64,000 bases of DNA from Acidobacteriota bacterium. GTDB lineage: Bacteria > Acidobacteriota > Blastocatellia > Pyrinomonadales > Pyrinomonadaceae. Location of the stretch: assembly GCA_019639235.1 (NCBI GenBank), contig JAHBSG010000003.1, forward strand, positions 2,446 to 66,445. Reading direction: 5' to 3'. Of this stretch, positions 1 through 64,000 are shown piece after piece (within the stretch, counting starts at the first letter, position 1; each line of letters begins with the position of its first letter). A model generated the notes under the pieces. That model worked only from the letters and a program-made list of their open reading frames with translations, did no database searches and was not told the origin of the DNA. The translations under genes were made by a program, and so were the position numbers.

Positions 1-1
1 T

Positions 2-304
2 GGCGAGGCCGAAGCCGCGGCTGTCAGCTACTACGTTCTTGATGAGAACAAGCACCTCACCGACGAGCAGCGTGCGAAGCTCAAAAAGGTGGCCGAGCAG
101 GGCGACGTTCCGACCCATATCATCGCCATCCGCAAGAGCCTAAGCGGCCCGGAACGCGATAAGCTCAAGGCCGCATTGCTCGCGATGAACGAAGGTGCCA
201 ACACCGAGCTTCGCGACAACCTCTTCACGTCAAAGCTGGTCGAGGCCGAGCAGGAAGCTCACCTCAAGCCGCTCCGCGAGGCCCTGGCAGTTCTTCCAAA
301 ATAG
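2..304 (+). CDS. ABC transporter substrate-binding protein, phosphonate/phosphite type, C-terminal fragment (5' end off-window)
   Basis: Frame is open from the window edge to TAG at 302-304. It abuts PhnC/PhnE-like genes. The fragment itself has no diagnostic motif. Confidence 0.5.
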   Translation, partial: GEAEAAAVSYYVLDENKHLTDEQRAKLKKVAEQGDVPTHIIAIRKSLSGPERDKLKAALLAMNEGANTELRDNLFTSKLVEAEQEAHLKPLREALAVLPK

Positions 305-1003
305 ATGGCGGAAACCGCTCCGAATGAAAGCCTAACGGCCGTCCGGGTAGAGGGCTTGTCCCTTGACCGCGACGGCCGAAGGCTATTTTCCGATATGTCC
401 TGGACGCTTGCGGCGGGCGAATTTCTTGCCGTTACCGGGCCTTCGGGCGTCGGTAAATCGAGCCTCGTTTCCGCCCTTGCCGGCATGCTCGAACCGAAAG
501 CAGGAAATATCGAGCGACCCGCCGCCGTTAGTTCCGCAGGCATTGTGTTCCAAGACCTTCGGCTCACGAAAGAGCTGAGCGTTTTGACCAACGTGCTTTG
601 CGGAAAGCTCGGGCAGTTCCCGTGGTGGCGAACTCTTTTCGGCTTCCCGGACGAGGCAAAGCAGGCGGCGTTTCAAAAACTTGAGGAGCTTGAGATCGGC
701 CATCTATGCCACAAACCCGTCCGCAACATCTCCGGCGGCGAGCAGCAGCGGACGGCGATCGCCCGCGTACTCTTTCAGGAGCCGGCCGTGATATTTGCCG
801 ACGAGCCGACCTCGAACCTCGACCTCGCACTCTCCGAACGCGTGATGGCGATGCTCCGCCGCGAGTGCAAGACCGGCGGCCGCTCCGCCATCTGCATTTT
901 GCACGACACGGAGTTCGTCGGCCGCTATGCCGACCTCGAGCTTCGGCTCGGTCGCGATCTTCCGAATGGCTGGGAATTGAGGAGGGTCGCGGACACGGAA
1001 TGA
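305..1003 (+). CDS. phnC: Phosphonate-type ABC transporter ATP-binding protein
   Basis: Walker A 'GPSGVGKSS', ABC signature 'ISGGEQQRTAIARVL', Walker B 'IFADEPTSNLD'. The PhnC-like 'GKLGQFPWWRTLFG' segment is present. Start follows the upstream stop directly. Confidence 0.85.
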   Translation: MAETAPNESLTAVRVEGLSLDRDGRRLFSDMSWTLAAGEFLAVTGPSGVGKSSLVSALAGMLEPKAGNIERPAAVSSAGIVFQDLRLTKELSVLTNVLCGKLGQFPWWRTLFGFPDEAKQAAFQKLEELEIGHLCHKPVRNISGGEQQRTAIARVLFQEPAVIFADEPTSNLDLALSERVMAMLRRECKTGGRSAICILHDTEFVGRYADLELRLGRDLPNGWELRRVADTE

Positions 1004-1803
1004 CCGGCGCACCTCCAAAACTTTCGTGGCGTGAACGCTTTACGGCGTTTCGGGCGACGCTGCTGCTCTTTGCCGTTGCTGTCATCATCTCGCTGCCGGC
1101 ACTCCGCGGTTCGGGCCGCGACCTTGGCTATCTTGAGAACCTTCGCCGCTTTGCTTCGCAGTTCTTTCCGCCCGATCTGTCGGTAACGCCGCAGGTCCTC
1201 TCCGCCCTCGGCGAGACCATTCAGATCGCCGTGATGGCGACCGTTATCGCTGTTCTTATTGCACTGCCGCTTGCCGCCGCAGGCTCGCAGACAGTAGCCC
1301 CAAAGTGGCTCAATATCGGCACACGAATGGTGCTCAATGTTATCCGCACGCTTCCTTCGCTCATCTGGGCACTCGTCGCGGTCGCGGTGGTCGGGCCGAA
1401 CCCGCTTGCCGGCGTCATCGGCTTGACGTTCTATAGCATCGGATATCTCGGTAAGTTCTTTAGCGACGCTTTCGAGTCGGTCGATACCTCGGTCAGCAAC
1501 GGGCTCCGGTCGCTCGGGGCTGATCCGGTTCAAGCGTTCCAGTACGGAATGCTCCCGCAGCTCAAGCCGCTCGTGATGAGCCACGCCCTCTGGATGCTCG
1601 AATACAACATCCGCTCGGCCGCCATCATCGGCTACGTCGGTGCGGGTGGCATCGGGCTCTTGCTGCATACCTATCAGGAATTTGGGCAGTGGGACCGCTT
1701 CGCGACCGTTCTGCTTTTCATCCTGATACTCGTCACAACGCTCGACTTTTTCGGCGAGTGGCTCCGCGGAAAGATCGTCCGAACTGACCAAAAGATCACC
1801 TGA
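1000..1803 (+). CDS. phnE: Phosphonate-type ABC transporter permease
   Basis: ATG at 1000 overlaps the phnC stop (ATGA). Multi-TM protein with the binding-protein-dependent permease loop 'SLGADPVQAFQYGMLPQ'. The longer ORF from 706 overlaps phnC and was trimmed. Confidence 0.8.
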   Translation: MTGAPPKLSWRERFTAFRATLLLFAVAVIISLPALRGSGRDLGYLENLRRFASQFFPPDLSVTPQVLSALGETIQIAVMATVIAVLIALPLAAAGSQTVAPKWLNIGTRMVLNVIRTLPSLIWALVAVAVVGPNPLAGVIGLTFYSIGYLGKFFSDAFESVDTSVSNGLRSLGADPVQAFQYGMLPQLKPLVMSHALWMLEYNIRSAAIIGYVGAGGIGLLLHTYQEFGQWDRFATVLLFILILVTTLDFFGEWLRGKIVRTDQKIT

Positions 1804-1896
1804 AACAACTGACCGCTGATTCCCATTTCACCGCATTTTCGCGTCTATATTGTAGGGAGTGGAATTTTGAACGCCGTTGCTCCAATATAGCGTTCT

Positions 1897-3195
1897 ATGC
1901 AGCCGTTGACGTACGGACAACTTATCCGCGGTAATCGTGATTTTCGCAACCTGCTGGCCGGGCAGTTCGTCTCCGAACTCGGCAGCTGGTTCAATTTTAT
2001 CGCGGTGCTCGGTCTTGTTCGTGTGATGTCTGATGCTTCGCCAATAGCGGCAGGCATCATCTTCGTTTGCCGGCTTGCTCCCCTTGCACTTCTTGCCCCG
2101 ATCGCCGGCGGCCTCGCTGATCGCTTCTCGCGGCGGCAGATAATGCTCTGGACCGACCTCGCCCGGGCGGCGGTCGCATTGCTTCCACTGCTCGTCGTTA
2201 GCCGCGACGACCTCTGGATCGCCTACATCGCAACCGTTCTGCTCTCGGCATTCAGCAGTTTCTTTGACGGAGCAAAGAATGCCGCGACCCCGAATCTGAC
2301 CGGCAAGGACGGCCTGCTCGCCGGCATGGCATTGATGTTCTCGACCCGCTTTTTGCTGATGGCGGTCGGCTCGGCACTCGGCGGATGGGCGGCGGCGGTC
2401 TTTGGCTACGAGATCTCGTTCATCATTAACGCCATCTCATTTCTCGTCTCGGCATATACCGTCTGGCTGATCCCTGAAGATGCCGTCCGCGAGGCCGCGA
2501 CCGCCGAACGCAAGCCTGAGACGACCTTCATCGGCGAGATCCGCGAAGGTTTGGTCTATACGGTAAAGAACCACTTCGCGTTGACCATACTTTTGCTCAA
2601 CGTCATCTGGGCGACCGGCGGCGGAGCGATCAACATCGTCTTTGAACGGATGGGCGGAGTTTACTTCGCCGAAAAGGACGCGTGGAATCCGGATATGGCA
2701 GTCGGCCTGCTCTGGACGGCAGCCGGGCTCGGGCTCTTTCTTGGGATGATGCTCGCTCACCGTGCAAGCATTTACTTCGACCGCAAGGGCACGAACCGGC
2801 AGTTCATCGGCTGGGCATTGATCGTCCACGGCGTGCTGTTCGCCGTCGGCGGGCTGATGCCGGCCTTCTGGCTGCTGCTCTTCTTTACATTCATTTCGCG
2901 GGCGATAATCGGCGTCGAATATGCCGTGCAGGAGACGATGTTCCAGCGGAGCCTGCCGGACTACATCCGCGGCCGCATCTCAACGCTCGACCGAGGTGCG
3001 GAGCTTACGATGTACGGCCTGACGACCTATCTTGCGAGCCTCGCCGTTTATGCCATTTCGCCGCAGACTCTGACGGTCATTTCCGGCTTGCTTGCCGGCT
3101 CGGCCGGCGTCGTCTGGTTCCTCAGGACCCGCCCGAGCTCCGGCGGCCCCGAGGTCGAAATGCTCACCGCTTCCGCCCCGCCAGTCAGGCCCTAA
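1897..3195 (+). CDS. MFS transporter
   Basis: 432 aa with about 12 hydrophobic segments. MFS loop motif 'GGLADRFSRRQIM' lies between TM2 and TM3. Confidence 0.8.
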   Translation: MQPLTYGQLIRGNRDFRNLLAGQFVSELGSWFNFIAVLGLVRVMSDASPIAAGIIFVCRLAPLALLAPIAGGLADRFSRRQIMLWTDLARAAVALLPLLVVSRDDLWIAYIATVLLSAFSSFFDGAKNAATPNLTGKDGLLAGMALMFSTRFLLMAVGSALGGWAAAVFGYEISFIINAISFLVSAYTVWLIPEDAVREAATAERKPETTFIGEIREGLVYTVKNHFALTILLLNVIWATGGGAINIVFERMGGVYFAEKDAWNPDMAVGLLWTAAGLGLFLGMMLAHRASIYFDRKGTNRQFIGWALIVHGVLFAVGGLMPAFWLLLFFTFISRAIIGVEYAVQETMFQRSLPDYIRGRISTLDRGAELTMYGLTTYLASLAVYAISPQTLTVISGLLAGSAGVVWFLRTRPSSGGPEVEMLTASAPPVRP

Positions 3196-3251
3196 GCCGA
3201 CACACAAAGTCGGCTTGCCTGTTTCGTCCCTGAAGTATAGATTGTCGTCTT

Positions 3252-4421
3252 GTGCTCGAACGGATCAGGACAATTAACGGTTGGATAGGTATCGCAATTT
3301 CGGTCATGTCCGTCGCGGCGTTCACTCTTATCCTTCTCCCGTTTCGCCCCAGCCTTAATTCGACCGAGGTCGCGCTGGGACTGCTTTTGGTCGTCCTTGC
3401 GGCTTCCACCTTTTTCGGCAGCCGGGCGGGCCTTGCGGCATCTGTTTTTTGCATCCTGAGCTTCAACTTCTTTTTCCTTCCGCCGTACTACACCTTTAAC
3501 ATCGCCGGTACAGAGAACTGGGTGGCTTTCGGGGCGTTTTTGATCACCGCGTTGGTCTCGGGCCAACTCTCGGGCTACGCCCTTCGCCAGGCACACGAAT
3601 CTGAGCAGCGGCGGCTTGAGATCGAACGCCTGTACAAGGAACTTTCCGAGGCCTTCGAGCAAGCCAGCGAGGCGGAAGCCCTCCGCCGCAGCGAAAAGCT
3701 GAAGTCCTCACTGCTCGACGCCGTCACGCACGACCTCAGAACACCGCTCACCTCCATCAAAGCCGCCGTTACGACACTGCTTGATGACCCCGATGACCGG
3801 GAGATGAAGGAGGAAGACAGGGCTGAACTACTTGAGATCGTTAACGAAGAGACGGACCGCCTGAACGACTTCATCGAAAAGATCGTCGGCATCGCCCGGC
3901 TCGAGGCCGGTGAGGCTGTTCGCCCGGAGAAGCCGGGATCGGTCGACGAGATAATCCGTAATGCCGTTGACCGGGCCTCCCGTTTGCTTGGGCAAAGGAG
4001 GGTCGAAGTCGTGATCCCGGCAGACCTCCCGCCGGTCGCGGTAAACTCGATCCCGGTTTCCGAGGCCGTGTTTACCGTCATCGATAATGCTGCGAAATTC
4101 TCCGGCCCGTCGGCCCTTATCCGCATTACGGCAGCAAGGACCGGCGATGATGTAACGATCGATGTCGAAGATCAGGGCCAAGGCTTACCGGCTGAACTAG
4201 GCGATCGCATCTTTGAGAAGTTCGTCCGAGCGGGATCGGGTGCAGACGGACGCGGATCGGGGCTCGGGCTCGGGCTTGCGTTTGCGCGTGGAATTCTTGA
4301 AGCTCAGCACGGCAGTATTCGGATCGGCGTTCCGCGGGAAGGCTTCACGACACGTTTCATTATTACCATCCCGGCCGCTCCGCAAATCGCTGACACGGCG
4401 TCGAATCCGGAGAATTTATGA
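3252..4421 (+). CDS. Sensor histidine kinase, KdpD C-terminal type (DUF4118 membrane domain + HisKA + HATPase)
   Basis: Membrane region carries 'FNFFFLPPYYTF' (DUF4118-like). H-box 'VTHDLRTPLTSIKAA'; G-boxes 'DQGQGLP' and 'GSGLGLGLA'. GTG start. Confidence 0.8.
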   Translation: MLERIRTINGWIGIAISVMSVAAFTLILLPFRPSLNSTEVALGLLLVVLAASTFFGSRAGLAASVFCILSFNFFFLPPYYTFNIAGTENWVAFGAFLITALVSGQLSGYALRQAHESEQRRLEIERLYKELSEAFEQASEAEALRRSEKLKSSLLDAVTHDLRTPLTSIKAAVTTLLDDPDDREMKEEDRAELLEIVNEETDRLNDFIEKIVGIARLEAGEAVRPEKPGSVDEIIRNAVDRASRLLGQRRVEVVIPADLPPVAVNSIPVSEAVFTVIDNAAKFSGPSALIRITAARTGDDVTIDVEDQGQGLPAELGDRIFEKFVRAGSGADGRGSGLGLGLAFARGILEAQHGSIRIGVPREGFTTRFIITIPAAPQIADTASNPENL

Positions 4422-5104
4422 ACGAGAAGCGTGTGTTGGTCATCGACGATGAGTATCAGATCGTGCGTGTCTTAAAGCGCAGCCTTGACGCTCATCGCTA
4501 CAGCGTTCGAACCGCATCGGACGGCGAAGCAGGTATCGAACTCTTCCGCGACTTCAAACCCGACCTCGTGATAACGGATCTCTCGATGCCCGGAATGGAC
4601 GGGATCGAGGTGTGCCGGGCTATTCGCCGGGAATCCGAAATTCCGATCATCGTCCTTTCCGTCAAGGGCGAAGAGAGAACGAAAGTGGAAGCTCTCGATG
4701 CCGGTGCAGATGATTACATTACGAAGCCGTTCGGAATGAACGAACTTCTTGCTCGGGTCAGGGCCGCTCTTCGGCGACAGCCGTCAAATGATGAAGACCC
4801 GGTGATTGAAGCCGGCGATTTCGTTTTGAACCTCGGCGAACATCAGATCTCGTTTCGCGGCGAAGAATTGCACCTCACGCCGAAGGAATTCGAACTCCTT
4901 GCATTCATGATCCAGAACAACGGCCGCGTACTCACCCATCGGGTCCTGCTCGGAAAGGTCTGGGGCGGAAACTATACCGAGCAGACCGAGTATCTCCGCG
5001 TATTCATAGGCAACATCCGAAAAAAGATCGAGCCCGATCCCACAGATCCCCGATACATTCTCACCGAACCCTGGGTCGGCTACCGGTTCATTCCCAAAGG
5101 CTGA
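4418..5104 (+). CDS. OmpR/KdpE-family response regulator
   Basis: Receiver 'VLVIDDE...DLVITDLSMPGMDG...KPF'. Winged-helix C-terminus 'YLRVFIGNIRKKIEPDP...WVGYRF'. ATGA overlap with the kinase gene. Confidence 0.9.
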   Translation: MNEKRVLVIDDEYQIVRVLKRSLDAHRYSVRTASDGEAGIELFRDFKPDLVITDLSMPGMDGIEVCRAIRRESEIPIIVLSVKGEERTKVEALDAGADDYITKPFGMNELLARVRAALRRQPSNDEDPVIEAGDFVLNLGEHQISFRGEELHLTPKEFELLAFMIQNNGRVLTHRVLLGKVWGGNYTEQTEYLRVFIGNIRKKIEPDPTDPRYILTEPWVGYRFIPKG

Positions 5105-5175
5105 CCTTTACGAAAGTTTTATTTAATTTTTAGCTTCGTCTTATTCCGTTCAATTTAGGCTTTGAATAGCGGTCA

Positions 5176-5481
5176 ATGATCGCGTCAAGGCCAATGGACA
5201 CCAAAAAGCAGAAACTAATCTCCGCCCACGCCCATGAGCATGATCGCTCAGCTAAGTGGAAGCTCTCGCGTTGGCGTAAAGTTGCTCACGCCGCATTCAC
5301 TCTTAGCCTCGCCCTTTTCTTGGCCGGAACGGCGATATCGGTTCTTACAGCCGCTTCCGTCCTTGAAGGCGGTGTCGCCGAGGCAAGTTTGACGGTCAGT
5401 TTCCTTCTTCTATCGCTCGCATGCTCCTTCATCGGAGCACATGCGCTCGACCGCATCGACGAGATCCTGCGGAAACTCTAG
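5176..5481 (+). CDS. Small hypothetical membrane protein (2 predicted TM)
   Basis: Only the ORF and two hydrophobic stretches; no recognisable family. Confidence 0.35.
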   Translation: MIASRPMDTKKQKLISAHAHEHDRSAKWKLSRWRKVAHAAFTLSLALFLAGTAISVLTAASVLEGGVAEASLTVSFLLLSLACSFIGAHALDRIDEILRKL

Positions 5482-5548
5482 ATCCGTCCCTTTATGAAAT
5501 CTTTACGCTTCACGAGCGACACTGTTAATTGATGAACAAGAACATCTT

Positions 5549-7486
5549 ATGAGCTCAAACAATCTCACGCCGGACATCCATACCACCGTTAGCGATATCA
5601 GGATCGAGCGCGAGCCCCCGAAAGGCCGCTATCTTGCCCTTCTTTCTCTCGCGGCTCTCGGTGTTGTTTACGGCGATATCGGCACATCGCCGCTTTACGC
5701 AATACGGGAATGTTTTCACGGGCCGCACGCCGTCGCTTTAACGCGCGACAATGTTCTTGGCGTACTGTCACTGATCTTCTGGTCGCTGGTCATCGTCATT
5801 TGCATCAAGTATCTTGCGTTCGTCCTAAGAGCTGATAACCGCGGCGAAGGCGGCATTCTTTCGCTTTCTGCACTTGCGACTCCGATCTCGCCCTCCGGCA
5901 GGACCGAACGCTGGGGACTTCTCGCACTCGGCGTCTTCGGGGCCGCTCTGCTTTATGGGGATGGCGTGCTGACACCCGCGATCTCTATCCTTGGTGCCAT
6001 GGAGGGCTTGACCGTTGCGACACCGACCCTAACTCCTTTCGTCGTCCCGGTTACGATCGCCATCATCGTTGGCCTTTTTCTTATTCAGCATCGCGGAACC
6101 ACCGGCGTCGGGCGCATCTTCGGCCCGATGACGCTATTGTGGTTTCTGGTTCTCGGCACGCTAGGCATCGCCCAGATAGTTCAGGCACCCGAGGTGCTCG
6201 CTGCTGTCAATCCCGCCCATGCCGCCGGCTTTTTCGCCCGCGACGGCCTCCACGGGTTCGTCATTCTCGGTTCTGTGTTTCTGGTCGTCACCGGCGGCGA
6301 GGCTCTTTACGCGGACATGGGCCACTTCGGAACGCGGCCGATCCGGCTGGCCTGGTTTACCGTGGCACTTCCGGGGCTCTTGCTTAACTACTTTGGCCAG
6401 GGTGCATTGCTGCTTGAAGACCCGACCGCTGCCGTAAATCCCTTTTATCGGCTTGCTCCTGAATGGGCGCTCTACCCGATGATCTTTCTCGCGACCTGCG
6501 CCGCGATCATCGCCTCGCAGGCGATCATCTCCGGTGCTTTCTCGCTGACGATGCAAGCGGTCCAACTCGGCCTGCTGCCGCGTATGAATATCACGCACAC
6601 CTCAAGCCGTGAGATCGGCCAGATCTATCTTCCGGGCGTCAATTGGGCATTGATGATCGGCTGCATCGCAGTGGTGGCGACGTTCCAGACGTCGAGCAAC
6701 CTCGCCTCCGCTTATGGTATCGCGGTCACATCGACGATGGTCATCACGACCGTTTTGTTTTATTTCGTTGCCCGCCATCGCTGGAACTGGGGCAAGCTAC
6801 CCACGCTTGCGCTCTGCGGCGTATTTCTGTTTGTTGATCTCGCATTCTTCGGAGCCAATATTATCAAGGTTCTTGATGGCGGCTGGTTCCCGCTCGCTTT
6901 AGCTGCCGCGATCTATACTGTGATGCTGACTTGGAAGAAAGGCCGTCGCATACTTCTCAAGCGGATACAGGACGAAACTGAGGACCTTGAGGAGTTTCTT
7001 TACGGCATCGAACACCAAAACATCCAACGGGTTCCGGGTATCGCCGTCTTTATGAACGGCAACGCGACGCGGACCCCGGCGGCACTGATGCACAACCTTG
7101 AGCACAACAAGGTCCTGCATGAAAAGACCATCTTCGTTACGGTGAAGACGCTTCCGTTCCCGTACGTTGATTCGAGTGAACGTGCGGTCGTCGAGCCGCT
7201 CGGCAATGGTTTCACACGCGTCCGGCTTATGTACGGATATATGGAAGAGCCGAATGTGCCGCGTGAGCTTGCCGCCCGCCTCGAGCTCGGCCCCAAGTAT
7301 CCGATCGCGAACGCGACCTATTTCCTCGGCCGCGAGACGATAATCTCTTCGGAAAAACATTCCGGAATGACACGCTGGCGTGAACGGCTTTTCGCGTTCT
7401 TGTCACGTAACGCCCGGAGCGCGACCAGCTATTTCAAGATACCGCCCGGCCGTGTCGTCGAGCTTGGCGAGCAGGTCGAGATCTAG
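5549..7486 (+). CDS. kup: KUP/HAK/KT family potassium transporter
   Basis: N-terminal 'ALGVVYGDIGTSPLY', plus 'GGEALYADMGHFG' and 'NYFGQGA', all typical of Kup. 645 aa. Confidence 0.95.
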   Translation: MSSNNLTPDIHTTVSDIRIEREPPKGRYLALLSLAALGVVYGDIGTSPLYAIRECFHGPHAVALTRDNVLGVLSLIFWSLVIVICIKYLAFVLRADNRGEGGILSLSALATPISPSGRTERWGLLALGVFGAALLYGDGVLTPAISILGAMEGLTVATPTLTPFVVPVTIAIIVGLFLIQHRGTTGVGRIFGPMTLLWFLVLGTLGIAQIVQAPEVLAAVNPAHAAGFFARDGLHGFVILGSVFLVVTGGEALYADMGHFGTRPIRLAWFTVALPGLLLNYFGQGALLLEDPTAAVNPFYRLAPEWALYPMIFLATCAAIIASQAIISGAFSLTMQAVQLGLLPRMNITHTSSREIGQIYLPGVNWALMIGCIAVVATFQTSSNLASAYGIAVTSTMVITTVLFYFVARHRWNWGKLPTLALCGVFLFVDLAFFGANIIKVLDGGWFPLALAAAIYTVMLTWKKGRRILLKRIQDETEDLEEFLYGIEHQNIQRVPGIAVFMNGNATRTPAALMHNLEHNKVLHEKTIFVTVKTLPFPYVDSSERAVVEPLGNGFTRVRLMYGYMEEPNVPRELAARLELGPKYPIANATYFLGRETIISSEKHSGMTRWRERLFAFLSRNARSATSYFKIPPGRVVELGEQVEI

Positions 7487-8415
7487 GCCGTGATGATGAC
7501 GGCTTTGGTGCCGGTGAGTTCGGAGAAGTCTTTGGTGTAAACCGCTTCGACCTTTCGGATCGGGTTGAGCGTATCGACGAGGTCCTGAGCGGTGACAAAG
7601 CCCGTTTCGACATGGGCGATCGCCCATTTGCGGATGTGGCCGGCCGAGCCGAGAAAGCTCGACAGGAGCTGCAGATATTGCGACTTCGTCTCGACCGGCA
7701 TACCAAGCGAGCCCGACCGCATCGCATCGATCTCCGGCCAGAAATCATTGCCCTCGCGGAGCCATTCCTCTTTCCACATCAGGTCGTCCGTGTAGCCGGT
7801 CCGGGTGCCGGTTCGGGCGGGGGGCAGGCGGAGAAAGAGCAGGTCCGTCCGCGTCTCGGCGATGAACTCCTTAACGCGCTGGTTCTGGCATGTGTTGGTC
7901 TGGCCGTTATTTACCGGCGACGGAAGCGAGTTCCAGAAGCGGCGGAATGCGTTCGAAAGCGGTTGACGTAGTTCGCCGTTGTCGTCGTTGAACGAACGTG
8001 CGTAGTCGCCGACCGCCATCACCAGGCTCGACGCGATCGCGAAAGAAAAGGGCGATTCGAGCCGGTCGATGTTCCGCCGTGCATTATCGAACCACCACGA
8101 ATCCGTCTCGCTGAACCAGGTCCGAAGTGCCGGATTCCTGAGCCGGTGGCCGGGAATGTAGATGTCCTCGAGCACCGTGTTCAGGTCGTCGTCCGTGAGC
8201 CGTTCATTGTTGTTCTGTATGGCTGCGACCGATCGCGTCCAGGCTGAACGGAGCACGTCGTTCGTCGCAACGCGGGCACCGTGCCGCTTAAGGTAAGTGC
8301 CGAGCAGCGGATCGGACGAAAAAGGCATCGCCACCGAGCCGAATTTCAGCCGACGAAGGACGTTAAGGTCAAAGCCGAGCCAGCCCGCCGGAAGTGTTTT
8401 TGTGTGGAGCATCAT
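7483..8415 (-). CDS. Hypothetical protein with degenerate D12-class (Dam-like) methyltransferase layout
   Basis: 310 aa ORF convergent with kup. 'MPFSSDP...VATNDV' occupies the position of 'EPFxGxG...xxDIN'. 'LLFLRLPPARTGTRTGY' occupies the position of 'vvYxDPPYxxxxxxxxY'. Function is uncertain. Confidence 0.45.
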   Translation of the reverse strand: MMLHTKTLPAGWLGFDLNVLRRLKFGSVAMPFSSDPLLGTYLKRHGARVATNDVLRSAWTRSVAAIQNNNERLTDDDLNTVLEDIYIPGHRLRNPALRTWFSETDSWWFDNARRNIDRLESPFSFAIASSLVMAVGDYARSFNDDNGELRQPLSNAFRRFWNSLPSPVNNGQTNTCQNQRVKEFIAETRTDLLFLRLPPARTGTRTGYTDDLMWKEEWLREGNDFWPEIDAMRSGSLGMPVETKSQYLQLLSSFLGSAGHIRKWAIAHVETGFVTAQDLVDTLNPIRKVEAVYTKDFSELTGTKAVIITA

Positions 8416-8475
8416 TGCACCTGTGAATTCACGCGAACGCCGAAAGCTAACTATATCAGCCGTCGGTCGAACCCG

Positions 8476-9417
8476 CTATTCGGACTCGAATCCGGAGAGC
8501 TTCAAAACCCACTCCGGCACCCGCGGCTCATCCTTGACCACGAACTCCCTGCCCCGCTCCAGAGCCCAACGGTGCAGCCACGAGATACCGGCCGGCCCTG
8601 TGTAAGTATCCGGAAGCCTGTACGCCTCGTCCCTCAGAGCTTCTTCAAGCGTGACAAAGCGGTAACCGCGCTTCTTCATCATTCGAGCAAGGTCGTCGAA
8701 GTAATCTGAATTGATGAAGTTCGCATGAAGTAGCATCGTCTGCGCCACCTCGCGGCCAAAGAGCTCTACCGACTGCCGCTCCCAATAATCGAGCTTTGCC
8801 TCCATGTATTTCACATAGGCATCGCCCGCCTCCCGCATCAGCTTATTATCGCCGCGGTCAAACGCGATGTCGTACGCCCGTGCGAAAATGTAGTCGCCGT
8901 TGTCGAACGTGACCGGGGCGATGGTGTAACCGCGGCCGCGAAGAAACGCGGCAAACTCGGCTTTGACTTCCATCGATCTGCCCGTCTGCAAATACGGGTG
9001 CCGAAAGTAACGGAGCTTCGCATTGTGTTTTGCTATGAGCCCGCGGGTTATCTCCTCGCCCTTGGTGACATCGTCCTTGTAGTCCACAAGCTCAATGCGG
9101 TTCAGGCTCCGGTGTGAATAGGTATGATTCCCAAGTTCGAGTCCGGCCTCGAGCCACATCTCGAGCAGTTCGATCTCTTCCTCGGCCGGCTTGCCGTCTT
9201 TGTAGAGCTTGTTCTCATTGACGAACCCGATCGCCGGGACCTTGGCCTTCGTGATGTGGCCGAGCAGTTTGCTCGTGATGCTTCGGCGGTTCTCAATGTC
9301 CTTGCGGGTGGAAACGACCGGCAGATCGTCGATAGTAACCGCTATACGTCGATCCGGCCGCTGGGCGAGCGAAGAAGCAGTAGCCGCCAGGAGAAAAAGA
9401 AGAGTGAAGAACTTCAT
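8476..9417 (-). CDS. Secreted polysaccharide deacetylase (NodB homology domain)
   Basis: Signal peptide '[19 protein letters not shown]'. 'VTIDDLP' and 'LGNHTYSH' match NodB motifs 1 and 2. Confidence 0.85.
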
Positions 9418-9830
9418 TTCGCAAATACCTGCGAGAGGTCATTGAATCCCTTGAACTCAAGTGCGTTGCCGCTCGGGTCCATAAAGAACATCGTCGCCTG
9501 TTCGCCGACCTCGCCCTCAAATCGGATCTTCGGTTCGATTACGAATTCGATGCCTTTCGACCGCAGCCGTTCGGCGAGTTCGCGCCAGTCCGCCATCGGC
9601 AAAACTATCCCAAAATGCGGCACCGGGACGTGGTCCGCATCGACCTCGTTGCGGGCCCTGACACCGCCGCCCTCGGGTGCGAGGTGCGTCACGATCTGAT
9701 GGCCGTAAAGGTCAAAGTCTATCCACGTCTCCGAACTTCTGCCCTCGGGGCAGCCGAGAACACCGCCGTAAAACTCACGTGCGGCCGAAAGGTCATCGAC
9801 CGGAAATGCCAGATGAAAGATCGTTGCCAT
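9414..9830 (-). CDS. VOC (glyoxalase/dioxygenase) family protein
   Basis: Trimmed to '[26 protein letters not shown]...'. The first beta-alpha-beta-beta-beta module is typical of VOC proteins. The longer ORF would overlap the DinB gene. Confidence 0.75.
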
Positions 9831-9847
9831 ATATTTGTTTCCGCGCG

Positions 9848-10324
9848 TCAAACGCGTTTCGCCATCTGCCTGATCGCTCCGAAGTGGTAAGCCGAATGTG
9901 CGATGATCGCGATCGCTTCGCCGATCCGGTCCGGCTTCCAGTCCGTCACAGCGGCAAGCCGTTCGGTCGCCGACCTGTATGAACGCTCGACGCTCGAACG
10001 AAGCGCTGCCCACTCGTCCTCATTTACCGTCTCGATCAGCCAACTGTCCTCCCAATTGACCGGTGCCGTCCGTCCTTCGATGAATTCGAGCAACCGATCC
10101 ACGTAGAACTTGAGATGCTCGGTGTGTGCCGCAATGGTCGAACCCTCAAAGCGTTGCGATGCCTGTTCAGCACTAAGCTCACCAAGCGTAGAAAGAACAC
10201 CGATGCCGCGGTCAAGGTAAATGCTGCCCTCGCCGTCCGGCGAACCCTCAAAGGTCTCGCGGAGCACCAAAAGCACGTCGCGGACAAGATCCTCACCGCT
10301 GATATTGTATTTTGCCTCGTTCAT
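9848..10324 (-). CDS. DinB/YfiT-like four-helix-bundle protein
   Basis: 158 aa with His-containing helices ('[10 protein letters not shown]', '[14 protein letters not shown]') typical of the DinB superfamily. Confidence 0.65.
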
Positions 10325-10347
10325 TTATACTTATTCCTTCAACCGCC

Positions 10348-11523
10348 GTGAACGAAAGGATCACAGAATTCATCAGGGCTTTCGCCGATGCTCTCGAGGC
10401 AGGCACCTTCGTCAAGCTTACACTCGGGAATTATAAGGGCACGGACGAACATCTGCAAAAGATATTCCTCCGCCGGATAACGACCCGCAAGGGCGAGCGG
10501 ATGCTTTTCCAGTATCGCTACGATATGCGCGACGTCGTAAAGAACTACGAGCTCGACGAGGCCCGCGAACGGCTTGCGAAGTATCTCGACTCCGGGTTTC
10601 GAAATTCACACCTCTTTACGACCGAAAACGACTTTCAGCTCGATATCGGCAAGCGAAACGCCCGGCTGAACAAGGGCAAGCCGACCTTCCGTAAGCTCCC
10701 TCAGAAGCACCACGACCGCGAGAAACACCACCTCATCGACCCCGGCTCTGAGTATCTGCGGGCACTCGGCGTTTCGTCAGAGGACGGGAAGATCCGCGCC
10801 GATCAACGCGATAAGTGGAAGCAGATAAACAAGTTCGTTGAGGTGGTCGACGGCCTGATCGAGCGTTCGGGGCTTATAGGGAAAGGCGAGATCTCGGCAG
10901 TAGACATGGGCTGCGGAAAGGGGTACCTGACCTTTGCCCTTTACGACCATCTGGTCAACAACCGCGGCATCGCGGCCACCATAACCGGCATTGACCGGCG
11001 TGCGGACCTGATGGAAACCTGCGAGAGCATTGCCAAGGCCTGCGACTTCGAGGGGCTGAATTTTCGTGTCGGCGACATTGCCGGAGCCGAGGTCGGCAGT
11101 CCGGATATCCTCATCGCACTCCACGCCTGCGATACGGCGACCGACGATGCGTTGGCAAAGGGAGTTGCCGCCGGGGCGACCGTTATCGTAGCGGCACCGT
11201 GCTGCCACCAGCAGGTTCGCAAGCAGCTCAAACCGCCCACGGAGCTTGCCGAGATATTAAAGCACCCGGTTCTGCTCGAACGGACGGCCGAAACTCTCAC
11301 AGACGGCCTCCGCTCGATGCTCCTCGAAAGCCGCGGCTACGCGACCAAGCTATTTGAATTCGTCGCGACCGAGCACACGCCGAAGAACAACATGCTCGTC
11401 GCCGTAAAGGAACGCGAGCCCGACGCCGAAATAGCGAACGCCGCAGCCGAGCTCATGGCCCGCTACGGCATCACCGAACAGCGGCTCGCCACCGAGCTTT
11501 CCGCACAGGCTATTTCAGCTTAA
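10348..11523 (+). CDS. Class I SAM-dependent methyltransferase
   Basis: Motif I 'AVDMGCGKGYLTF' and post-I acidic residue 'GIDRR'. GTG at 10348 is preferred because the ATG at 10312 would overlap the divergent DinB gene. Confidence 0.7.
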   Translation: MNERITEFIRAFADALEAGTFVKLTLGNYKGTDEHLQKIFLRRITTRKGERMLFQYRYDMRDVVKNYELDEARERLAKYLDSGFRNSHLFTTENDFQLDIGKRNARLNKGKPTFRKLPQKHHDREKHHLIDPGSEYLRALGVSSEDGKIRADQRDKWKQINKFVEVVDGLIERSGLIGKGEISAVDMGCGKGYLTFALYDHLVNNRGIAATITGIDRRADLMETCESIAKACDFEGLNFRVGDIAGAEVGSPDILIALHACDTATDDALAKGVAAGATVIVAAPCCHQQVRKQLKPPTELAEILKHPVLLERTAETLTDGLRSMLLESRGYATKLFEFVATEHTPKNNMLVAVKEREPDAEIANAAAELMARYGITEQRLATELSAQAISA

Positions 11524-12049
11524 AGGAAGGAAAGACAACCTCATCTATCGGCCGCTCCGCACCCGCCAAGGTCAGGCAAAAGAACGCATAGATCTCCCGC
11601 CCGCGGTTCGCAAACCAAAAGCGTCCCCGAACCTCGCCCGCTGTAAATGATTGGTCATATCCGGGCATGCCCGCGTACGTGATCTTCTTTTCCGGGCCGA
11701 GTTCGAGTTTCGTGGCATCGAGGAGTCCGGACTTGTCTTCCTTTAACGAACCTACGATTCCGTCCCGAAAACCGCGGAAGAACGTCAATCGGTCCGCCGC
11801 CGCATTATTATCGCTGATATCGATATCAGTTTGCCGAGCAAACACAACAACGCCCTGTCGGTTCGCCGCAGTGAACATCGGATAACCCTCGGCAGTATCC
11901 AATTCGGGCTCGGCCGGCATCGCAAGTGAGACCTTGCCGTCCAAAAGGTCGTACGCCTTCCAACCTGCGGGCAGTTCGGCTTGAGCATTTACAAGTGAGG
12001 AACTTACTAAGAGCATCGCCAGAATGGCGAAAAGATGTGATTTTTTCAT
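11510..12049 (-). CDS. Secreted hypothetical protein
   Basis: Trimmed to 'MKKSHLFAILAMLLVSSSLVNAQ' (signal peptide). No family recognised. Confidence 0.5.
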   Translation of the reverse strand: MKKSHLFAILAMLLVSSSLVNAQAELPAGWKAYDLLDGKVSLAMPAEPELDTAEGYPMFTAANRQGVVVFARQTDIDISDNNAAADRLTFFRGFRDGIVGSLKEDKSGLLDATKLELGPEKKITYAGMPGYDQSFTAGEVRGRFWFANRGREIYAFFCLTLAGAERPIDEVVFPSFKLK

Positions 12050-12172
12050 TTCAAGTAGCGGCGAGCGTGGAGCTTGACCGTAAGCGGATGATAGCCGAAT
12101 CCGCACCCGCACGCAATAGAAAAGGCCCAGGCTTTCACCCGAGCCTCTTGCATCGGTGTGGGATCGATCTCA

Positions 12173-12802
12173 CTAGAAGTTAAAACCGATCACATTCGCG
12201 TTGCCGATGTTGAAGCCCTCAACGAAGGCGTCGGTTTCAAACACCGCATTCAACGCCCCGGCCGCTTCCGAACGAAGCGTCACGCCGACTCCGGCGATCG
12301 AAATGAACGGCCCATTAGCCGAAACCTGTGCGTTGCTGAGGTCGAGATTAAAAAGCGGAATGCGCCCGACCACCGAGCCGTTGGCCGATGCGAGACCGGT
12401 GATGATGGGCTGGGCACCGGTCGTGTCGATCGCAAACCTTTCGATCTTCACCGCTGCGGAGCCTCGCTCGAAAATAAGGCCGCTCGAGTGAAGGATCTCG
12501 CCGCGGAGCGTTTGAGAATCAAGCGTCGCTCCGGTTATTGGGAAGGACGCGATACCGCGCCGGATCCGGATCCGGGTCGAAGACATCACATCGATGTTCA
12601 GCGACTGGGCCGCGAGGACGAATCCGTTGCTAAGGCGGACGTTCGTCAAACCGGTAGCGAGATTGATCTGGCCGTCAAAGTTTCCGACGGCTTCGTGTTT
12701 CGTCGTCGAGTTCGGGTCAAAGCCCTCCTCAGTTTTCTGAGCGTTCACTGCCGAAAAGGCGAGCACGAGTGAAAAAAAGGCAAGAATTGTTTTTTTGATC
12801 AT
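12173..12802 (-). CDS. Secreted hypothetical protein
   Basis: Signal peptide 'MIKKTILAFFSLVLAFSAVNAQ'. Beta-rich, ends in aromatic 'IGFNF'. Confidence 0.5.
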   Translation of the reverse strand: MIKKTILAFFSLVLAFSAVNAQKTEEGFDPNSTTKHEAVGNFDGQINLATGLTNVRLSNGFVLAAQSLNIDVMSSTRIRIRRGIASFPITGATLDSQTLRGEILHSSGLIFERGSAAVKIERFAIDTTGAQPIITGLASANGSVVGRIPLFNLDLSNAQVSANGPFISIAGVGVTLRSEAAGALNAVFETDAFVEGFNIGNANVIGFNF

Positions 12803-12929
12803 GTATCCCCCTTGAAGATTTGGTTTTTACTGTTCGTGAACGTTTTCGCCGAGGCGTCGTGGCCAGATTCACTCTTTCAGGCCTCTTTCATCTGATTTCG
12901 AAGCGAATTCCGACAATACCCGGTTTTCT

Positions 12930-12959
12930 TTGACAAATCGGCCAATCTGCAGGTATTCT
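12930..12959 (+). promoter_or_regulatory. Candidate sigma70-like promoter for rpmE
   Basis: 'TTGACA' at 12930-12935, 18-nt spacer, 'TATTCT' at 12954-12959, about 36 nt upstream of the rpmE ATG. Confidence 0.3.
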
Positions 12960-12994
12960 TAGTGTTTGTCTTTATTATTAGGCAGGTAACCGTA

Positions 12995-13213
12995 ATGAAA
13001 GCTGAAATACATCCGAAATACGACGAGATCACGGTCTCATGTGCATGTGGCCATTCGTTCCAGACGCGTTCAACGATGGGCGAAGAACTCCACATCGAAA
13101 TTTGCTCGGAGTGCCACCCGTTCTTCACCGGCAAGCAGAAGCTGGTCGATACCGCCGGACGCGTTGACCGCTTCAACAAGCGTTACGCTAGGGGAGCACA
13201 GGCCGCGAAGTAA
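12995..13213 (+). CDS. rpmE: 50S ribosomal protein L31 (Zn-ribbon C+ form)
   Basis: 'MKAEIHPKY...CACGHSF...[28 protein letters not shown]'. Confidence 0.95.
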
Positions 13214-13385
13214 TTGGCAAAGGTAAAGCTCTGAAAAGCGCGAGAAAACACCTTTATTAGAACAACATCGACCGACGCCCGTTCGCGCCGAACGCTTCTT
13301 GTGTGACAGATCCACACATAGGCAGGTTAAAGCGAACAGGGCGTCGTTCTCATTTAGGACAAAGCACCGTACTGAGAGGAGCAGC

Positions 13386-14528
13386 ATGAAAAGCAAAAGA
13401 GCGTTCGAGCGACGATTGACGCGTTTTATTCATACGGTCTTTGCCGTCGAGCGGGACCTGATCGTCGGCGGCCAGGCCGTGATGGAAGGCGTAATGATGC
13501 GAACGCCGTCGGCCTATGCCATCGCCTGCCGCAAGCAGGATGGCTCGATCGTCACGACCGCCGAAACGCTCCCGAAATGGAGCGACAAATACAAGTGGCT
13601 CAACATTCCCGTGCTCCGCGGCGGTGCGACGCTCATCCAGACGATGGCCCTCGGCATCAAGGCCTTGAATTTCTCAGCAAAGGTCTTTGAAGATGACCAG
13701 CGAGCCCAAGAAGAACTTACCGAAGAAAAGGCGTTCGAACTCGAGGCCGCACTGGTCGAAGGGACAACCGACGAGAACTTTACTAAGGCACGCACCAAGG
13801 TGGTGATGCCGAAGCAAAAAGCCAAAGAAAGTTCAGGCAGCTCGGCAAGCACGGTCGGCTCGATCATTTTCGCACTCGCCTTCAACATCCTGCTTTTCGT
13901 CGTTGCCCCGCTCCTGCTTACGAACGTCGCGTTCATCGCCTTCGGCTGGGCCGAGGCACCGGCGATCCCGCCGGATGCCGTCTGGTGGACAAAGCTATAC
14001 GCCTATATTTGGGAGACAAAGCCGCACTCGTGGATCGCCTTTAACCTCGTGGACGGTATCGTCCGGATGATATTTTTCATCGCGATGATCTGGTCGATGT
14101 CGTATATGCGCGACATCCGCCGCGTCTTCGAATACCACGGCGCCGAGCACAAGACCGTCTATGCTTGGGAGAAAGGGCTTGAGCTTACACCGGCGAATGC
14201 GGCCGAGCAGCGTCGCCAGCATCCGCGGTGCGGAACGTCGTTCCTGATGGTAGTAATGCTTGTCTCGATCGTGCTCTTTTCGGTCATCGCATTCGAGCAG
14301 ACCTGGCTCAACCTTGTCGTTCGGATCGCTCTGATGCCGCTCGTCGCCGGCCTCTCCTATGAGGTCATCCGTTATGCAGCCAAGAAAGAATCCGGGCCGA
14401 TCTTCAAATTCATGACGCTTCCCGGCATTTGGCTGCAAAACATCACAACTCAGGAACCGGACGACGAGCAGCTCGAGGTGGCGATCATCGCCCTAAACGA
14501 ATCGCTGAAGCTCGAACCCGCTTCCTGA
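13386..14528 (+). CDS. DUF1385 family membrane protein (commonly linked to prfA/prmC)
   Basis: '[15 protein letters not shown]', 'YHGAEHK' and 'HPRCGTSF' motifs. ATG at 13386 chosen within the longer ORF. Confidence 0.8.
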
Positions 14529-14611
14529 ATGATTTAGCCACAGAGGCCACCGAGAAGGTCTTTTATGGGACACGATCCTCACTTCTCTGTGCTCTCTGTG
14601 GCAAGAATTTT

Positions 14612-15688
14612 ATGCTTGAAAAATTGGCACAGATCGAAAAGAACTACGAGGAGCTGACCGAGCAGATCTCGTCGCCCGAGTTCATGTCGGACATGCAGCA
14701 GTATGCGAAGCTGATGAAACAGCATCGCACGCTCGGTGAGATCGTCGAAAAATACCGCGAGGTGAAAAAACTCACCGAGGGCCTCGCCGGTGCTCGAGAG
14801 CTTCTCGACACCGCCGATGACGATGAAATGCGGGCGATGGCCGAGCTTGAGATCGCCGAGATCGAGGAAAAACTCCCGCCCGCCGAGGAGGAACTCAAAT
14901 TCCTGCTTCTCCCGAAGGACCCGAACGACGAAAAGAACGTCATTCTCGAGATCCGTGCCGGGACCGGCGGCGATGAAGCCACGCTTTTCGCTGCGGAGAT
15001 GCTCCGGATGTATGCCCGCTATGCCGAGCGGCAGGGATGGCGGATGGAGATAATGGAAACGGCCGATACCGGCGTCGGCGGCATCAAGGAAGCCATCGCG
15101 ATGATCGAGGGCGACAACGTTTACTCGAAGCTGCGGTATGAATCGGGCGTCCACCGCGTTCAGCGAGTGCCTCAGACCGAAACCCAAGGCCGCATCCACA
15201 CCTCGGCGATAACGGTCGCCGTACTTCCGGAGGCCGAAGAGGTCGATATCCAGATCAATCCGAACGACCTTCGCGTCGATACGTTCTGCTCCTCTGGGCC
15301 GGGCGGCCAATCGGTAAATACGACCTATTCCGCCGTTCGCCTGACGCACCTTCCTTCGGGGCTCGTCGTTTCGATGCAGGATGAAAAGTCGCAGATCAAG
15401 AACCGCGAAAAGGCGATGCGCGTTCTCCGAGCAAGGCTGCAGGAGATCGAAGAACAGAAGCAGCAGGCCGCACTCTCGGCCGAGCGAAAATCGATGGTCG
15501 GCAGCGGCGACCGCTCCGAAAAGATCAGGACATATAACTTCAAGGAAAACCGCGTCACCGACCACCGGATCGGGATGACCGTTTATCAGCTCGATCTGGT
15601 GATGGAAGGCCAGATCGATGAGTTCGTCGAAGCACTCAGAACGCACTACCAGACCGAAAAATTGAAGGCTGAAGCAAATTCGGTATAG
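14612..15688 (+). CDS. prfA: Peptide chain release factor 1
   Basis: '[11 protein letters not shown]' GGQ motif, '[17 protein letters not shown]' with the RF1-specific P-x-T tripeptide, and 'DHRIG' near the C-terminus. Trimmed to '[10 protein letters not shown]'. Confidence 0.97.
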
Positions 15689-15697
15689 AATGTCGGA

Positions 15698-15994
15698 ATG
15701 AGAACGAGGCTCCAAACCTTACAGATACTTGAAGATAACCTCGAACGCATCAAGGCTTTCGGGGTCAAACAGCTTGGCATCTTCGGTTCGGTGGCTCGCG
15801 GTGAGGAAACGGAGAAAAGTGATATCGATGTTTTGGTCGATCTGGAAAGGGAGACCTTCGATAACTACATGGGTTTGCTTTTTTATCTGGAAGACCTCTT
15901 CGGCAAAAAGGTCGATCTCGCCATAAAGAACTCGCTTAAGCCTCGCATACGAGATCGGATCTTATCTGAAACTGTTTATGTCAAGGGACTATAG
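15698..15994 (+). CDS. mntA: MNT-type nucleotidyltransferase antitoxin
   Basis: 'GIFGSVARGEETEKSDIDVLVD' (GSxxRG...DxD). Confidence 0.85.
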   Translation: MRTRLQTLQILEDNLERIKAFGVKQLGIFGSVARGEETEKSDIDVLVDLERETFDNYMGLLFYLEDLFGKKVDLAIKNSLKPRIRDRILSETVYVKGL

Positions 15995-16331
15995 TCTGTA
16001 TCTCTACGACATTCTCGAAGCTTGTCAGAGTGTGCAGGAATACACCTACGGTCAGACATTTGCCGAATTTGTGACCGATAAGAAGACGCAGGACGCTGTC
16101 ATTCGAAATCTCGAAATAATCGGCGAAGCGGTCAAGAATATTCCTTCCGAACTCCTTGCAACGCGGACCGAGATCGAATGGAAACAAATTGCGAGGTTTC
16201 GCGACAATGTGATCCATCGGTATTTCGGCGTTCAGTTAACGATCGTTTGGGACATTGTCGAAAACAAGCTCGGAGAACTTGAGACCGCAGTTCGCGACAT
16301 GATCGAGAACTATCCTGACGGAGCCGAATAG
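15978..16331 (+). CDS. hepT: HEPN/DUF86 toxin
   Basis: 'RFRDNVIHRY' (R-x4-H motif). Overlaps mntA by 17 nt. Confidence 0.85.
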   Translation: MSRDYSLYLYDILEACQSVQEYTYGQTFAEFVTDKKTQDAVIRNLEIIGEAVKNIPSELLATRTEIEWKQIARFRDNVIHRYFGVQLTIVWDIVENKLGELETAVRDMIENYPDGAE

Positions 16332-16340
16332 ACAAAAGCG

Positions 16341-16997
16341 ATGGCGAGCACAAAACTTTTCCTGATCCGCCACGGGCAATCTGCCGGCAATGCCGAAGGG
16401 CGTTTCGGCGGGCATGGCCCGACACCGCTTTCCGATCTCGGCCGGCGGCAGGCGGAGGCCACGGCTCGGCACTTGGCCGAAGAGGGCATCTCGGCAATCT
16501 ATTCGAGCGACCTTCACCGTGCGGTCGAGACCGCGTCCGAACTCGCAAAGTTGACCGGGCTTGAGGTGAACAAGACCAAGGCCTTTCGTGAGCGGCACGT
16601 CGGCGTGCTTGAAGGGTTGACGTTTGACGAGTCACGAGAGAATCATCCCCGTGATTATTACGCTCTGGTCAACCGCGAGGTCCACCACGTAATCACGAAA
16701 GGCGAAAGCTATTCCCAACTCCTTGACCGCACCAAAAAGAAACTCTGGGACATCATCCGCCGCCACGAAGGCGAGCGCGTCGCCATCTTTTCGCATACCG
16801 GTGCGATCTGCTTTATCACGCTCCACCTGATGGGCGCCATCAACCGCCGGACGCAGCGGACGCCCTGGATCGTCACCTCAAATTGCGGCATCAATCGCTT
16901 TGAGATCCGCCCGCGGCGGAACATCCGCGTCCTCGCCATCAACGACACCCGCCACCTGCTCGACATCACCGGAAACGATTCCTTCGCCGCCCGTTAG
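16341..16997 (+). CDS. Histidine phosphatase family protein (phosphoglycerate mutase-like)
   Basis: 'LIRHGQSAGN' RHG motif, downstream 'SSDLHRA' and 'FSHTG'. Confidence 0.85.
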   Translation: MASTKLFLIRHGQSAGNAEGRFGGHGPTPLSDLGRRQAEATARHLAEEGISAIYSSDLHRAVETASELAKLTGLEVNKTKAFRERHVGVLEGLTFDESRENHPRDYYALVNREVHHVITKGESYSQLLDRTKKKLWDIIRRHEGERVAIFSHTGAICFITLHLMGAINRRTQRTPWIVTSNCGINRFEIRPRRNIRVLAINDTRHLLDITGNDSFAAR

Positions 16998-17066
16998 CCT
17001 CGCGTCCGTTGACTCACACGTTAAAAGAACTCACAATTGAGCAATTCCATTCCTTGAGGTATTGCT

Positions 17067-18062
17067 ATGAGATCAAGTAGTTTTTTTGCCGCGGTTTTCC
17101 TTATCGCGGTTTTCTTCGTCTCGGGCTCATCGGCTCAGGACGTCCGGTCTGTCACGGGCCTTCCGATCCCGGCTGGCCAGCCCGTTATTTGGGGACAGAT
17201 CGATATCCAAGGCATCCCATCCGGGACCAAGCGTCCGATCGTAAGTGTTCTGCTTCTCGCCGAGGGAGTTGAGCGGGGACGGACACAGATCAATGACGAA
17301 GGCTATTTTTATTTTCTCGAAAGGCCCCGCGACGGGCAATACCTTGTTGTAAACATTGGTGGGACGGAGATCGGCCGGCAGCCGATAACGTCGTCCCGCG
17401 GCGAACGCTATGACATGACGATCAATTGGTCCGAGGATTTCGGCCGCACCAGCTCGCCCGGGGTCATTTCGGTCAAGGATGTCTACACGGGCCGGAGTGA
17501 AGCGAACAGTAAGCTCTTTGACCAGGGGGCCGCGGCCGCCAAGGCAAAAAAGAACGCAGACGCGATCAAGCTTTTTAACCAGGTCGTCGCTGCGGATCCG
17601 AAGGATTTTGTTGCCTGGACCGAGATCGGGACGCTCCACTTCGGCAATAATAAACTCAGCGACGCCGAGAAAGCGTACACCAAGGCCCTTGAACTAAAGC
17701 CCGATTTTGCCATTGCCCTGGTCAATCTCGGCAAGGTACAGTTCTCGCAGAACAAGAATGATGAAGCGATCGCCACGCTTCTAAAGGCCGTTGCCGCCGA
17801 GCCGAACTCGCCCGAAGCAAATCATTTTCTCGGTGAGGCATACCTCAAGGCCCGGAAAGGCTCGCTTGCGGTCGGCTACCTCAATAAAGCGATCCAGCTT
17901 GCACCCATAGAAAAGGCAGAAGTTCACCTACGCCTCGCTGCCCTTTATCATGCCGCCGGGGCTAAGGACCGAGCGGTAGCAGAATACAAGGCCTTCCTTG
18001 AAAAGGTTAGCGAGCACCCTGAGCGAAAGAAGATCGAGCAGTACGTAAAGGATAATTCTTGA
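17067..18062 (+). CDS. Secreted TPR-repeat protein
   Basis: Signal peptide, then repeated TPR-like 34-mers ('AEKAYTKALELKPDFAIALVNLG', 'AIATLLKAVAAEPNSPEANHFLG'). Confidence 0.75.
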   Translation: MRSSSFFAAVFLIAVFFVSGSSAQDVRSVTGLPIPAGQPVIWGQIDIQGIPSGTKRPIVSVLLLAEGVERGRTQINDEGYFYFLERPRDGQYLVVNIGGTEIGRQPITSSRGERYDMTINWSEDFGRTSSPGVISVKDVYTGRSEANSKLFDQGAAAAKAKKNADAIKLFNQVVAADPKDFVAWTEIGTLHFGNNKLSDAEKAYTKALELKPDFAIALVNLGKVQFSQNKNDEAIATLLKAVAAEPNSPEANHFLGEAYLKARKGSLAVGYLNKAIQLAPIEKAEVHLRLAALYHAAGAKDRAVAEYKAFLEKVSEHPERKKIEQYVKDNS

Positions 18063-18082
18063 GGCATTCCTGATCGCAAATA

Positions 18083-18112
18083 AAAAAGCCGGCCCGAGAG
18101 CCGGCTTTTTTG
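18083..18112. terminator. Bidirectional rho-independent terminator between convergent genes
   Basis: A-run, stem 'GCCGGC' (18089-18094), loop 'CCGAGA', stem 'GCCGGC' (18101-18106), T-run (18107-18112). Confidence 0.7.
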
Positions 18113-18131
18113 TCTGTCTCAAGGATACGAA

Positions 18132-21100
18132 CTAGAATTCGTACCTAAAGGCGAACTGCATTACACGGGCAGGTCCCTGCGTGCCGACATAGTTGCCGAA
18201 CGACGGGCCCGGAGCGCCGACGATGTCCGGATCAAGTCCGAATGTCGGATCCGCATTTCCGAAGAACTGAACCGAGTTGGTCACGTTGAACACATCCCAA
18301 CGGATCTTGATCTTGTGATTCTCGTTCCAGGGCATGTTAAATGCCTTCTGCAGTCCCATGTCCATCACCCAGAAATCGGGTTCGCGGAGCTGGTTTCGGT
18401 CTCCCGACTCACCCGGTGCCGGGCTTCGGAATGCACGATAAGCTGCGAGCCGATTCGTGTAAGCATTCGGCACACCGCCCGTTCCGCTTGTCCTTGACGG
18501 AGTCTGCGAGATCGGACGAAGTTGGACCATGTTGCTTCGTACGTTCCAGTTGGTCGGCCAACCGGCGACGTCAAAGTACGGGCCTGACGGGTAGCCGGTG
18601 TTCCACCGATAGATCGATGAGAACTGCCATCCGCCGAGGAATGCATCGGCGATCTTGTTCATTCCGCTAAAGAACGTACGGCCGCGGCCGATCGGAACAT
18701 CCCAGATCGCATTGACGTTGACAACGTGGCGGAGGTCGAAGTCCGAAACCGCCTTGTTGTCTTCCTGACGAAGCGGGTTCAGGATGAACGCCGTTCCGTA
18801 AACGCCCGAGGTCTGAAGACCCGAAGCGTCATCGATCGACTTCGAGAACGTGTAGTTGAGGTCCCACGTCAAGCCTTTGTACCGCTGACGAACCGAAAGG
18901 GTCGCACCGTGGTAGTCAGAGCTGCCGATGGTTCCGTAGGCCGAAAGGGCACCGTACTGCCGCTGATAGAAATAGCGGTTGCCGGTAAACCGGTCGAACA
19001 CGTCCTGAAGGAACGTCCAGTCCGTTCCGAACTCGTAACATCCGAAGGTGATCGGATTGGTGGGTTCACAGCCCGGCGAACGCGAGTTTGCCATGATGCC
19101 ATAGACGGCACGGCTGTTCGAGAGGCCCGTTCCAAAGAACAACGCATCGAGGCTTCCCGGTGCATACATGTTCTCGAAGAACGGCTGGTTCGGAACCTGC
19201 GTTACCGGCGTACCATTGCGGCGATGCCATTCGAGTGCCTGTGCGGCCTCGTAATAGGTCTGTCCGGAAACCGGGTCACGAAGGTTGTTCGGAGCCATTA
19301 CGTCACGTGCGGCCAGCAGATTGCGGGCAAGACGGCCGACGTAGGAAGCTTCGACGTACATTCCCCACGGCATTCTGCGTCCGAGGCTGACGTTCCACGA
19401 GTAGTTGATCGGCGAGACCAGGTCATCGTCGAGCGATCCCTCAATGCGGCGGGAGTCGTTGAACGGCTGCTGCTGCGGGAACGTTGCCGCTGCAGGAACA
19501 GTGATGCCCGGAAGCGTGCGGATCGCCATACCCGAACCCGTGTAAAGCGGTGCCGGGTTCGTGGTGATGTTGTAGGTGTTAGCTGAAATGGTCTGGTTCG
19601 AGGAGAATCCAAGACGGTTGTTGCCGTCAAAGTTCACCGCGAGAGCCTGGCCGAAGTAGTCGTTCGTGATGGCAAAGCCGCCACGGATGACCGATTCACT
19701 GTTCGTGCCGAAGATCGTGCCAAGCCAACCGGACTTGAAGTTGGGCGACCATGCGGCCGAAATGCGCGGCTGCCAGTTGTCCCAATCCATTTTGTAGAAG
19801 CCCGGTGCATTGTTCGCCTTGCCGGCCAAAATGACCTGAAGCGGCTCGGTATAGTTTTGCCCCTGTTCCGCGGCATCTATACGTCGCTGCAGGTATTCAG
19901 AAAGGGTAATGTTCGGCTTTGCCTGGAAACCCTGCGTCTCATACACCGGAGTGCTGAGGCCGTAGCGGATACCGAGGTTCAGCGTGAAGTTCGGACGGAT
20001 CTTCCACGAATCCTGAGCATAGAAGTCATACTCTTCCGCTGCCCATTCGCGAACGACCGGCGTTCCGGCTCCCTGCGGTTGGCCATCCAACCGGAAGTTG
20101 AAGTTAGCGCCGTACTGCGACAAGCGGCCAATGAGTCCCGTAAGAGCACGCTGTATCGAAAGCCGCAATGCCGGTGCGACTTCGAACCCGGCTCCGAGGT
20201 TATCGATAGCACGCGTAAGGTCGGCACCTGCACCCGCGTAGAACGACGAGTTAGCAACGCCGTTGTCGAAAGCGGCTGCAAAGCTCGTGCGCTTGTTGCG
20301 GATAATGCGGAAGTTAACACCGAACTGGAACGTGTGATCACCGGTGATCCAGTTAACGTCGTTTGTTATGTTCTGAACCGGGGTCACGCGGCTGAACGTA
20401 CGAGCGAAGAGTGCCGGCGAGAATACATCACGGAAAGTGATCGCATTGTCGGCCGAGTCGCCCTGATCGCTGAACGCATTTCGGGTCAGGCCATAGCTAA
20501 ACCGGTTTGTCAGGTTATTGCTGATCAACCACGTATGCGAAACCTGAAATCCGAGCGGATGGCTCCAGGTGTCCGTTCCCGGCGTGTCCGGGAAGGCCGG
20601 AGCATTCGCGAAAAGGTCCTGCTGGTAGTTACCACGGACGGAGATCGTGTGCTTTTCGTCCGAGGTCACCTTCCAGTCAAAACGGGCGGTGTGCGTGTTT
20701 AGCTCAACCGGGAGCGGTGCGTTGAAGCGGAAGCCGCCCGTGTTGAAGCCGTCACCGATCTGGAAGTTGTTCGCAACATAACGTGACGCGGCACTCTGGA
20801 AAAGAGCGATCGTCAGGGGGTTCATGTCGACAACATCTCCCGGAGCGGTACCGCCGGCCGGGACGACCAAGCTGTTCAGCTGTGCCAGAGAAAGCGTGAC
20901 GTTCTGTCCGGCCGTATTCTGATAGCGCAACTGGCCCTGGCCCATGCTCGCAAGCGGGACCAACCGGTTGACCGAGACCTCTTTCGATTCGCGCATTCCC
21001 TCATAGTTATAGAAGAAGAAAACGCGATCCTTTACGATAGGTCCTCCGATCGAACCGCCGAAGAGGTTTCGGATGAGTTTCGGGCGTTCGATGCCGGCGA

Positions 21101-21908
21101 GGTTGTTGAAATAGCTATTCGCTGTCGTAACCGTATTTCGGTGATATTCGTAAAGAGCACCGCGGAATTGGTTCGAGCCCGCCTTCGTTACGAGTGCGAT
21201 CTGGGCACCCGACGAGCGGCCGCGGCTTGCATCCGGGTTCGAGGTGGTTACGCGAAATTCTTCGATCGAGTCCGGTGTAACGCGAAGCACCGGCGTGAAG
21301 GCCGGACCATTCTGCTGTTCATTAACGTCGATGCCATCGAGCGTTATGTTCGCCTGGTCGCTTCGTCCGCCGGCTACCGAACCGTCCGGGGTTACTGCAG
21401 CCTGAAGGCTGAGCAGGTCACCGACGTTTCGGCCTTCGAGCGGAAGTTGAACGATCTGCTCTGATACGAAGTTGTTTCCAAGACTCGCGTCCTGAGTATT
21501 GACAATGTTCTCAATGCCTCCGGTATCGACCGTAACGGTGACATCGACCCCGCCGACTTCCAGTGTGATCGGAAGCTGTGTGGTCTTGTCAACGAGGGCC
21601 TGAAACTCCGAGGTCACTGCCCGTTTGAAGCCCTGGGCTTCGACCTCGATCTTGTACGGACCGGGGTTGACGAGCGAGAATGAGTAGTTTCCTTGTGAGT
21701 TTGTGACTGCGGTTCGACGGGTGTTTTGAGCCACGCTTACAAGCGTAACTGTAGCTCCCGGGACGACCTCATTTTGCTCGTTGAAAATGGTTCCGGCCAC
21801 CGTTGAGGTGCCGGCCTGAGCAAAACCTTGGACGCCCAACAAAGCTACAAAAACGAAGCTCAAAACGGCCATTGAAAGCCCGCTTCTGAACGTCACTTTG
21901 TTGTTCAT
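18132..21908 (-). CDS. TonB-dependent receptor-like outer-membrane protein with N-terminal carboxypeptidase-regulatory-like domain
   Basis: 1258 aa with signal peptide. N-terminal 'GTIFNEQNEVVPGATVTLV...GNYSFSLVNPGPYKIEVEAQGF', plug-like 'ITLDGIDVN', C-terminal aromatic 'FAFRYEF'. Confidence 0.85.
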   Translation of the reverse strand: MNNKVTFRSGLSMAVLSFVFVALLGVQGFAQAGTSTVAGTIFNEQNEVVPGATVTLVSVAQNTRRTAVTNSQGNYSFSLVNPGPYKIEVEAQGFKRAVTSEFQALVDKTTQLPITLEVGGVDVTVTVDTGGIENIVNTQDASLGNNFVSEQIVQLPLEGRNVGDLLSLQAAVTPDGSVAGGRSDQANITLDGIDVNEQQNGPAFTPVLRVTPDSIEEFRVTTSNPDASRGRSSGAQIALVTKAGSNQFRGALYEYHRNTVTTANSYFNNLAGIERPKLIRNLFGGSIGGPIVKDRVFFFYNYEGMRESKEVSVNRLVPLASMGQGQLRYQNTAGQNVTLSLAQLNSLVVPAGGTAPGDVVDMNPLTIALFQSAASRYVANNFQIGDGFNTGGFRFNAPLPVELNTHTARFDWKVTSDEKHTISVRGNYQQDLFANAPAFPDTPGTDTWSHPLGFQVSHTWLISNNLTNRFSYGLTRNAFSDQGDSADNAITFRDVFSPALFARTFSRVTPVQNITNDVNWITGDHTFQFGVNFRIIRNKRTSFAAAFDNGVANSSFYAGAGADLTRAIDNLGAGFEVAPALRLSIQRALTGLIGRLSQYGANFNFRLDGQPQGAGTPVVREWAAEEYDFYAQDSWKIRPNFTLNLGIRYGLSTPVYETQGFQAKPNITLSEYLQRRIDAAEQGQNYTEPLQVILAGKANNAPGFYKMDWDNWQPRISAAWSPNFKSGWLGTIFGTNSESVIRGGFAITNDYFGQALAVNFDGNNRLGFSSNQTISANTYNITTNPAPLYTGSGMAIRTLPGITVPAAATFPQQQPFNDSRRIEGSLDDDLVSPINYSWNVSLGRRMPWGMYVEASYVGRLARNLLAARDVMAPNNLRDPVSGQTYYEAAQALEWHRRNGTPVTQVPNQPFFENMYAPGSLDALFFGTGLSNSRAVYGIMANSRSPGCEPTNPITFGCYEFGTDWTFLQDVFDRFTGNRYFYQRQYGALSAYGTIGSSDYHGATLSVRQRYKGLTWDLNYTFSKSIDDASGLQTSGVYGTAFILNPLRQEDNKAVSDFDLRHVVNVNAIWDVPIGRGRTFFSGMNKIADAFLGGWQFSSIYRWNTGYPSGPYFDVAGWPTNWNVRSNMVQLRPISQTPSRTSGTGGVPNAYTNRLAAYRAFRSPAPGESGDRNQLREPDFWVMDMGLQKAFNMPWNENHKIKIRWDVFNVTNSVQFFGNADPTFGLDPDIVGAPGPSFGNYVGTQGPARVMQFAFRYEF

Positions 21909-22195
21909 AGGTTCCTCCTAGCAAGTAAATTGAAAAGGACTGTCCAATCTTCGGAACAAGAGTAGGAGCCTTTGTTTTCGGATTGGAAGGCAATTCGACA
22001 TCTTTAAATGACGCACGAACCGTGCCATCGGGGCTTCAGTCGGGATGCCGCATAGATTTCGGGAAAGAATTCGGCTTACCCATTTATTCACAATGGTTTA
22101 GCGAGACCGAACCGATATCAGCTTGTGCGTTTGGTCGATAGCGAACTGCGAAGATTTAATCAGAAATTCGATTTTTATTCAAATTTTCGGAATTT

Positions 22196-23116
22196 TTATC
22201 TGTCAGAAAGCCGGGCGGCGATCGCTTTTGCCGCCGTCGCCCCCATTCCCGTGGCGGTCGAAATGGTCGGTGAGATAGGGTTAGCGACGTCGCCGCAGGC
22301 GTAGATCATCGGGATGCTCGTCTCCGAATTGACATCGACATGAACATAGCCCGAGACATCGAGTTCGGCGAGCCCGCGGAGAAGTTCTGAGTTCGGCTTA
22401 AAGCCGATCCGGACAAGAAGAAGATCCGCGTCAATGGAATCTCCGGTTCCGCCCGGGCCGGCAACGTCAACGCCCTCGAAGCGCTCCTCGCCGCGGATCG
22501 CGGTCAAAAAAGATTCTGTTCGTAGCTCGACGTTTCCGGCCGCCTTCGCCTTCGCAAAAAACTCCGGCCGCGCCCTGAATTCGCGGCTCCGATGGATGAC
22601 CGTCACTTGCTCGGCATGCTCGCCGAGTATCAATGCATTCTCGATCGCCGCATCACCGCCGCCGACAATGATGACGTGCTTGCCTTTGGCTTCCTCACGC
22701 TGCCCGGCACCGGAGCGAAGAACACCCTTGCCCACGAGCTCATCTTCGCCGCGAAGACCGAGCTTCCTTCGGCTGACGCCCGTCGCAAGGATCACTGCCG
22801 ACGGCCGAAACTCCTCGCCCGTTTCGGTCCGAACTGCGAGCGGTTCGGCCCCGATCGACTCGACCCGCGTCCCCAGCATCTGGCGGAATGCGAATTGCTC
22901 TTGCCATCTCAGAAGGCTCGCGGCGAACTCGCGTCCGTTCGCGGCCTCTAGCCCGGGATAGTTCACTATCGGGTTGTTGATCGAATGAAGCTGCCCGCCG
23001 GGCGCGTCGCCTTCTTCGATCAGAACGGCCGAAAGCCCAAGGTCGGCGCACCATGCCGCGGCCGAAAGGCCTGCCGGCCCGCCGCCAATCACGACCACAT
23101 CCGGGTTCGTTTCCAT
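22196..23116 (-). CDS. Thioredoxin-reductase-like FAD/NAD(P) oxidoreductase lacking the CxxC redox centre
   Basis: Trimmed to 'METNPDVVVIGGGPAGLSAA'. Second Rossmann 'HVIIVGGGDAAIENA' and 'YACGDVA'. The position of TrxB 'CATC' reads 'RSGAGQ'. Confidence 0.8.
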   Translation of the reverse strand: METNPDVVVIGGGPAGLSAAAWCADLGLSAVLIEEGDAPGGQLHSINNPIVNYPGLEAANGREFAASLLRWQEQFAFRQMLGTRVESIGAEPLAVRTETGEEFRPSAVILATGVSRRKLGLRGEDELVGKGVLRSGAGQREEAKGKHVIIVGGGDAAIENALILGEHAEQVTVIHRSREFRARPEFFAKAKAAGNVELRTESFLTAIRGEERFEGVDVAGPGGTGDSIDADLLLVRIGFKPNSELLRGLAELDVSGYVHVDVNSETSIPMIYACGDVANPISPTISTATGMGATAAKAIAARLSDR

Positions 23117-23428
23117 ATTTCTCTCCGGTCTTTGCAGTGGCTCTGCACGATCCGTCTTGCCGCTTTCTGTCATTGGCTCGTTGACAGATTTTGTCACTTC
23201 AGCCGAATTCGGAGCTTCGGGCGGCAAAGCTCTCTTACTTGCCAAAGCCCTTTGTGAACTTGATTTTAGGCTCGCACCGCCGCGAATCCAAGTCCGACTG
23301 ACCTGCTTTCCGGCTGGCACTGTAATTGCTGTTGAATCTCCTTCGCCAGTGGGTTTACCAACTCCGGTACCCGGCCTCCCAAGACCGCACCGCTCGTTAT
23401 TCCGCTTCAAATTTGGCACTAGAGGCTT

Positions 23429-25936
23429 ATGATCTTAGAACAAGAACCCGCAGTCGCTTCAAACTCCGTTACTGAAGAATCGCCTTTCGTTAGTTCGCCG
23501 GGCGACCTGTTTTCCGAGTCCGAGGATTACCTACGCCAGGGCATTCGGAACGCGCAGGCCGGCAATCGGAACGATGCCCGCGTAGCACTTCTCCGCTCGG
23601 TCGAACTCAATCCCGGCTCCGAGAATGCTTGGCTCTGGCTCGCTTCGATCAGCGAATACCCCGAGGAACTTCTAGGCTTTCTGAACCACGTCCTTGAGAT
23701 CAATCCGGCAAACCAGCGCGCCCTCGAATGGCGCTCGGCGACTAACGCCTTGCTTGCAAAGACGTTTCTTCAGCGTGGACACGAAGCGGTCGAACAAGGA
23801 ATGACAGAGCAGGCTTCGGATATGTTTTCCAAGGCCCTCGAGCACGACCAGAACTGTGCCGCGGCATGGCTCAACCTGGCAAACCTTGCCGATTCCAACG
23901 AAGGCAAGCTCCTTTATCTTGAGAAAGCTCTGGCTATCGATCCCGATAACGTTGAGGCCCGTGCCGCCTTTGCCGATGTCCGGAAGTCGATGACGTCCGG
24001 TTATCTTGAAGAAGCGAAAGCCGCTGCCGTTGCCGGCCGCGTCGCCGATGCCAACGAACTTCTCGACGCCGTTCTTGAAGAAATGCCGGATTCCGAAGAT
24101 GCCTGGATGCTCCGCTCGCACTTTGCCGCCGGTTTCGAAGACAAGATCGCCGCGTTCCAACGCGTGCTTGAGATAAATCCGGAGAACGTCGCCGCCCGTG
24201 TCGGGCTCGAATCGCTCCGTTCCCTGCTTCCGAGCGTTCCCGTTGCCGAACCGGCAGTCAGCGAACCGGTCTTGGAGGTCGAAGCTCCGGCAGAAGAGGC
24301 AGTTCGCGAAGAAGAGCCCGAGATGTCCGTCTCGCTCCAGAGCGGCCTGCTTGAAGCTCCGGTAGTTGAGGACAAGAGCCCGACCGAAGATCTGGAAATG
24401 CCCGAAGGCGTCGCCGAGGCATTTGAGGCTGCCAGCGAAGTACCCGTCGCGGAAGTTAGCGAAGAACCGGTCGCCGAATTCAACGAACCCGCAGAGGAAG
24501 TTGCGGAACCGCAGGCTTATTTCGAAGAACCGGCCGAAACTTTCTTCCCGGTCGAAGAAGCGGTTACCGAAGAGGTCCCCAATTACGAAGCACCACAGGA
24601 AACCGTAGAGGAAGAAGTGATCGAACAGCCTGAGGCATTGTTCGAACCTCAGCCGACGGAAGAATATATCGAGCAGCCGCCGATGGCGTCCGAGCTGTCG
24701 TTCGTCGAGGCCGCCGATGATGAGTCGATCGACGAGGTCCGCTATGACGCCCCGATCGCTCCGCCCACCGAAGAACACGTTTTCGAGCCGCAGGCCGAGG
24801 AGCCGAATCCCTTTGCGACGAGGGTCGAAACGAATGGCTCTTTCGATCCGTTCTCGACCATCGCGGCAATGCCGCATGAAGTTTTTGACGCCGCCCGCGG
24901 CTTCATCGCTCCTGAACCCGTTGCCGAAGTAGCTCAGCCCGAGGAAAACGAAACACCGGCTCAGCCGTTTCTCGATGTAGCATCGGATCCGGCGCCGGAC
25001 TTCGGTTCGATGACAATGTTCACCTCCGCCGCCGATCCATTCTCGGCGGTCGCACCGAGCTTTGGCGATGAGATCCCCCGGCCCGAGACCTCCCCGGCCG
25101 AGCATCAGGCCGCCTCAACCGTTGACGATCGCTCGCAGAACGGCCACCAGCATGTCGAGACCCATCGCCCGTGCCCGTTCTGCACGACCGAGAACGACGT
25201 CTTCTCCGTCGTTTGCGGAAACTGCTTTGCGGTGCTTTCGCTCTCCGATATCGAGATGCTTCTCGCTAACCAGAGTGCCGAGCAATGGGTAATCCGCCAG
25301 TCGCTCATTGCACTTGAAGGCGAGCGAAGCCAGCGACATCTCAACGAGGTCGAGCTCACCAATCTTGGCATCGGCTACATCAATCTCCGCGAGTTTGATA
25401 AGGGCTACTTCTATCTGGTCGAGGCCGCACAGGCCAATCCTGATAACGTTGTCCTCTCAAGCCACGTCAATTCGCTCCACATCCGCATCGAAGAGATCAA
25501 ACAGAAGCTCGGCAACGATGGTGCAAAGGTCAGCGGCAAGACGATCCTCGTCGTTGACGACAGCCCGACCATCCGCAAGCTGATCAGCGGCAAGCTCGAA
25601 AAGAGCGGCCACGAGGTCTTCTGTGCGTCCGATGGCGTCGAGGCTCTCGAGATGCTCAAGGCACTCGAACCGGACCTCATTCTCCTTGATATCACAATGC
25701 CGCGGATGGACGGCTACCAGGTCTGCAAAACGATCAAGAGTGCCCCGGAAACCAAGGACATCCCGGTCGTTATGATCTCCGGAAAGGACGGATTTTTTGA
25801 TAAGGTCCGCGGCCGGATGGCCGGCACATCAGGCTATATCACCAAGCCCTTCGGCCCCGAGACGCTTATGAAGGTGGTCGAAGGCTACCTTGCCGGCGAT
25901 GCCGAGGCCGCAGAAATGGAAGAGTATGCACAATGA
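23429..25936 (+). CDS. TPR - acidic disordered region - zinc ribbon - TPR - receiver domain protein (PilG/CheY-like output)
   Basis: 835 aa. N-terminal TPRs; roughly 300 aa E/P/A-rich; 'CPFCTTENDVFSVVCGNCF'; C-terminal REC 'ILVVDDSPTIRK...LILLDITMPRMDG...KPF'. Confidence 0.85.
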   Translation: MILEQEPAVASNSVTEESPFVSSPGDLFSESEDYLRQGIRNAQAGNRNDARVALLRSVELNPGSENAWLWLASISEYPEELLGFLNHVLEINPANQRALEWRSATNALLAKTFLQRGHEAVEQGMTEQASDMFSKALEHDQNCAAAWLNLANLADSNEGKLLYLEKALAIDPDNVEARAAFADVRKSMTSGYLEEAKAAAVAGRVADANELLDAVLEEMPDSEDAWMLRSHFAAGFEDKIAAFQRVLEINPENVAARVGLESLRSLLPSVPVAEPAVSEPVLEVEAPAEEAVREEEPEMSVSLQSGLLEAPVVEDKSPTEDLEMPEGVAEAFEAASEVPVAEVSEEPVAEFNEPAEEVAEPQAYFEEPAETFFPVEEAVTEEVPNYEAPQETVEEEVIEQPEALFEPQPTEEYIEQPPMASELSFVEAADDESIDEVRYDAPIAPPTEEHVFEPQAEEPNPFATRVETNGSFDPFSTIAAMPHEVFDAARGFIAPEPVAEVAQPEENETPAQPFLDVASDPAPDFGSMTMFTSAADPFSAVAPSFGDEIPRPETSPAEHQAASTVDDRSQNGHQHVETHRPCPFCTTENDVFSVVCGNCFAVLSLSDIEMLLANQSAEQWVIRQSLIALEGERSQRHLNEVELTNLGIGYINLREFDKGYFYLVEAAQANPDNVVLSSHVNSLHIRIEEIKQKLGNDGAKVSGKTILVVDDSPTIRKLISGKLEKSGHEVFCASDGVEALEMLKALEPDLILLDITMPRMDGYQVCKTIKSAPETKDIPVVMISGKDGFFDKVRGRMAGTSGYITKPFGPETLMKVVEGYLAGDAEAAEMEEYAQ

Positions 25937-26457
25937 CCCTCGAAACCGTTTCAATTTCCCCCGAACGGCATGAGGCAGCCTCACATCCTGTAAGCGACCC
26001 GACAAAGCCGGCGGCCAGCTCCCTTTCAAGGTTCCTTTCGTTCGTCATCGGCGGCGGCAGATACTGCGTGCCGGCTGATGCCGTCGTCGAGGTCTCTCAT
26101 CCGCTTGACCTGGCCCGGCTGCCAAAGTCGCCTGCAGATGTGCTAGGCGTTGCCTCGTTCACCGGCGAGATCGCTCTCGTCGTCGATCTTCGTTCCTTGC
26201 TTAGCGAATCGCGGCCCGGCCCCGAAAGCAAACCGAAAATGCTTCGGCTCGCCGCCGTTGGTGAAGAAACCAACATCGCCTTTCCGGTCGATGCCGTCGG
26301 CGAGGTCTTCTCGGCCGATGCGGCGTCGTTCGTACCCGCAGGCGGCGGCAAGCTCGTTGCCGGTACATTCTCCGGCGGCTCGCCTCAGGCCGTCTCATTG
26401 CTCCTGCCGAATGCGATCCGTTCGATCGTTGATCCACGTTCCGCCTCACTCTCTTGA
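25933..26457 (+). CDS. cheW: CheW-like coupling protein
   Basis: 'FLSFVIGGGRYCVPADAVVEV...LPKSPADVLGVASFTGEIALVVDLRSLL'. ATGA overlap with the upstream gene. Confidence 0.85.
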   Translation: MTLETVSISPERHEAASHPVSDPTKPAASSLSRFLSFVIGGGRYCVPADAVVEVSHPLDLARLPKSPADVLGVASFTGEIALVVDLRSLLSESRPGPESKPKMLRLAAVGEETNIAFPVDAVGEVFSADAASFVPAGGGKLVAGTFSGGSPQAVSLLLPNAIRSIVDPRSASLS

Positions 26458-26460
26458 TCG

Positions 26461-28089
26461 ATGAACCGCCCAACCTCAGAACCAGCCGCCTCGAGTCTCC
26501 GCAACCGCATTTGGCTTGCGGTTTGCATTCTTGCGGCTCTCAATGCGGTCGTCGGGTTGATCGGATTCGCTGCAGCGACCTACATTTTCTCTTCGTTCGA
26601 GATACCGTTCATCGCGGCGATCGTCGTCGGAGCCGCCGTCACCGCCGCTTACGGCAGATGGCTTGCCGATGACGCGATCCAGCCGGTCGAAAAGACACTT
26701 CTCGCCTCAAAGAGCCTCGAGCGCAACCCGAACGGCGACATTCCGGGCGCGACCGGTGCCGCCGAAACTGACGAGATCCTGGCCAGCATCAAACGCAACG
26801 GCCACCAGCTTCGCAACTTGATAAAGCTGATGGAGGACGTCGCAAGCGGCAACACCAATGCGGCCCTCGAACCTTTCGAGTATTCAGACCGCGTAACCGC
26901 CTCGGCACAGAAACTCATCGCGAAAGTGACCGGCTCGGTCGATGCCGGCGGCGAGCTTGAGGAACTTCGCACCGCGATCCAAAGGCTCTCAAAGGACCTT
27001 TCACCGGCGGTCAGCGGCTCGCCCGTGCCCGAGGTCGCCGCCTCCGGCCCGCTTGCCGAGGTCGCCCGCCCGGTCAATGCACTTCGCCTGCAGCTTGAAG
27101 AAAGCCGCCGCGAACTCGCCGGTGCGATCACCGCTTCCGAGAACCTTGCTTCCCAGCTCGCTGAAAGGACATCAACTGCCCGCGGCCGCTCCGCTGCCGG
27201 CAAGGGCGTCCTCGATGAAAGCATCGCCCGGCTCCGCTCGCCGCTTACGCCACGTCCCGAGCTAGATGAATCGCTGACAATACTCCGGGCAATGTCGGGC
27301 GACCCGAAGATTCTCGAACTTGGCCGTAACTCGACCAGCGGCCTCAAGGCGGGAGTCGATGGCCTCGGGCTCCACGTCGGCGAGTTGCACCGGACGATCC
27401 GCGAACTTCGCGAGAATTCGCTCTCGATCCAGAACCTCGCCCGCCAGAGTGACGAATTTGCCCGCAAGCTGAAGCTGATCGCTCTCAATGCCAGCGTCGG
27501 CGGCGGCAAGGCCAATTCCCAGTCGGTCGCCGATGAGCTGATCGAGATGGCAGAAAAGATCGGCCGTTTCTCTATCGAAAGCGGCAACGCCCTTCGCGTC
27601 CATGCCGAACGGATCACCGAGAGCGATTCCCTCCTCCAGCGGATCGAGACCGGTGCCGCCTCGCTCGGTGAGGAAGCCCGCGAGTTCTCCGAGGTCGCCG
27701 CCTCCGTCGCTCCGCTTCTGTCCGTCACCGCAAGGCTTCCCGAAATAATTACGTCGCTCGTCGCAGAACGCTCGGCCGAACGCAGTGATCTGCTCAAGCG
27801 GCTGACCGCCCTTCATTTCGAGCTCGCCGGGCTCGTCGGCGAACTCGATTCGGTCGATTCGAGCATTCGCGAAAGCCGGTCGGCGATACTCAGGTCGAGA
27901 CAGCAGATCGCCGAAAAGTCCCCTGCACCGGCTCCGATCCCTGCGGAACCGCCCGCTGCTGAACCTGAGATCGAACCCGACGAATACAACGGCCCGCACC
28001 GCGAAAGCCTTCCTTCGACCGATTTTGAGGACCCGCTATCACCGGCCGATATGCTCGAGATACCGCAGGAAAACGCCCTCGTCCAATGA
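26461..28089 (+). CDS. Atypical methyl-accepting chemotaxis-like protein (TM hairpin, no periplasmic domain)
   Basis: Two adjacent TM helices and a long coiled coil. Degenerate tip motif 'LKLIALNASVGGGKANSQSVADELIEMAEKI'. Confidence 0.7.
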   Translation: MNRPTSEPAASSLRNRIWLAVCILAALNAVVGLIGFAAATYIFSSFEIPFIAAIVVGAAVTAAYGRWLADDAIQPVEKTLLASKSLERNPNGDIPGATGAAETDEILASIKRNGHQLRNLIKLMEDVASGNTNAALEPFEYSDRVTASAQKLIAKVTGSVDAGGELEELRTAIQRLSKDLSPAVSGSPVPEVAASGPLAEVARPVNALRLQLEESRRELAGAITASENLASQLAERTSTARGRSAAGKGVLDESIARLRSPLTPRPELDESLTILRAMSGDPKILELGRNSTSGLKAGVDGLGLHVGELHRTIRELRENSLSIQNLARQSDEFARKLKLIALNASVGGGKANSQSVADELIEMAEKIGRFSIESGNALRVHAERITESDSLLQRIETGAASLGEEAREFSEVAASVAPLLSVTARLPEIITSLVAERSAERSDLLKRLTALHFELAGLVGELDSVDSSIRESRSAILRSRQQIAEKSPAPAPIPAEPPAAEPEIEPDEYNGPHRESLPSTDFEDPLSPADMLEIPQENALVQ

Positions 28090-29609
28090 ACTCATCATTC
28101 GGAAAATTGATCGTCAGGTCGCTCGCCTTCATCGGCGGCGGCCTCTTGCTGCTTGGCATTGTGCTCGTCATGCTTGCCAAGGCCGGAGCGATCGCCGATG
28201 GCCCGGTCGTGCTGATGTCGCTAACTCTCGGCTCGGCGATCACCATCGCGGCCCTCGTTATGCTTACGATGCAGGACCGCGAGAACGCACGCCGCTTTGC
28301 CTCGGCCGCCGCGGCGGCTGCGGACATCGCCGAAGGCAGGCCTGCCGGCTTTGAAGCCGACGACGAACTTAAGACCTCGCTCCGCTCGATCGGCAACTAC
28401 CTTTCTCAGAACGCCAAGGCCCTCGAGGCCCTTGCCCGCGACGGCCGTCTGGGCGGCTTCTCGCCCGCCGGCCAGGACGACCGGCTTGGCAACGCCATCG
28501 CCGCCCTCGCGACGAGATTTTCGGCCAACGACCAGAACGACGAAGCGTTCGCTCAGCTCGAGCGTGCGCTGCTCCGCCTTTCCGCCGACCTTTCCGGCGT
28601 CGCTTCCGGCGACCTCTCGCTCCGTTCCGAAACGCGGCTTGAGGCGATGGAGGAAGTGACGGCCGCGTTCAATCTCCTGACCGGTAACCTTTCCGCGACC
28701 GTCGGCCGGCTCCGCAAAGCATCCGACACGGCAGTCTCTGTTTCCGGCTCGATCACCGAGGCCGCCGAACACGTTTCCCGCGGGAGCAACGCCCAGGCGT
28801 CGCAGTCCGCACGCACCCGAACGGCCCTTGAGTCGCTCGCCGCCGAGATGCGCCGCATAGCCGCCGCTGCCGAACGCTCGGCCGGCATCGCGACGACCGT
28901 CTTCGGCAATTCACGCTCCGGTGCCGCCTCGGCGAGCAACAATATCGCCGCGACCGAGGCCATCCGCAAGCAGGTCCAGGAAACGGCCAAGCGCGTCAAG
29001 AGGCTCGGCGAACGCTCGCAGGAGATCGGCCAGATCGTCTCGCAGATAGACGACCTCAGCGACCGCACCAGCATCCTTGCCCTCAACGCTTCGCTCCAGA
29101 GAGGCCAGAACGCTCTGCCCACTTCAGTTGGCGGCGGCATCTCGACCGTCGCCGAAGAGATCGAACGGCTTGCCGACCGCTCGACGCGGCTGACCCAGCA
29201 GATCGCCTCGATGACGCAGGCGATCAACCTCGAGACCAAGGAACTCGTCACATCGATGGAGGAGACCGTCCGCCAGGTTTCGCTCGGTTCAGTCTCCGCC
29301 GAGCGTTCGGCCCGCTCGCTCTTCGACATCGAAAAGAGCACGCAGGAACTCACCTCGCTTCTTTCCGAACTCCTTACGGCAACCCGCGGACAAACGGCTA
29401 ATGCCGAATCCGCCGCCGCCTCGATGAAAGAGATCGCCGAGGTCGCCGACCTTGTCCGTATGAGCTCGGCCCAGTTCTCCGATCAGCTCGGCCACCTCGC
29501 CCGCTCGGTCTCAGATGTGCAACTCGCCGTTTCTCCTTTCAAGCTTCCCGCGCCTGAGGCCCGCCGAGAGGCACCGCAGCCCGCTCAGGACAACCGCTTT
29601 GTGAACTAA
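28086..29609 (+). CDS. Atypical methyl-accepting chemotaxis protein (TM hairpin, HAMP-like, signalling domain)
   Basis: Tip motif 'SILALNASLQRGQNALPTSVGGGISTVAEEIERLADRS'. ATGA overlap with the upstream MCP. Confidence 0.8.
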   Translation: MNSSFGKLIVRSLAFIGGGLLLLGIVLVMLAKAGAIADGPVVLMSLTLGSAITIAALVMLTMQDRENARRFASAAAAAADIAEGRPAGFEADDELKTSLRSIGNYLSQNAKALEALARDGRLGGFSPAGQDDRLGNAIAALATRFSANDQNDEAFAQLERALLRLSADLSGVASGDLSLRSETRLEAMEEVTAAFNLLTGNLSATVGRLRKASDTAVSVSGSITEAAEHVSRGSNAQASQSARTRTALESLAAEMRRIAAAAERSAGIATTVFGNSRSGAASASNNIAATEAIRKQVQETAKRVKRLGERSQEIGQIVSQIDDLSDRTSILALNASLQRGQNALPTSVGGGISTVAEEIERLADRSTRLTQQIASMTQAINLETKELVTSMEETVRQVSLGSVSAERSARSLFDIEKSTQELTSLLSELLTATRGQTANAESAAASMKEIAEVADLVRMSSAQFSDQLGHLARSVSDVQLAVSPFKLPAPEARREAPQPAQDNRFVN

Positions 29610-29610
29610 G

Positions 29611-32421
29611 ATGAACGACCGCGAGATACAAATATTTCTTGATGAGGCCGAGATAATTCTCCACGGCATTCGCGGCGGCATCCTCCTTTTCGCTCAGTCT
29701 CCGGCAGACGTGTCTGCCCTCGATGTGCCTTTACGCCGCATCAATGAACTCCGGCACCGCTCCGAACCGCTCGGCCGCCGCGAAGTTGCCGATGCTTGTG
29801 CGAAGGTGAGCGGCAGCCTGACCAGTCTTATCGAAGCGAGCCGCAATGGCCGCGATATCCAGGGAGCCCTCCGCGGAGCTCTCGACGCGGTCGCCGATGT
29901 CGAACTCGCTTTTGCCGGAATTCGGCTTGCGGCCGATGGCCCCGAGCCCGATTTCGATTTTTTGGTCGATACGACCTTCAACCCCAAGTCGCCCGCCGCG
30001 GCAACTGTGCAACCGCCTAGCGGGGCTCCTTCGGTCGAGGACGATTTTTCGCAGTTTGAGATCGACGCAGAACTTCTTGAGGTCTTTGCCGAAGAGGCCG
30101 CTGATCTGCTCTCGAACATTTCCGGAAGCCTCGACGAGTTGAAGGCGAATCCGGACAACAAGGACGCTCTCTGGGAGATCCGGCGCAACGCCCATACATT
30201 CAAGGGCTCGGCAGGGATCGTCGGGCTTAAGCAGCTCAGCGAGTTCGCTCACCGCATCGAGGACCTCCTCGATAAGCTGGCCGAATCCGGCGGAAAGCCG
30301 CGCTCTGGCCTGATCCCGCTTCTCATCGAATCGAACACCTGCCTTCAGGCGATGGTCTCCGGCGAACGCCGCGAGGAAACGGCCGTACTTTCGCAAAAGC
30401 TTTCGGCTGATTTCGATGCGATGCTCGCCGCCATCGAGAACAACGAACCGGACGTCGTCGAGACACCGGCACCGGCCGTCGCCGCCGGGCGAAGAACACC
30501 GATCGAACTCCCGACGCACAAGCTCGCCGAGCCGGTTCCGGTCTATGCCGCACAGCCCGAGGCCGAGAACCCGAGCCGCAATCGCTCGATCGTCCGCGTT
30601 TCGCTCGACAAGCTCGACGAACTCGTCGGCATCGTCCGCGACATGGTCATCAACCGCTCGGCCGTCGAGCAGCGGCTTCTCGAGCTTGACCGCCAGATCG
30701 ACGACCTGCAGAATGCGACCCGCCGCCTGCAGGCGATGAACGGTAAGCTTGAGGTCGACTTCGAAGCCTCGCTGCTCGGTGCAGGGCTTGGCTCGCGGGT
30801 CTCTGCCGACCGCAGTGCGGTTTCCGGAACGCGAAACGGGCTTGGCGATTTCGACGAGCTCGAATACGACCGTTACACAGAGTTTCACCAGGCGATCCGT
30901 GAACTCAGCGAGACCTCGAACGACACCTTCTCGATCAACACCGCACTCGAACAGCTCAAAGGCGACCTCGATGTCCTTTTTGAATCGCAACGTCGGCTGA
31001 TCGATGGCGTTCAGGAACGCGTAATGCGCATCCGCCTGGTCGAGTTCGGCGCATTGCGGACGCGGCTCGAACGTGCCGTCCGCGTTACCTGCGATGAGGA
31101 AGGCAAACGTGCCGAGATCGTTCTCGAAAATCCGCATCTTGAGATCGACACCAAGATCCTCGATTCGCTCATTGAGCCGATGCTCCATCTGCTCAAGAAT
31201 GCCGTCGTTCACGGCATCGAGTTTCCCGAGCTTCGCCGCCTGCTCGGCAAGCCAGAGGCCGGCCGCATAACGGTCAAGCTTGCTCTTGATGAGACACACG
31301 TCGTGCTCACCGTCGCCGATGACGGCGGCGGCATCTCGACCGGTGCGCTAAGGGAAAAGGCGGTCATCGATGGGCTCATGAGCCGCGAACAGGCCGACCG
31401 AATTTCCGACGAAGAGGCTCAGATGCTCATCTTCCGCCCGGGCCTGACGACCTCGCAAAAGCTCAATCTAAATGCCGGACGCGGCGTCGGGATGAGCATC
31501 GTCAAAGAGAGCGTCGAATCGAAGAAAGGCACCATCTCGATGCGGTCAACGCCGCACGCCGGAACTGTTTTCACCATCCGGATGCTGCTTCCGCTGGCGG
31601 TCACCGAGGCACTCATCGTCACCTCGGGCCCCGACGTCTTTGCCGTCCCGCTCAATGCCATCCAGCATATTGTTGAGGTCGAAAAGGACCTCGGGCTCGC
31701 CGCCGAAGGCGAGGGCTCCATCGAGCACGCCGGCAATCGCTTCAAGCCATATTCGCTCGCACACCTTACCGGACTTCCGAACCGCGAAGCACTTGCCAAG
31801 TCGGCAAACGCATTGCTCGTCGAGTGCGGCGATGAACACTTCGCTGTCACGGTCGACTCGGTCGTCCGTACCGAGGAACTGGTCGTCAAACCGCTTGGCC
31901 GCCCGCTCGATCGGATGCCCGGCCTTCTCGGTGTCTCGACCCTCGCAAGCGGCGACGCGATCACAATTCTCGACCTCGATAACCTTCTCCGCGACCGCCC
32001 GGCCGGCAATGAACCCATCGCCGAGCCGCCGCCGGTCGAAAAGCAGCTCGCCGTTCTGATCGTTGACGACAGCCCGAGCGTCCGCCTGCTGACCTCTAAG
32101 GTCGTAAAGAACGCCGGCTGGCTCGCCCTGACCGCAAAGGACGGCCTCGACGCACTCGAATCGCTCCGCGAACTCGAAGACCTGCCTTCCGTCATCCTCA
32201 GCGATATCGAGATGCCGCGTATGGGTGGTTATGACATGATCGCCGCACTCAAGGCCGACGAACGCCTCCGGCACATTCCGGTCATCGTCATCACCTCGCG
32301 CGCCGGCGACAAGCACCGCGCCAAGGCCGAGGAACAAGGCGTCGCCGACTACCTCGTCAAACCCTACAGCGAGTGGGAGCTCATCCAAAAGATCCAAACC
32401 CTAGCCGCAAAAGATAAGTAG
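29611..32421 (+). CDS. cheA: Hybrid CheA/ChpA-like histidine kinase (Hpt, dimerisation, HATPase, CheW-like, C-terminal receiver)
   Basis: Hpt 'EIRRNAHTFKGSAGIVGL', N-box 'LLKNAVVHGIE', G-boxes 'DDGGGIS' and 'GRGVGMSIV', CheW-like 'VFAVPLNAIQHIVE', REC 'VLIVDDSPSVR...ILSDIEMPRMGG...KPY'. Confidence 0.9.
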   Translation: MNDREIQIFLDEAEIILHGIRGGILLFAQSPADVSALDVPLRRINELRHRSEPLGRREVADACAKVSGSLTSLIEASRNGRDIQGALRGALDAVADVELAFAGIRLAADGPEPDFDFLVDTTFNPKSPAAATVQPPSGAPSVEDDFSQFEIDAELLEVFAEEAADLLSNISGSLDELKANPDNKDALWEIRRNAHTFKGSAGIVGLKQLSEFAHRIEDLLDKLAESGGKPRSGLIPLLIESNTCLQAMVSGERREETAVLSQKLSADFDAMLAAIENNEPDVVETPAPAVAAGRRTPIELPTHKLAEPVPVYAAQPEAENPSRNRSIVRVSLDKLDELVGIVRDMVINRSAVEQRLLELDRQIDDLQNATRRLQAMNGKLEVDFEASLLGAGLGSRVSADRSAVSGTRNGLGDFDELEYDRYTEFHQAIRELSETSNDTFSINTALEQLKGDLDVLFESQRRLIDGVQERVMRIRLVEFGALRTRLERAVRVTCDEEGKRAEIVLENPHLEIDTKILDSLIEPMLHLLKNAVVHGIEFPELRRLLGKPEAGRITVKLALDETHVVLTVADDGGGISTGALREKAVIDGLMSREQADRISDEEAQMLIFRPGLTTSQKLNLNAGRGVGMSIVKESVESKKGTISMRSTPHAGTVFTIRMLLPLAVTEALIVTSGPDVFAVPLNAIQHIVEVEKDLGLAAEGEGSIEHAGNRFKPYSLAHLTGLPNREALAKSANALLVECGDEHFAVTVDSVVRTEELVVKPLGRPLDRMPGLLGVSTLASGDAITILDLDNLLRDRPAGNEPIAEPPPVEKQLAVLIVDDSPSVRLLTSKVVKNAGWLALTAKDGLDALESLRELEDLPSVILSDIEMPRMGGYDMIAALKADERLRHIPVIVITSRAGDKHRAKAEEQGVADYLVKPYSEWELIQKIQTLAAKDK

Positions 32422-32748
32422 CAAACTTTTCGCCGCTCGTGTCAGTAGCCCGCCCGTGTCAGAGGCCCGACCGTGAGGGAGGGCTCCATTGCAGAAGCCC
32501 GCACGTCAGTAAGGGCGTTCTTCGAATGATGAATGATGAATGATGAACGATGAATGCAGAAGCCCGCACGTCAGTAAGGGCGGTTCATCCGACTTAGATT
32601 TCGCCCGTCCATCAACCACACAGGCAGAAACCCGACCGGTAAGGAGGGTGCCTCTTAAAGGATGAAGGATGAAGGATGAAGGATGACAACTGAAGGCTGA
32701 AGAATGAATGACGAATGCGGAATTCGCTGCCGAAACTGCCCTCAATGA
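32422..32748. repeat. Mosaic repeat region, left arm: 25-26 nt boxes interleaved with heptamer micro-arrays
   Basis: Boxes at 32460-32484, 32492-32517, 32557-32582 and 32625-32650. 'GAATGAT' x5 at 32524-32558. 7-nt-period array 'GATGAAG...' x9 at 32661-32723. Confidence 0.85.
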
Positions 32749-32970
32749 TTAGGAGGGGTGGCCGCCGCTTCGGCGGACAGAGTGGTAGAACGTTTCGATT
32801 TCCGACTTCAAACGGCCCGCCGGAGTCGTCGAAGACGACGCTGGTGATCTAAACCACGTCGCAAGACGTGGGTCGCGTACCGAGCCACACCCGGAACCGT
32901 CGAAGACGGTGGCATTGGTCGTCGAAATACTTTTAACCACGAAAGAAGAAAAGAAGAAAAGAAGAAAATC
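32749..32970 (-). repeat. Hairpin-rich repeat element, copy A (inverted relative to copy B)
   Basis: Hairpins at 32762-32776, 32825-32839, 32854-32871 and 32896-32910. The reverse complement aligns by eye with 34294-34449 and its terminal module with 35239-35310. Confidence 0.8.
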
Positions 32971-33174
32971 CGGGCCCGACGGCGGAGCCGCTCGCCGTCA
33001 GCGGATCGACGGCAGCGAAGCGGCCGCGTACCTCGTCGCAGTACCTCACCAGTTCTCCAAGACCCGAAAACTCCAGTTTAGATTGGTAACAGTCAGGCGA
33101 GATTTTCATTTACGAATCCAACAATAATTTTCAGTTCGCGTCGAATGATTGCCTCGGAGTCGATGAACACTCTT

Positions 33175-33765
33175 TCACATCGCCGTTTCTCGTTCAGTTG
33201 GACTATAAAACTTGAGAGCAATGATGACCATGCTAAGAAGCAACAAGGCATTGTCAATATGAGCCAACAACTCGATCCTTGGTATTCTTGATAAAGGAAA
33301 CCCAGCACCCGCAATAATCAGCATCACGCCTATCCATGTTGGCACCTTCTTCTTGATCAAGAATAGGACCCCTAGTACCAACCAACTTAACGGAGCGAGT
33401 CCCCCTGGAATAAAAAAGGCGAAAAACGCGGCGGGGCCTGACTTCCCGTTAAACTTGATGGCCGGATCCGAAACAACATTCCTGAAGGCATCATTAAAGA
33501 TCCCGTCAACCCCAAAGTTGTTCCCCGCGAGGCAGCCGTAAACCGCAAGAAAAAAACCCCAAACCGCATACCGTGGATAGTCATCCCGAATTTGTTCAAA
33601 CATTCCTTGGAAGGCAAATATCCAAAACAAAAACGACAATACCTGAAGGGCTCCTGCAGTAGATGTCAACACACCATCGACCCAAAAGAATTGACTTATC
33701 GCTAGCAACGACGGTGCCAGTATCATGGAAACTAACCAAAGCGTTCTCTGTGTTCGCTTGTACAT
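33175..33765 (-). CDS. Hypothetical multi-pass membrane protein in an AT-richer island
   Basis: 196 aa ORF with about 6 hydrophobic segments. Composition is visibly more AT-rich than flanking genes. No family recognised. Confidence 0.5.
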   Translation of the reverse strand: MYKRTQRTLWLVSMILAPSLLAISQFFWVDGVLTSTAGALQVLSFLFWIFAFQGMFEQIRDDYPRYAVWGFFLAVYGCLAGNNFGVDGIFNDAFRNVVSDPAIKFNGKSGPAAFFAFFIPGGLAPLSWLVLGVLFLIKKKVPTWIGVMLIIAGAGFPLSRIPRIELLAHIDNALLLLSMVIIALKFYSPTERETAM

Positions 33766-34293
33766 TTTTTTGAGACTCCGAAATACTAATGTTCGGCCTT
33801 GATCCCGTCACCCGCCTTCAAAGAAAACGTTTAGCGGGCCTTATCCGAATGAATCCAAGGATCCAGCTATCGAAGACTGATAACCAACGCTTGCGAGAAT
33901 CCTCAACATGAGAACCGTCCAACGGACATTGGGCGACAAGCCGTTCCAATCACGACCAATCTGTACGGCTGATGAAGTGCAAGCTGTCTAGTAGCACGCG
34001 ACGTCCTTTAACATTCATCCTTGACGCTGTTAGCAGATTGCTGCGCGTCGTTGTATATGTCAGTCACGGTAGTCGTGTCAAGTGGAACCGACCCGATCTC
34101 CGGGTCAAACGGAATCAGGGTGAGACGGGTTTATTGAACATCTCACCGCTGGGAAACACCGCCAACGGTGCCTGAATAGCCGCGACCGGTCTATGTACTT
34201 CGGTTTTTATTCCGTGTTTTTTTGGTTATGGGTCTGATATCCAAAGCCCACAGAAGACACCGACGAGAGCCACAGACGGTTTGCTTGTTTTCT

Positions 34294-34449
34294 GATTTTC
34301 TTCTCCCGTGGTTTGAAAAATCTCATGGTCTGAATGCCACCGTCTCCGACGGTTCCCGTTCAATAGGAGACGCGACCCACGTCTTCCGACGCGGGCTACT
34401 TTAGTGGCGTCGTCTCCGACGACTCCGACGGGCAGCTAAAGCCGGGACC
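34294..34449 (+). repeat. Hairpin-rich repeat element, copy B
   Basis: Hairpins 34339-34353, 34376-34395 and 34409-34423 have the same stems as copy A ('ACCGTC/GACGGT', 'GTCGTC/GACGAC') but different loops. Confidence 0.8.
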
Positions 34450-35418
34450 AGATGAATGCGGAATTCGGGATAGTGTCAGTGGCCCGAACGTGAGGGAGGG
34501 CACGTTTTAGCGGCGAGGGACGAGTGACGGGTGACGAGGGTCGAATTCGGAATGCGGAATCTGGACCTCACCCCTCCGCAACTCTGTAACTCCGCAACTC
34601 TGCAACTTTCAAAACTTCGCAACTTCGAAACTATCCAAAACTTCCATATCATCCATATCTTCCGCCTCTCACGGATCGCCGTTCACTTTGGCTTGGAGTC
34701 CTAAGAGAATGGACGGCGGAGGTTAGTGAATCGTGAATCGTAAAACGTCAATAGTTCTTCGAGCAGAAACTTTGCGGGGCCTTTGCGGCTTTGCGGAAGG
34801 ACGATCTTAACGCAGAGCCCGCAGAGATCGCAGAGGCCGGAAAGAGGTTGCTGGATATTTGTAGCGATCAGCTCTAAGCCATTAGCCGTAAGCTGTTAGC
34901 CGGAAACCAAAGCCCAAATCTCAAAGTCCATTCTTAACCAATTCCCTATGATCCAATTAACAATTGACAATGCGACGATGCCGATCCCAAATCCCAAATC
35001 CGAAATCCCACATCGCAAATCCCCAGGCCCGGCCGCGTGTTCCATCTTTCCCATGCGTCCCATCTGTTCGCGATGTTTCCAATGTTTCTGATGTTTCCGA
35101 TGTTTCCGTTGTTTCCGCTGTTCGCGGTGTTTCCGCGAACGCCCGATGCCCGAAAAAAACAGAACGCCAAGAAATGCGGAATGCAGTGTCGGAGGCTCGC
35201 GCGTCAGCAAGGGCTCATCTTCGAGTTCGGAACTCTCGCAAGCCGGAACACGAAACCGTCTACCACCCCGTCCGCCGAGGCGGCGTCCACCGCTCCTTAT
35301 CAAGGAGGGGAGCTTTCGGAATTCGGAACCGCCGGCCGAAGCCGGGACTCAGAACTCCGAAACTTGGCAACTTCGCAACTCTGGAAACTATTTTCCGTTT
35401 CGGCTACACTTCGGGTAT
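34450..35418. repeat. Mosaic repeat region, right arm: at least 11 degenerate micro-arrays of period 7, 8 or 9 nt plus box copies
   Basis: Examples: 7-mers 34512-34560, 8-mers 'GCAACTCT' 34578-34633, 7-mers 'GTGAATC' 34726-34753, 9-mers 'CGCAGAGNN' 34811-34837, 7-mers 'CCCAAAT' 34986-35020, 9-mers 'TCCGATGTT' x11 35042-35140, 8-mers 35350-35389. Boxes at 34477-34501 and 35190-35214. Confidence 0.85.
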
Positions 35419-36732
35419 ATGCGAGAGCAATTGAAGCGATTCATTGAGCAGATGGACGAGAACTCGGTGGCGGTCATTCCGGCGGCCCACGAGGTTACGC
35501 GGAGCTACGACACGGAGTTCAAGTTTCAGCAGGACCCCGATTTTTATTATCTGACCGGATTTCCTGAGCCGGACGCGATCGCCGTCATCGACCCGAAGAA
35601 CAAGAAATCGCCCTACACGCTTTACGTTAGGCCGCGTGATCCGCTGATGGAGACGTGGTATGGGCGTCGACAGGGCGTCGAGGGAGCGGTCAAGAATTAC
35701 GGGGCCGACCGGGCCTTCTCGATCGAAAAGTTTGCCGCCGACCTGCCGAAGTTGCTCGATGGGCACGACAAGTTGTATTACCGCTTCTCGGTCGATAAGG
35801 CGCTCGACCAGCAGATCTTGCAGTATCTCTCGGGCCAGCGCGTCCGCCGGTTGAAGACCGCTTACCCGCCGCACACCATCATCGACCCGACCATCATCAC
35901 CGGCGAAATGCGGCTTCACAAAACCTCAGACGAGGTCGAACTGATGCAGATCTCGGCCGACATCGCCGCCGAGGCTCACATCCTGGCGATGAAAAAGGTA
36001 AAGCCGGGAATGAACGAAGGCCAGGTCGAGGCGCTAATGGAAGCCTATATGAAGGACAAAGGCGCAAGCGGCGTTGCGTATAACTCGATCGTAGGCGGCG
36101 GCGACAACGCGACCATCCTTCACTACGTTGAGAACAACATGCCGCTTAAGGACGGCGACCTAATCCTCATCGACGCCGGTGCTCAGTATAAAGGCTATGC
36201 CTCGGACATCACGCGGACCTTCCCGGTCAACGGCAAGTTTACGCCGGCACAGCGGGAGGTTTACGACGTCGTGCTCGACGTTCAGCTAAAGTGCATCGAG
36301 GCGACGAAGACCGGAAACACGGTCAAAAAGCGGCAGGAATATTCCATCGACCTTTTGACCGAAGGAATGGTCAAGCTCGGGCTGCTCAAGGGCAAGACGT
36401 CAGAGCTTGTAAAGAAGAAGGCGTACCTTAAATATTATATGCACGGCGTCGGGCATTACCTCGGGCTTGACGTCCACGACGCGGGCCGCTATTTCAGCGA
36501 CCAGGAGGCAAAACATTCGCGGCCGTTCGCTCCGGGAATGGTGCTGACTGTCGAGCCGGGCATCTACGTCCCGCCGGATGACAAGACCGCTCCGGCAAAA
36601 TACCGCGGCATCGGCATCCGCATCGAGGACGACGTTCTCGTGACCGAAAACGGCAACCGTAACCTCACCGCAAAGGTCACGAAAGACCCGGACGAGATCG
36701 AGGCGATAATGCGGAAGCCCGCACGTAAGTAA
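35419..36732 (+). CDS. pepP: Xaa-Pro aminopeptidase (M24B)
   Basis: 'DFYYLTGF', 'LIDAGAQYKGYASDITRTFPV', 'HGVGHYLGLDVHD' and 'TVEPGIY...GIRIEDDVLVT' metal-ligand motifs. Trimmed to 'MREQLKRFIEQ'; the upstream part of the ORF is translated repeat DNA. Confidence 0.9.
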   Translation: MREQLKRFIEQMDENSVAVIPAAHEVTRSYDTEFKFQQDPDFYYLTGFPEPDAIAVIDPKNKKSPYTLYVRPRDPLMETWYGRRQGVEGAVKNYGADRAFSIEKFAADLPKLLDGHDKLYYRFSVDKALDQQILQYLSGQRVRRLKTAYPPHTIIDPTIITGEMRLHKTSDEVELMQISADIAAEAHILAMKKVKPGMNEGQVEALMEAYMKDKGASGVAYNSIVGGGDNATILHYVENNMPLKDGDLILIDAGAQYKGYASDITRTFPVNGKFTPAQREVYDVVLDVQLKCIEATKTGNTVKKRQEYSIDLLTEGMVKLGLLKGKTSELVKKKAYLKYYMHGVGHYLGLDVHDAGRYFSDQEAKHSRPFAPGMVLTVEPGIYVPPDDKTAPAKYRGIGIRIEDDVLVTENGNRNLTAKVTKDPDEIEAIMRKPARK

Positions 36733-36750
36733 GGGCGTATTTACGCAGGT

Positions 36751-37164
36751 ATGACGAGCATCGACGACATCATCAGAAACCTTCCCGCCATTTTCGCGGC
36801 GCTCTTCGTCGCGATCCTGTTTATTCAATCGGGGCTCGACAAGGTCTTTGATTGGAAGGGAAATCTCGAGTGGCTGACGGGCCATTTCTCAAAGACATTT
36901 CTTGCCAGGATGGTGCCGATGATGCTCGGCACGATAACGTTGATGGAGATCGTTACGGGTCTAGCGGCAGCAACCGGCATCGTATATTTTCTCGTTACGG
37001 GTTCGCTTATCGTCGTCTTCGCCGCAGGCGTGCTCGGGGCCGCGTCGCTTACGGCACTCTTCTTCGGCCAGCGGATCGCCAAGGATTACCCCGGAGCCGC
37101 GGTTCTCGTGCCGTATTTTTTACTCCTGCTGGTACTTATGGTCCTCTCAGCACCGAATCGCTGA
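36751..37164 (+). CDS. DoxX-family membrane protein
   Basis: 137 aa with 4 TM and 'FIQSGLDKVFDW' near the N-terminus. Confidence 0.65.
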   Translation: MTSIDDIIRNLPAIFAALFVAILFIQSGLDKVFDWKGNLEWLTGHFSKTFLARMVPMMLGTITLMEIVTGLAAATGIVYFLVTGSLIVVFAAGVLGAASLTALFFGQRIAKDYPGAAVLVPYFLLLLVLMVLSAPNR

Positions 37165-37308
37165 AATCGTCCGAGTCTCAGGAATTCTGGCGAAAATAGC
37201 TATTTACAACTTCGCATAAGTGGTGTATCATTCGGGACACCTGTGAATTCGGGAGCTCTGCTCCATGGGTTTTTGATTTTCAGGCTGCCCCCAGCCTGAG
37301 GAGTTGTT

Positions 37309-39528
37309 ATGAGTTTTTTTCGTTGCTTGCCCGCACTTTGCAGGCTTTCGTGCGCCACACTCGTTCTTCTTTCACTAGTTTTGTCGGCCTTTCCCCACGA
37401 GGGCCATCTAAAGGACAAATCAACAAATGCCGAGGTCGAAAAGCACCGACAAACTGACTTTGGCTTCAAAGGCTTCGACCGGCTAAATGTTGAACTTCAG
37501 CAAAGCTTCGAGCAGTTCTCCAATTGGATAAACCTCGCCAAGTCTGGCGAAGCTGCCCAAAGGCAGTTCAATCCGAACGGCCACCTGGTCGGCTCGTGGT
37601 CACCTGTTTATCAACTGCCGCTCGTGCCGATCCATGTAATGCTGCTCACAAATGGCAAAGTACTGATGTGGGATTCAGTTGGAGATCGGCCGACCGAAGA
37701 TTATCCGACACATAATTTCACCCGTGCCTCGGTTTGGGATCCTGTTACGAACATTGTCACAAATGTTGATAATGACCAAACCGGACACAATCTCTTCTGT
37801 GCCGGGTTTGCCCATCTACCCGATGGAACTCCGTTTCTTGCCGGTGGTAACAAGAATTCAAGCCTTGAAGGGATCAAGAAAACCCATTTCTTCGCTCCGG
37901 ATACGAATACCTGGTCACTTGGGCCGGACATGCAATTCGAGCGATGGTATCCGTCGGTCACGCCGCTGGCAAACGGCGAGATGTTGATAACGTCGGGTGG
38001 ACCGTCGAGACATGAGGTTTATGCTACGGACGGAACGATACGTACATTAAGCAACTTCACCCATACAATGCCGATCTATCCGTGGATACAGGCCGCTCCG
38101 AACGGGAAGGCGTTCCTGCTCGGCCCGGAACCCGATATGTACTACATCGATCCGGCCGGAGCTGGCTCGATCCAAGGAGCGGGTTGGCGAGTAGACAGTA
38201 TATGGCGGTACTATGGCTCGTACGCAATGTACGACATCGGTCGGGTCATCGCGAGCGGTGGATGGCTCTCGCAGCAGGAAACTGTAAAGTTAGATTTTCG
38301 CGACCCGAATTCCCCGCCAACCTCTGTTGCGATCGAAAACATGGATTTTGGAAGGCGTCAGCACAACCTGACTGCCCTTCCAGATGGATCGGTTCTTTCA
38401 ACCGGCGGGCTCAGCAGTGGTGCGAGCCTTGTCGATCTAGACGCCAGCGTATTCCGGGCGGAATTGATGGATCCGGAGACGGGCGAATGGCGGGCTCTGA
38501 GCGATGCCTCGCGACCGCGACAGTACCACTCCACGTCACTGCTTCTGCCCGACGGCCGAGTCCTGACCGGGGGCGGCGGGATCTGCGGCGACTGCTATAC
38601 AGTAGGATACCTTGAAAAGAATATGGAGATCTTCACACCTCCGTATCTCTACGAATCGAACGGTTCCGGCAATCTCGCCCCGAGGCCGGAGATCAGCGGT
38701 GCCCCCTCAGCAGTAGATTTCGATGAGGTATTCGCGGTCGCGACACCTGATGCTGGGTCGATCGAACAGGTCGTCATGATGCGGGTTTCATCAGTTACGC
38801 ACTCGGTCAATTTCGAACAGAGACGGATCCCGCTTGAGTTTTCTGTGTCCGAGGGCGGGCTTTCTGTGAAAGCTCCGCGAAATGCCAATATTGCACCACC
38901 GGGCTATTACATGCTTTTTCTCATTGACGAAAACGGCGTACCGTCCGTGGCGGAGATGGTGAAGGTCGAATACGGTGCCGGCCTCGGATCACCGATGATC
39001 GTCAAATCGAGCGGCGGAAGCGAAACGGCAAACATCTCGTGGATCCCGGTGCCAGGCGCGACCGGCTATCGAGTCAAGTATGGCCTTGCTCCGGGAATCT
39101 ACACCGCGACATTCGATTACGGCGCCGATGCCACCAGTGCGTCATTTAATGGCCTGCCATCTTGGAGGTATTATTTCGCTGTTTCTGCGGTCGGACCTGG
39201 CGGCGAGTACGGGAATTCGAATGAACAGGTCGTATTTGCCAATGTGGCTCCGACCGCAGCTCCGATCGTCATCGGGGGTCGGATAATCGATACTGACGGC
39301 CGTGGGCTAAGTGGATCATCGATCACCGTGACGGCACTCGGTACCGGAGTAAGCGTTTCGGTCGTTTCCAATTCGTTCGGCCACTATTTGGTACCCGATA
39401 TTCCTGCGGGGCGAAGCTATATCGTGTCCGCAAAGGCAAAAGGCGTCGATTTCCCGGTGTCGTCACGGGTAATCTCTGCCGACGATAATGTGCTAGATAT
39501 TGACTTTGTTGGAACGCCGGTAAATTGA
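37309..39528 (+). CDS. Secreted glyoxal/galactose-oxidase-like (Kelch propeller + DUF1929) protein with FN3-like and carboxypeptidase-regulatory-like C-terminal domains
   Basis: Signal peptide. 'FCAGFAHLPDGTPFLAGG', 'RWYPSVTPLANGEMLITSG', 'RQYHSTSLLLPDGRVLTGGG' and 'APPGYYMLFLIDENGVPS' are typical of the family. Confidence 0.8.
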   Translation: MSFFRCLPALCRLSCATLVLLSLVLSAFPHEGHLKDKSTNAEVEKHRQTDFGFKGFDRLNVELQQSFEQFSNWINLAKSGEAAQRQFNPNGHLVGSWSPVYQLPLVPIHVMLLTNGKVLMWDSVGDRPTEDYPTHNFTRASVWDPVTNIVTNVDNDQTGHNLFCAGFAHLPDGTPFLAGGNKNSSLEGIKKTHFFAPDTNTWSLGPDMQFERWYPSVTPLANGEMLITSGGPSRHEVYATDGTIRTLSNFTHTMPIYPWIQAAPNGKAFLLGPEPDMYYIDPAGAGSIQGAGWRVDSIWRYYGSYAMYDIGRVIASGGWLSQQETVKLDFRDPNSPPTSVAIENMDFGRRQHNLTALPDGSVLSTGGLSSGASLVDLDASVFRAELMDPETGEWRALSDASRPRQYHSTSLLLPDGRVLTGGGGICGDCYTVGYLEKNMEIFTPPYLYESNGSGNLAPRPEISGAPSAVDFDEVFAVATPDAGSIEQVVMMRVSSVTHSVNFEQRRIPLEFSVSEGGLSVKAPRNANIAPPGYYMLFLIDENGVPSVAEMVKVEYGAGLGSPMIVKSSGGSETANISWIPVPGATGYRVKYGLAPGIYTATFDYGADATSASFNGLPSWRYYFAVSAVGPGGEYGNSNEQVVFANVAPTAAPIVIGGRIIDTDGRGLSGSSITVTALGTGVSVSVVSNSFGHYLVPDIPAGRSYIVSAKAKGVDFPVSSRVISADDNVLDIDFVGTPVN

Positions 39529-39555
39529 CACGGACGATAACAGAACAAATAAGAA

Positions 39556-39579
39556 GAGGTTGCGATCCGTCGCAACCTC
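39556..39579. terminator. Hairpin between convergent genes (possible bidirectional terminator)
   Basis: 10-bp stem 'GAGGTTGCGA' / 'TCGCAACCTC' with loop 'TCCG'. The flanking T-run is weak. Confidence 0.45.
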
Positions 39580-39615
39580 TAATTGTTCGGGCTCCCCGAT
39601 CCATCCTGCGGCTCT

Positions 39616-40638
39616 TCAAGCAGCAGCAGTCTCATTGGCACGAAGCTTTTCGATTATTGCCGAAGCGAAGTCGGCAGTGTTGGTCGTTCCACCGAGGTCG
39701 CGAGTAAGGTATTTGCCCTCGGCAAAAACCGCGAGCATTGCCTTTTCCGCTCTTTCGGCTGCGTCATTTTCACCGATGTGGCGAAGCATCATCAACCCGG
39801 ACATCAGTATCGCTGTCGGATTGGCGATTCCCTGCCCCGCGATGTCCGGTGCTGATCCATGAACCGCTTCAAACACCGCTCCTTGTTCGCCGATGTTTGC
39901 CCCCGGTGCGAGCCCGAGCCCGCCGATCAGCCCCGCACAAAGATCCGAGAGAATGTCGCCGTAAAGGTTTTCCATAACGAGCACGTCAAACTGCTCCGGC
40001 CTCATCACAAGCTGCATACAGCAGTTATCGATGATCTTATCGTCGGCTTCGATATCCGGAAAATCCTTCGAGACCTCGTAAAATAGGTCAAGGAAAAGCC
40101 CGTCTGAGAGCTTCATGATGTTTGCCTTGTGGACGGCGGTCACTTTCCTGCGGCCATTGTCGCGGGCAAACTCGAAGGCATACTTTACGATCCGCCGCGA
40201 GGCCTTTTCAGTGATGACCTTAAGGCTCTCGACCACACCGGGCACAACCACGTGCTCAATGCCCGAATAAAGCCCTTCGGTGTTTTCGCGAACAATTACA
40301 AGGTCGAGTTCCGGGTAGCGGCAAGGCACGTTCGGCAGAGCCTTTACCGGCCGGACGTTGGCGTAAAGATCAAGAGCCTTCCTCAGGCCCACATTGACCG
40401 AGGTGAATCCCTTCCCGACCGGGGTCATTATCGGCCCCTTGAGAGCTACTTTGTTCTGTCGGATCGAGCTAATGGCGTCATCCGGCAGCGTCGTGCCGTA
40501 CTTCTCCTGTGCCTGTGCGCCGAGGATATGCGTTGACCACTCAACGTCGACGCCCGCCGCTTCGATAATGCGAACCGTTGCCGACGTTATCTCCGGCCCA
40601 ATGCCGTCTCCGGGGATCAATGTGATGTTGTGCTTCAT
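39616..40638 (-). CDS. Isocitrate/isopropylmalate dehydrogenase family enzyme, probably NAD-dependent isocitrate dehydrogenase
   Basis: 'ITLIPGDGIGPE', 'RENTEGLYSG' and 'NLYGDILSDLCAGLIGGLGLAPGANIG'. 340 aa. Confidence 0.85.
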   Translation of the reverse strand: MKHNITLIPGDGIGPEITSATVRIIEAAGVDVEWSTHILGAQAQEKYGTTLPDDAISSIRQNKVALKGPIMTPVGKGFTSVNVGLRKALDLYANVRPVKALPNVPCRYPELDLVIVRENTEGLYSGIEHVVVPGVVESLKVITEKASRRIVKYAFEFARDNGRRKVTAVHKANIMKLSDGLFLDLFYEVSKDFPDIEADDKIIDNCCMQLVMRPEQFDVLVMENLYGDILSDLCAGLIGGLGLAPGANIGEQGAVFEAVHGSAPDIAGQGIANPTAILMSGLMMLRHIGENDAAERAEKAMLAVFAEGKYLTRDLGGTTNTADFASAIIEKLRANETAAA

Positions 40639-40679
40639 ACGAATTTATATGCTGATATCTTATAATATTTTTTCGCTTT

Positions 40680-41798
40680 ATGAACGTTCTCATTATCGGT
40701 GGCGGCGTGATCGGCCTTGCGGCTGCACGCGAGTTGCGTCTCGCCGGTGCCGGGCGTGTTACCGTTCTCGAAAAAGGACAGGCAGGCCGCGAGGCGTCAT
40801 GGGCGGCGGCCGGGATGCTTGCCCCGGATGCCGAGACCGAGACGGTCGATGCAATGTACCGCCTTTGCCGGGGTTCGAATGAGCTTTATCCTGAGTTCGC
40901 GGCGTCGCTTTTCGATGAGACCGGCATCGAAATTGAACTCGACCGCACGGGCACGATCTGCGTTGCATTGTCAGATGAAGATCTCGAACATCTCGGTGGC
41001 CGAATGGGAGCTCAGAAGACTGCTGGAATAAATGCCGAGTTGCTTTCATCGAATGATATTGCCGGGCTCGAGCCCTCGCTTTCCCGCGATGTTGTGGGCG
41101 GCGTGCTTTATCCGGACAATGGACAGGTCGAGAACCGTAAGCTCGTCGCCGCACTTCTGGAATTTGCCCGACGGAATTCGATCGAGGTGCACGAAAATTC
41201 CACGGCCGATGAGTTGGTGATCTGGAACGCAAAGGCCGTTGGCGTTTCGGTCAAGGGCAAGTCGCTCGAGGCCGATGCCGTTGTCATTGCCGCCGGGGCG
41301 TGGCAATCGGAATTGCTTGATAAGGCCAATGTCCGTTGCCCGCCTGTAACACCTGTGAAGGGCCAGGTCATCGCCTACGAACGTGTTTCTTCGTTGCGGC
41401 ATGTCGTTTACGGTGCCGGCGGTTACCTTGTCCCGCGGCGAGACGGCCGACTTTTGGTCGGGGCAACGGTTGAGGATGCGGGTTTTAACACCGACGTTAC
41501 TGTGGATGGTGTACTATCGTTGCGTAATTCAGCCGAGCGGCTCTTGCCCGGGCTTGCCGGACGTGAACCGGACGACAAATGGGCAGGGCTGCGGCCGTTC
41601 GTTGCGGGCGGCGAACCGGTCATCGGTGCCGTCCCGGGTGTTTCCGGGCTTTTCGTCGCGGCCGGGCATTATCGCAATGGCATTTTGCTAGCACCGGTGA
41701 CGGCTCGGTTGATCGCCGATGCGGTACTGAAGGGTTCGGCCCCTGAGATCGGCCGCCCATTTCTTCCGGCATCCGGCAAGGAAGCAACGGCATCGTAA
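40680..41798 (+). CDS. thiO: FAD-dependent glycine oxidase
   Basis: 'VLIIGGGVIGLAAARELRLAG', 'EASWAAAGMLAP' and 'AAGHYRNGILLAP'. Confidence 0.75.
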   Translation: MNVLIIGGGVIGLAAARELRLAGAGRVTVLEKGQAGREASWAAAGMLAPDAETETVDAMYRLCRGSNELYPEFAASLFDETGIEIELDRTGTICVALSDEDLEHLGGRMGAQKTAGINAELLSSNDIAGLEPSLSRDVVGGVLYPDNGQVENRKLVAALLEFARRNSIEVHENSTADELVIWNAKAVGVSVKGKSLEADAVVIAAGAWQSELLDKANVRCPPVTPVKGQVIAYERVSSLRHVVYGAGGYLVPRRDGRLLVGATVEDAGFNTDVTVDGVLSLRNSAERLLPGLAGREPDDKWAGLRPFVAGGEPVIGAVPGVSGLFVAAGHYRNGILLAPVTARLIADAVLKGSAPEIGRPFLPASGKEATAS

Positions 41799-41805
41799 CC
41801 CACTT

Positions 41806-43233
41806 ATGAGATCGGCAGTTATTCTCTTCATTCTTTTTTCACTCGCCGTGGCGGAGATGTCCGCCCAATCGCGACGCTCAAGGACCGGCCCGGCCGCAAG
41901 TTCCGCATCGGAGGCCGACCGAACCGAACGGCCTGTCCGCGAAATGTATGAGGAGGCCAATGCCTTCCGGCGGAACAAGTTCGAGGAATATGCCAAAAAG
42001 AAGATCGCTTATTCCGAGGAACTAAGGCTAGAGACCGAGCGTGAGCAGAAGCAGCTCGCGGCGAAATATGCAATGGCCGCCGAGGAGCGTACGGACCTCT
42101 CGACCGAAGACGTTTACTATAAGGCACTGCTACATTGGATCTCGGAGAATCTCGAACGCACCGCCGCCTCGCTCGCTGAGTACCTTGCCCGCACCGATAC
42201 CGTCGGTGAAAAAGCACAGACCGCCCGCTCGCTCCTTGTCGTCATTTACGCAAAGCAGAAGAACTTTGAGGACGCGACCCGTTATCTTGTCGAATACGAC
42301 GGCCGCGAACCCCGGCGTGCTTCTGAAGTCTCGCGGATGAACAATGAACTGGCAAAGGCTTACCTCGCGGCTGCGAGCCCGGCAAAGGCAGTCCAGTTTG
42401 CCGACCGTGCTTACCGCACTTCAAAGTCAATGCTTGCCGACCCGAGTCTTAAGGCCCGCGGGCTTGATGAACTTCTCGACAACGGAATGCTGCTCTTCGA
42501 GAGCTATCGCGATTCCGGCAAAGCGGCCGAAGCGGAAACCGCCCTGACCGATATGCGGAACGTTGCTGCCGGCGTTGGTGCCTCCGACCTTTATTTTTAC
42601 GCGGCCGACAAACTGCTCGTTTACCTTATCGATCAGGGCCGCAAGTCTGCTGCGATGGAAGGCTATATGTCCGCCCTCATCGAAGCGGGCAAGGCATTCT
42701 CCAACAAGGCCGTGGCCAATGACGCGATCCGCCGGCTGAAGGCTCGCGAGAAGCACTACAAACTGATGGCCGAGCCCGCATTGGAACTTCCCGGCGTTGA
42801 CCGCTGGTTTCCGGGCCAACCGCAAACTATTGCCTCGCTCCGCGGCAAGGTCGTTCTTCTCGATTTCTGGGCAACGTGGTGCGGGCCGTGCTTTGATGCG
42901 TTTCCGCACCTGACCGAATGGCAGCGTGACTACGGCGACAAAGGCTTTGTCGTCCTCGGCGTCACCCGTTACTATGGGCGTGCCGAAGGATTCAACGTCG
43001 ATAATCCGAACGAGATCGAGTTCCTGAAACGCTTTCGCGAAAAGTATCGCCTGCCGTATGATTTTGTCGTAACCCGCGACCAGCAGGCACAGATTCAATA
43101 CGGGGCAACGGCCCTCCCGACCGCGGTCCTGATCGACCGGAAAGGGACAATACGCTTTATCGAATCCGGTTCGAGCCCGAGCCGCATGGAGGAGATGCAC
43201 CGCCGCATAAAGGCGCTTCTCGCTGAACAATGA
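41806..43233 (+). CDS. Secreted TPR-like + TlpA-type thioredoxin-fold protein
   Basis: Signal peptide. C-terminal 'VVLLDFWATWCGPC' and 'LPTAVLIDRKG'. Confidence 0.8.
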   Translation: MRSAVILFILFSLAVAEMSAQSRRSRTGPAASSASEADRTERPVREMYEEANAFRRNKFEEYAKKKIAYSEELRLETEREQKQLAAKYAMAAEERTDLSTEDVYYKALLHWISENLERTAASLAEYLARTDTVGEKAQTARSLLVVIYAKQKNFEDATRYLVEYDGREPRRASEVSRMNNELAKAYLAAASPAKAVQFADRAYRTSKSMLADPSLKARGLDELLDNGMLLFESYRDSGKAAEAETALTDMRNVAAGVGASDLYFYAADKLLVYLIDQGRKSAAMEGYMSALIEAGKAFSNKAVANDAIRRLKAREKHYKLMAEPALELPGVDRWFPGQPQTIASLRGKVVLLDFWATWCGPCFDAFPHLTEWQRDYGDKGFVVLGVTRYYGRAEGFNVDNPNEIEFLKRFREKYRLPYDFVVTRDQQAQIQYGATALPTAVLIDRKGTIRFIESGSSPSRMEEMHRRIKALLAEQ

Positions 43234-43886
43234 GCCCCGCTAAGACCGCCGATAAACGCTCGAAGAGCAAGACCGAGAGCTTCTACGACCGAATTGCCGA
43301 CGTCCATAACGTTGCTCTTCGGGTCAATGGCTACCGTGCCTCGGTCGCGAAATACATCCGCTCGCTCGACCTTGGGCTGACCCCCGAGTCGCTAGTGCTT
43401 GATGCCGGAAGCGGCACCGGGATCATCACTCTGGGGCTCGAGGATTCGGGAATTCCGCACCGCGGAACCGTCGCCCTTGACCTCTCGCACCGCTCGCTTG
43501 ATATCGCCCGGAGCGAATTTCGACGGGACAAGAAGACCGATGAAAAGCGGATCGAGGTAGTCCAGGGAAACGTCCTTGAACTTCCGTTCGCCGATGAAAC
43601 TTTTGATCTGGTCATTACCTGCGGCGTGCTCGAGTATGTATCGCTCGAATCGGGCCTTGCCGAAATGGCTCGCGTCCTTCGCCCTGGAGCAAAGCTGGTC
43701 TTTATCCCGGTCAAGCCCTCCCTTGTCGGGTCGATGCTCGAATTTCTTTACAAATTCAAGATACATCCGCTCGAAGATGTAAGACGGATTTCACAACAGT
43801 ATTTTAGGATAGTGGGCAATCATAGGTTCCCGTTCAATGAACCTATTGCGTGGTCAAAAACGATCTTTCTGCTTGAAAAGATCTGA
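43230..43886 (+). CDS. Class I SAM-dependent methyltransferase
   Basis: 'VLDAGSGTGIITL' motif I and 'FDLVITCGVLEY'. ATGA overlap with the upstream gene. Confidence 0.8.
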   Translation: MSPAKTADKRSKSKTESFYDRIADVHNVALRVNGYRASVAKYIRSLDLGLTPESLVLDAGSGTGIITLGLEDSGIPHRGTVALDLSHRSLDIARSEFRRDKKTDEKRIEVVQGNVLELPFADETFDLVITCGVLEYVSLESGLAEMARVLRPGAKLVFIPVKPSLVGSMLEFLYKFKIHPLEDVRRISQQYFRIVGNHRFPFNEPIAWSKTIFLLEKI

Positions 43887-43901
43887 CCCGAACAAAATCC
43901 G

Positions 43902-44747
43902 ATGAAGATCTTCGACCTCACCGGCCCGGCTCATCCTGTTCCGCTTATTATCGCCCACCGCGGCGCAAGCGCCGTCGCTCCGGAAAATACGCTCGCCGCA
44001 TTTCGTCGGGCGATGGAGTTTGGGGCAGACGGCATCGAGTTTGACGTCCGGCTCGCAGCCGATGGCGTCCCGGTTGTCATCCACGACCCATCGCTCAAGC
44101 GGACTGCCGGCCGACGCGGCAAGGTCGCGGCATACAGCTCCGAAGAGCTTTCGCACATTGATGTCGGAAGTTGGTTCTCGCGGAGTGGAAAAGATGGCAT
44201 GAAGGCCGAGTTTGCCGACGAAAGGATCGTAACACTCGCCTCCGCACTCGAATTTTTGAAGTGCTTTCGCGGCGAGATCTACGTTGAGCTAAAGTGCAAG
44301 AATGACGACCTTTACCCGCTTGCCCGGGCTACGGCGGCCGTCATTGAACGGGCCGAAGTCACCGGCACTTTGATCGTCAAGAGCTTTCGTCTTCCGGTCG
44401 TGACCTTCTTTCGCGAAAATCTCCCCGAGGTTCGGACCGCTGCTCTCTTTGCTCCGAAGATCAAGACCATTCTCCGCAAAGAAAAGCACCTTGTCCGGCT
44501 CGCCCAAGAGATCGGTGCCCATGAGCTTTCGGTACATTACTCGCTTGCGACCGAAAAGCTGATGAAAAAAGCCGCAAAGGCCGAGCTTCCCGTTGCCATC
44601 TGGACCGCCGATCACGGCCGCTGGGTCAAGCGTGCCGCACGGCTTGGCGTCAAGGCCGTAATAACCAATGACCCCGCGAAACTCCTCAAAAAACGTGAAG
44701 AATTTCTTGGGGTCACCGAACTGAAAACCGCAGTTACTTCGGCCTAG
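43902..44747 (+). CDS. Glycerophosphodiester phosphodiesterase
   Basis: 'IIAHRGASAVAPENT', 'GADGIEFDVRLAADGVPVVIHD' and 'IYVELK'. Confidence 0.9.
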   Translation: MKIFDLTGPAHPVPLIIAHRGASAVAPENTLAAFRRAMEFGADGIEFDVRLAADGVPVVIHDPSLKRTAGRRGKVAAYSSEELSHIDVGSWFSRSGKDGMKAEFADERIVTLASALEFLKCFRGEIYVELKCKNDDLYPLARATAAVIERAEVTGTLIVKSFRLPVVTFFRENLPEVRTAALFAPKIKTILRKEKHLVRLAQEIGAHELSVHYSLATEKLMKKAAKAELPVAIWTADHGRWVKRAARLGVKAVITNDPAKLLKKREEFLGVTELKTAVTSA

Positions 44748-45483
44748 CGAACTTCTCTTCGCTGACGGCCACGTCATGCTCTATCTTATCAACGGTCAGG
44801 GTTATTTCCATGTTCGGGATGACCGAACGAACCTTGTGCGGTATCTTGATGCCGTCCACCTCGCGGTAATCGCTCGGAAACGACTGGGTCTTGATCTCGC
44901 CCTGCGGTGAGATCGAGGTCGAATCGGTCCGGACGATCAACCCGCTCGCAACGTCGAAATAGATCGTGTCATCCGGCAGGCCCGATTGCTTACCGATCAC
45001 AACGTAGGCATCGCTGCCGTTCACCTTTTCGATGCTCTTTACCTCAAGCGATGTATAGGCCGCATTAAGGTCGTAAGTGCGTGCAAATAGAGCAGTGTTC
45101 TTTTGTTGCTCGAGTTCCTTGCCCGAGCGTTGGCGAAAGCCCTGGATCGGGTCGTTAGCCCACGAGGTTCCTCCATCGGTAACGTCCAGGAACTGGCCAA
45201 CACCTGCTAGGTCCATCCTTAAAGCTGACCGGTTCGGCGATGCTGCGAGTTGCTCGTAAGTACCGCTCAGCCCGATCGGCGAGAACGAAACCTTTCCTGT
45301 GGTGATCCGCGACTTGAACTTCGCGTTCGCCTCGCGTCCGCCGATAGCGGCAACGTATTTCGCAACTATCTCCGACGCGGACGGAAGGCTCGATTTCGCG
45401 CCGCCTTCGCCTGCTTTTTGAGCAACCGCGGAACCTGAAAAGACAAGTGCTAGAAGCATCAAGAGATATTTATTCAGTTTCAT
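44734..45483 (-). CDS. Secreted hypothetical protein (possible LolA-like fold)
   Basis: Signal peptide 'MKLNKYLLMLLALVFSGSAVAQ'. Abuts the S41 peptidase gene. The fold assignment is a guess. Confidence 0.45.
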   Translation of the reverse strand: MKLNKYLLMLLALVFSGSAVAQKAGEGGAKSSLPSASEIVAKYVAAIGGREANAKFKSRITTGKVSFSPIGLSGTYEQLAASPNRSALRMDLAGVGQFLDVTDGGTSWANDPIQGFRQRSGKELEQQKNTALFARTYDLNAAYTSLEVKSIEKVNGSDAYVVIGKQSGLPDDTIYFDVASGLIVRTDSTSISPQGEIKTQSFPSDYREVDGIKIPHKVRSVIPNMEITLTVDKIEHDVAVSEEKFARPK

Positions 45484-46800
45484 TTATTTCCCCTTTTTTT
45501 GTATTACCTCGACCGCCCGCTGAAGCTGCGTATCGATTCCCTTAGCCAGGGCTTCACCATCAAGTTCGGCCTTAACGTCCGGGTCAACTCCACGGCCCTC
45601 AACGAGCACATTCTTTGGCGACCGGTAATCCGAGACGGCGTATTGGAATGTTGCACCGGTCGGCAGCTTTTCAAAAAATGACGGCAAGACCGCTCCGGCG
45701 GTCCGCTCACCAACTAGCGTTATTCGCCCCGCATCCTGAAGCCCAGCGGCGAAGATCTCGCTGGTCGAGCCCGAACCGTGGTCGATCAGAACGGCGACCG
45801 GCCCGCCGAATGCACCGGGCTGCGGAAAGACCGAGAAATTCATAACGCTTTCGCGCGAACGCATCGATCCGAGCGATAGCTCCTCTTTCAGCATCATGCC
45901 GGCAAGCCCACTTGCCATTCCGCCGACTCCGCCGGGATTGCCACGCAGATCAATTATGATACCAGCCGCATCAGCATGCTCCCGCATCGCGGCACGCAGC
46001 TTTGGCATCTGGGCGATGACCCACATATTAAAGCTTATATAGCCAATATTGCCCTCAAGCCGCCGCGACTCGTATTTCATCGGCTGTGCCGGAAAATTGC
46101 CCAGCGGCTGCGAATATTCACCGGCAAACTCTTCGCGGACGACCGTCACCGTTCGAGCGGCCTTTCCCGGTTCGCTGATGCCGATCTTGACTTCGGTCCC
46201 GGGCTCGCCGCCAAGCGAAGCCTCAAAGAGCCGTTCGCGATATGCACGCCGGGTACCATCTGTCAGGTCGCGGCCGGCGATCGCGGTTTCGAGCTTTTCG
46301 AGGATCTCTGCTGAAGATCTTCCGTCGATGAATGTGATCACCATTCCGGGCTTGAGCCCGGCCTTTTCGGCCGCTGAGCCCTTGTCGACGCGAAAGACGG
46401 TCATCCCGGAGCGAAGCGATTTCAGCTCAACGCCAACCTCACCCGCTCCCGAACCGAACTCCGGATTACCCGAATGGATGCCGAAGTGCGAAAGCTTTAG
46501 CTCGCTTAGCATCCTGCGAAGAACACCGTGAAGTTCGTCGTCGGTCTTCGCTGCTCGGGCGAGTGGCTCGTACTTCACCCGGACCGCCGCCCAATCAACG
46601 CCGCCAAACGTCGGGTCGTAGTGCTTTTCATTGACCGTTGACCAGACCTTCTCAAAGCTCTCTATCCGCCGTTGCGCATCGTCGCTCGCCCGTTGGGCGG
46701 CGTTTGCCGCGATCTGCGCGTCGGCCGTAAAGACAAGAATGCCGAGCGAAATGATCAGCCCGGCTGCGAAATTGAGTTCAAAAAACCGCCTTTTTCCCAT
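45484..46800 (-). CDS. S41-family peptidase with PDZ domain
   Basis: Trimmed to 'MGKRRFFEL...'. PDZ 'GSAAEKAGLKPGMVITFIDG'; 'IIDLRGNPGG' and 'LIDHGSGSTSEIFA' (catalytic Ser region). Confidence 0.85.
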   Translation of the reverse strand: MGKRRFFELNFAAGLIISLGILVFTADAQIAANAAQRASDDAQRRIESFEKVWSTVNEKHYDPTFGGVDWAAVRVKYEPLARAAKTDDELHGVLRRMLSELKLSHFGIHSGNPEFGSGAGEVGVELKSLRSGMTVFRVDKGSAAEKAGLKPGMVITFIDGRSSAEILEKLETAIAGRDLTDGTRRAYRERLFEASLGGEPGTEVKIGISEPGKAARTVTVVREEFAGEYSQPLGNFPAQPMKYESRRLEGNIGYISFNMWVIAQMPKLRAAMREHADAAGIIIDLRGNPGGVGGMASGLAGMMLKEELSLGSMRSRESVMNFSVFPQPGAFGGPVAVLIDHGSGSTSEIFAAGLQDAGRITLVGERTAGAVLPSFFEKLPTGATFQYAVSDYRSPKNVLVEGRGVDPDVKAELDGEALAKGIDTQLQRAVEVIQKKGK

Positions 46801-46917
46801 AATTTCTGTGTTTCTATACGAAAACCCCGATTTGTTCGTTTCAAGTTTACAGGAATTTAAAGTGGGTTTAAGATTAGGGCATCGCACAATCAATTAGTTT
46901 ATTTTATCCTTTGATAA

Positions 46918-48285
46918 ATGAAATATTACGAAAGCGTTCTTGAACTTATTGGAAACACCCCGCTGGTGAAGGTCAATAATCTTGCCCGCCAGTTCGGTGT
47001 CAAGGCGACTATCCTCGCCAAGATGGAAAGCCTCAATCCCGGCTACTCGGTAAAGGACCGGATCGGTATCTCAATGGTCGATTGGGCCGAGAAAGAAGGC
47101 GTCCTGAAGCCGGGCGGCACCCTGATCGAGGCAACATCCGGAAATACCGGTATCGGCCTCGCACTTGTTGCGGCGGTCCGCGGATATAAGTGCATCTTTG
47201 TCCTTACTGACAAGGTCTCGGTCGAGAAGATGCGGTACTTGAAATCGCTTGGAGCGGACATCGTCGTCTGCCCGTCTGCTGCAAAGCCCGGCACGCCGGA
47301 CCATTACGTCGAAACCGCAAAGCGTATATCGCAGGAAACGCCAAACTCCTTTTATCCAGATCAATACAACCACCCGGCCAATCCGGCGGCACACTACCGG
47401 ACAACCGGTCCCGAACTCTGGCGGGATACTGAAGGCAAGATCACGCACTTTGTCGCCGGAATCGGAACGGGCGGAACGATCAGCGGAACGGGCCGCTATC
47501 TTAAAGAACAAAACCCGAACATCAAGATCATCGGCGCCGACCCCTACGGCTCGATCTTTAAGACCTACAAGGACTCGGGCCGCGTGCCGGAAGCGACCCC
47601 ATACCTCGTCGAAGGCATCGGCCAAAGCCTGCCGGTTGGCAATGCCGATATGAGCGTGATCGACGAGGTCATCAACGTCACCGACCGCGAATCGTTTGAC
47701 CTTGCCCGCCAGCTTTCGCGGAAAGAAGGCATTTTCTGCGGCGGTTCGACCGGCACGAACTTCGCCGCTGCTCTAAAGATCGCCAAAGAAGCGGACGACG
47801 ATGCCGTGATCGTCTTCATCGTTTGCGATACGGGCGAGCACTACCTAACGAAGTTCCATTCCGACGAATGGATGAAGGAAAAGCTCCTGCTCGAACCGCA
47901 AAAGATCACGGCAGGACTTATAATCGAGACCAAGAACGGCAGCTCACCCGGGCAGCTCGTTTTTGCCGAACCCGGTGAGACGGTCACCGCCGCACTTTCT
48001 CGTATGTCAGATAACGGCATCACGCAGATGCCGGTGATCGAGGACAACCGCTCGGTCGGAAGTTTCCGCGAAAGCCGTGTCCTGGCAAAGCTGCTCGCGG
48101 ATGGTTCGCTGCTCGAAGCAAAGGTCAGCGACATCATGGAACCGAGCTTCCCGGTCGTACAGGTCGATTCGAGTATAAATGAGATAAAGACGAAGCTTTT
48201 GGAATCGCCCGCTGTTGTGATAGAAGACTTTAAGCGAATTACAGGGATCATTACCCGCTCGGACGTCCTGGATCTTTCTAGCTGA
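46918..48285 (+). CDS. PLP-dependent cystathionine beta-synthase / cysteine synthase family enzyme with C-terminal CBS pair
   Basis: '[11 protein letters not shown]' (PLP Lys), '[11 protein letters not shown]' and 'GTGGTISG', then two CBS-like repeats. Confidence 0.85.
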
Positions 48286-48296
48286 TCCGGGGCACC

Positions 48297-48755
48297 GTGC
48301 CCAACACTTCAGACCGGAGGTGGTCCGAAATGAACGACGGAACTGCAGAAATGCAAGAACGTGATATCTCTTCCCCGGACGATATCCCGACCGAACGGCC
48401 CGAATCGCGACCGGAACCCGGCGCCGCGGCGGGCGGTTGGTCGATGCCGCAGCCGGTCTTTCGCCAGTCGAGCGGATACACGCCGCAGCGAGGCCAGGCC
48501 GCAGCTGTTCCCGATGCCGCTCCGCCCGCATCAATGCCGGGCGGGCTCGACATCGAGCCTCAGCCCGACCTTCACGAGGCTGTTCCTGATGAGCCGGTAG
48601 CGGCCATGCCCGCTTCCTCGCCGGTAAAGGAAAAGAGCGGCCGGAGTGCTGTTTGGGCGGTCGTCACGCTCTTCGTCATCGCGGTGTTTGTCATCGCCTT
48701 TTCGGTCGGCGTGTATTTTCTGTTTTTCCGGGCCGGAAGTGACGGAGCCTTCTAG
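48297..48755 (+). CDS. Proline-rich hypothetical protein with C-terminal TM anchor
   Basis: ORF only. C-terminal 'AVWAVVTLFVIAVFVIAFSVGVYFLFF'. Start uncertain; alternative ATG at 48330. Confidence 0.4.
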   Translation: MPNTSDRRWSEMNDGTAEMQERDISSPDDIPTERPESRPEPGAAAGGWSMPQPVFRQSSGYTPQRGQAAAVPDAAPPASMPGGLDIEPQPDLHEAVPDEPVAAMPASSPVKEKSGRSAVWAVVTLFVIAVFVIAFSVGVYFLFFRAGSDGAF

Positions 48756-48873
48756 GAACGCAAAACGCCCGCTCACGGCGCGTCAAAAATTTAGGTTAGT
48801 GCCGCGGCCGCTGCCCTTACGACGGAGCTTGCGGCCGATTTTGATGAAAGGGTAACGCCCGGTTTTTAGGTAA

Positions 48874-50406
48874 ATGCCTGAAGCGAAGCTCAAATTTGAC
48901 GACCGCGAGTTCTTTCTCGGTTCCGGCCTGGTGACCATTGGCCGTGCCACGGACAACTCCATCTCGTTCGCCGGCGACAGCAACGTCTCGCGCTACCACG
49001 TTGAGATCGAGCTCCGCGGCGAAGAGTTTTGCCTCATCGACCTCAACAGCAGCAACGGAACTACGGTAAATGGTGCCCCCGTCGAGGGTGAAATATATCT
49101 CGCCGATGGCGATGAAATACTGCTCGGCGGTTCTGCTGCACTGACCCTTGAATACGTAAAGGAAGGCTCCGCCGAGGCACCGGCAACGGCAGTTCCGGCA
49201 GCGTCGGGAACTGAAACAGCCGCGGAAGAAACTGCACCGGGAGACGAATCTCCGCAGGCGGCAGAAACCGAGGCCGGCGGCTCGAGCTCCAAAGGGCTTT
49301 TTCTCGCGGCGGGCGGCTTTCTTGCTCTTTCGCTGGTTCTCGGTGCCGGTGCGACCGCGTTCTACTTTTTGCGCGATACGAGCTGCAACGCCCGGGCCGT
49401 CATCATCTCACCCGAACCCGGCGATACGATAAGCAAGCCGACCGAGATCGAGGTTGAGATCGAGAACTCTGAGTGCGTTTCCCGCGTTGCATTTACCGTT
49501 GACGGTTTCGAGTTCGCCAGCGTTACCGGCTCGCCGTACACCGTTGAGCTCAACCCCGCCGATTTCGCTGACCTTGCCGATGGTTTTGACCATCCGCTCG
49601 GCATCGTGCTTGAGGACGAAAAGGGCGTTAAATTTACGACCAGCCCGCCGGTTCTTCTCGCTTTTGAGACGCGTGCAGTAAAGCGTGACGACGACGTGGC
49701 GAAGGATCAGACGACACAACCGGACGAACCGCAGCGGCCCGCAAAGACGGGCGGCCCGAGCCTTGTTGAGGTCCACGATCTTTCGCGCAAGCTTCTTGCC
49801 CAATTCAAGGGCGGCGACCGTTACAACATCTCGAACCGCCAGCTTCTACAGGAAGTTCAGCGAAAGACGGCCGATTACGCACAACCCGGATATTCGGCTA
49901 AGGCATCGCAGTTCAAAGATGTGATCAACGTCGCCTTCGTCCGCGAGCAGAACCTCGATGCCCCGCTCGGCTTTTTCCTTGCAATGAGCCGCAGCCGGTT
50001 CGATCCGGCACGGCAGGGTACGGAGGAAGGCCTCTGGCGGATGTCGCCAGAATTCGTCAAGGCAAATGCTTACGACGGCCTCTGCGGCGGGCAGACCATA
50101 GCCGACCCGAAGCAGGATTGCGCCGCACTCGCCGCCGGCCTCTATATGAAGTCTATGGTTCTTGGAGCTTTCGAAGGCGATGTTCTTCTCGCGGTCGCGG
50201 CGTTCGGCAAGTCGCCGCAGGAAGCCGGCGAATGGAAAGCGACTCTGCCGCAGAACCGGACCGATCTCTGGAACGCTATTAAGACGCCGGCCGAACGCGA
50301 ACAGCTTGTCCGCTTTCTTGCGGCCGGTATCGTGGCTGAAAATCCGCAGCGGTTCGGCCTCGCAAATGAGCGGCCGCTGTCTGAACTTTACCGCATCGCG
50401 ATGTAA
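48874..50406 (+). CDS. FHA - TM - Ig-like - degenerate SLT-like domain protein (paralogue 1)
   Basis: FHA 'GRATDNSISFAGDSNVSRYH...DLNSSNGTTVNG'. TM 'GLFLAAGGFLALSLVLGAGATAFYFL'. C-domain 'FFLAMSRSRF...GLWRMS...FLAAGIVAENPQRFG'. Confidence 0.8.
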   Translation: MPEAKLKFDDREFFLGSGLVTIGRATDNSISFAGDSNVSRYHVEIELRGEEFCLIDLNSSNGTTVNGAPVEGEIYLADGDEILLGGSAALTLEYVKEGSAEAPATAVPAASGTETAAEETAPGDESPQAAETEAGGSSSKGLFLAAGGFLALSLVLGAGATAFYFLRDTSCNARAVIISPEPGDTISKPTEIEVEIENSECVSRVAFTVDGFEFASVTGSPYTVELNPADFADLADGFDHPLGIVLEDEKGVKFTTSPPVLLAFETRAVKRDDDVAKDQTTQPDEPQRPAKTGGPSLVEVHDLSRKLLAQFKGGDRYNISNRQLLQEVQRKTADYAQPGYSAKASQFKDVINVAFVREQNLDAPLGFFLAMSRSRFDPARQGTEEGLWRMSPEFVKANAYDGLCGGQTIADPKQDCAALAAGLYMKSMVLGAFEGDVLLAVAAFGKSPQEAGEWKATLPQNRTDLWNAIKTPAEREQLVRFLAAGIVAENPQRFGLANERPLSELYRIAM

Positions 50407-50418
50407 AATAAGAGAAGG

Positions 50419-51873
50419 ATGCTCGAGGTTCGACTCAAGTGCAAAGGCCCGGAAGGCGAACGTACAATAACGGTCGCCGAGGGCCGCATTTCGTTCGGCC
50501 GCGGGAGCGACGCCGACGAGCGTTTTGAGGACAACAGCCTTTCGCGGCTCCACGCAACGCTTTACCGCGAGGGCGACCGTGTTTGGATAGTTGACGATAA
50601 TTCGTCGAACGGCACGTTCGTAAATGGCGATGCGGTTCCGGCCGTCGGAAAACCTCTCGCAAATGGCGACCGCATCAAACTCGGCAACGACACCGTTCTG
50701 ATGGTCGAGATCGCAGCTCCCGCAAAGGCGGAAGCTCCTAAAGCTGCGGCGGCATCTCCCGGGATCACAGCTTCTTCCGGTGTGCCCTCCGGACTCGGCC
50801 TGCTGCCGATCGTGATGATCGGCTTTGCATTCATGATCGTCTCGCTCTCGCTTGCACTCATCGGCTACAAGCTTCTCGGTTGGGGTGAACCCGCCGTTGT
50901 TCGAGCCGATGACGATGTCGAATTTTCCGATCCGGAGCCGCGAAGTTCTCGCGACAGCGACCCGAAAAAAACGCCCGATTCCCCATCGAACTCGGGAAGC
51001 TCAACGTCAGGCTCGACCTCATCGAGCGATTCCAACTCGAACGAACCGCTCGATATCAAGACCCCCGAATCGTCAAAGCCCGAGCCGAGTGTAATTCCTC
51101 AAGGCAAGCGGTATCTCGACCTTTCGGAAGACGAAAAGCGAAAGTACGTAGCTGACCGCTCGATGCGTATCGCCGCCATCATTGGCAATAGTTCCAGCGA
51201 TACGATCCCCGCCGAGGCGGTCGAAAAGATCAAGAGCTTTACCGATGCCTATGCCAAGCGTATCAATGTAAAGCCGCTCGGCGGCTGCCGCTTTGGCGAT
51301 AACCTGCAGGCGACCTACGAGCGGGCAAGCAAGAACGCCCCGTTCATCGTCCGGGCGTTCAACGCCCGCGGCATCGACCCGCGGATCGGTCTTTATCTAG
51401 CGATGATCGAATCCGAGCATTGCGTTTGCCTCCAGAGCCCGACCGGTCCGCTCGGAATGTTCCAGTTCACTAAGGCGACCGGCGAGAATCACGGGTTGAA
51501 GACGATCAGCGGTGCCTCGCCAAATAACCCGGATGAACGCTGCGAGCCGGAGCCCTCGGCACGGGCGGCTGCGTCTTATATGAAGTCTCTGACGGGAAGA
51601 TATGGCACCGGGCCGGCAAGTGTTCCGCTCGCGATCGGCTCATATAACAGCGGCGAGGGCGGCCTCAGTTCGAACCTGGTGAAGGCGCTCGAATCAGGTT
51701 CGGGCCTGCCGCGAGATTTTTGGACGCTGATCTCGAAAGGCGATATGCTCTCCAAGCAGTTTCAATCAGAGAATTTCAAATACGTCCCCAAATTCTTTGC
51801 CGCGGCGATAGTTGGAGAATTTCCGCAGGACTTCGGTCTAAAGCTTCAGCCGGTTTCGACCTACACGAAATAG
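50419..51873 (+). CDS. FHA - TM - lytic transglycosylase (SLT) domain protein (paralogue 2)
   Basis: FHA 'GRGSDADERFEDNSLSRLHA...DDNSSNGTFVNG'. One TM and an S/D/P-rich linker. SLT signature 'LYLAMIESEH...TGPLGMFQF...IGSYNSGEGG'. Confidence 0.85.
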   Translation: MLEVRLKCKGPEGERTITVAEGRISFGRGSDADERFEDNSLSRLHATLYREGDRVWIVDDNSSNGTFVNGDAVPAVGKPLANGDRIKLGNDTVLMVEIAAPAKAEAPKAAAASPGITASSGVPSGLGLLPIVMIGFAFMIVSLSLALIGYKLLGWGEPAVVRADDDVEFSDPEPRSSRDSDPKKTPDSPSNSGSSTSGSTSSSDSNSNEPLDIKTPESSKPEPSVIPQGKRYLDLSEDEKRKYVADRSMRIAAIIGNSSSDTIPAEAVEKIKSFTDAYAKRINVKPLGGCRFGDNLQATYERASKNAPFIVRAFNARGIDPRIGLYLAMIESEHCVCLQSPTGPLGMFQFTKATGENHGLKTISGASPNNPDERCEPEPSARAAASYMKSLTGRYGTGPASVPLAIGSYNSGEGGLSSNLVKALESGSGLPRDFWTLISKGDMLSKQFQSENFKYVPKFFAAAIVGEFPQDFGLKLQPVSTYTK

Positions 51874-51887
51874 GCCCGCCGAGAAAG

Positions 51888-53243
51888 ATGATGAGCGAAC
51901 TTCGGCTCAAATTCGTTGATCAGGATGGCATTGACCGCTCCGTCGCGGTCGAAACGGACGAGTTCGTTCTCGGCCGGCAACCCGGCTCCGACCTCGTGCT
52001 TCCATTCCCCGGCGTTTCCCGTGAGCATGCGATGATCGAACGAAGCGGCCCGGATTTCATAATCCGCGATCTTGGCTCGAGCTTCGGCACGAAAGTTAAC
52101 GGCATTCCCGTAGTTGGGCTCAAGACATTGCATAACGGCGACGAGATCGACGTCGGCGATTCAGTAATCTTGGAGGTTGACATCGCAACAGCGGCTGCAT
52201 TCACGCAAGAACCGAGGCCTGCAGCACCTGAGGCATCGGCGGCCACGGTCTCCACCGCACCAATGGAGAGCACTCCTGCGGCATCGTCGTCCGCTCCCGT
52301 CCCCGCACCGGCAACGGCGGCAGCCGGCGGGAGCAATATGATCTGGCTCGCCGTGCTTGCCCCGCTTACGGCGGTATTTCTGCTCGCATTTATCGGCGGC
52401 GGGTTATATCTCTGGAACACGAGCGGGCAAACGAACCGCGACATTGTCAGCAATTCTGACGACCGGTTCGCGGATGACCTCGACAATGACTCACCATCGA
52501 ACTCAAAAGACGACTACATCGGCGGAACAAGTTCAAGTTCGAGTTCCTCGCCAAGGCCGAACACTAACAGCGGTAGCTCGAGCAGTTCTTCGAGCACAAA
52601 CTCCGGAACGACGCCCCCTCCGGTGAACAGCACGGTTACGCCGCCGGACTCCGAACTCGGAAAGGTCGAGCGAAATGCCGCCCTGTTTATGCGGAAAGCT
52701 GCCCGCAACGATCCTCGAGCATTCATCACATCTGAGCATGCCGGCCGCGTCCAGGCAAAGATCCGCGAAATGGCCGGTTCGCCCGCAGTTGCGGCAAATC
52801 TCGAATCTGCGAGAAAAAACTCGTCAAGCCTTTCCTCGCTTGCCAATGCGAATGGCCTCAAGCCGCAGTTCCTGGTAGCTGCGGCGTTGGGTAAACTCGG
52901 CACCTCGCGCGGCGACGTGCTCCAGACCGCCCAAGGCATGGTTGAAGTGCTGGCAAAGCTCAACGCACAGGTCGGCGCTGAACGCGGTGATGACGCCGCC
53001 GTTCTCATTGCCGCCTATCAGCAGGGCGTCGCGGGCGATTTTCTGAAGATGCGGAATATGCTCCAAAAGCTTGCGACCGACTTTCCCGAAAGCTCTCGTG
53101 AGATCAGGTCGATCTGGTTCCTCGAGCAGAAGCAAAAGATCACCAAGGCTGAGTTCGATAATGCACTTCGGTTCCTCGCCTTCGGGACGCTGATGCAAAA
53201 CCCAAAGGATTTCGGCGTCAATTCAGAGCCGCTCAGCGATTAG
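51888..53243 (+). CDS. FHA - TM - degenerate SLT-like domain protein (paralogue 3)
   Basis: Trimmed to 'MMSELRLKF'. FHA 'GRQPGSDLVLPFPGVSREHA...DLGSSFGTKVNG'. One TM and a Ser-rich linker. C-terminal 'FLAFGTLMQNPKDFG' is shared with paralogues 1 and 2. Confidence 0.8.
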   Translation: MMSELRLKFVDQDGIDRSVAVETDEFVLGRQPGSDLVLPFPGVSREHAMIERSGPDFIIRDLGSSFGTKVNGIPVVGLKTLHNGDEIDVGDSVILEVDIATAAAFTQEPRPAAPEASAATVSTAPMESTPAASSSAPVPAPATAAAGGSNMIWLAVLAPLTAVFLLAFIGGGLYLWNTSGQTNRDIVSNSDDRFADDLDNDSPSNSKDDYIGGTSSSSSSSPRPNTNSGSSSSSSSTNSGTTPPPVNSTVTPPDSELGKVERNAALFMRKAARNDPRAFITSEHAGRVQAKIREMAGSPAVAANLESARKNSSSLSSLANANGLKPQFLVAAALGKLGTSRGDVLQTAQGMVEVLAKLNAQVGAERGDDAAVLIAAYQQGVAGDFLKMRNMLQKLATDFPESSREIRSIWFLEQKQKITKAEFDNALRFLAFGTLMQNPKDFGVNSEPLSD

Positions 53244-53279
53244 GCCCGGGTTTCGCTCCGCGGCCGGGGGTTTCAACTT

Positions 53280-54110
53280 ATGCAGGAAAATGAATGGGTC
53301 ACCGGCAATGTGACCATCTCGATCAACGGCCAGCCGCTCTCGATGACGATGACCGTCCCGGCCAATCGCGTGAAGCCGCACCGTATGCTGCCGATCTTTC
53401 AGCAGATGTCGAACACCTTCGTCGATATGGGCGTTTCGGAGGTCGAATCGGCAGGTAAGGCCATCTCCTGCAAGGCCGGATGCGGCGCATGCTGCCGACA
53501 GCCGGTGCCGGTCTCTGAGATCGAGGTCTATCACCTCGCCGAGGTCGTTGAATCGCTCCCGGAACCGCGGCGGACAGAGGTAAAACAGCGTTTCCGCGAT
53601 GCGATGGAACATTTTCGCTCGATCGATTGGTTCGGGCGCGTTCAGCAGATCCGAGAAGTGGTCGAAGAGGACGGCAAGGAAGAAGGAATGCGGCAGCTTT
53701 CCGAGCTGACGACCGAGTATTTCCGCGAGGGCGTCGCGTGTCCGTTCCTGTTCGAAGAGAGCTGTTCGATCCACAAGGACCGTCCGGTCGCCTGCCGCGA
53801 GTATCTCGTAACAAGCCCGGCCGAGAACTGTTCCTCGCCGACGGCCGAGACCATCGACCGCGTTCCGATCGGCATTTCGCCCTCAAAAACGCTGACAAAT
53901 GTTGGAAATACCGGTCGGCTCGCAAACATAGCTTTGCTGCCGCTGATCAGGTCGCTTGAGTTGGCCGAACAATTCCCGGAAAAGTTCGTAGAAAAGACCG
54001 GCGAGAAATGGATGGCGGACTTCTTTACGATGCTGACGCACAGCGAGATACCGGACTCGGCGCGAAAGAAACCGGCGGGCACATCCGGCACCAATGGCCG
54101 AAGGCATTGA
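53280..54110 (+). CDS. YkgJ/UPF0153-type cysteine-cluster (CxxCxxCC) protein
   Basis: 'CKAGCGACCRQPVP' plus downstream 'CPFLFEESCSIHKDRPVACREY'. No signal peptide. Confidence 0.7.
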   Translation: MQENEWVTGNVTISINGQPLSMTMTVPANRVKPHRMLPIFQQMSNTFVDMGVSEVESAGKAISCKAGCGACCRQPVPVSEIEVYHLAEVVESLPEPRRTEVKQRFRDAMEHFRSIDWFGRVQQIREVVEEDGKEEGMRQLSELTTEYFREGVACPFLFEESCSIHKDRPVACREYLVTSPAENCSSPTAETIDRVPIGISPSKTLTNVGNTGRLANIALLPLIRSLELAEQFPEKFVEKTGEKWMADFFTMLTHSEIPDSARKKPAGTSGTNGRRH

Positions 54111-54190
54111 ATTAGAAAGATTTAACTACTTACGCCCGGCGCTGTTTACTATTTTCCGAAGTCGTTCTACTATTTAGGTCGATTCACTTT

Positions 54191-55543
54191 ATGAGCAGAT
54201 ACCGCAAAGTCGTCTGGAACGAGGGGATGCTCCTGACCCCGCATCATTTCCAGCAGTGGGACAACTACTTCGAAGGCTTGCTCAACTCGCGGGTCGATGC
54301 CGTAAAGCAATATGATTATGGCGTTCTGGAGCTTCAGGTCAGCAATGAAGCGATCGCGAACGGCAACTTTCAACTCATAAACTGCCGTGCCGTAATGCCG
54401 GACGGTCTGTTCGTCAATGTGCCTGATGCCGAAGCGGTCCCGGATATGCGGCCCGTTGGCGACCACTTCCGTGTTGAGCAGGAAAAGCTTGGCGTCCATC
54501 TTGCGATACCGGCGAAAAAGGCCGGCGAGGCAAATTTTCAGGCAAACGGTGCAAAACCGAGCTCAACGCTCCGCTTTCTGCAGGAAGGAGCGATGGTCAA
54601 GGACGAAACGACCGGCTCCGGCGAGCAGCCGATAGCCTACGCAAAAAGCAATCTTCGGATCATCTTTGACGACGAACTTCGCGACGGCTTCACCTCAATG
54701 AAGATCGCCGAACTTCAGCGAACGCCGACCGGACAGATCAAGATCTCAGACGATTATATTCCGCCGATACTGAAAGTCACGGCCTCGACATGGCTTGTAA
54801 ACATGCTTCGCCAGATGGTCGAGATCCTGATCACCAAGAGCGGAAGCCTCGGCGAGCAGCGGCGGCAGCGGAATGCCTCGCTCGCAGACTTTACGACCTC
54901 GGAGGTTGCCGTCTTTTGGCTGCTTCATACGATAAATTCGTCGATCCCGACGATGTCGCATTACTTTCGGTCGCCGCTCATCCACCCGGAGCAGCTCTAT
55001 ATAGAGATGGGCGAACTTGCCGGAAAGCTGATGACCTTTTCGCTCGAGCACAACCCGAAGGACATCGTAAAATACGACCACGACGACCTGTATTTCACGT
55101 TCTACAGCCTTTCGCTGCAGCTTCGCGACCTGCTTGAAACGGTCATCCCGAGCCGCTGTGTACAGATCCCGCTTGAGAAAACGCGCGATACGCTCTACGT
55201 CGGCCGGATCGACGACGAACGCCTTCTCAAAGAGGCCGGTTTCTACCTCGCCGTCCGCGCACAGATGCCGGAATCGAAGCTTATCGAGGGCGTTCCACGC
55301 GTAGTGAAGATAGCCTCGCGGGACGTCATCGATTCGGTCATCGGCTCCGCTCTGCCGGGCGTAGTGTTGACACACGCGAGCCCGCCGCCGGCACCGATCC
55401 CGGCCCGCGTCGGCTTTAAGTATTTTCAGCTCGATTCGATCGGGCCTTATTGGAACGGCATCGCCGGGTCAAAGGTGGTCGCCGTCTATGTCCCGAACGA
55501 GATACCGGACGAAAAGCTCGAGCTTTACGCAGTAAAACCGTAA
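54191..55543 (+). CDS. tssK: Type VI secretion baseplate protein TssK
   Basis: N-terminal 'KVVWNEGMLLTPHHFQQWD' is typical of TssK/ImpJ. 450 aa. Confidence 0.9.
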   Translation: MSRYRKVVWNEGMLLTPHHFQQWDNYFEGLLNSRVDAVKQYDYGVLELQVSNEAIANGNFQLINCRAVMPDGLFVNVPDAEAVPDMRPVGDHFRVEQEKLGVHLAIPAKKAGEANFQANGAKPSSTLRFLQEGAMVKDETTGSGEQPIAYAKSNLRIIFDDELRDGFTSMKIAELQRTPTGQIKISDDYIPPILKVTASTWLVNMLRQMVEILITKSGSLGEQRRQRNASLADFTTSEVAVFWLLHTINSSIPTMSHYFRSPLIHPEQLYIEMGELAGKLMTFSLEHNPKDIVKYDHDDLYFTFYSLSLQLRDLLETVIPSRCVQIPLEKTRDTLYVGRIDDERLLKEAGFYLAVRAQMPESKLIEGVPRVVKIASRDVIDSVIGSALPGVVLTHASPPPAPIPARVGFKYFQLDSIGPYWNGIAGSKVVAVYVPNEIPDEKLELYAVKP

Positions 55544-55555
55544 GCGATCAGATAA

Positions 55556-56233
55556 ATGGCAGAAGGTGTCCTTAAAAAAGATCTGATAACATTCGCCGGG
55601 CCGATATTCGACCTGATACTCCGGCTTAAGGCCGGCATCGTCGCGCCGTCAAATGACCTTCGTCCGAAGATCGCCGGTATGCTTGAGGAATTCGAAAAGC
55701 GTGCCGAGCGCTACCGGTTCAATCACAAGATCGTCCAGGTCTCAAAATTTGCCCTCGCCGCATTTGTCGATGAAACGGTCCTGACCAACGACTTTCACCT
55801 CAAGAACGAGTGGGAAAAGAACCCGCTCCAGCTTGAATACTTCGGCGAGCAGCTTGCCGGAAACAAATTCTTTGAGAAGCTTGAGTCGATGATCAAGCAG
55901 ATCGAGGTCACGCAGGAGGCCGTCGAGGTCTATTATTTTTGCATGCTCCTCGGCTTTAAGGGCCGCTACGCGATCTATGAACACGAAAAGCTTCTTGCGA
56001 CGATGGAGCAGACCGCAAAAGCACTCGTAAAGGTTGGAAGGATCAGGCCGGTCGACCTCTCACCGCACTGGCTCTCAAGCGACCAGCCAAAGCCGCCCGA
56101 GAAACGCGGAATGCCCGTTTGGGCAAAAATCGGGGCCGTTGGCGGTCTAGGTTTAGGGATTATCGTTTACCTTGTGATGTTCGTAATGTCGTCACAGTTC
56201 ATGCAGCAGGCGATAAACCGGCTCGCGATGTGA
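55556..56233 (+). CDS. tssL: Type VI secretion membrane protein TssL (DotU family), no peptidoglycan-binding extension
   Basis: 'AAFVDETVL...W...PLQLEYFG' and 'EVYYFCMLLGFKGRY'. A single C-terminal TM is followed by only about 15 residues. Confidence 0.9.
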   Translation: MAEGVLKKDLITFAGPIFDLILRLKAGIVAPSNDLRPKIAGMLEEFEKRAERYRFNHKIVQVSKFALAAFVDETVLTNDFHLKNEWEKNPLQLEYFGEQLAGNKFFEKLESMIKQIEVTQEAVEVYYFCMLLGFKGRYAIYEHEKLLATMEQTAKALVKVGRIRPVDLSPHWLSSDQPKPPEKRGMPVWAKIGAVGGLGLGIIVYLVMFVMSSQFMQQAINRLAM

Positions 56234-56344
56234 TCAGAATTCGGTTCGATCCTCGCGTTCTGATGCTGTGAGCAACAATTTCTTCCCGTCAGGCGGACGT
56301 CACTTGCACGTCCCGGCTTTCGGGAGTGTGCTTGTGTCCTTTCT

Positions 56345-59300
56345 ATGTCCAATTGGCACGTCGGACAACTTAAGTTCGCACTCGGGCTTGGCTCGATAAT
56401 GTCGTTCTATGGCGTCGTCACGTTCATCGTGATGATGATGCCCGAGGGCAGCGTCGGACGTAACCAGAAGATCGTCGTGATTGTTCTCGTACTGCTCACG
56501 ATGCCGTTCACGCTGTTGGGCGGATACCTAGCAGCCCGACGTTCACGAAAAAAAGAGGAAAAAGCAAAGGCAGAAGCCGAGGCAAAAGCCGGTGAAGGCC
56601 AGCAGGCCGCTCAACCAGCGGCCGGAACGGCAGCATCGGCAGTCGCCGCAGATGCAACCGCTCTCGCGGGCCTCGAAGAGGTCGTTCAGTTCATTAAGAC
56701 GTCAAATCTTGGCAGCGGCGGCAAGGACGCGATCTACTCACTTCCATGGTATCTCGTCGCTGGTGCCCCAAAGGCCGGCAAGAGTTCGCTTGTAATTGGC
56801 TCGAACCTCAATTTCCAGAACCTTCCGAGCCAGCGGCAATCTGAGCTCAAGATCGTCCGCCCGACACCTAACGTGGATTGGCGCGTCACCAGCGAAGGCG
56901 TCTTCATCGACACAGCCGGTCGTTATGGTAGCGAGGGTATTGATGGCGAAGAGTGGGCCGCCCTGCTTGAGGCCATTCGCAAATATCGCCCAAACCGGCC
57001 GATCGACGGCTTTATCCTGACCGTTGATGTAAACACCATCACCAAAGGCGACGAGCGGCAGAACGAAGAGCACGCAAAGGTGCTCCGGGCAAGGCTCGAC
57101 GATACGCTACAACGGCTAAAGGTGAAGTTCCCGGTCTATCTGGTCTTTACGCAGGCCGATTCGATCGAAGGCTTCCGCGATTCGTTCTCCGCCTCAAAGA
57201 AAGAGGACAAGACGCTCGTTTGGGGTGCGACGATCCCAATCGAGAAAAGCGAAAACGCACAAGCGTCCTTCGACAGCGAGTTCGAAGTGCTGCAGGATGC
57301 CGTAATGCGGCGGCGGCTCTCACGGCTTTCGGCACCGTTTCCGGCCGTCCGCCAGTTGAGGATCTTCAACTTCCCGCTCCATTTCGGTGCGGCCCGTCGG
57401 AAATTCGGTTCGTTCGTCAATGCCCTTTTCCGGCCGAACCCGTTCAGCGAGAATCCGTTCTTCCGCGGCTTTTATTTCACATCGGCACCGGGAACAAAGG
57501 GCAGTGGCAACGTCCCCGTCACCGTAGGTAATACTTATTTCACCGAGCGTCTCTTCAAGGACGTCATACTCCGCGACCGCGACGTCGTACGAACCTTTCA
57601 GGCTCAGCAGCAGCGGGCCCCGATCTTCGGTTGGGTGTTGACATTCATCGGAGCGATGATCGTCCTCGGACTGCTTGGGCTGACCGCGGTCTCGCTCGTT
57701 TCGAACAAGCAAATGCTCGACGAAGCGGCGAGCGTCGGCGACAAGGGCCTTGCCCTCCGTCGTGCCGACCTGAACCGCGACATCCTCACCAAGAAAGAGG
57801 ATGAGGTCCGCGAAGAGCTCCGTGTCCTTGAGGGAATGCGGCCGATGCTCGCAACGCTGGACGATAACAACCGCAACGGTGCCCCGCTGTACATGCGGAT
57901 GGGGATGTACTCCGGCAACGGCATTTATCTCCAAAGCTTGTTGCCGCTCTACATGAACCTCGTTGAAAAGAGGTTCAAACAGCCCGCGATCCGTAAGCTC
58001 GAGGCCGAACTCAAGCAGTTTGCCGAGAGCGGCCAGCTCGCCGGCCGCGACGACATCGAACGCGAAGCGAGCCTCAACAAGAATTACAATCTGCTCAAAG
58101 CGTATCTGATGCTTTCGGATGGGTCGCAGCAGATCGACGGAAAGACCGTTCGCTACCGCGAAAAGGCCGAAGCGACGCACATAGCCGCGACGCTCCGTGA
58201 ATACTGGCTAACCGAGTCGAAGGTCCCGAACGATATGAAGGCGACGGCCGAGATGCATCTTGACTTCTGGTCACGACAGATCGACCGTGCCGAAGGGCTC
58301 GGCGAGTTTCCGCGTATCCAGCTCAATGCAAAGCTCGTCGATGAAGCACGGCGAAAACTGCAGGCCTTCCCGGCGGTCAATCGCTATTACAGCAATCAGG
58401 TCAGCCGCATTTCCCGCGAGATCGACGACAAGATCGGCCCGACGACGGTCGAATCGATGGTCGCCCGCGGCGGTGCTGATACGAGCCTGTTGACCGGAAC
58501 TTACCGGGTTCCGGGTGCATTCACCAGGCCCGGTTTTGAACTGATGAAAACGGCCATCGCCGAGGCGGATTCGAAACTCGCCGAAGACGATTGGGTGATG
58601 GGCGAACTCGGCAAGCGCCAGCTTGTTCAGGCTCAGGCGACCGATGCCGCCAAGCTCGAGGACCTCTATTACCGCGATTACGCTGACCACTGGCGAAAAT
58701 TCGTCCGCGGGACGCAGCTCCGATCGTTCGAGAAGCGTTCCGACGCGGTCGATGCCTTCCAGGTGCTCTCCTCGGCCAATTCGCCGCTCAAGCGGATCGT
58801 GATCGAGGTCGAGAACAACACCAATCTTTCGAAAAAGATCGATGGCGGCGGCTGGCTCGACTGGATCTTCAGTTTCTTCTCAAAGAAGAAAGAAGAAGGC
58901 CCGGGCAACACCCAGCCGGAAAAGGAATTCCGCCCCGTGACGACCTTTGTCGGCAAGCCCGAGCAGGGCGAAAATGCCCCGATCGAGAAGTATCAGTCCG
59001 AGCTCCAACGTGTTTATACCAAGCTGAGTACGGTCAATGACGACCAGTTCCGCCGGGCCATTGAGGAAATGGCGAACGAGAAGGATCCGCTCGATGTCAA
59101 TAAGCGCGAGCAGGCCGTCAACGGGCTCGTTTCCGCATTTAACGAAACGCCCGCAGGCCAGGAAGTAGCAACTCTGCTCCAGCAGCCGATCTTGAACCTC
59201 AAGAACCTGCTCGGTGCCGGCGTCAAGCAGCAGATAGAACGGACTTGGCGTGACAGCATTCTGCCCGATGCGAAGGCCCTCGAGGCTCTCTATCCCTTTG

Positions 59301-59941
59301 CCGATGGCCAGCAGGAAGCCGATTTCGAGACCATCTCGCGGTTCCTGAGCCCGACCGAGGGCAAGCTCTCGAAGTTCTATGACGAACGGCTCAAGAACTA
59401 CTTCGAAGAGGTCGGCGGACAGCTCAAGTTGCGTGACACGGCTGACATGCAGTTCACGGACGAATTCGTCGCTTACCTGAACAATGCGTTCGCACTGCGG
59501 CGGGCGTTCTTTGGCTCAAGCCCGACACCTAAGTTCGACTACGAGTTCAGCCTAAAGCCTTCGCCCGACGCTGTCATCGAGGTTTCGATCGACGGCCAGA
59601 AGATCACCTCCGAGGGCACGGGCTCGATCCGCGGAACCTTCCCGGCCGCTCAATCAAGCGAGACGGGCGTCGCGATCAATTTGGTCTCGACCGCCGCGTC
59701 ATCGGCCAACACCTCGACCGGAACTACGACCGCCACATCGGCGCCGCCATTTGCTGGCAAGTGGGGACTCTTCCGGTTCGTTGAGGCCTCGAAGCCGCAG
59801 AAACAGGCCAGCGGCGAATACCTGTTGAGCATTTCGGCCGGCGGCAAGTCGATCGGGGCGACGATCAAATCGAGCAGCGGCGACCTGTTCGACAAGCAAA
59901 CATTCCAGAAGGTCAAAGCTCCTGACAAGGCTTTGAAATAG
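56345..59941 (+). CDS. tssM: Type VI secretion membrane protein TssM (IcmF family)
   Basis: 1198 aa. Two N-terminal TM, P-loop 'GAPKAGKSS', third TM around 'IFGWVLTFIGAMIVLGLLGL', large C-terminal periplasmic part. Confidence 0.9.
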   Translation: MSNWHVGQLKFALGLGSIMSFYGVVTFIVMMMPEGSVGRNQKIVVIVLVLLTMPFTLLGGYLAARRSRKKEEKAKAEAEAKAGEGQQAAQPAAGTAASAVAADATALAGLEEVVQFIKTSNLGSGGKDAIYSLPWYLVAGAPKAGKSSLVIGSNLNFQNLPSQRQSELKIVRPTPNVDWRVTSEGVFIDTAGRYGSEGIDGEEWAALLEAIRKYRPNRPIDGFILTVDVNTITKGDERQNEEHAKVLRARLDDTLQRLKVKFPVYLVFTQADSIEGFRDSFSASKKEDKTLVWGATIPIEKSENAQASFDSEFEVLQDAVMRRRLSRLSAPFPAVRQLRIFNFPLHFGAARRKFGSFVNALFRPNPFSENPFFRGFYFTSAPGTKGSGNVPVTVGNTYFTERLFKDVILRDRDVVRTFQAQQQRAPIFGWVLTFIGAMIVLGLLGLTAVSLVSNKQMLDEAASVGDKGLALRRADLNRDILTKKEDEVREELRVLEGMRPMLATLDDNNRNGAPLYMRMGMYSGNGIYLQSLLPLYMNLVEKRFKQPAIRKLEAELKQFAESGQLAGRDDIEREASLNKNYNLLKAYLMLSDGSQQIDGKTVRYREKAEATHIAATLREYWLTESKVPNDMKATAEMHLDFWSRQIDRAEGLGEFPRIQLNAKLVDEARRKLQAFPAVNRYYSNQVSRISREIDDKIGPTTVESMVARGGADTSLLTGTYRVPGAFTRPGFELMKTAIAEADSKLAEDDWVMGELGKRQLVQAQATDAAKLEDLYYRDYADHWRKFVRGTQLRSFEKRSDAVDAFQVLSSANSPLKRIVIEVENNTNLSKKIDGGGWLDWIFSFFSKKKEEGPGNTQPEKEFRPVTTFVGKPEQGENAPIEKYQSELQRVYTKLSTVNDDQFRRAIEEMANEKDPLDVNKREQAVNGLVSAFNETPAGQEVATLLQQPILNLKNLLGAGVKQQIERTWRDSILPDAKALEALYPFADGQQEADFETISRFLSPTEGKLSKFYDERLKNYFEEVGGQLKLRDTADMQFTDEFVAYLNNAFALRRAFFGSSPTPKFDYEFSLKPSPDAVIEVSIDGQKITSEGTGSIRGTFPAAQSSETGVAINLVSTAASSANTSTGTTTATSAPPFAGKWGLFRFVEASKPQKQASGEYLLSISAGGKSIGATIKSSSGDLFDKQTFQKVKAPDKALK

Positions 59942-59985
59942 CGGTAGACAGGCCGGAACAGGAATCTCCGGCCGGAGGAAAGAAG

Positions 59986-60795
59986 ATGAACGACGCAAAA
60001 CTAGCATTGGACAAGGGCGACCTGAAATCAGCTGTCGAATCGGCGATCAATTTGGTTCGGACAAACCCGACCGACGCCGCGGCCCGGATTTTCCTGTTCG
60101 AACTTTCCTGCTTCTCCGGCGACTGGGAACGGGCCGAAAAGCAGCTTGATTTCATCGGCCACCAGGACACGGCAGCGATGATCGGCTCAAAGATCTACCA
60201 GCAGAATTTCAAGGCGGAACGCGACCGCCTGAAGTATTTCTCCGATGGCCTGAAGCCCGAGACGATGACGGCGGTGCCGCCCTACGTCACAGAACTGATG
60301 GATGCCAACAACCGCGTCCGCGAAGGCAATGTGGCCGAAGCTCGAGTGATCCTCGACCGTGTCGAAGAAACACGGCCCGCCTTCAGGTGCTCGGTCAATG
60401 GCGAAGGCTTTTCGGATTTCCGCGACTATAACGACCTCACGATGTGCGTCTTCGAGGTGATCCACAAGGACGCCTATATCTGGCTGCCGATGGACCAGAT
60501 CATCAAGATCGAGTTCCCGAAACCCGGCACGCTCCGCGATCTTTACTGGATCCAGGCGAACATCGAGCTCAAGAACGGCACCGGCGGCGAAATGTTCGTC
60601 CCGGCTCTCTATGCCGGCACGTGGAAGAGCGAGAACGACCAGGTCCGGCTCGGCCGCATGACCGATTGGCGCGACCTCGGCGACGACCTTTTCCAGGGCG
60701 AAGGAACCAAGCTTTTCTGGATGGACGGCCGGGATAAGTCGATCCTGGATATCCAGACGATCGAGTTCCATCATGAGGCAGCTGCCGAAGCGTAG
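59986..60795 (+). CDS. tagJ: Type VI secretion accessory protein TagJ (ImpE family)
   Basis: 'NPTDAAARIFLFELSCFSGDWERAEKQLD' closely resembles the ImpE/TagJ N-terminus. Confidence 0.85.
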   Translation: MNDAKLALDKGDLKSAVESAINLVRTNPTDAAARIFLFELSCFSGDWERAEKQLDFIGHQDTAAMIGSKIYQQNFKAERDRLKYFSDGLKPETMTAVPPYVTELMDANNRVREGNVAEARVILDRVEETRPAFRCSVNGEGFSDFRDYNDLTMCVFEVIHKDAYIWLPMDQIIKIEFPKPGTLRDLYWIQANIELKNGTGGEMFVPALYAGTWKSENDQVRLGRMTDWRDLGDDLFQGEGTKLFWMDGRDKSILDIQTIEFHHEAAAEA

Positions 60796-60915
60796 CGGAT
60801 TTTTTGCTCGCTTTTGTTTCTGTAATTCGCGTGTTTCGTATATGATGTGTGCGTAAAAGCACCAGGTGATACCAAATTTTGATGACGCATCCGATGCGTC
60901 CGGGGATAATTTTCG

Positions 60916-62061
60916 ATGAGCGAAGAGCTGCGAAAACCTAGTGTGATCGATCTTGAGGCGTTGCTTTCACCTATTTCTGAAGAAGCTCCGTCAGGCGAAA
61001 GCCTGCGCTACTCGGGGCTTTACGATGAGGTTGCCGAGGCCCGCCGGGCCGATGACAACCTGAACCTCGGTGAATGGCAGACCGAACTCAAGGTCGCCGA
61101 TTACCGCAAGGTGAAGGACCTCGTCATTCCCGCCCTCTCGACCCAGACCAAAGACCTTCAGCTTGCCGTGTGGCTCTGCGAGGCTCTCGTCAAACAGGAC
61201 GGCTTCGTTGGCCTCCGCGACGGACTCGACCTGTTGCGGCTGCTGCATGAGCATTTTTGGGAATCGATCCATCCCGAAATAGATGAAGGCGATATGGAAG
61301 GCCGGGCGAACGCCATTTCCTGGTTCGAATCGACCTGCGGACTCGCTATCAAGGGTGCTAAGGTCACGGGAAGTGCCGGCTATAGTTACATCGATTGGGA
61401 AGATTCGAAGGTTTTCGATATTCCCGAGGGCCTCGAAAGCTTCAGCACCGAAGATCAGGTCAAGTACAACCAACTCCGCGAACAGGCCGAGCGCGAACGC
61501 CGTGTAACGGCAGACATGTGGCGGAAGGAATGGGCCGCGACCCGCCGAGCATTCGCCGAAGAGGTCAATTTTGTCATTAAAGAGTGCTTCGAAAGCCTCA
61601 AGGCCCTGATCACGGTCGTTGATGACAAATACGACCGCAATCAGGTCCCGAGCCTTCTCAACCTTAAGAAATCGCTCGACGATATCGAACTTCTCATCAA
61701 GAAGCTTCTCGAAGAAAAGCGAGCCGAGGAGCCGGACGAGAGCGATGAGGCCGAGGGGACCGAGATCGTCAACGAAGACGGAACGGTTACCGTTGTCGCC
61801 GGTGCGGCCGTCCCGGCAGGTGCTATCCAGAACCGCCGCGATGCTCTCAAACGCCTCGACGAGATCGCCGAGTTTTTCCGCAAGACCGAGCCGCACAGCC
61901 CGGTCGCCTATCTCGTCCAGCGTGCCGTCAAATGGGGTCATATGCCGCTTGAGAACTGGCTGCAGGACGTCATCAAGGATGAGACGATCCTTTACCAGCT
62001 CCGGCAAACGCTCGGGTTCAATACGTCGCAGCAGGGCTCCGAGGACCAGACGTCGGTATAG
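60916..62061 (+). CDS. tssA: Type VI secretion protein TssA (ImpA_N domain, short form)
   Basis: 'SPISEEAPSGESLRYSGLYDEVAEARRADD...TKDLQLAVWLCEALVKQDGFVGL'. Confidence 0.9.
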   Translation: MSEELRKPSVIDLEALLSPISEEAPSGESLRYSGLYDEVAEARRADDNLNLGEWQTELKVADYRKVKDLVIPALSTQTKDLQLAVWLCEALVKQDGFVGLRDGLDLLRLLHEHFWESIHPEIDEGDMEGRANAISWFESTCGLAIKGAKVTGSAGYSYIDWEDSKVFDIPEGLESFSTEDQVKYNQLREQAERERRVTADMWRKEWAATRRAFAEEVNFVIKECFESLKALITVVDDKYDRNQVPSLLNLKKSLDDIELLIKKLLEEKRAEEPDESDEAEGTEIVNEDGTVTVVAGAAVPAGAIQNRRDALKRLDEIAEFFRKTEPHSPVAYLVQRAVKWGHMPLENWLQDVIKDETILYQLRQTLGFNTSQQGSEDQTSV

Positions 62062-62127
62062 AGATCCGACGAAACAAAAGTATTTTTCGCTCCCATGGTT
62101 ATTTTTAGATAAGGAGAACAAACGCCA

Positions 62128-62643
62128 ATGCCAACAAAAGAAAGTCTGCAACACAAGATCGACCGCGTCCGACCGCCGCGTGTACAGATCACTTACGATG
62201 TCGAGGTCGGCGGAGCGATCGAACTGAAGGAGCTTCCGTTCGTCATCGGCGTTATGGGCGATTTCAGCGGCAAACCGGAAGAGCCGCTCCCGGCCTTCAA
62301 GAACCGGAAGTTCGTTGAGATCGACCCCGACAACTTCAACCAGGTCCTGGCCGGTATGACACCGCGGCTCGCCTACACCGTGGACAACAAACTGCAGGAT
62401 GACGGAAGCAAGATGGGCGTTGAACTTAAGTTCAACAACATCGAGGATTTTGAGCCGGACAACATCGTCCAGCAGGTCGATCCGCTTCGCAAGCTCGTCG
62501 AGGCCCGGCAGAAACTCGCCGACCTTCGTTCAAAGATGGACGGAAACGAGAAGCTCGAGGGCATGCTTGAGGAGATCATTGCTGATGCCGGAAAACAGAA
62601 AGAGTTGAGCGACCAGCTCGGACTTGGGGCGAAGGAGGAATAG
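62128..62643 (+). CDS. tssB: Type VI secretion sheath small subunit TssB
   Basis: 'RVQITYDVEVGGAIELKELPFVIGVMGDFSG'. Shine-Dalgarno 'AAGGAGA' lies upstream. Confidence 0.95.
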   Translation: MPTKESLQHKIDRVRPPRVQITYDVEVGGAIELKELPFVIGVMGDFSGKPEEPLPAFKNRKFVEIDPDNFNQVLAGMTPRLAYTVDNKLQDDGSKMGVELKFNNIEDFEPDNIVQQVDPLRKLVEARQKLADLRSKMDGNEKLEGMLEEIIADAGKQKELSDQLGLGAKEE

Positions 62644-62649
62644 TAGATT

Positions 62650-64000
62650 ATGGCAGCCAAGAAACAAGAAGAAGCCGCCGTGCAAACGGTGGAAACCGCC
62701 GAGGAAGGCGGACTGCTTGACAAGATCTTGACAGAGGGCCGGATGGCCCGTGACGACTTCCAGAAAGAGCGTGCCAAGGACATGATCTCGGAATTCGTCA
62801 ATCAGGTAATGTCCGGCGAATTGACGATGACCAAGAACATGGACGTCGCCATCAATTCGCGTATCGCCGAGATCGACCGCCTGATCTCGGCACAGATGAA
62901 CGAGATCATGCACCATGAGGACTTCCAGAAATTGGAAGGATCTTGGCGTGGCCTCCATCACCTGGTCAAGAATACGCTTACCGGGCCGCAGCTTAAGATC
63001 CGCGTCATGAGCGTGACGAAGAAGGACCTGCTCAAGGACTTCGAACGGGCCCTTGAGTTCGACCAGTCAACGCTCTTCCGCAAGATCTACGAAGAAGAAT
63101 ACGGCACCTTCGGCGGTGCTCCGTATGGTGCCCTGATCGGCGATTTCGAGTTCGGCAACCATCCGCAGGATATGGCCCTTCTCGAAAAGCTCTCCGAGGT
63201 CGCCGCGGCCGCCCACGCGCCGTTCCTGAGTGCCGCTTCGGCCGACATGTTCGGCTGGGACACTTTCTCGGAAATGACCGAGGTCCGCGACATCACGAAG
63301 ATCTTCGACCGGGCCGAGTATATGAAGTGGCGGAGCTTCCGCGAGTCGGAAGATTCACGCTACGTTGGCCTTACGCTTCCTCACGTTCTTATGCGCGAGC
63401 CCTACGGTGCGGCGACCAAGCCGACCGAGAGCTTCCGCTTTGAAGAGAACGTGGATGGCACTGACCACAAGAAATACCTCTGGGGCAATGCCGCTTATGC
63501 TCTCGGCACGCGGCTGACCGAGGCCTTCTCGATGCACGGCTGGTGCGTCGCTATCCGCGGCGTTGAGGGCGGCGGCCTTGTTCAGGGCCTTCCGACCCAC
63601 ACCTTCCAGACCGACGAGGGCGAGGTCGCGATGAAGTGCCCGACCGAGGTGGCGATCACGGACCGCCGCGAGAAGGAGTTCTCGGACAACGGCTTCATTC
63701 CGCTGGTCCACTGCAAGGGCACCGACTACGCGGCATTCTTTGCCACGCAGTCTGCCAATAAGGCGAAGAAGTATGATACCGATGCTGCCAATGCCAACGC
63801 ACGGCTTTCCTCGCAGCTGCAGTACATCTTTGCCGTCTCGCGTTTCGCTCATTATCTCAAGTCGATGATGCGCGACAAGATCGGTTCGTTCATGTCGCGG
63901 CAGGAAGCCGAGCGTTTCCTTAACCGCTGGATCACGAAATACGTGCTCGAGAATGACGTGGCACCGGCCGACCAGAAGGCGAAATATCCGCTTCGCGAGG
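62650..64000 (+). CDS. tssC: Type VI secretion sheath large subunit TssC (3' end off-window)
   Basis: ATG at 62650, open to the window end. My own translation gives 'FQKLEGSWRGLHHLV' and 'YGAPYGALIGDFEF', typical of TssC. Absent from the ORF track because there is no stop in the window. Confidence 0.9.
   Translation, partial: MAAKKQEEAAVQTVETAEEGGLLDKILTEGRMARDDFQKERAKDMISEFVNQVMSGELTMTKNMDVAINSRIAEIDRLISAQMNEIMHHEDFQKLEGSWRGLHHLVKNTLTGPQLKIRVMSVTKKDLLKDFERALEFDQSTLFRKIYEEEYGTFGGAPYGALIGDFEFGNHPQDMALLEKLSEVAAAAHAPFLSAASADMFGWDTFSEMTEVRDITKIFDRAEYMKWRSFRESEDSRYVGLTLPHVLMREPYGAATKPTESFRFEENVDGTDHKKYLWGNAAYALGTRLTEAFSMHGWCVAIRGVEGGGLVQGLPTHTFQTDEGEVAMKCPTEVAITDRREKEFSDNGFIPLVHCKGTDYAAFFATQSANKAKKYDTDAANANARLSSQLQYIFAVSRFAHYLKSMMRDKIGSFMSRQEAERFLNRWITKYVLENDVAPADQKAKYPLRE

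What the first reader, a model, noticed from the sequence alone, without database searches (positions are those of the whole stretch)
32749..34449. Inverted pair of hairpin-rich elements of about 160-220 nt brackets an AT-rich 1.3 kb cargo with a lone membrane-protein gene
Seen: the reverse complement of 32749-32970 aligns by eye with 34294-34449. The shared start is 'GATTTTCTTCT', followed by three hairpins with identical stems ('ACCGTC/GACGGT', 'CCACGTC/GACGYGG', 'GTCGTC/GACGAC') but different 3-4 nt loops. The terminal module of copy A ('GAAACGTTCTACCAC..GTCCGCCGAAGCGGCGG..CCTCCTAA') reappears at 35239-35310, about 790 nt beyond copy B. The DNA between the two copies is visibly more AT-rich than the rest of the window. 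It contains only one convincing ORF (33175-33765, minus strand, about 6 TM). Inference: this could be a non-autonomous mobile or recombination cassette, or a pair of structured-RNA genes flanking horizontally acquired DNA. No transposase or integrase is present.
Basis: partly seen in the sequence, partly recalled or inferred. Interest (0 to 1): 0.65.

Follow-up and report, generated by a model that had tools for sequence, protein, structure and literature searches.

The report
Transposase-linked hairpin repeats bracketing foreign DNA
The two hairpin-rich elements are diverged copies of a dispersed acidobacterial repeat (listed in Rfam as the 'Acido-Lenti-1 small RNA') that elsewhere flanks a small IS200-like transposase gene as an inverted pair, whereas here the same kind of pair encloses horizontally acquired DNA instead of the transposase.

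Summary
Copy A (32749-32970, minus) and copy B (34294-34449, plus) are homologous at about 75-81% and share three hairpins. They enclose a low-GC segment with one real gene. The hairpin core is a sub-threshold match to Rfam Acido-Lenti-1.

In related Acidobacteria, matches that pass Rfam's threshold flank 148-150-aa IS200-like Y1 (HUH) transposase genes. They do so as inverted pairs, minus copy left and plus copy right, which is the topology seen in the window. The same repeat also occurs as tight inverted doublets and as many solo copies. The family therefore behaves like REP/RAYT or TIRtron repeats, not like a stand-alone sRNA gene.

The window has no transposase. Between the arms lie:
- an intact membrane-protein gene with about 5-6 hydrophobic segments, whose named relatives are Bacteroidota (Saprospiraceae);
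- a 25-codon relic of an RHS core end that abuts copy A.

Three related contigs show transposase-less pairs with RHS-type or other low-GC cargo. The cassette is present at flanking-level depth in eight metagenome runs, and no empty site was found. The surrounding 3-kb spacer is a mosaic of dispersed repeats and a rearrangement breakpoint. Mobilisation of the pair with its cargo is inferred, not shown.

Verdict: a new variant of a known kind, of moderate interest.

The parts
32433..32715 (+). Repeat mosaic just after the cheA stop. It holds three 'GCCCG..AGGGC' modules (32465-32484, 32497-32516, 32562-32581), short tandem repeats GAATGAT (32524-32556) and AAGGATG (32658-32715), and module 'M' (about 32616-32655, CCACACAGGCAGAAACCCGACCGG..).
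   Evidence: M plus a purine-rich repeat recurs next to elements in L011, L012 and L113. Metagenome depth here is 10-80 times the unique depth.
32733..32808 (-). Terminal module, copy 1. It carries two hairpins, CCGCCGAAGCGGCGG and CCCCTCC..GGAGGGG.
   Evidence: 80% complementary to 35240-35315. Also found in L009 and twice in tandem in L012.
32749..32970 (-). It holds HP3 (32821-32841), HP2 (32854-32878), HP1 (32893-32916) and a pyrimidine-rich 5' module (32924-32970 on the minus strand). It is a diverged Acido-Lenti-1-type X-Y-X' hairpin array.
   Evidence: nhmmer with the family profile hits 32816-32926 on the minus strand at 76 bits, but the profile includes this sequence. No Rfam match at E<=5, because the linker has diverged (TTTAG instead of CTAC).
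32972..33046 (-). A 25-codon relic of an RHS repeat-associated core end (RYCDEVRGRFAAVDPLTASGSAVGP). It reads into the 5' module of copy A.
   Evidence: tblastn against the L009 RHS fragment gives 52% identity and E 7e-5 for the 3.1-kb region. The L009 and L053 fragments match TIGR03696 at 51 and 47 bits (cut-off 32.5). L053 has the same junction with the 5' module.
33175..33765 (-). Cargo gene: a 196-aa membrane protein of an uncharacterised family distantly related to DUF4386. GC is 46.5% and GC3 is 51%.
   Evidence: 95 homologues. The nearest named ones are Saprospiraceae/Bacteroidia at 67-73%. DUF4386 is weak (E 0.0013; 5 of 31 family members match). No relative in the PDB. Composition.
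33766..34177 (.). AT-rich non-coding DNA upstream of the cargo gene. No homologue and no ORF relic were detected.
34178..34293 (+). Conserved inner block next to copy B, with TCTGTGG/CCACAGA inverted motifs.
   Evidence: Aligned with L011, L024, L053, L067 and L073.
34294..34449 (+). Copy B. It holds the 5' module (34294-34320), HP1 (34333-34356), HP2 (34370-34394), HP3 (34407-34427) and HP4 (34428-34448).
   Evidence: Rfam Acido-Lenti-1 hit at 34376-34424 on the plus strand: 30.6 bits, gathering score 37, E 2.5e-4.
34451..35239 (+). The 'extra 790 nt': short tandem repeats (CGGAATK, GCAACTC, ATCCCAA, CGATGTTTC) plus unique-looking sequence. It is itself a dispersed repeat block.
   Evidence: 65-80% identical blocks lie next to elements in L008 (upstream of a GATase gene), L011, L024, L049 and L053. 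Tandem repeats.
35240..35315 (+). Terminal module, copy 2. Synteny between close relatives breaks at this point.
   Evidence: Homology with L101/L102/L111 starts at 35259 and with L110 at 35315. L013 diverges after 35328.

Best explanation
Copies A and B are diverged members of a modular extragenic repeat. Its core is an array of three hairpins (X, Y, X'). The Y-linker-X' part is the Rfam motif Acido-Lenti-1.

In Acidobacteria this repeat is the inverted flanking repeat of a small IS200-like HUH tyrosine (Y1) transposase gene. The protein carries the motifs DHVH, WQ and YIRDQEAHH, which fit 'subclass 1.2' of Quentin et al. 2018. The arrangement parallels REP sequences around RAYT genes and the long inverted repeats of 'TIRtrons'.

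The repeat also exists as tight inverted doublets (REPIN-like) and as many solo copies. The inferred mechanism is that the hairpins form in single-stranded DNA, the Y1 enzyme recognises and cuts them, and the repeats are thereby copied around the genome in trans.

The window holds an inverted pair with the canonical topology: minus copy left, plus copy right, X ends facing inward. Instead of the transposase, the pair encloses about 1.3 kb of foreign low-GC DNA. That DNA holds an intact Bacteroidota-like membrane-protein gene and, abutting copy A, a 25-codon relic of an RHS core end.

The most likely history is a transposase-less pair of this family whose interior was filled or replaced by recombination with RHS-orphan-type and other foreign DNA. 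The arms have since decayed to about 75-81% identity, and the cassette appears fixed in the species.

Shown: family membership, association with the transposase in relatives, topology, foreign cargo, RHS relic.
Inferred: recognition by the enzyme, and past mobility of the pair with its cargo.
For: 1. Family and structure. Every related copy hits Acido-Lenti-1 on the same strand: 30.6 bits for copy B and 23-30 bits in L008-L012. Copies with 5-bp X' stems pass the gathering score at 37-58 bits. On 48 copies both X hairpins covary: 89.9% of cells are paired against 79.2% in shuffles (0 of 500 shuffles reach it), there are 103 both-side changes against 34.5, and the slid controls score at most 0.104 against 0.290.

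2. Transposase link. The roughly 440-nt cores between inverted pairs in L035, L037, L046, L057, L075 and L084 encode 148-150-aa proteins. L021 and L086 hold full-length (150-aa) tblastn matches to them at about 51% identity. The proteins tested match Pfam Y1_Tnp at 83-93 bits and NCBIfam transpos_IS200 at 65-81 bits (cut-off 55). Threshold-passing Acido-Lenti-1 hits sit on both sides of the gene in L075 and on one side in L035.

3. Topology. About 24 of 28 two-copy loci have the minus copy left and the plus copy right, as in the window. A rough census gives about 9 loci with the transposase inside, about 10 doublets, 4 pairs with other cargo and about 30 solo copies.

4. Cargo analogues. L053 (1.35 kb), L024 (2.4 kb, arms about 290 nt at 83-100%) and L049 (4.5 kb) are transposase-less pairs with lower GC inside. 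They contain RHS core-end fragments matching TIGR03696 at 26-51 bits.

5. Window cargo. The RHS relic lies at 33046-32972 (E 7e-5).

6. Only two copies occur in 64 kb, and none in about 100 kb of pepP loci from relatives, so their closeness is not a matter of density.

7. Literature. REP/RAYT and TIRtron/TIRYT systems are described in PMC3733652. Subclass 1.2, with the Y---Q--HH motif and low copy number, is described in PMC6006769.
Against: - No Y1 gene or relic lies in the window. Whether the source genome has one is unknown, because only this 64-kb window of it was held.
- The A and B arms are only about 75-81% identical.
- Copy A lacks the CTAC linker and gets no Rfam hit.
- No empty site, second location or excision junction for the cassette was found. 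It is present in all 8 DNA runs examined.
- The identity matrix of the arm cores is mosaic. It does not show that the two ends were inherited together with those of L053 or L024.
- The transposases fail the NCBIfam RAYT model (25-29 bits against a cut-off of 80). Their motifs also differ from the acidobacterial TIRYT aba1552.
- No biochemical evidence links this enzyme to these hairpins.
- Target-site features were not assessed.
Confidence: 0.7

Rival explanations
1. The elements are genes for trans-acting small RNAs (the Rfam reading of Acido-Lenti-1), transcribed divergently out of the AT-rich segment. The transposase association would be secondary.
For: Rfam and Weinberg et al. 2010 class the motif as a likely non-cis-regulatory RNA with covariation. 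Covariation is confirmed here. REP-type repeats are often transcribed and can act as RNA elements (PMC3733652), so the two readings do not fully exclude each other.
Against: Covariation supports DNA hairpins just as well. The motif flanks Y1 transposase genes as inverted pairs and forms inverted doublets and tandem arrays. On the Rfam strand, A.C/C.A cells (15) outnumber G.U/U.G cells (4), which is the opposite of what an RNA on that strand predicts. Promoter and terminator signals are not above shuffles. Folding z-scores are unremarkable. The only RNA-type runs gave a few tiny contigs and none over the elements.
Confidence: 0.1
2. A and B are two independent solo insertions, or a local duplication, in a repeat-rich junk spacer. 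Their inverted arrangement around the foreign gene is coincidental and there never was a cassette.
For: The 3-kb spacer is packed with unrelated dispersed modules and is a rearrangement breakpoint. Solo copies are the commonest state. The arm cores are mosaic. The arms are only about 75-81% alike.
Against: Only two copies occur in 64 kb, yet they lie 1.3 kb apart in the family's preferred orientation. The same inner landmarks recur in L053 and L024: an RHS core-end relic against the minus copy, and the CACAGA block against the plus copy.
Confidence: 0.15
3. The segment is chiefly a decayed orphan module of an RHS polymorphic-toxin locus. The membrane protein would be an orphan immunity gene followed by the next core-end stub, and the hairpin repeats would be incidental passengers of RHS recombination.
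For: The RHS core-end relic lies directly downstream of the membrane gene on the same strand. L024 and L049 pairs contain RHS core ends that run into unique C-terminal ORFs, followed by small hydrophobic ORFs. A 269-nt RHS piece is 95% identical across three loci, whereas the adjacent repeat regions match at about 77-84% in the same BLAST comparisons.
Against: No toxin-domain relic lies upstream of the membrane gene. The Saprospiraceae homologue sits among housekeeping genes (xseB, lptF/G), not in a toxin locus. No rhs gene lies nearby in the window.
Confidence: 0.1
4. The inverted repeats are sites for a site-specific recombinase, making this an invertible segment or an integron-like cassette.
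For: Inverted repeats bracket a single gene. One contig in run X7 joins 32798 to 35232 on opposite strands.
Against: No recombinase or integrase gene is nearby. That joint has only a 35-nt side inside a multi-copy module. The arms match a transposase-associated family, not attC or inversion sites.
Confidence: 0.02

Closest known systems
Rfam RF01687, Acido-Lenti-1 RNA motif (Weinberg et al. 2010, PMC2864571)
   Same: It has the same two-hairpin core: CCCAC..GGG, a CUAC-type linker, then a second variable hairpin ending in U. It occurs in the same phylum, in multiple copies per genome and in tandem arrays. Relatives of the window copies pass the gathering score.
   Different: The window copies are below threshold (30.6 bits for B, no hit for A). 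They have a 6-bp X' stem, an extra upstream X hairpin, a 5' pyrimidine module, HP4 and a terminal module. The evidence here points to a transposase-associated DNA repeat, not an sRNA gene.
REP / REPIN sequences with RAYT transposases (REPtrons)
   Same: Both are extragenic palindromes, dispersed in many copies and forming inverted doublets. Inverted copies flank a single small Y1 HUH transposase gene. On the complementary strand the Y hairpin reads GTAG followed by a GC-rich palindrome.
   Different: The enzyme is IS200-like (subclass 1.2 motif Y---Q--HH) and fails the RAYT model (25-29 bits against 80). The repeat unit is a three-hairpin array of about 110 nt, not a single 20-40-nt palindrome. 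Copy number appears moderate. The window pair carries cargo and no enzyme.
TIRtrons / TIRYT (Di Nocera et al. 2013, PMC3733652)
   Same: A Y1 transposase gene is flanked by long inverted repeats that also exist as moderately abundant repeat families, often as dimers. An acidobacterial group including Koribacter is described.
   Different: The acidobacterial TIRYT sequences shown there (aba1552 and others) have the RAYT-like Y..NP motif, unlike the YIRDQEAHH proteins here. Whether the Koribacter TIR family equals Acido-Lenti-1 could not be checked.
IS200/IS605 insertion sequences
   Same: The proteins are closest in sequence to this group: NCBIfam transpos_IS200 above cut-off, and the nearest solved structures are 2EC2, 2XM3 and 2A6M at E about 1e-6. 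Both have hairpins next to the gene ends.
   Different: As I recall it, IS200/IS605 ends are not inverted repeats, and their hairpins lie on one strand. Here the flanks are inverted, and the flanking repeat is dispersed far more often without the gene than with it.
Orphan RHS toxin-immunity modules
   Same: A short conserved RHS core-end stub lies next to low-GC variable genes, and such stubs recur in the related cargo pairs.
   Different: No rhs main gene and no toxin domain are in the window. The stub is only 25 codons and is truncated by the repeat.

Membership tests
Rfam Acido-Lenti-1 (RF01687) | Covariance-model score at or above the gathering score (37 bits) | tested here: not met
   Copy B scores 30.6 bits (E 2.5e-4). 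Copy A has no hit at E<=5. Nothing passes gathering in the window.
Rfam Acido-Lenti-1 (RF01687) | Hairpin 1, a conserved CUA-type linker, then hairpin 2 followed by U | tested here: met
   Copy B reads CCCACGUC-UUCC-GACGCGGG CUACUUUAGUGG CGUCGUC-UCC-GACGAC U. In copy A both hairpins are kept but the linker has diverged. Homologous copies in relatives score 37-58 bits.
REP/RAYT system (REPtron) | Inverted copies of the repeat flank a Y1 transposase gene | tested here: inconclusive
   Met in relatives: L035, L037, L046, L057, L075 and L084, with full-length tblastn matches also in L021 and L086. Not met at the window pair, which has no Y1 gene or relic.
REP/RAYT system (REPtron) | Repeat dispersed in many extragenic copies without the gene, including inverted doublets | tested here: met
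   About 30 solo copies and about 10 doublets, against about 9 gene-containing loci among the fetched contigs. There are 3 copies on 3 contigs of MAG ACE_ACI7 and several on the contig set LNFM01. Depth over copy A is 1.4-10 times the unique depth in metagenomes.
REP/RAYT system (REPtron) | Conserved GTAG-type tetranucleotide at one end of the palindrome | tested here: inconclusive
   CTAC follows the Y hairpin (GTAG on the other strand) in copy B and in all relatives found. However, the search pattern required it. Copy A has TTTAG instead.
REP/RAYT system (REPtron) | Transposase belongs to the RAYT protein family | tested here: not met
   NCBIfam REP_Tyr_transpos scores 25-29 bits against a cut-off of 80, whereas transpos_IS200 scores 65-81 against 55. 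The Y motif is YIRDQEAHH.
TnpA-Y1 subclass 1.2 (Quentin et al. 2018) | Y---Q--HH motif, short core, conserved C-terminal extension, low copy number | tested here: inconclusive
   The motif and a conserved C-terminus (..EFDEEYLWK) are present in all six proteins (definition). Copy number per genome was not measurable. No profile of the subclass was available.
IS200/IS605 insertion sequence | Ends without terminal inverted repeats (hairpins on one strand), and the whole gene-bearing unit is what multiplies | tested here: not met
   The flanks are inverted repeats. Most copies of the repeat lack the gene. The definition is from my own knowledge of the family.
MITE / composite transposon | Terminal inverted repeats with target-site duplications and insertion polymorphism | tested here: inconclusive
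   Inverted arms are present. The outer ends are fuzzy, so duplications were not assessed. No empty site exists in relatives: the loci differ by larger rearrangements. The cassette is present in all 8 runs.
RHS orphan toxin-immunity module | RHS core-end fragment followed by a variable toxin tip and an immunity gene | tested here: inconclusive
   A core-end relic is present (E 7e-5). No toxin-tip relic was found. An immunity role for the membrane protein is untested.

The most novel reading that the evidence does not exclude
Transposase-less inverted pairs of Acido-Lenti-1 hairpin arrays could be cargo carriers that a single-copy Y1 (subclass 1.2) enzyme moves in trans. They would amount to REPIN-like elements with a payload. 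In Pyrinomonadaceae they would shuttle RHS toxin-tip and immunity modules and other foreign genes, such as this membrane protein, between loci and genomes. The embedded RHS core-end stub would provide the homology for swapping tips.
Probability: 0.2. Interest if true: 0.8.

Novelty: new variant of a known kind. Interest (0 to 1): 0.55.

Why it matters
Three points would matter if confirmed.

1. It reassigns an Rfam 'small RNA' family of unknown function (Acido-Lenti-1, 2010). The motif becomes the hairpin repeat set of a Y1 HUH transposase, which predicts a DNA-level role. None of the five papers in the searched library that mention the motif is about transposases, judged from their titles, abstract starts and, for Weinberg 2010, the text.

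2. It gives the little-studied TnpA-Y1 'subclass 1.2' a candidate DNA partner. That subclass was described as low-copy, without IS200-type ends, and mostly found in Cyanobacteria and Bacteroidetes. Here it appears in a new phylum with a REPtron-like lifestyle, and the candidate substrate can be tested in vitro.

3. Several pairs, including the one in this window, enclose foreign low-GC genes and RHS fragments instead of the transposase. These repeats may therefore mark, or create, sites where new genes enter Pyrinomonadaceae genomes. They also coincide with synteny breakpoints between close relatives from activated sludge.

For annotation, gene callers extend pepP by 145-196 codons through these repeats (P0097, P0098).

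Tried and rejected
- Rfam at gathering threshold and ARAGORN on the whole window found nothing.
- Single-sequence folds were not better than shuffles.
- The promoter and terminator scan was not above shuffles, so the hairpins are not canonical intrinsic terminators.
- RNA evidence was sought. Two RNA-type metagenome runs gave only a few 150-nt contigs and none over copies A or B, which is unusable.
- An empty site was sought on three routes. pepP relatives give three different upstream arrangements. cheA relatives give a contig that ends in repeats and a 404-nt spacer with other modules. Joints in eight DNA runs involve only short multi-copy modules. No clean empty site emerged.
- The 94% match of L101 4672-4797 to window 32555-32680 was considered as evidence of an alternative allele. 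It was rejected because that module is high-copy.
- No Y1 transposase relic was found in the window by relaxed tblastn.
- An RHS relic near copy B was sought and is not significant.
- I first read the motif TTGCC..GGCATTATA near L008 and L009 as a promoter or operator. It is RHS coding sequence.
- I considered that the two ends might be orthologous with the ends of L053 and L024. The identity matrix is mosaic, so this is not supported.
- The viral contig scan returned only an unrelated coding hit.
- The membrane protein has no solved relative and only weak DUF4386 similarity. Its structure was not predicted.
- attC/integron and invertible-segment readings were rejected for lack of any recombinase.
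- The TIR sequences of Koribacter aba1552 could not be retrieved to compare with Acido-Lenti-1.
Full report
**1. The observation**

- The reverse complement of copy A aligns with copy B over about 165 nt.
- The repeat finder reports arms of 64 nt (81%), 24 nt (96%) and 45 nt (76%). It also pairs the terminal module 32733-32808 with 35240-35315 (76 nt, 80%).
- Each of the three hairpin blocks occurs exactly twice in the 64-kb window, with none expected by chance.
- The interior is low-GC, 0.43-0.51 in 300-nt windows against about 0.60-0.69 in the flanking genes.
- The flanks are an MCP gene, a hybrid CheA-CheW-receiver kinase (29611-32421) and aminopeptidase P (35419-36732).
- Tandem-repeat finding shows that this one 3-kb spacer holds nearly all short tandem repeats of the window.
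- Single-sequence folds are no better than shuffles.

**2. What the hairpin core is**

A permissive Rfam scan gives one meaningful match. Copy B, 34376-34424 on the plus strand, matches Acido-Lenti-1 (RF01687) at 30.6 bits, below the gathering score of 37, with E 2.5e-4. Weinberg et al. 2010 described this motif in Acidobacteria and Lentisphaerae. They called it a probable non-cis-regulatory RNA of unknown function, often in tandem arrays and sometimes near group II introns.

A pattern scan of species-representative genomes found copies only in Acidobacteria MAGs. Every one of them hits the same Rfam model on the same strand at 23-30 bits. pepP and cheA homologue names place the organism in Pyrinomonadaceae (Blastocatellia). 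It comes from activated sludge and wastewater.

A metagenome scan with the conserved Y hairpin plus its CTAC foot returned 83 stretches. In these, the Y hairpin is followed by a linker and a second hairpin whose stem differs freely between copies (GCCCC/GGGGC, GCCGC/GCGGC, GTCCC/GGGAC, GTCGTC/GACGAC and others). It is usually preceded by a similar hairpin.

On an alignment of 48 copies both outer hairpins covary strongly:
- 89.9% of cells are paired against 79.2% in shuffles, and 0 of 500 shuffles reach the observed value.
- There are 103 both-side changes against 34.5 in shuffles.
- The covariation score is 0.290 against 0.109 in shuffles. Slid controls reach at most 0.104.

The Y hairpin is invariant because the search pattern fixed it. 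On the Rfam strand, A.C/C.A cells (15) outnumber G.U/U.G cells (4). This suggests that pairing is better kept on the complementary strand, which reads GTAG followed by a palindrome. The sequences are related to each other, so this is only a hint.

**3. The decisive context**

In loci with two copies, about 24 of 28 pairs have the minus copy on the left and the plus copy on the right, with the X ends facing each other. This is the arrangement in the window.

The pairs fall into three spacing classes:
- adjacent, 0-100 nt apart;
- about 440 nt apart;
- larger.

The 440-nt cores encode 148-150-aa proteins. The proteins tested match Pfam Y1_Tnp at 83-93 bits and NCBIfam transpos_IS200 at 65-81 bits (cut-off 55). 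They match the RAYT model at only 25-29 bits (cut-off 80). Their nearest solved relatives are IS200/IS605 TnpA proteins. Their motifs DHVH, WQ and YIRDQEAHH fit the Y---Q--HH signature of 'subclass 1.2' of Quentin et al. 2018. That subclass was described as low-copy, without IS200-type ends, and mainly in Cyanobacteria and Bacteroidetes.

A gathering-threshold Rfam scan then showed bona fide Acido-Lenti-1 hits:
- on both sides of the gene in L075 (47 and 44.7 bits);
- next to the gene in L035 (49.2 bits);
- as inverted doublets in L045, L055 and L094.

A rough census gives about 9 loci with the gene inside, about 10 doublets, 4 pairs with other cargo and about 30 solo copies. This is the pattern of REP/REPIN sequences with RAYTs, or of the 'TIRtrons' of Di Nocera et al. 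2013. That paper already noted an acidobacterial group of such transposases and a repeated TIR family in Koribacter. The proteins found here differ from those TIRYTs in the Y motif. None of the five papers that mention Acido-Lenti-1 appears to connect it with a transposase, judged from titles and abstract starts.

**4. What lies between the arms in the window**

No Y1 gene or relic is present.

The 196-aa ORF is real. It has 95 homologues. One is 99% identical and comes from the same species in sludge metagenomes. The next are 70-76% identical, and the named ones are Saprospiraceae or Bacteroidia. Its GC is 46.5% (GC3 51%), against 61% (GC3 73%) for cheA and 57.5% (GC3 77%) for pepP. The Saprospiraceae homologue has 41.8% GC and sits among housekeeping genes. 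The family is uncharacterised, with weak DUF4386 similarity and no solved relative. A 76%-identical homologue (L016) lies in a low-GC patch of another 55%-GC genome, near one of the same repeat modules but without the hairpin elements.

Directly inside copy A, 33046-32972 on the minus strand encodes RYCDEVRGRFAAVDPLTASGSAVGP. This is a relic of the RHS repeat-associated core end (E 7e-5 for the 3.1-kb region).

The same RHS piece is longer in related loci. It is 95% identical among L053, L024 and L009, and the L009 and L053 fragments match TIGR03696 at 51 and 47 bits. In L053 it meets the 5' module of the minus copy at the same point as in the window. L053, L024 and L049 are transposase-less pairs of the same topology:
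- L053 encloses 1.35 kb.
- L024 encloses 2.4 kb and has arms of about 290 nt at 83-100% identity.
- L049 encloses 4.5 kb.
All three have lower GC inside and contain RHS core ends, unique C-terminal ORFs and small hydrophobic ORFs.

On the other side, the plus copies of the window, L011, L024, L053, L067 and L073 share an inner block rich in TCTGTGG/CCACAGA. The arm cores themselves are mosaic between loci. I therefore do not claim that the two ends were inherited as a unit.

**5. The neighbourhood**

The 'extra 790 nt' between copy B and the second terminal module is itself a dispersed block. It occurs next to elements at unrelated loci, for example upstream of a GATase gene in L008.

Synteny downstream of pepP is conserved in all relatives. 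Upstream it is not:
- More distant relatives have queE 165-257 nt from pepP, with no repeats.
- Relatives at 93-95% nucleotide identity have an M23/FG-GAP gene there. Their homology with the window begins inside the terminal module, at 35259 or 35315.
- A contig that is 98% identical to 31371-35328 diverges right after the terminal module.
- MAG Ga0074141 shares copy B, the 790-nt block and pepP. It has a TonB-like gene and no copy A where the window has copy A and the membrane gene.

On the cheA side, an 87% (protein identity) relative has a 404-nt spacer with the same GCCCG and M modules and an inverted doublet of the 5' modules, but no hairpins.

The spacer is therefore a hotspot of rearrangement bounded by repeats, and no clean empty site exists. 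In eight DNA metagenome runs the cassette interior is covered at the same depth as unique flanks, by contigs spanning 32880-34650. No credible deletion or inversion joint was seen. The cassette appears fixed.

**6. Interpretation**

The elements are best read as diverged members of a Y1-transposase-associated hairpin repeat family (REP/TIR-like). They are arranged as the family's canonical inverted pair, but they enclose foreign DNA instead of the enzyme. The inferred mechanism is hairpin formation in single-stranded DNA, followed by recognition and cleavage by the Y1 enzyme acting in trans. This rests on the known biochemistry of IS200/IS605 and RAYT enzymes (named from the literature cited) and was not tested here.

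Whether the pair moved with its cargo is open. The alternatives are that a doublet was split by insertion, or that the transposase was replaced by recombination with RHS-type DNA. The recurrence of cargo-bearing pairs makes a carrier role possible, at about 0.2.

The sRNA reading is not excluded as an additional role, but it is disfavoured as the primary one.

Noticed in passing
window 32465-36736: A 20-nt module GCCCGNNCGTSAGNRAGGGC occurs six times (0.15 expected), all on the plus strand and all within 4.3 kb. The last copy (36717-36736) overlaps the pepP stop codon. Metagenome depth over these modules is up to about 80 times the unique depth, so they are a high-copy family in their own right.
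   Followed up: partly
window 35240-35328; L013, L101, L102, L110, L111: The terminal module is the exact point where three near-identical or closely related assemblies switch to different neighbours: pepP, beta-lactamase-like genes, or an M23/FG-GAP gene. This is either repeat-mediated rearrangement or repeat-induced assembly chimeras. One of these contigs (L013) has only 1.5x coverage.
   Followed up: partly
window 34451-35239; L008 6523-7159; L011 1941-2494; L024 169-713; L049 3692-4478: An apparently non-coding block of 600-800 nt, interspersed with 7-9-nt tandem repeats, is conserved at 65-80% at unrelated loci in several Pyrinomonadaceae. It usually lies on the outer side of a hairpin element. 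Its nature is unknown; it could be a larger composite repeat or an RNA.
   Followed up: no
window 35146-35418; proteins P0097 (633 aa) and P0098 (582 aa); L011 46-2214: The pepP reading frame stays open far upstream through the repeats. Gene callers therefore produce N-terminally extended pepP products of 528-722 aa, which is probably an annotation artefact.
   Followed up: no
L113 10845-11247: Downstream of the orthologous cheA, an 87% (protein identity) relative has a long palindrome: module M, a purine-rich repeat and the 5' pyrimidine module, followed by their inverted copies, with no Acido-Lenti-1 hairpins. The '5' module' is therefore an independent repeat that can form its own doublets.
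   Followed up: no
L053 1-6363 versus L061: Two contigs share flanks at 93-98% identity but differ in everything on the inner side of one hairpin element. Homology resumes at L053 5357, about 7 nt inside the profile match to the right element (5350-5452). This is a second example of variable content bounded by this repeat.
   Followed up: partly
L016 1-1560: A 76%-identical homologue of the cargo membrane protein lies in a 1.5-kb low-GC patch of a different 55%-GC genome. It sits 450 nt from a copy of the window's 34613-34729 repeat module, at a contig end, with no hairpin elements on the sequenced side.
   Followed up: partly
window 22875-32421; L112, L113: The operon ending at the finding encodes a receiver/TPR protein, CheW, an unknown protein, an MCP and a hybrid kinase. 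Some sources name homologues of the kinase ChpA (chemosensory pili system). It may therefore be a Pil-Chp-type pathway and not a flagellar chemotaxis pathway.
   Followed up: no
alignment A2 (48 copies): Within one element, the upstream and downstream X hairpins often carry the same stem even though stems differ between elements (for example L065, L069, L054). This suggests unit duplication or a requirement that the two match.
   Followed up: no

Follow-up and report, generated by a model that had tools for sequence, protein, structure and literature searches.

Canonical Fha proteins of type VI secretion systems (T6SSs) combine an FHA domain, an IDR, and an amphipathic helix, and they initiate assembly of the membrane complex and the baseplate (bioRxiv 10.1101/2023.12.21.572528). 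The T6SS of EAEC also needs MltE, which is not encoded in its locus, and TAGs often make up for missing core features (PMC13584744). We analyzed a 64-kb stretch of DNA, called the window here, from a metagenome-assembled genome of the Pyrinomonadaceae (Acidobacteriota), in which three FHA proteins with a different build precede the T6SS genes. The relevant features are as follows.

48874..50406, + strand: gene A, 510 aa, predicted bitopic
50419..51873, + strand: gene B, 484 aa
51888..53243, + strand: gene C, 451 aa
53280..54110, + strand: CxxCxxCC gene (YkgJ-like, Zn/Fe-chelating), 276 aa; Pfam PF03692, E 8.4e-8
54191..55543, + strand: tssK (baseplate); Pfam T6SS_VasE, E 2.9e-130
55556..56233, + strand: tssL, "ancestral" short form; Pfam DotU, E 4e-44 (residues 10 to 206 of 225), and NCBIfam TIGR03349
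56345..59941, + strand: tssM; Pfam IcmF-related_N, IcmF-related, and IcmF_helical
59986..60795, + strand: tagJ/impE; Pfam ImpE, E 4.8e-35
60916..62061, + strand: tssA; Pfam ImpA_N, E 1.5e-35, and TIGR03363, E 2.8e-88
62128..62643, + strand: tssB; Pfam T6SS_VipA, E 1.3e-61
62650..64000, + strand: tssC, cut by the window end

The ORF list bears out the claim, made in an earlier sequence-only reading of this DNA, of three consecutive plus-strand genes that each encode an FHA domain, a transmembrane (TM) helix, and a C-terminal domain. For gene C, the start is the ATG at 51888, in agreement with gene calls of 450 to 451 aa in relatives; the mechanical ORF opens upstream of this real start, at 51720. 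Pfam places the FHA domain at residues 20 to 85 of A (nucleotides [nt] 48931 to 49128; E 2.9e-18), 24 to 89 of B (nt 50488 to 50685; E 1.2e-15), and 27 to 90 of C (nt 51966 to 52157; E 7.8e-16), and with E values of 1e-15 or lower, the tandem triplet is no chance pattern. A disordered linker follows, and then a single strongly hydrophobic segment of 19 to 25 residues, the predicted TM helix, at residues ~142 to 165 of A (nt 49297 to 49368), ~126 to 150 of B (nt 50794 to 50868), and ~151 to 173 of C (nt 52338 to 52406). The remaining 200 to 340 aa are of a periplasmic enzyme type and contain a domain derived from lytic transglycosylases (LTs). Under the predicted topology, the low-complexity linkers on the cytoplasmic side are rich in Ala, Pro, Glu, and Thr (Ala/Glu-rich and disordered in A, Ala/Pro-rich in C), and those on the periplasmic side of B and C are rich in Ser, Asp, and Pro. 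The shared architecture thus stands, except that A has an added Ig-like domain. Similarly, the C-terminal motif proposed for all three, F[LF]A[AF]G..(E/Q)NP(Q/K)(R/D)FG, is real and family invariant, but B departs from it at two positions (FFAAA..GEFPQDFG). The three paralogues are predicted to be bitopic proteins of the inner membrane, each with a cytoplasmic N terminus and a periplasmic C terminus.

Next, we compared the FHA domains with those of Fha1/TagH. In the family alignments of A, B, and C, the pThr-contact residues GR, SRxH, and NG(T) are strictly or almost strictly conserved, and the canonical pThr-binding Arg, Ser-x-x-His, and Asn-Gly are kept in all three families, as expected for the pThr-reader type that had been suggested; the exception is the FHA domain of C in the window, where Phe replaces the Asn that is otherwise conserved in SSNGT. 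Like Fha1/TagH, the trio joins an N-terminal FHA domain to a disordered linker and an element that contacts the membrane, heads a tssK-L-M operon, and supplies the sole FHA proteins of the locus. Unlike Fha1/TagH, each member has a real TM helix in place of an amphipathic helix and a large predicted periplasmic domain, and there are three paralogues rather than one. We rejected whole-protein membership in TagH/Fha1, since the TIGR03354 scores (41.0, 37.8, and 44.2 bits for A, B, and C) fall far under the 120.25-bit cutoff and the matches are confined to the FHA region (model positions ~14 to 158 of 420). A soluble or peripheral cytoplasmic Fha was likewise rejected because of the hydrophobic segment and the 200- to 340-aa periplasmic-type domain in each protein.

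The C-terminal domain of B (residues 228 to 484; nt 51100 to 51870) is an extended family-1 LT module. It is the only one of the trio to score in Pfam SLT (PF01464; residues 313 to 418), with 53.2 bits against a cutoff of 21.3 bits (E 2.6e-14), and its sequence matches in the PDB are the T7 gp16 transglycosylase (E 1e-9) and MltD. All of the family-1 motifs are present: Glu-Ser at a helix end, a G-L-M-Q-type motif, and A-Y-N-x-G. The Glu at the catalytic position is E331 (nt 51409 to 51411), and across 32 B sequences E331-S332, G346-M-F-Q-F, and S408-Y-N-S-G are invariant, as are the longer stretches YLAMIESEH...GPLGMFQFT and SYNSGEGG; the Glu is present in ~100 of ~106 representatives. The SLT domain of B is thus genuine by sequence, and B alone in the trio keeps the predicted catalytic Glu. 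Like MltE, which TssM recruits in the EAEC T6SS, and like VirB1, EtgA, IpgF, and FlgJ, B is a family-1 LT beside an envelope-spanning machine that crosses the sacculus, and it is MltD/MltE/Slt-like, with an intact Glu-Ser active site. However, unlike MltE, B is encoded in the locus, and unlike the secretion-dedicated LTs, it carries a cytoplasmic FHA domain and a predicted N-terminal TM helix that would hold it in the inner membrane; two paralogues that appear catalytically dead accompany it. TagX, the T6SS cell wall remodeler, is an L,D-endopeptidase with a fold unrelated to that of B.

In A, an Ig-like Big_7 domain (residues 176 to 230; nt 49399 to 49563; Pfam E 4.7e-8), which B and C lack, precedes an LT-fold domain at residues ~297 to 510 (nt 49762 to 50403). 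Pfam SLT gave no match in the window's A; a distant A orthologue scores 21.0 bits. The AlphaFold2 (AF2) model (pLDDT 88) matched MltD (8rhf; E 9e-5) in Foldseek, with MltD, Slt, and MltE at a probability of 1.0, and the C-terminal domains of A and B aligned in hhalign at 97.6% (E 4e-12). Arg373 (nt 49990 to 49992) sits where the catalytic Glu is expected. The surrounding LAMSRSRF is invariant in the A family of the Pyrinomonadaceae, and GLW(R/Q) and AC(F/Y)G stand in place of GLMQ/GLFQF and AYNxG/AGYN; in distant A orthologues, the Glu position holds R, Q, E, or V. These exchanges mark A as a predicted LT-fold pseudoenzyme (Glu to Arg). The C-terminal domain of C (residues 255 to 451; nt 52650 to 53240) is all alpha helical in its AF2 model (pLDDT 95.8). 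It aligned with the broad B-type module at 98.7% in hhalign (E 2.5e-16; 183 columns), with a deletion of ~38 residues over the ES...GxFQF segment; Foldseek gave weak, subthreshold matches to g-type lysozyme, MltE, and MltC (TM 0.38 to 0.44; E ~1). Orthologues of C occur in distant loci (blastp E 3e-40). With its active-site segment gone, C is also a predicted pseudoenzyme. Thus, the proposal of SLT-like C-terminal domains holds insofar as all three are LT derived (B by Pfam and PDB matches, A by Foldseek, and C by profile-profile alignment), but the Pfam family is matched by B only. Likewise, a peptidoglycan-directed domain on each protein is consistent with this ancestry, but the catalytic Glu is seen in B alone; "remodeling" would apply to B, and "anchoring" or "scaffolding" would apply to A and C.

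The trio had been placed directly upstream of tssK-tssL-tssM, which needs correction, as the CxxCxxCC gene intervenes. This gene lies between the trio and tssK in 45 of 58 Pyrinomonadales loci and so is frequent but not universal; no signal peptide was found in its product, which is cytoplasmic, and we rejected it as a candidate TssJ. The gaps from A to tssK are 12, 14, 36, and 80 bp, an operon-like packing in which no convincing terminator was seen. As had been noted, TssL lacks a peptidoglycan-binding extension: it is 225 aa long and ends just past its TM helix. In TssM, IcmF_C scores 19.6 bits, under its Pfam cutoff. Past tssC, hcp-tssE-tssF-tssG-clpV-vgrG follow in four loci that carry an identical TssB (L001 to L004). 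No tssJ, tagL, peptidoglycan-binding TssL, or Fha besides the trio was found in the locus, and Pfam gave no PF00691 (OmpA/MotB) match in A, B, C, TssL, or any neighbor. Like TagL, TagN, TagP, and evolved TssL, A and C are locus-encoded, predicted inner-membrane proteins with periplasmic C termini, and they are proposed anchors for a TssL that has no peptidoglycan-binding domain. Unlike in those OmpA/MotB-type anchors, their putative peptidoglycan-binding unit is a degenerate LT fold, joined in A by the Ig-like domain. A further difference from Fha1/TagH concerns PpkA and PppA. A search for kinase and phosphatase genes of this type downstream of tssC had been suggested, but neither the 64-kb window nor the stretch beyond it as far as vgrG was found to encode a kinase or PP2C phosphatase, and for this reason pThr dependence in this organism is conjectural.

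We surveyed 80 Pyrinomonadales species genomes. The order A-B-C-(CxxCxxCC)-tssK-L-M-tagJ-tssA-B-C is kept in ~55 of 58, with A present in 75/75, C in 73/74, and tssK downstream in 55/58. A cystathionine beta-synthase (CBS) gene lies upstream in 65 of 66 Pyrinomonadaceae cases; because it is as syntenic as tssK, the adjacency within this family partly reflects shared ancestry. In divergent acidobacterial contigs, B is 37 to 50% and TssK is 51 to 68% identical. There, A adjoins B in all 28 contigs, and the same gene order is kept, with tssK downstream of the trio, in 12 of 15 (10 of 13 after removal of near-identical contigs). The flanks are rearranged, with wholly different upstream neighbors between clades and tssM inverted in L087. 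Upstream in 16 of 17 divergent contigs are a PEGA+FGE-sulfatase gene and DUF4384, and the former is fused to a Pkinase domain in L087, L090, L103, L120, and L124. Thus, the gene that immediately precedes the trio in Acidobacteriota farther from the window is kinase and/or TagR-like, reminiscent of the threonine phosphorylation pathway of Fha1/TagH; TagR is listed as COG1262, which we take to be the FGE/SUMF1 family. Additionally, in L087, L100, and L102, the C-type periplasmic domain is found at the C terminus of B and a separate C gene is absent. Linkage to T6SS genes in relatives, even highly divergent ones, is borne out by these counts; moreover, the C-terminal domains are LT derived, and the trio is neither commonly outside T6SS loci nor evidently transcribed on its own. 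The module also appears to be undescribed, as had been suspected: it is absent from a 2026 catalogue of T6SS accessory genes and from full-text literature searches.

We propose, with a probability of roughly 55%, that the trio is a T6SS accessory module of Acidobacteriota, a membrane-integral equivalent of Fha that would also cut (B) and hold (A and C) peptidoglycan. It probably links T6SS assembly to a cell wall that is opened and gripped locally, with A, B, and C probably acting as a hetero-oligomer. From domain identities, residue conservation, synteny, and gene fusions, which are observed, we infer the topology, pThr binding, peptidoglycan binding and cleavage, complex formation, and a requirement for the T6SS. 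In this proposal, each protein would display its FHA domain in the cytoplasm on a disordered, membrane-tethered linker, and the periplasmic domains would all derive from a single extended family-1 LT. The FHA domains would dock where a Hanks kinase has phosphorylated Thr. This kinase is cluster encoded in most relatives outside the Pyrinomonadaceae, in some cases as a fusion with a TagR-like FGE domain, and in this genome would be outside the window or absent. Docking would nucleate TssKLM/baseplate assembly at one spot, B would open a peptidoglycan gap there, and A and C would bind the glycan strands, serving the complex as anchors or scaffolds. The trio would thereby replace MltE recruitment, the peptidoglycan-binding domain of TagL or TssL, and possibly TssJ, all missing from the locus.

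Beyond T6SS contexts, Ser/Thr kinases, TIR proteins, and a nucleotide cyclase carry the extended LT module, which fits a more general signaling role; the module is also the extracytoplasmic part of a protein with an FGE domain (P0455, an FGE-SLT fusion). Such an extracytoplasmic position is what a sensor or ligand-binding domain would be expected to show, and together with the strong conservation of A and C despite the loss of catalysis in two of three copies and the TagR-like or kinase gene adjacent in distant relatives, it favors a trans-envelope sensor. The LT-derived domains, especially those of A and C, would detect peptidoglycan damage or muropeptides, e.g., after a neighbor's attack, and pass the signal across the membrane to the FHA domains, which would then set the place of T6SS firing or permit it. 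This would be an acidobacterial analogue of the TagQRST-PpkA-Fha "tit-for-tat" response, and the ligand could be produced or processed by B. However, the catalytic Glu persists in nearly all of the copies fused to kinase, TIR, or cyclase domains, which speaks for an enzyme and against a pure sensor; a single TM helix leading to a nonenzymatic FHA domain gives no obvious output without oligomerization, and no kinase was found in the window. We regard the sensor as unlikely. An equally doubtful extension is that the trio is one case of a broader, undescribed acidobacterial class in which a single TM helix connects one extended LT module with a cytoplasmic signaling domain (FHA, Hanks kinase, TIR, or nucleotide cyclase). 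In its T6SS version, either pThr on the FHA domains would gate peptidoglycan cleavage by B within the A/B/C heterocomplex, or the peptidoglycan status sensed by the dead A and C would set where the FHA scaffolds nucleate the T6SS. If so, firing and the state of the cell wall would be directly coupled in both directions, and one module would replace TssJ, TagL, MltE, and soluble Fha.

The trio also recalls SctD (YscD/PrgH/EscD) and the Myxococcus proteins GltG and GltJ, in which a cytoplasmic FHA-type domain, a single TM helix, and a periplasmic domain belong to an envelope-spanning machine. Yop-YscD_cpl (PF16697) scores 46.8 bits in B, above the 33.2-bit cutoff, and about the cutoff in A and C; these matches and those to NCBIfam GltG fall on the FHA region. 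Three paralogues and the B-C fusions suggest a fixed heterocomplex, tssJ is missing, IcmF_C of TssM is under threshold, and a missing TssJ is compensated for by TAGs such as TsmK. All of this would suit stoichiometric subunits of a TssJ-less membrane complex, in which the LT fold would be no more than a protein scaffold and the baseplate would dock on the FHA domains independently of pThr. Yet the residues for pThr binding, missing in SctD, are kept in these FHA domains, the periplasmic parts contain neither ring-building motifs nor a TonB-C-like domain, the linkers are long and disordered, and the active site of B is complete and invariant over deep divergence, which would be superfluous in a pure scaffold. 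We judge this structural role still less probable than the sensor. Identity with the type III secretion protein SctD itself was rejected, given the LT-derived periplasmic part and the T6SS locus.

Hanks-kinase/pThr-FHA signaling is joined to peptidoglycan metabolism in mycobacterial FhaA/FipA (FhaB) and PknB-PASTA as well, and the kinase-TM-LT fusions mirror a kinase with a peptidoglycan-directed extracellular domain; here, however, PASTA is absent, the FHA protein itself bears the LT, and the T6SS locus is that of a diderm. Six loci contain no T6SS genes within 8 to 10 kb (L076, L080, L042, L088, L090, and L100), so the module may work elsewhere or independently; L076 has an intact trio, and L080 has A and B only. 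A general envelope module for FhaA/FipA-like peptidoglycan turnover or growth under Ser/Thr-kinase control, unrelated to the T6SS and adjacent to it by inherited synteny, would accord with five of these loci (all but L042), with the equally syntenic CBS gene, and with the spread of the LT module in non-T6SS signaling proteins, but it is highly improbable, since tssK adjacency persists at a TssK identity of 51 to 68% and through flank rearrangements, the genes are tightly packed on one strand, and FHA is a recurrent T6SS accessory domain in a locus where no other Fha was found. In L042, CRISPR-cas lies downstream and the trio is decaying.

Three tightly packed genes on the + strand, which we call A, B and C (together, the trio or module), stand at the head of the T6SS locus:

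48874-50406, + strand: gene A, 510 aa, with FHA and Big_7 Ig-like domains (Pfam)
50419-51873, + strand: gene B, 484 aa, with FHA and SLT domains (Pfam)
51888-53243, + strand: gene C, 451 aa, with an FHA domain (Pfam)

The start of C was placed at the ATG at 51888 rather than at the mechanical ORF start (51720), on the basis of the 450- to 451-aa calls in relatives and the conserved N terminus. The FHA domain is N-terminal in all three proteins (A, E 2.9e-18; B, E 1.2e-15; C, E 7.8e-16), and within the trio only B has a Pfam SLT match (E 2.6e-14). Exactly one segment of each protein is strongly hydrophobic (A, ~142-165; B, ~126-150; C, ~151-173), with an Ala/Pro/Glu/Thr-rich low-complexity stretch on its N-terminal side and, in B and C, a Ser/Asp/Pro-rich stretch on its C-terminal side. 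No signal peptide was found in A, B or C. Because an FHA domain requires cytoplasmic phosphoproteins and a lytic transglycosylase (LT) domain requires peptidoglycan (PG), N-in/C-out would be the sole sensible topology. An earlier sequence-only reading had described three consecutive same-strand genes sharing one FHA-TM-C-domain plan, which is borne out by the ORFs, the FHA matches and the single hydrophobic segments; the common C-terminal motif that it reported was also found, as a (F/L)(F/L)A(A/F)(G/A)xxxxxNPxxFG helix that ends A, B and C.

That reading also took the three C-terminal domains to be SLT-like, and here the genes differ. In sequence, B matches MltD of P. aeruginosa and the gp16 transglycosylase of T7, and 32 sequences 60-86% identical to B all keep its motifs YLAMIE331SEH (E331 being the predicted catalytic Glu), GPLGMFQFT and SYNSGEGG without change. 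Judged by sequence, B is a genuine SLT family member. The AF2 model of the periplasmic part of A (pLDDT 88) has an Ig-like domain and an LT fold; it matches MltD in Foldseek (E 9e-5), with MltD, Slt and MltE at probability 1.0, and hhalign aligns A with B at 97.6% (E 4e-12). The catalytic-Glu position of A is an invariant Arg in Pyrinomonadaceae ("LAMSRSRF") and R, Q, E or V in distant orthologues, and the GLFQF and AGYN motifs are missing from the A family. Model and sequence thus point to A being an LT in fold, not in chemistry. The C domain is modeled as all-helical (AF2, pLDDT 95.8) and gave only sub-threshold Foldseek matches, the recurring low-rmsd ones being goose-type lysozyme, MltE and MltC (TM 0.38-0.44), with nothing significant in the PDB or the viral BFVD library. 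With narrow alignments, hhalign scored B against C at merely 66.7%; the homology is clear only with broader alignments that include distant orthologues, where hhalign gave 98.7% (E 2.5e-16, 183 columns) for the C profile (Pyrinomonadaceae plus distant orthologues) against the broad B-type module. A deletion of ~38 residues in C takes out precisely the ES...GxFQF active-site segment. Because B keeps the active site, A has Arg for Glu and C has lost the segment, B is probably the one enzyme of the trio, and A and C are probably degenerate SLT derivatives conserved as pseudo-enzymes. The SLT assignment therefore stands for B (Pfam, sequence and motifs) and for the fold of A, not for the catalytic Glu of A, while C is homologous but without its active-site segment. 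The proposed joining of a pThr module through the membrane to a PG-directed domain is supported in this refined form.

At the other end of the proteins, the canonical pThr-contact residues GR, SRxH and NG(T) are kept in all three FHA families. In the C protein of the window, GSSFGT (52065-52082, residues ~60-65) stands against the family consensus GSSNGT, Phe replacing Asn in this lineage. The Asn of this motif normally touches the phosphopeptide backbone. In canonical Fha, which nucleates the baseplate and membrane complex (bioRxiv 10.1101/2023.12.21.572528), an FHA domain and an IDR precede an amphipathic helix at the C terminus. The cytoplasmic halves of A, B and C (FHA, IDR and TM) follow a like plan but with what would be a permanent anchor. 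They score below the cut-off of the TagH model (~38-44 versus 120 bits) and, unlike soluble TagH, are predicted to be membrane-integral; they further differ from Fha/TagH in being LT-fused and triplicated.

Two small genes flank the trio:

48297-48755, + strand: Pro/Ala-rich protein of 152 aa, with one TM helix at its C terminus and no family match, between the CBS (cystathionine beta-synthase) gene and A
53280-54110, + strand: CxxCxxCC gene, 276 aa, cytoplasmic, PF03692 YkgJ-like Zn/Fe-chelating, between C and tssK

The tail-anchored 152-aa protein follows the CBS gene on the 5' side, and many relatives have a weakly conserved counterpart (30-40% identity) in the corresponding place. On the 3' side, the trio had been placed directly upstream of tssK, which needs correcting here, since the CxxCxxCC gene intervenes. 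This gene, found in 45/58 loci of Pyrinomonadales and in a few that are more distant (L110, L165), is possibly a further T6SS accessory gene. After it come tssK, a short tssL, tssM, tagJ/impE, tssA, tssB and tssC (cut at the window end), and contigs with an identical TssB carry on with hcp-tssE-tssF-tssG-clpV-vgrG. As first read, TssL has no PG-binding extension. From gene A through vgrG (window 54191-64000 plus L001, a locus with the identical TssB, 1-20516), there was no T6SS-SciN-type match for tssJ, and the C-terminal IcmF_C domain of TssM scored 19.6 bits against a Pfam cut-off of 26.7. The absence of a recognizable tssJ and the sub-threshold IcmF_C suggest that the T6SS membrane complex here is atypical and TssJ-less. 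The CxxCxxCC protein, which sits in the "TssJ slot," was ruled out as TssJ because it is cytoplasmic, as were the tssK-tssL inserts of relatives because they are variable cargo. That junction is a hotspot of insertions, where relatives carry a secreted protein of ~185 aa, what looks like a toxin-antitoxin pair, or larger cargo (L010, 15149-15694; L028, 8576-9142; L032, 14266-14835; L049, 15757-16388; 2-kb inserts in L035 and L074). Neither the locus (to vgrG) nor the 64-kb window contained tagL, a second Fha, a Hanks kinase or a PP2C phosphatase, the last two being sought by Pfam on the ~50 largest non-overlapping window ORFs (≥100 aa).

From comparisons among mostly uncultured bacteria, we consider it somewhat better than an even chance (probability about 0.55) that A, B and C form a hetero-complex combining a membrane-fixed Fha, a PG cutter and a PG anchor for the T6SS. 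The complex would assemble in the inner membrane and would be required for secretion. Its FHA-IDR arms would bind pThr sites, candidates being a kinase, TssL or the linkers of A, B and C themselves, and recruit TssL, TssM and TssK; B would open the sacculus at the place of recruitment, and A and C would grip glycan strands and brace the TssJ-less complex. Other T6SSs work at the wall with components that this locus does not have: it encodes no TssJ, no dedicated hydrolase, and neither TagL nor a PG-binding TssL. In EAEC, MltE is needed yet not locus-encoded, and accessory genes typically make up for missing core features (PMC13584744).

Fusions in relatives bear on this complex. In three loci (L087, 10001-11959; L100; L102), the B orthologue is ~650 aa long and carries at its C terminus a C-type periplasmic domain 49% identical to the free-standing C domain, and a separate C gene is absent. 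An FGE-sulfatase (FGE) domain fused to SLT also exists (protein P0455). The B-C and FGE-SLT fusions argue that the periplasmic domains of the module may work together physically. The same ~255-aa extended SLT module, its Glu kept, is elsewhere joined via one TM to a Ser/Thr kinase, TIR_2 or adenylate/guanylate cyclase domain (representative proteins P0411, P0428, P0466, P0477 and P0487; P0455 as the direct FGE-sulfatase fusion; locus L170). Together, these proteins form an undescribed family of putatively PG-directed transmembrane signaling proteins, which may correspond, in diderms, to PASTA kinases. That Hanks kinases, TIR proteins, a cyclase and an FGE protein all use this module as their outer domain would also suit a trio that senses the state of PG and feeds T6SS positioning; we think this rather unlikely, since nearly all kinase-, TIR- and cyclase-fused copies retain the catalytic Glu. 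On the same ground, the kinase- and TIR-fused modules were rejected as pure sensor pseudo-enzymes.

A purely structural part, as an SctD-like ring or a TssJ substitute, is more doubtful. Pfam does report Yop-YscD_cpl matches in the trio, but A, B and C have no ring-building motifs of the SctD kind, and such a role would leave the invariant active site of B and the retained pThr residues unexplained. They also differ from OmpA/MotB-type PG anchors in having no OmpA/MotB domain.

A further question is whether the trio belongs with the T6SS at all. B is 100% identical to a protein of an "Acidobacteria bacterium" MAG, and its relatives are annotated Pyrinomonadaceae/Blastocatellia. All three families are large and conserved; members from Pyrinomonadaceae share ~60-68% (B), 50-57% (A) and 40-45% (C) identity with the window proteins. 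When one genome per GTDB species was scanned, B relatives turned up in 175 genomes, of which the best 80 were all Pyrinomonadales. Among these 80, counting only loci where the contig leaves room, A precedes B in 75/75, C follows B in 73/74 and tssK lies downstream in 55/58. The unrelated CBS gene is equally kept upstream (65/66), so synteny within Pyrinomonadaceae is not independent evidence of function. Therefore, we examined linkage in more distant loci. A profile search of 1.84 billion representatives returned 227 proteins at E<1e-30, among them FHA-TM-SLT proteins that scored 270-360 bits. When an alignment of these distant forms was used to scan metagenomes, 80 loci emerged; their B proteins share 37-50% and their TssK proteins 51-68% identity with those of the window, and the members with names belong to Acidobacteriota or Blastocatellia. 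In this divergent set, A adjoins B in 28/28, a third FHA gene that is a C orthologue (blastp E 3e-40) usually comes next, and tssK-L-M-tagJ-tssA-B-C lies downstream in 12/15 (10/13 without near-identical contigs). The upstream flank is wholly unlike that of Pyrinomonadaceae. Because the trio-tssK linkage outlasts this complete turnover and, in L087, an inversion of tssM, there is good sequence evidence that the trio is functionally tied to the T6SS, and the linkage to T6SS genes holds in both sets. That the trio is a general wall-metabolism module, merely syntenic with the T6SS, is very unlikely given linkage across such deep divergence. In favor of this rival, some modules do lie away from T6SS genes: within Pyrinomonadales, L076 has an intact trio and no T6SS within 8 kb, L080 has A and B but no C, an unrelated secreted protein of 722 aa coming next, and L042 (13100-21500) has a CRISPR array and cas genes at the T6SS site, with A and C apparently decaying (truncated or frameshifted); in L088, L090 and L100 no T6SS genes are adjacent. 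We reject the SLT domain as an effector or immunity component, because it shows no PAAR, VgrG, Hcp, Rhs or MIX linkage and its protein is anchored in the cell's own inner membrane and carries an FHA domain.

A search for PpkA/PppA-type genes downstream of tssC, proposed in the first reading, found no Pkinase or PP2C as far as vgrG; a kinase/TagR-like partner lies upstream in relatives instead. In 16/17 divergent loci, a PEGA+FGE-sulfatase protein is encoded upstream together with one or two DUF4384 proteins and, often, a trypsin/HtrA-like protease (in non-Pyrinomonadaceae Acidobacteriota: L087, 3347-8408; L092, 6642-8731; L090, L103, L120 and L124). The PEGA-FGE protein is without a kinase domain in most distant loci and carries an N-terminal Ser/Thr (Hanks) kinase domain in a subset (L087, L090, L103, L120 and L124). 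We take COG1262 to be the FGE/SUMF1 family. TagR, the periplasmic activator of PpkA, is listed as COG1262 (PMC13584744). A literature search for TagR as an FGE-family protein found no paper joining these terms. By analogy, the upstream set may be a TagR/PpkA-like sensory module, and together with the trio it looks like a TagR-PpkA-Fha-type pathway. Pyrinomonadaceae, with FHA domains and no cluster kinase, resemble V. cholerae and others in which tagH is retained but tagE/tagG is not (PMC13584744).

The first interpretation is thus supported in architecture, homology and T6SS linkage, with refinements on enzyme and pseudo-enzymes, the CxxCxxCC gene and partner position. The module would work like Fha/TagH, a specialized LT and a PG anchor combined, yet it is a member of no such accessory family. 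Consistent with the earlier view that it is undescribed, a literature search found no paper combining FHA, SLT and T6SS and none on acidobacterial T6SS accessory genes, and the 2026 catalogue of T6SS accessory genes holds nothing resembling an FHA-TM-LT module (PMC13584744). That one polypeptide combines a pThr reader with a probable enzyme for cutting the wall, in a locus without TssJ, TagL or soluble Fha, would surprise a T6SS specialist and is directly testable. How the T6SS crosses and grips PG is understood for only a handful of proteobacterial models (MltE recruitment, TagL or evolved TssL, TagX), and nucleation of assembly by Fha is still debated. To our knowledge, the T6SS is essentially unstudied in Acidobacteriota, an abundant soil phylum. 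If correct, our reading would make B the first locus-encoded T6SS lytic transglycosylase and the trio the first integral-membrane Fha; it would also provide an enzyme with two naturally occurring pseudo-enzyme partners, suited to separating cutting from anchoring, and a handle on acidobacterial T6SS biology.

Elsewhere, an Rfam scan of the whole window found no RNA family, and a promoter/terminator scan gave nothing informative. The region at 32400-35150 has lower GC (0.53) and a strong AT skew, and long ORFs are almost absent from it. A chemosensory cluster at 23429-32421 (+ strand) encodes a TPR-response regulator, CheW, a 542-aa protein without family match, an MCP and a CheA-CheW-REC hybrid kinase, and its GC of 0.61-0.64 is above that of the rest of the window.
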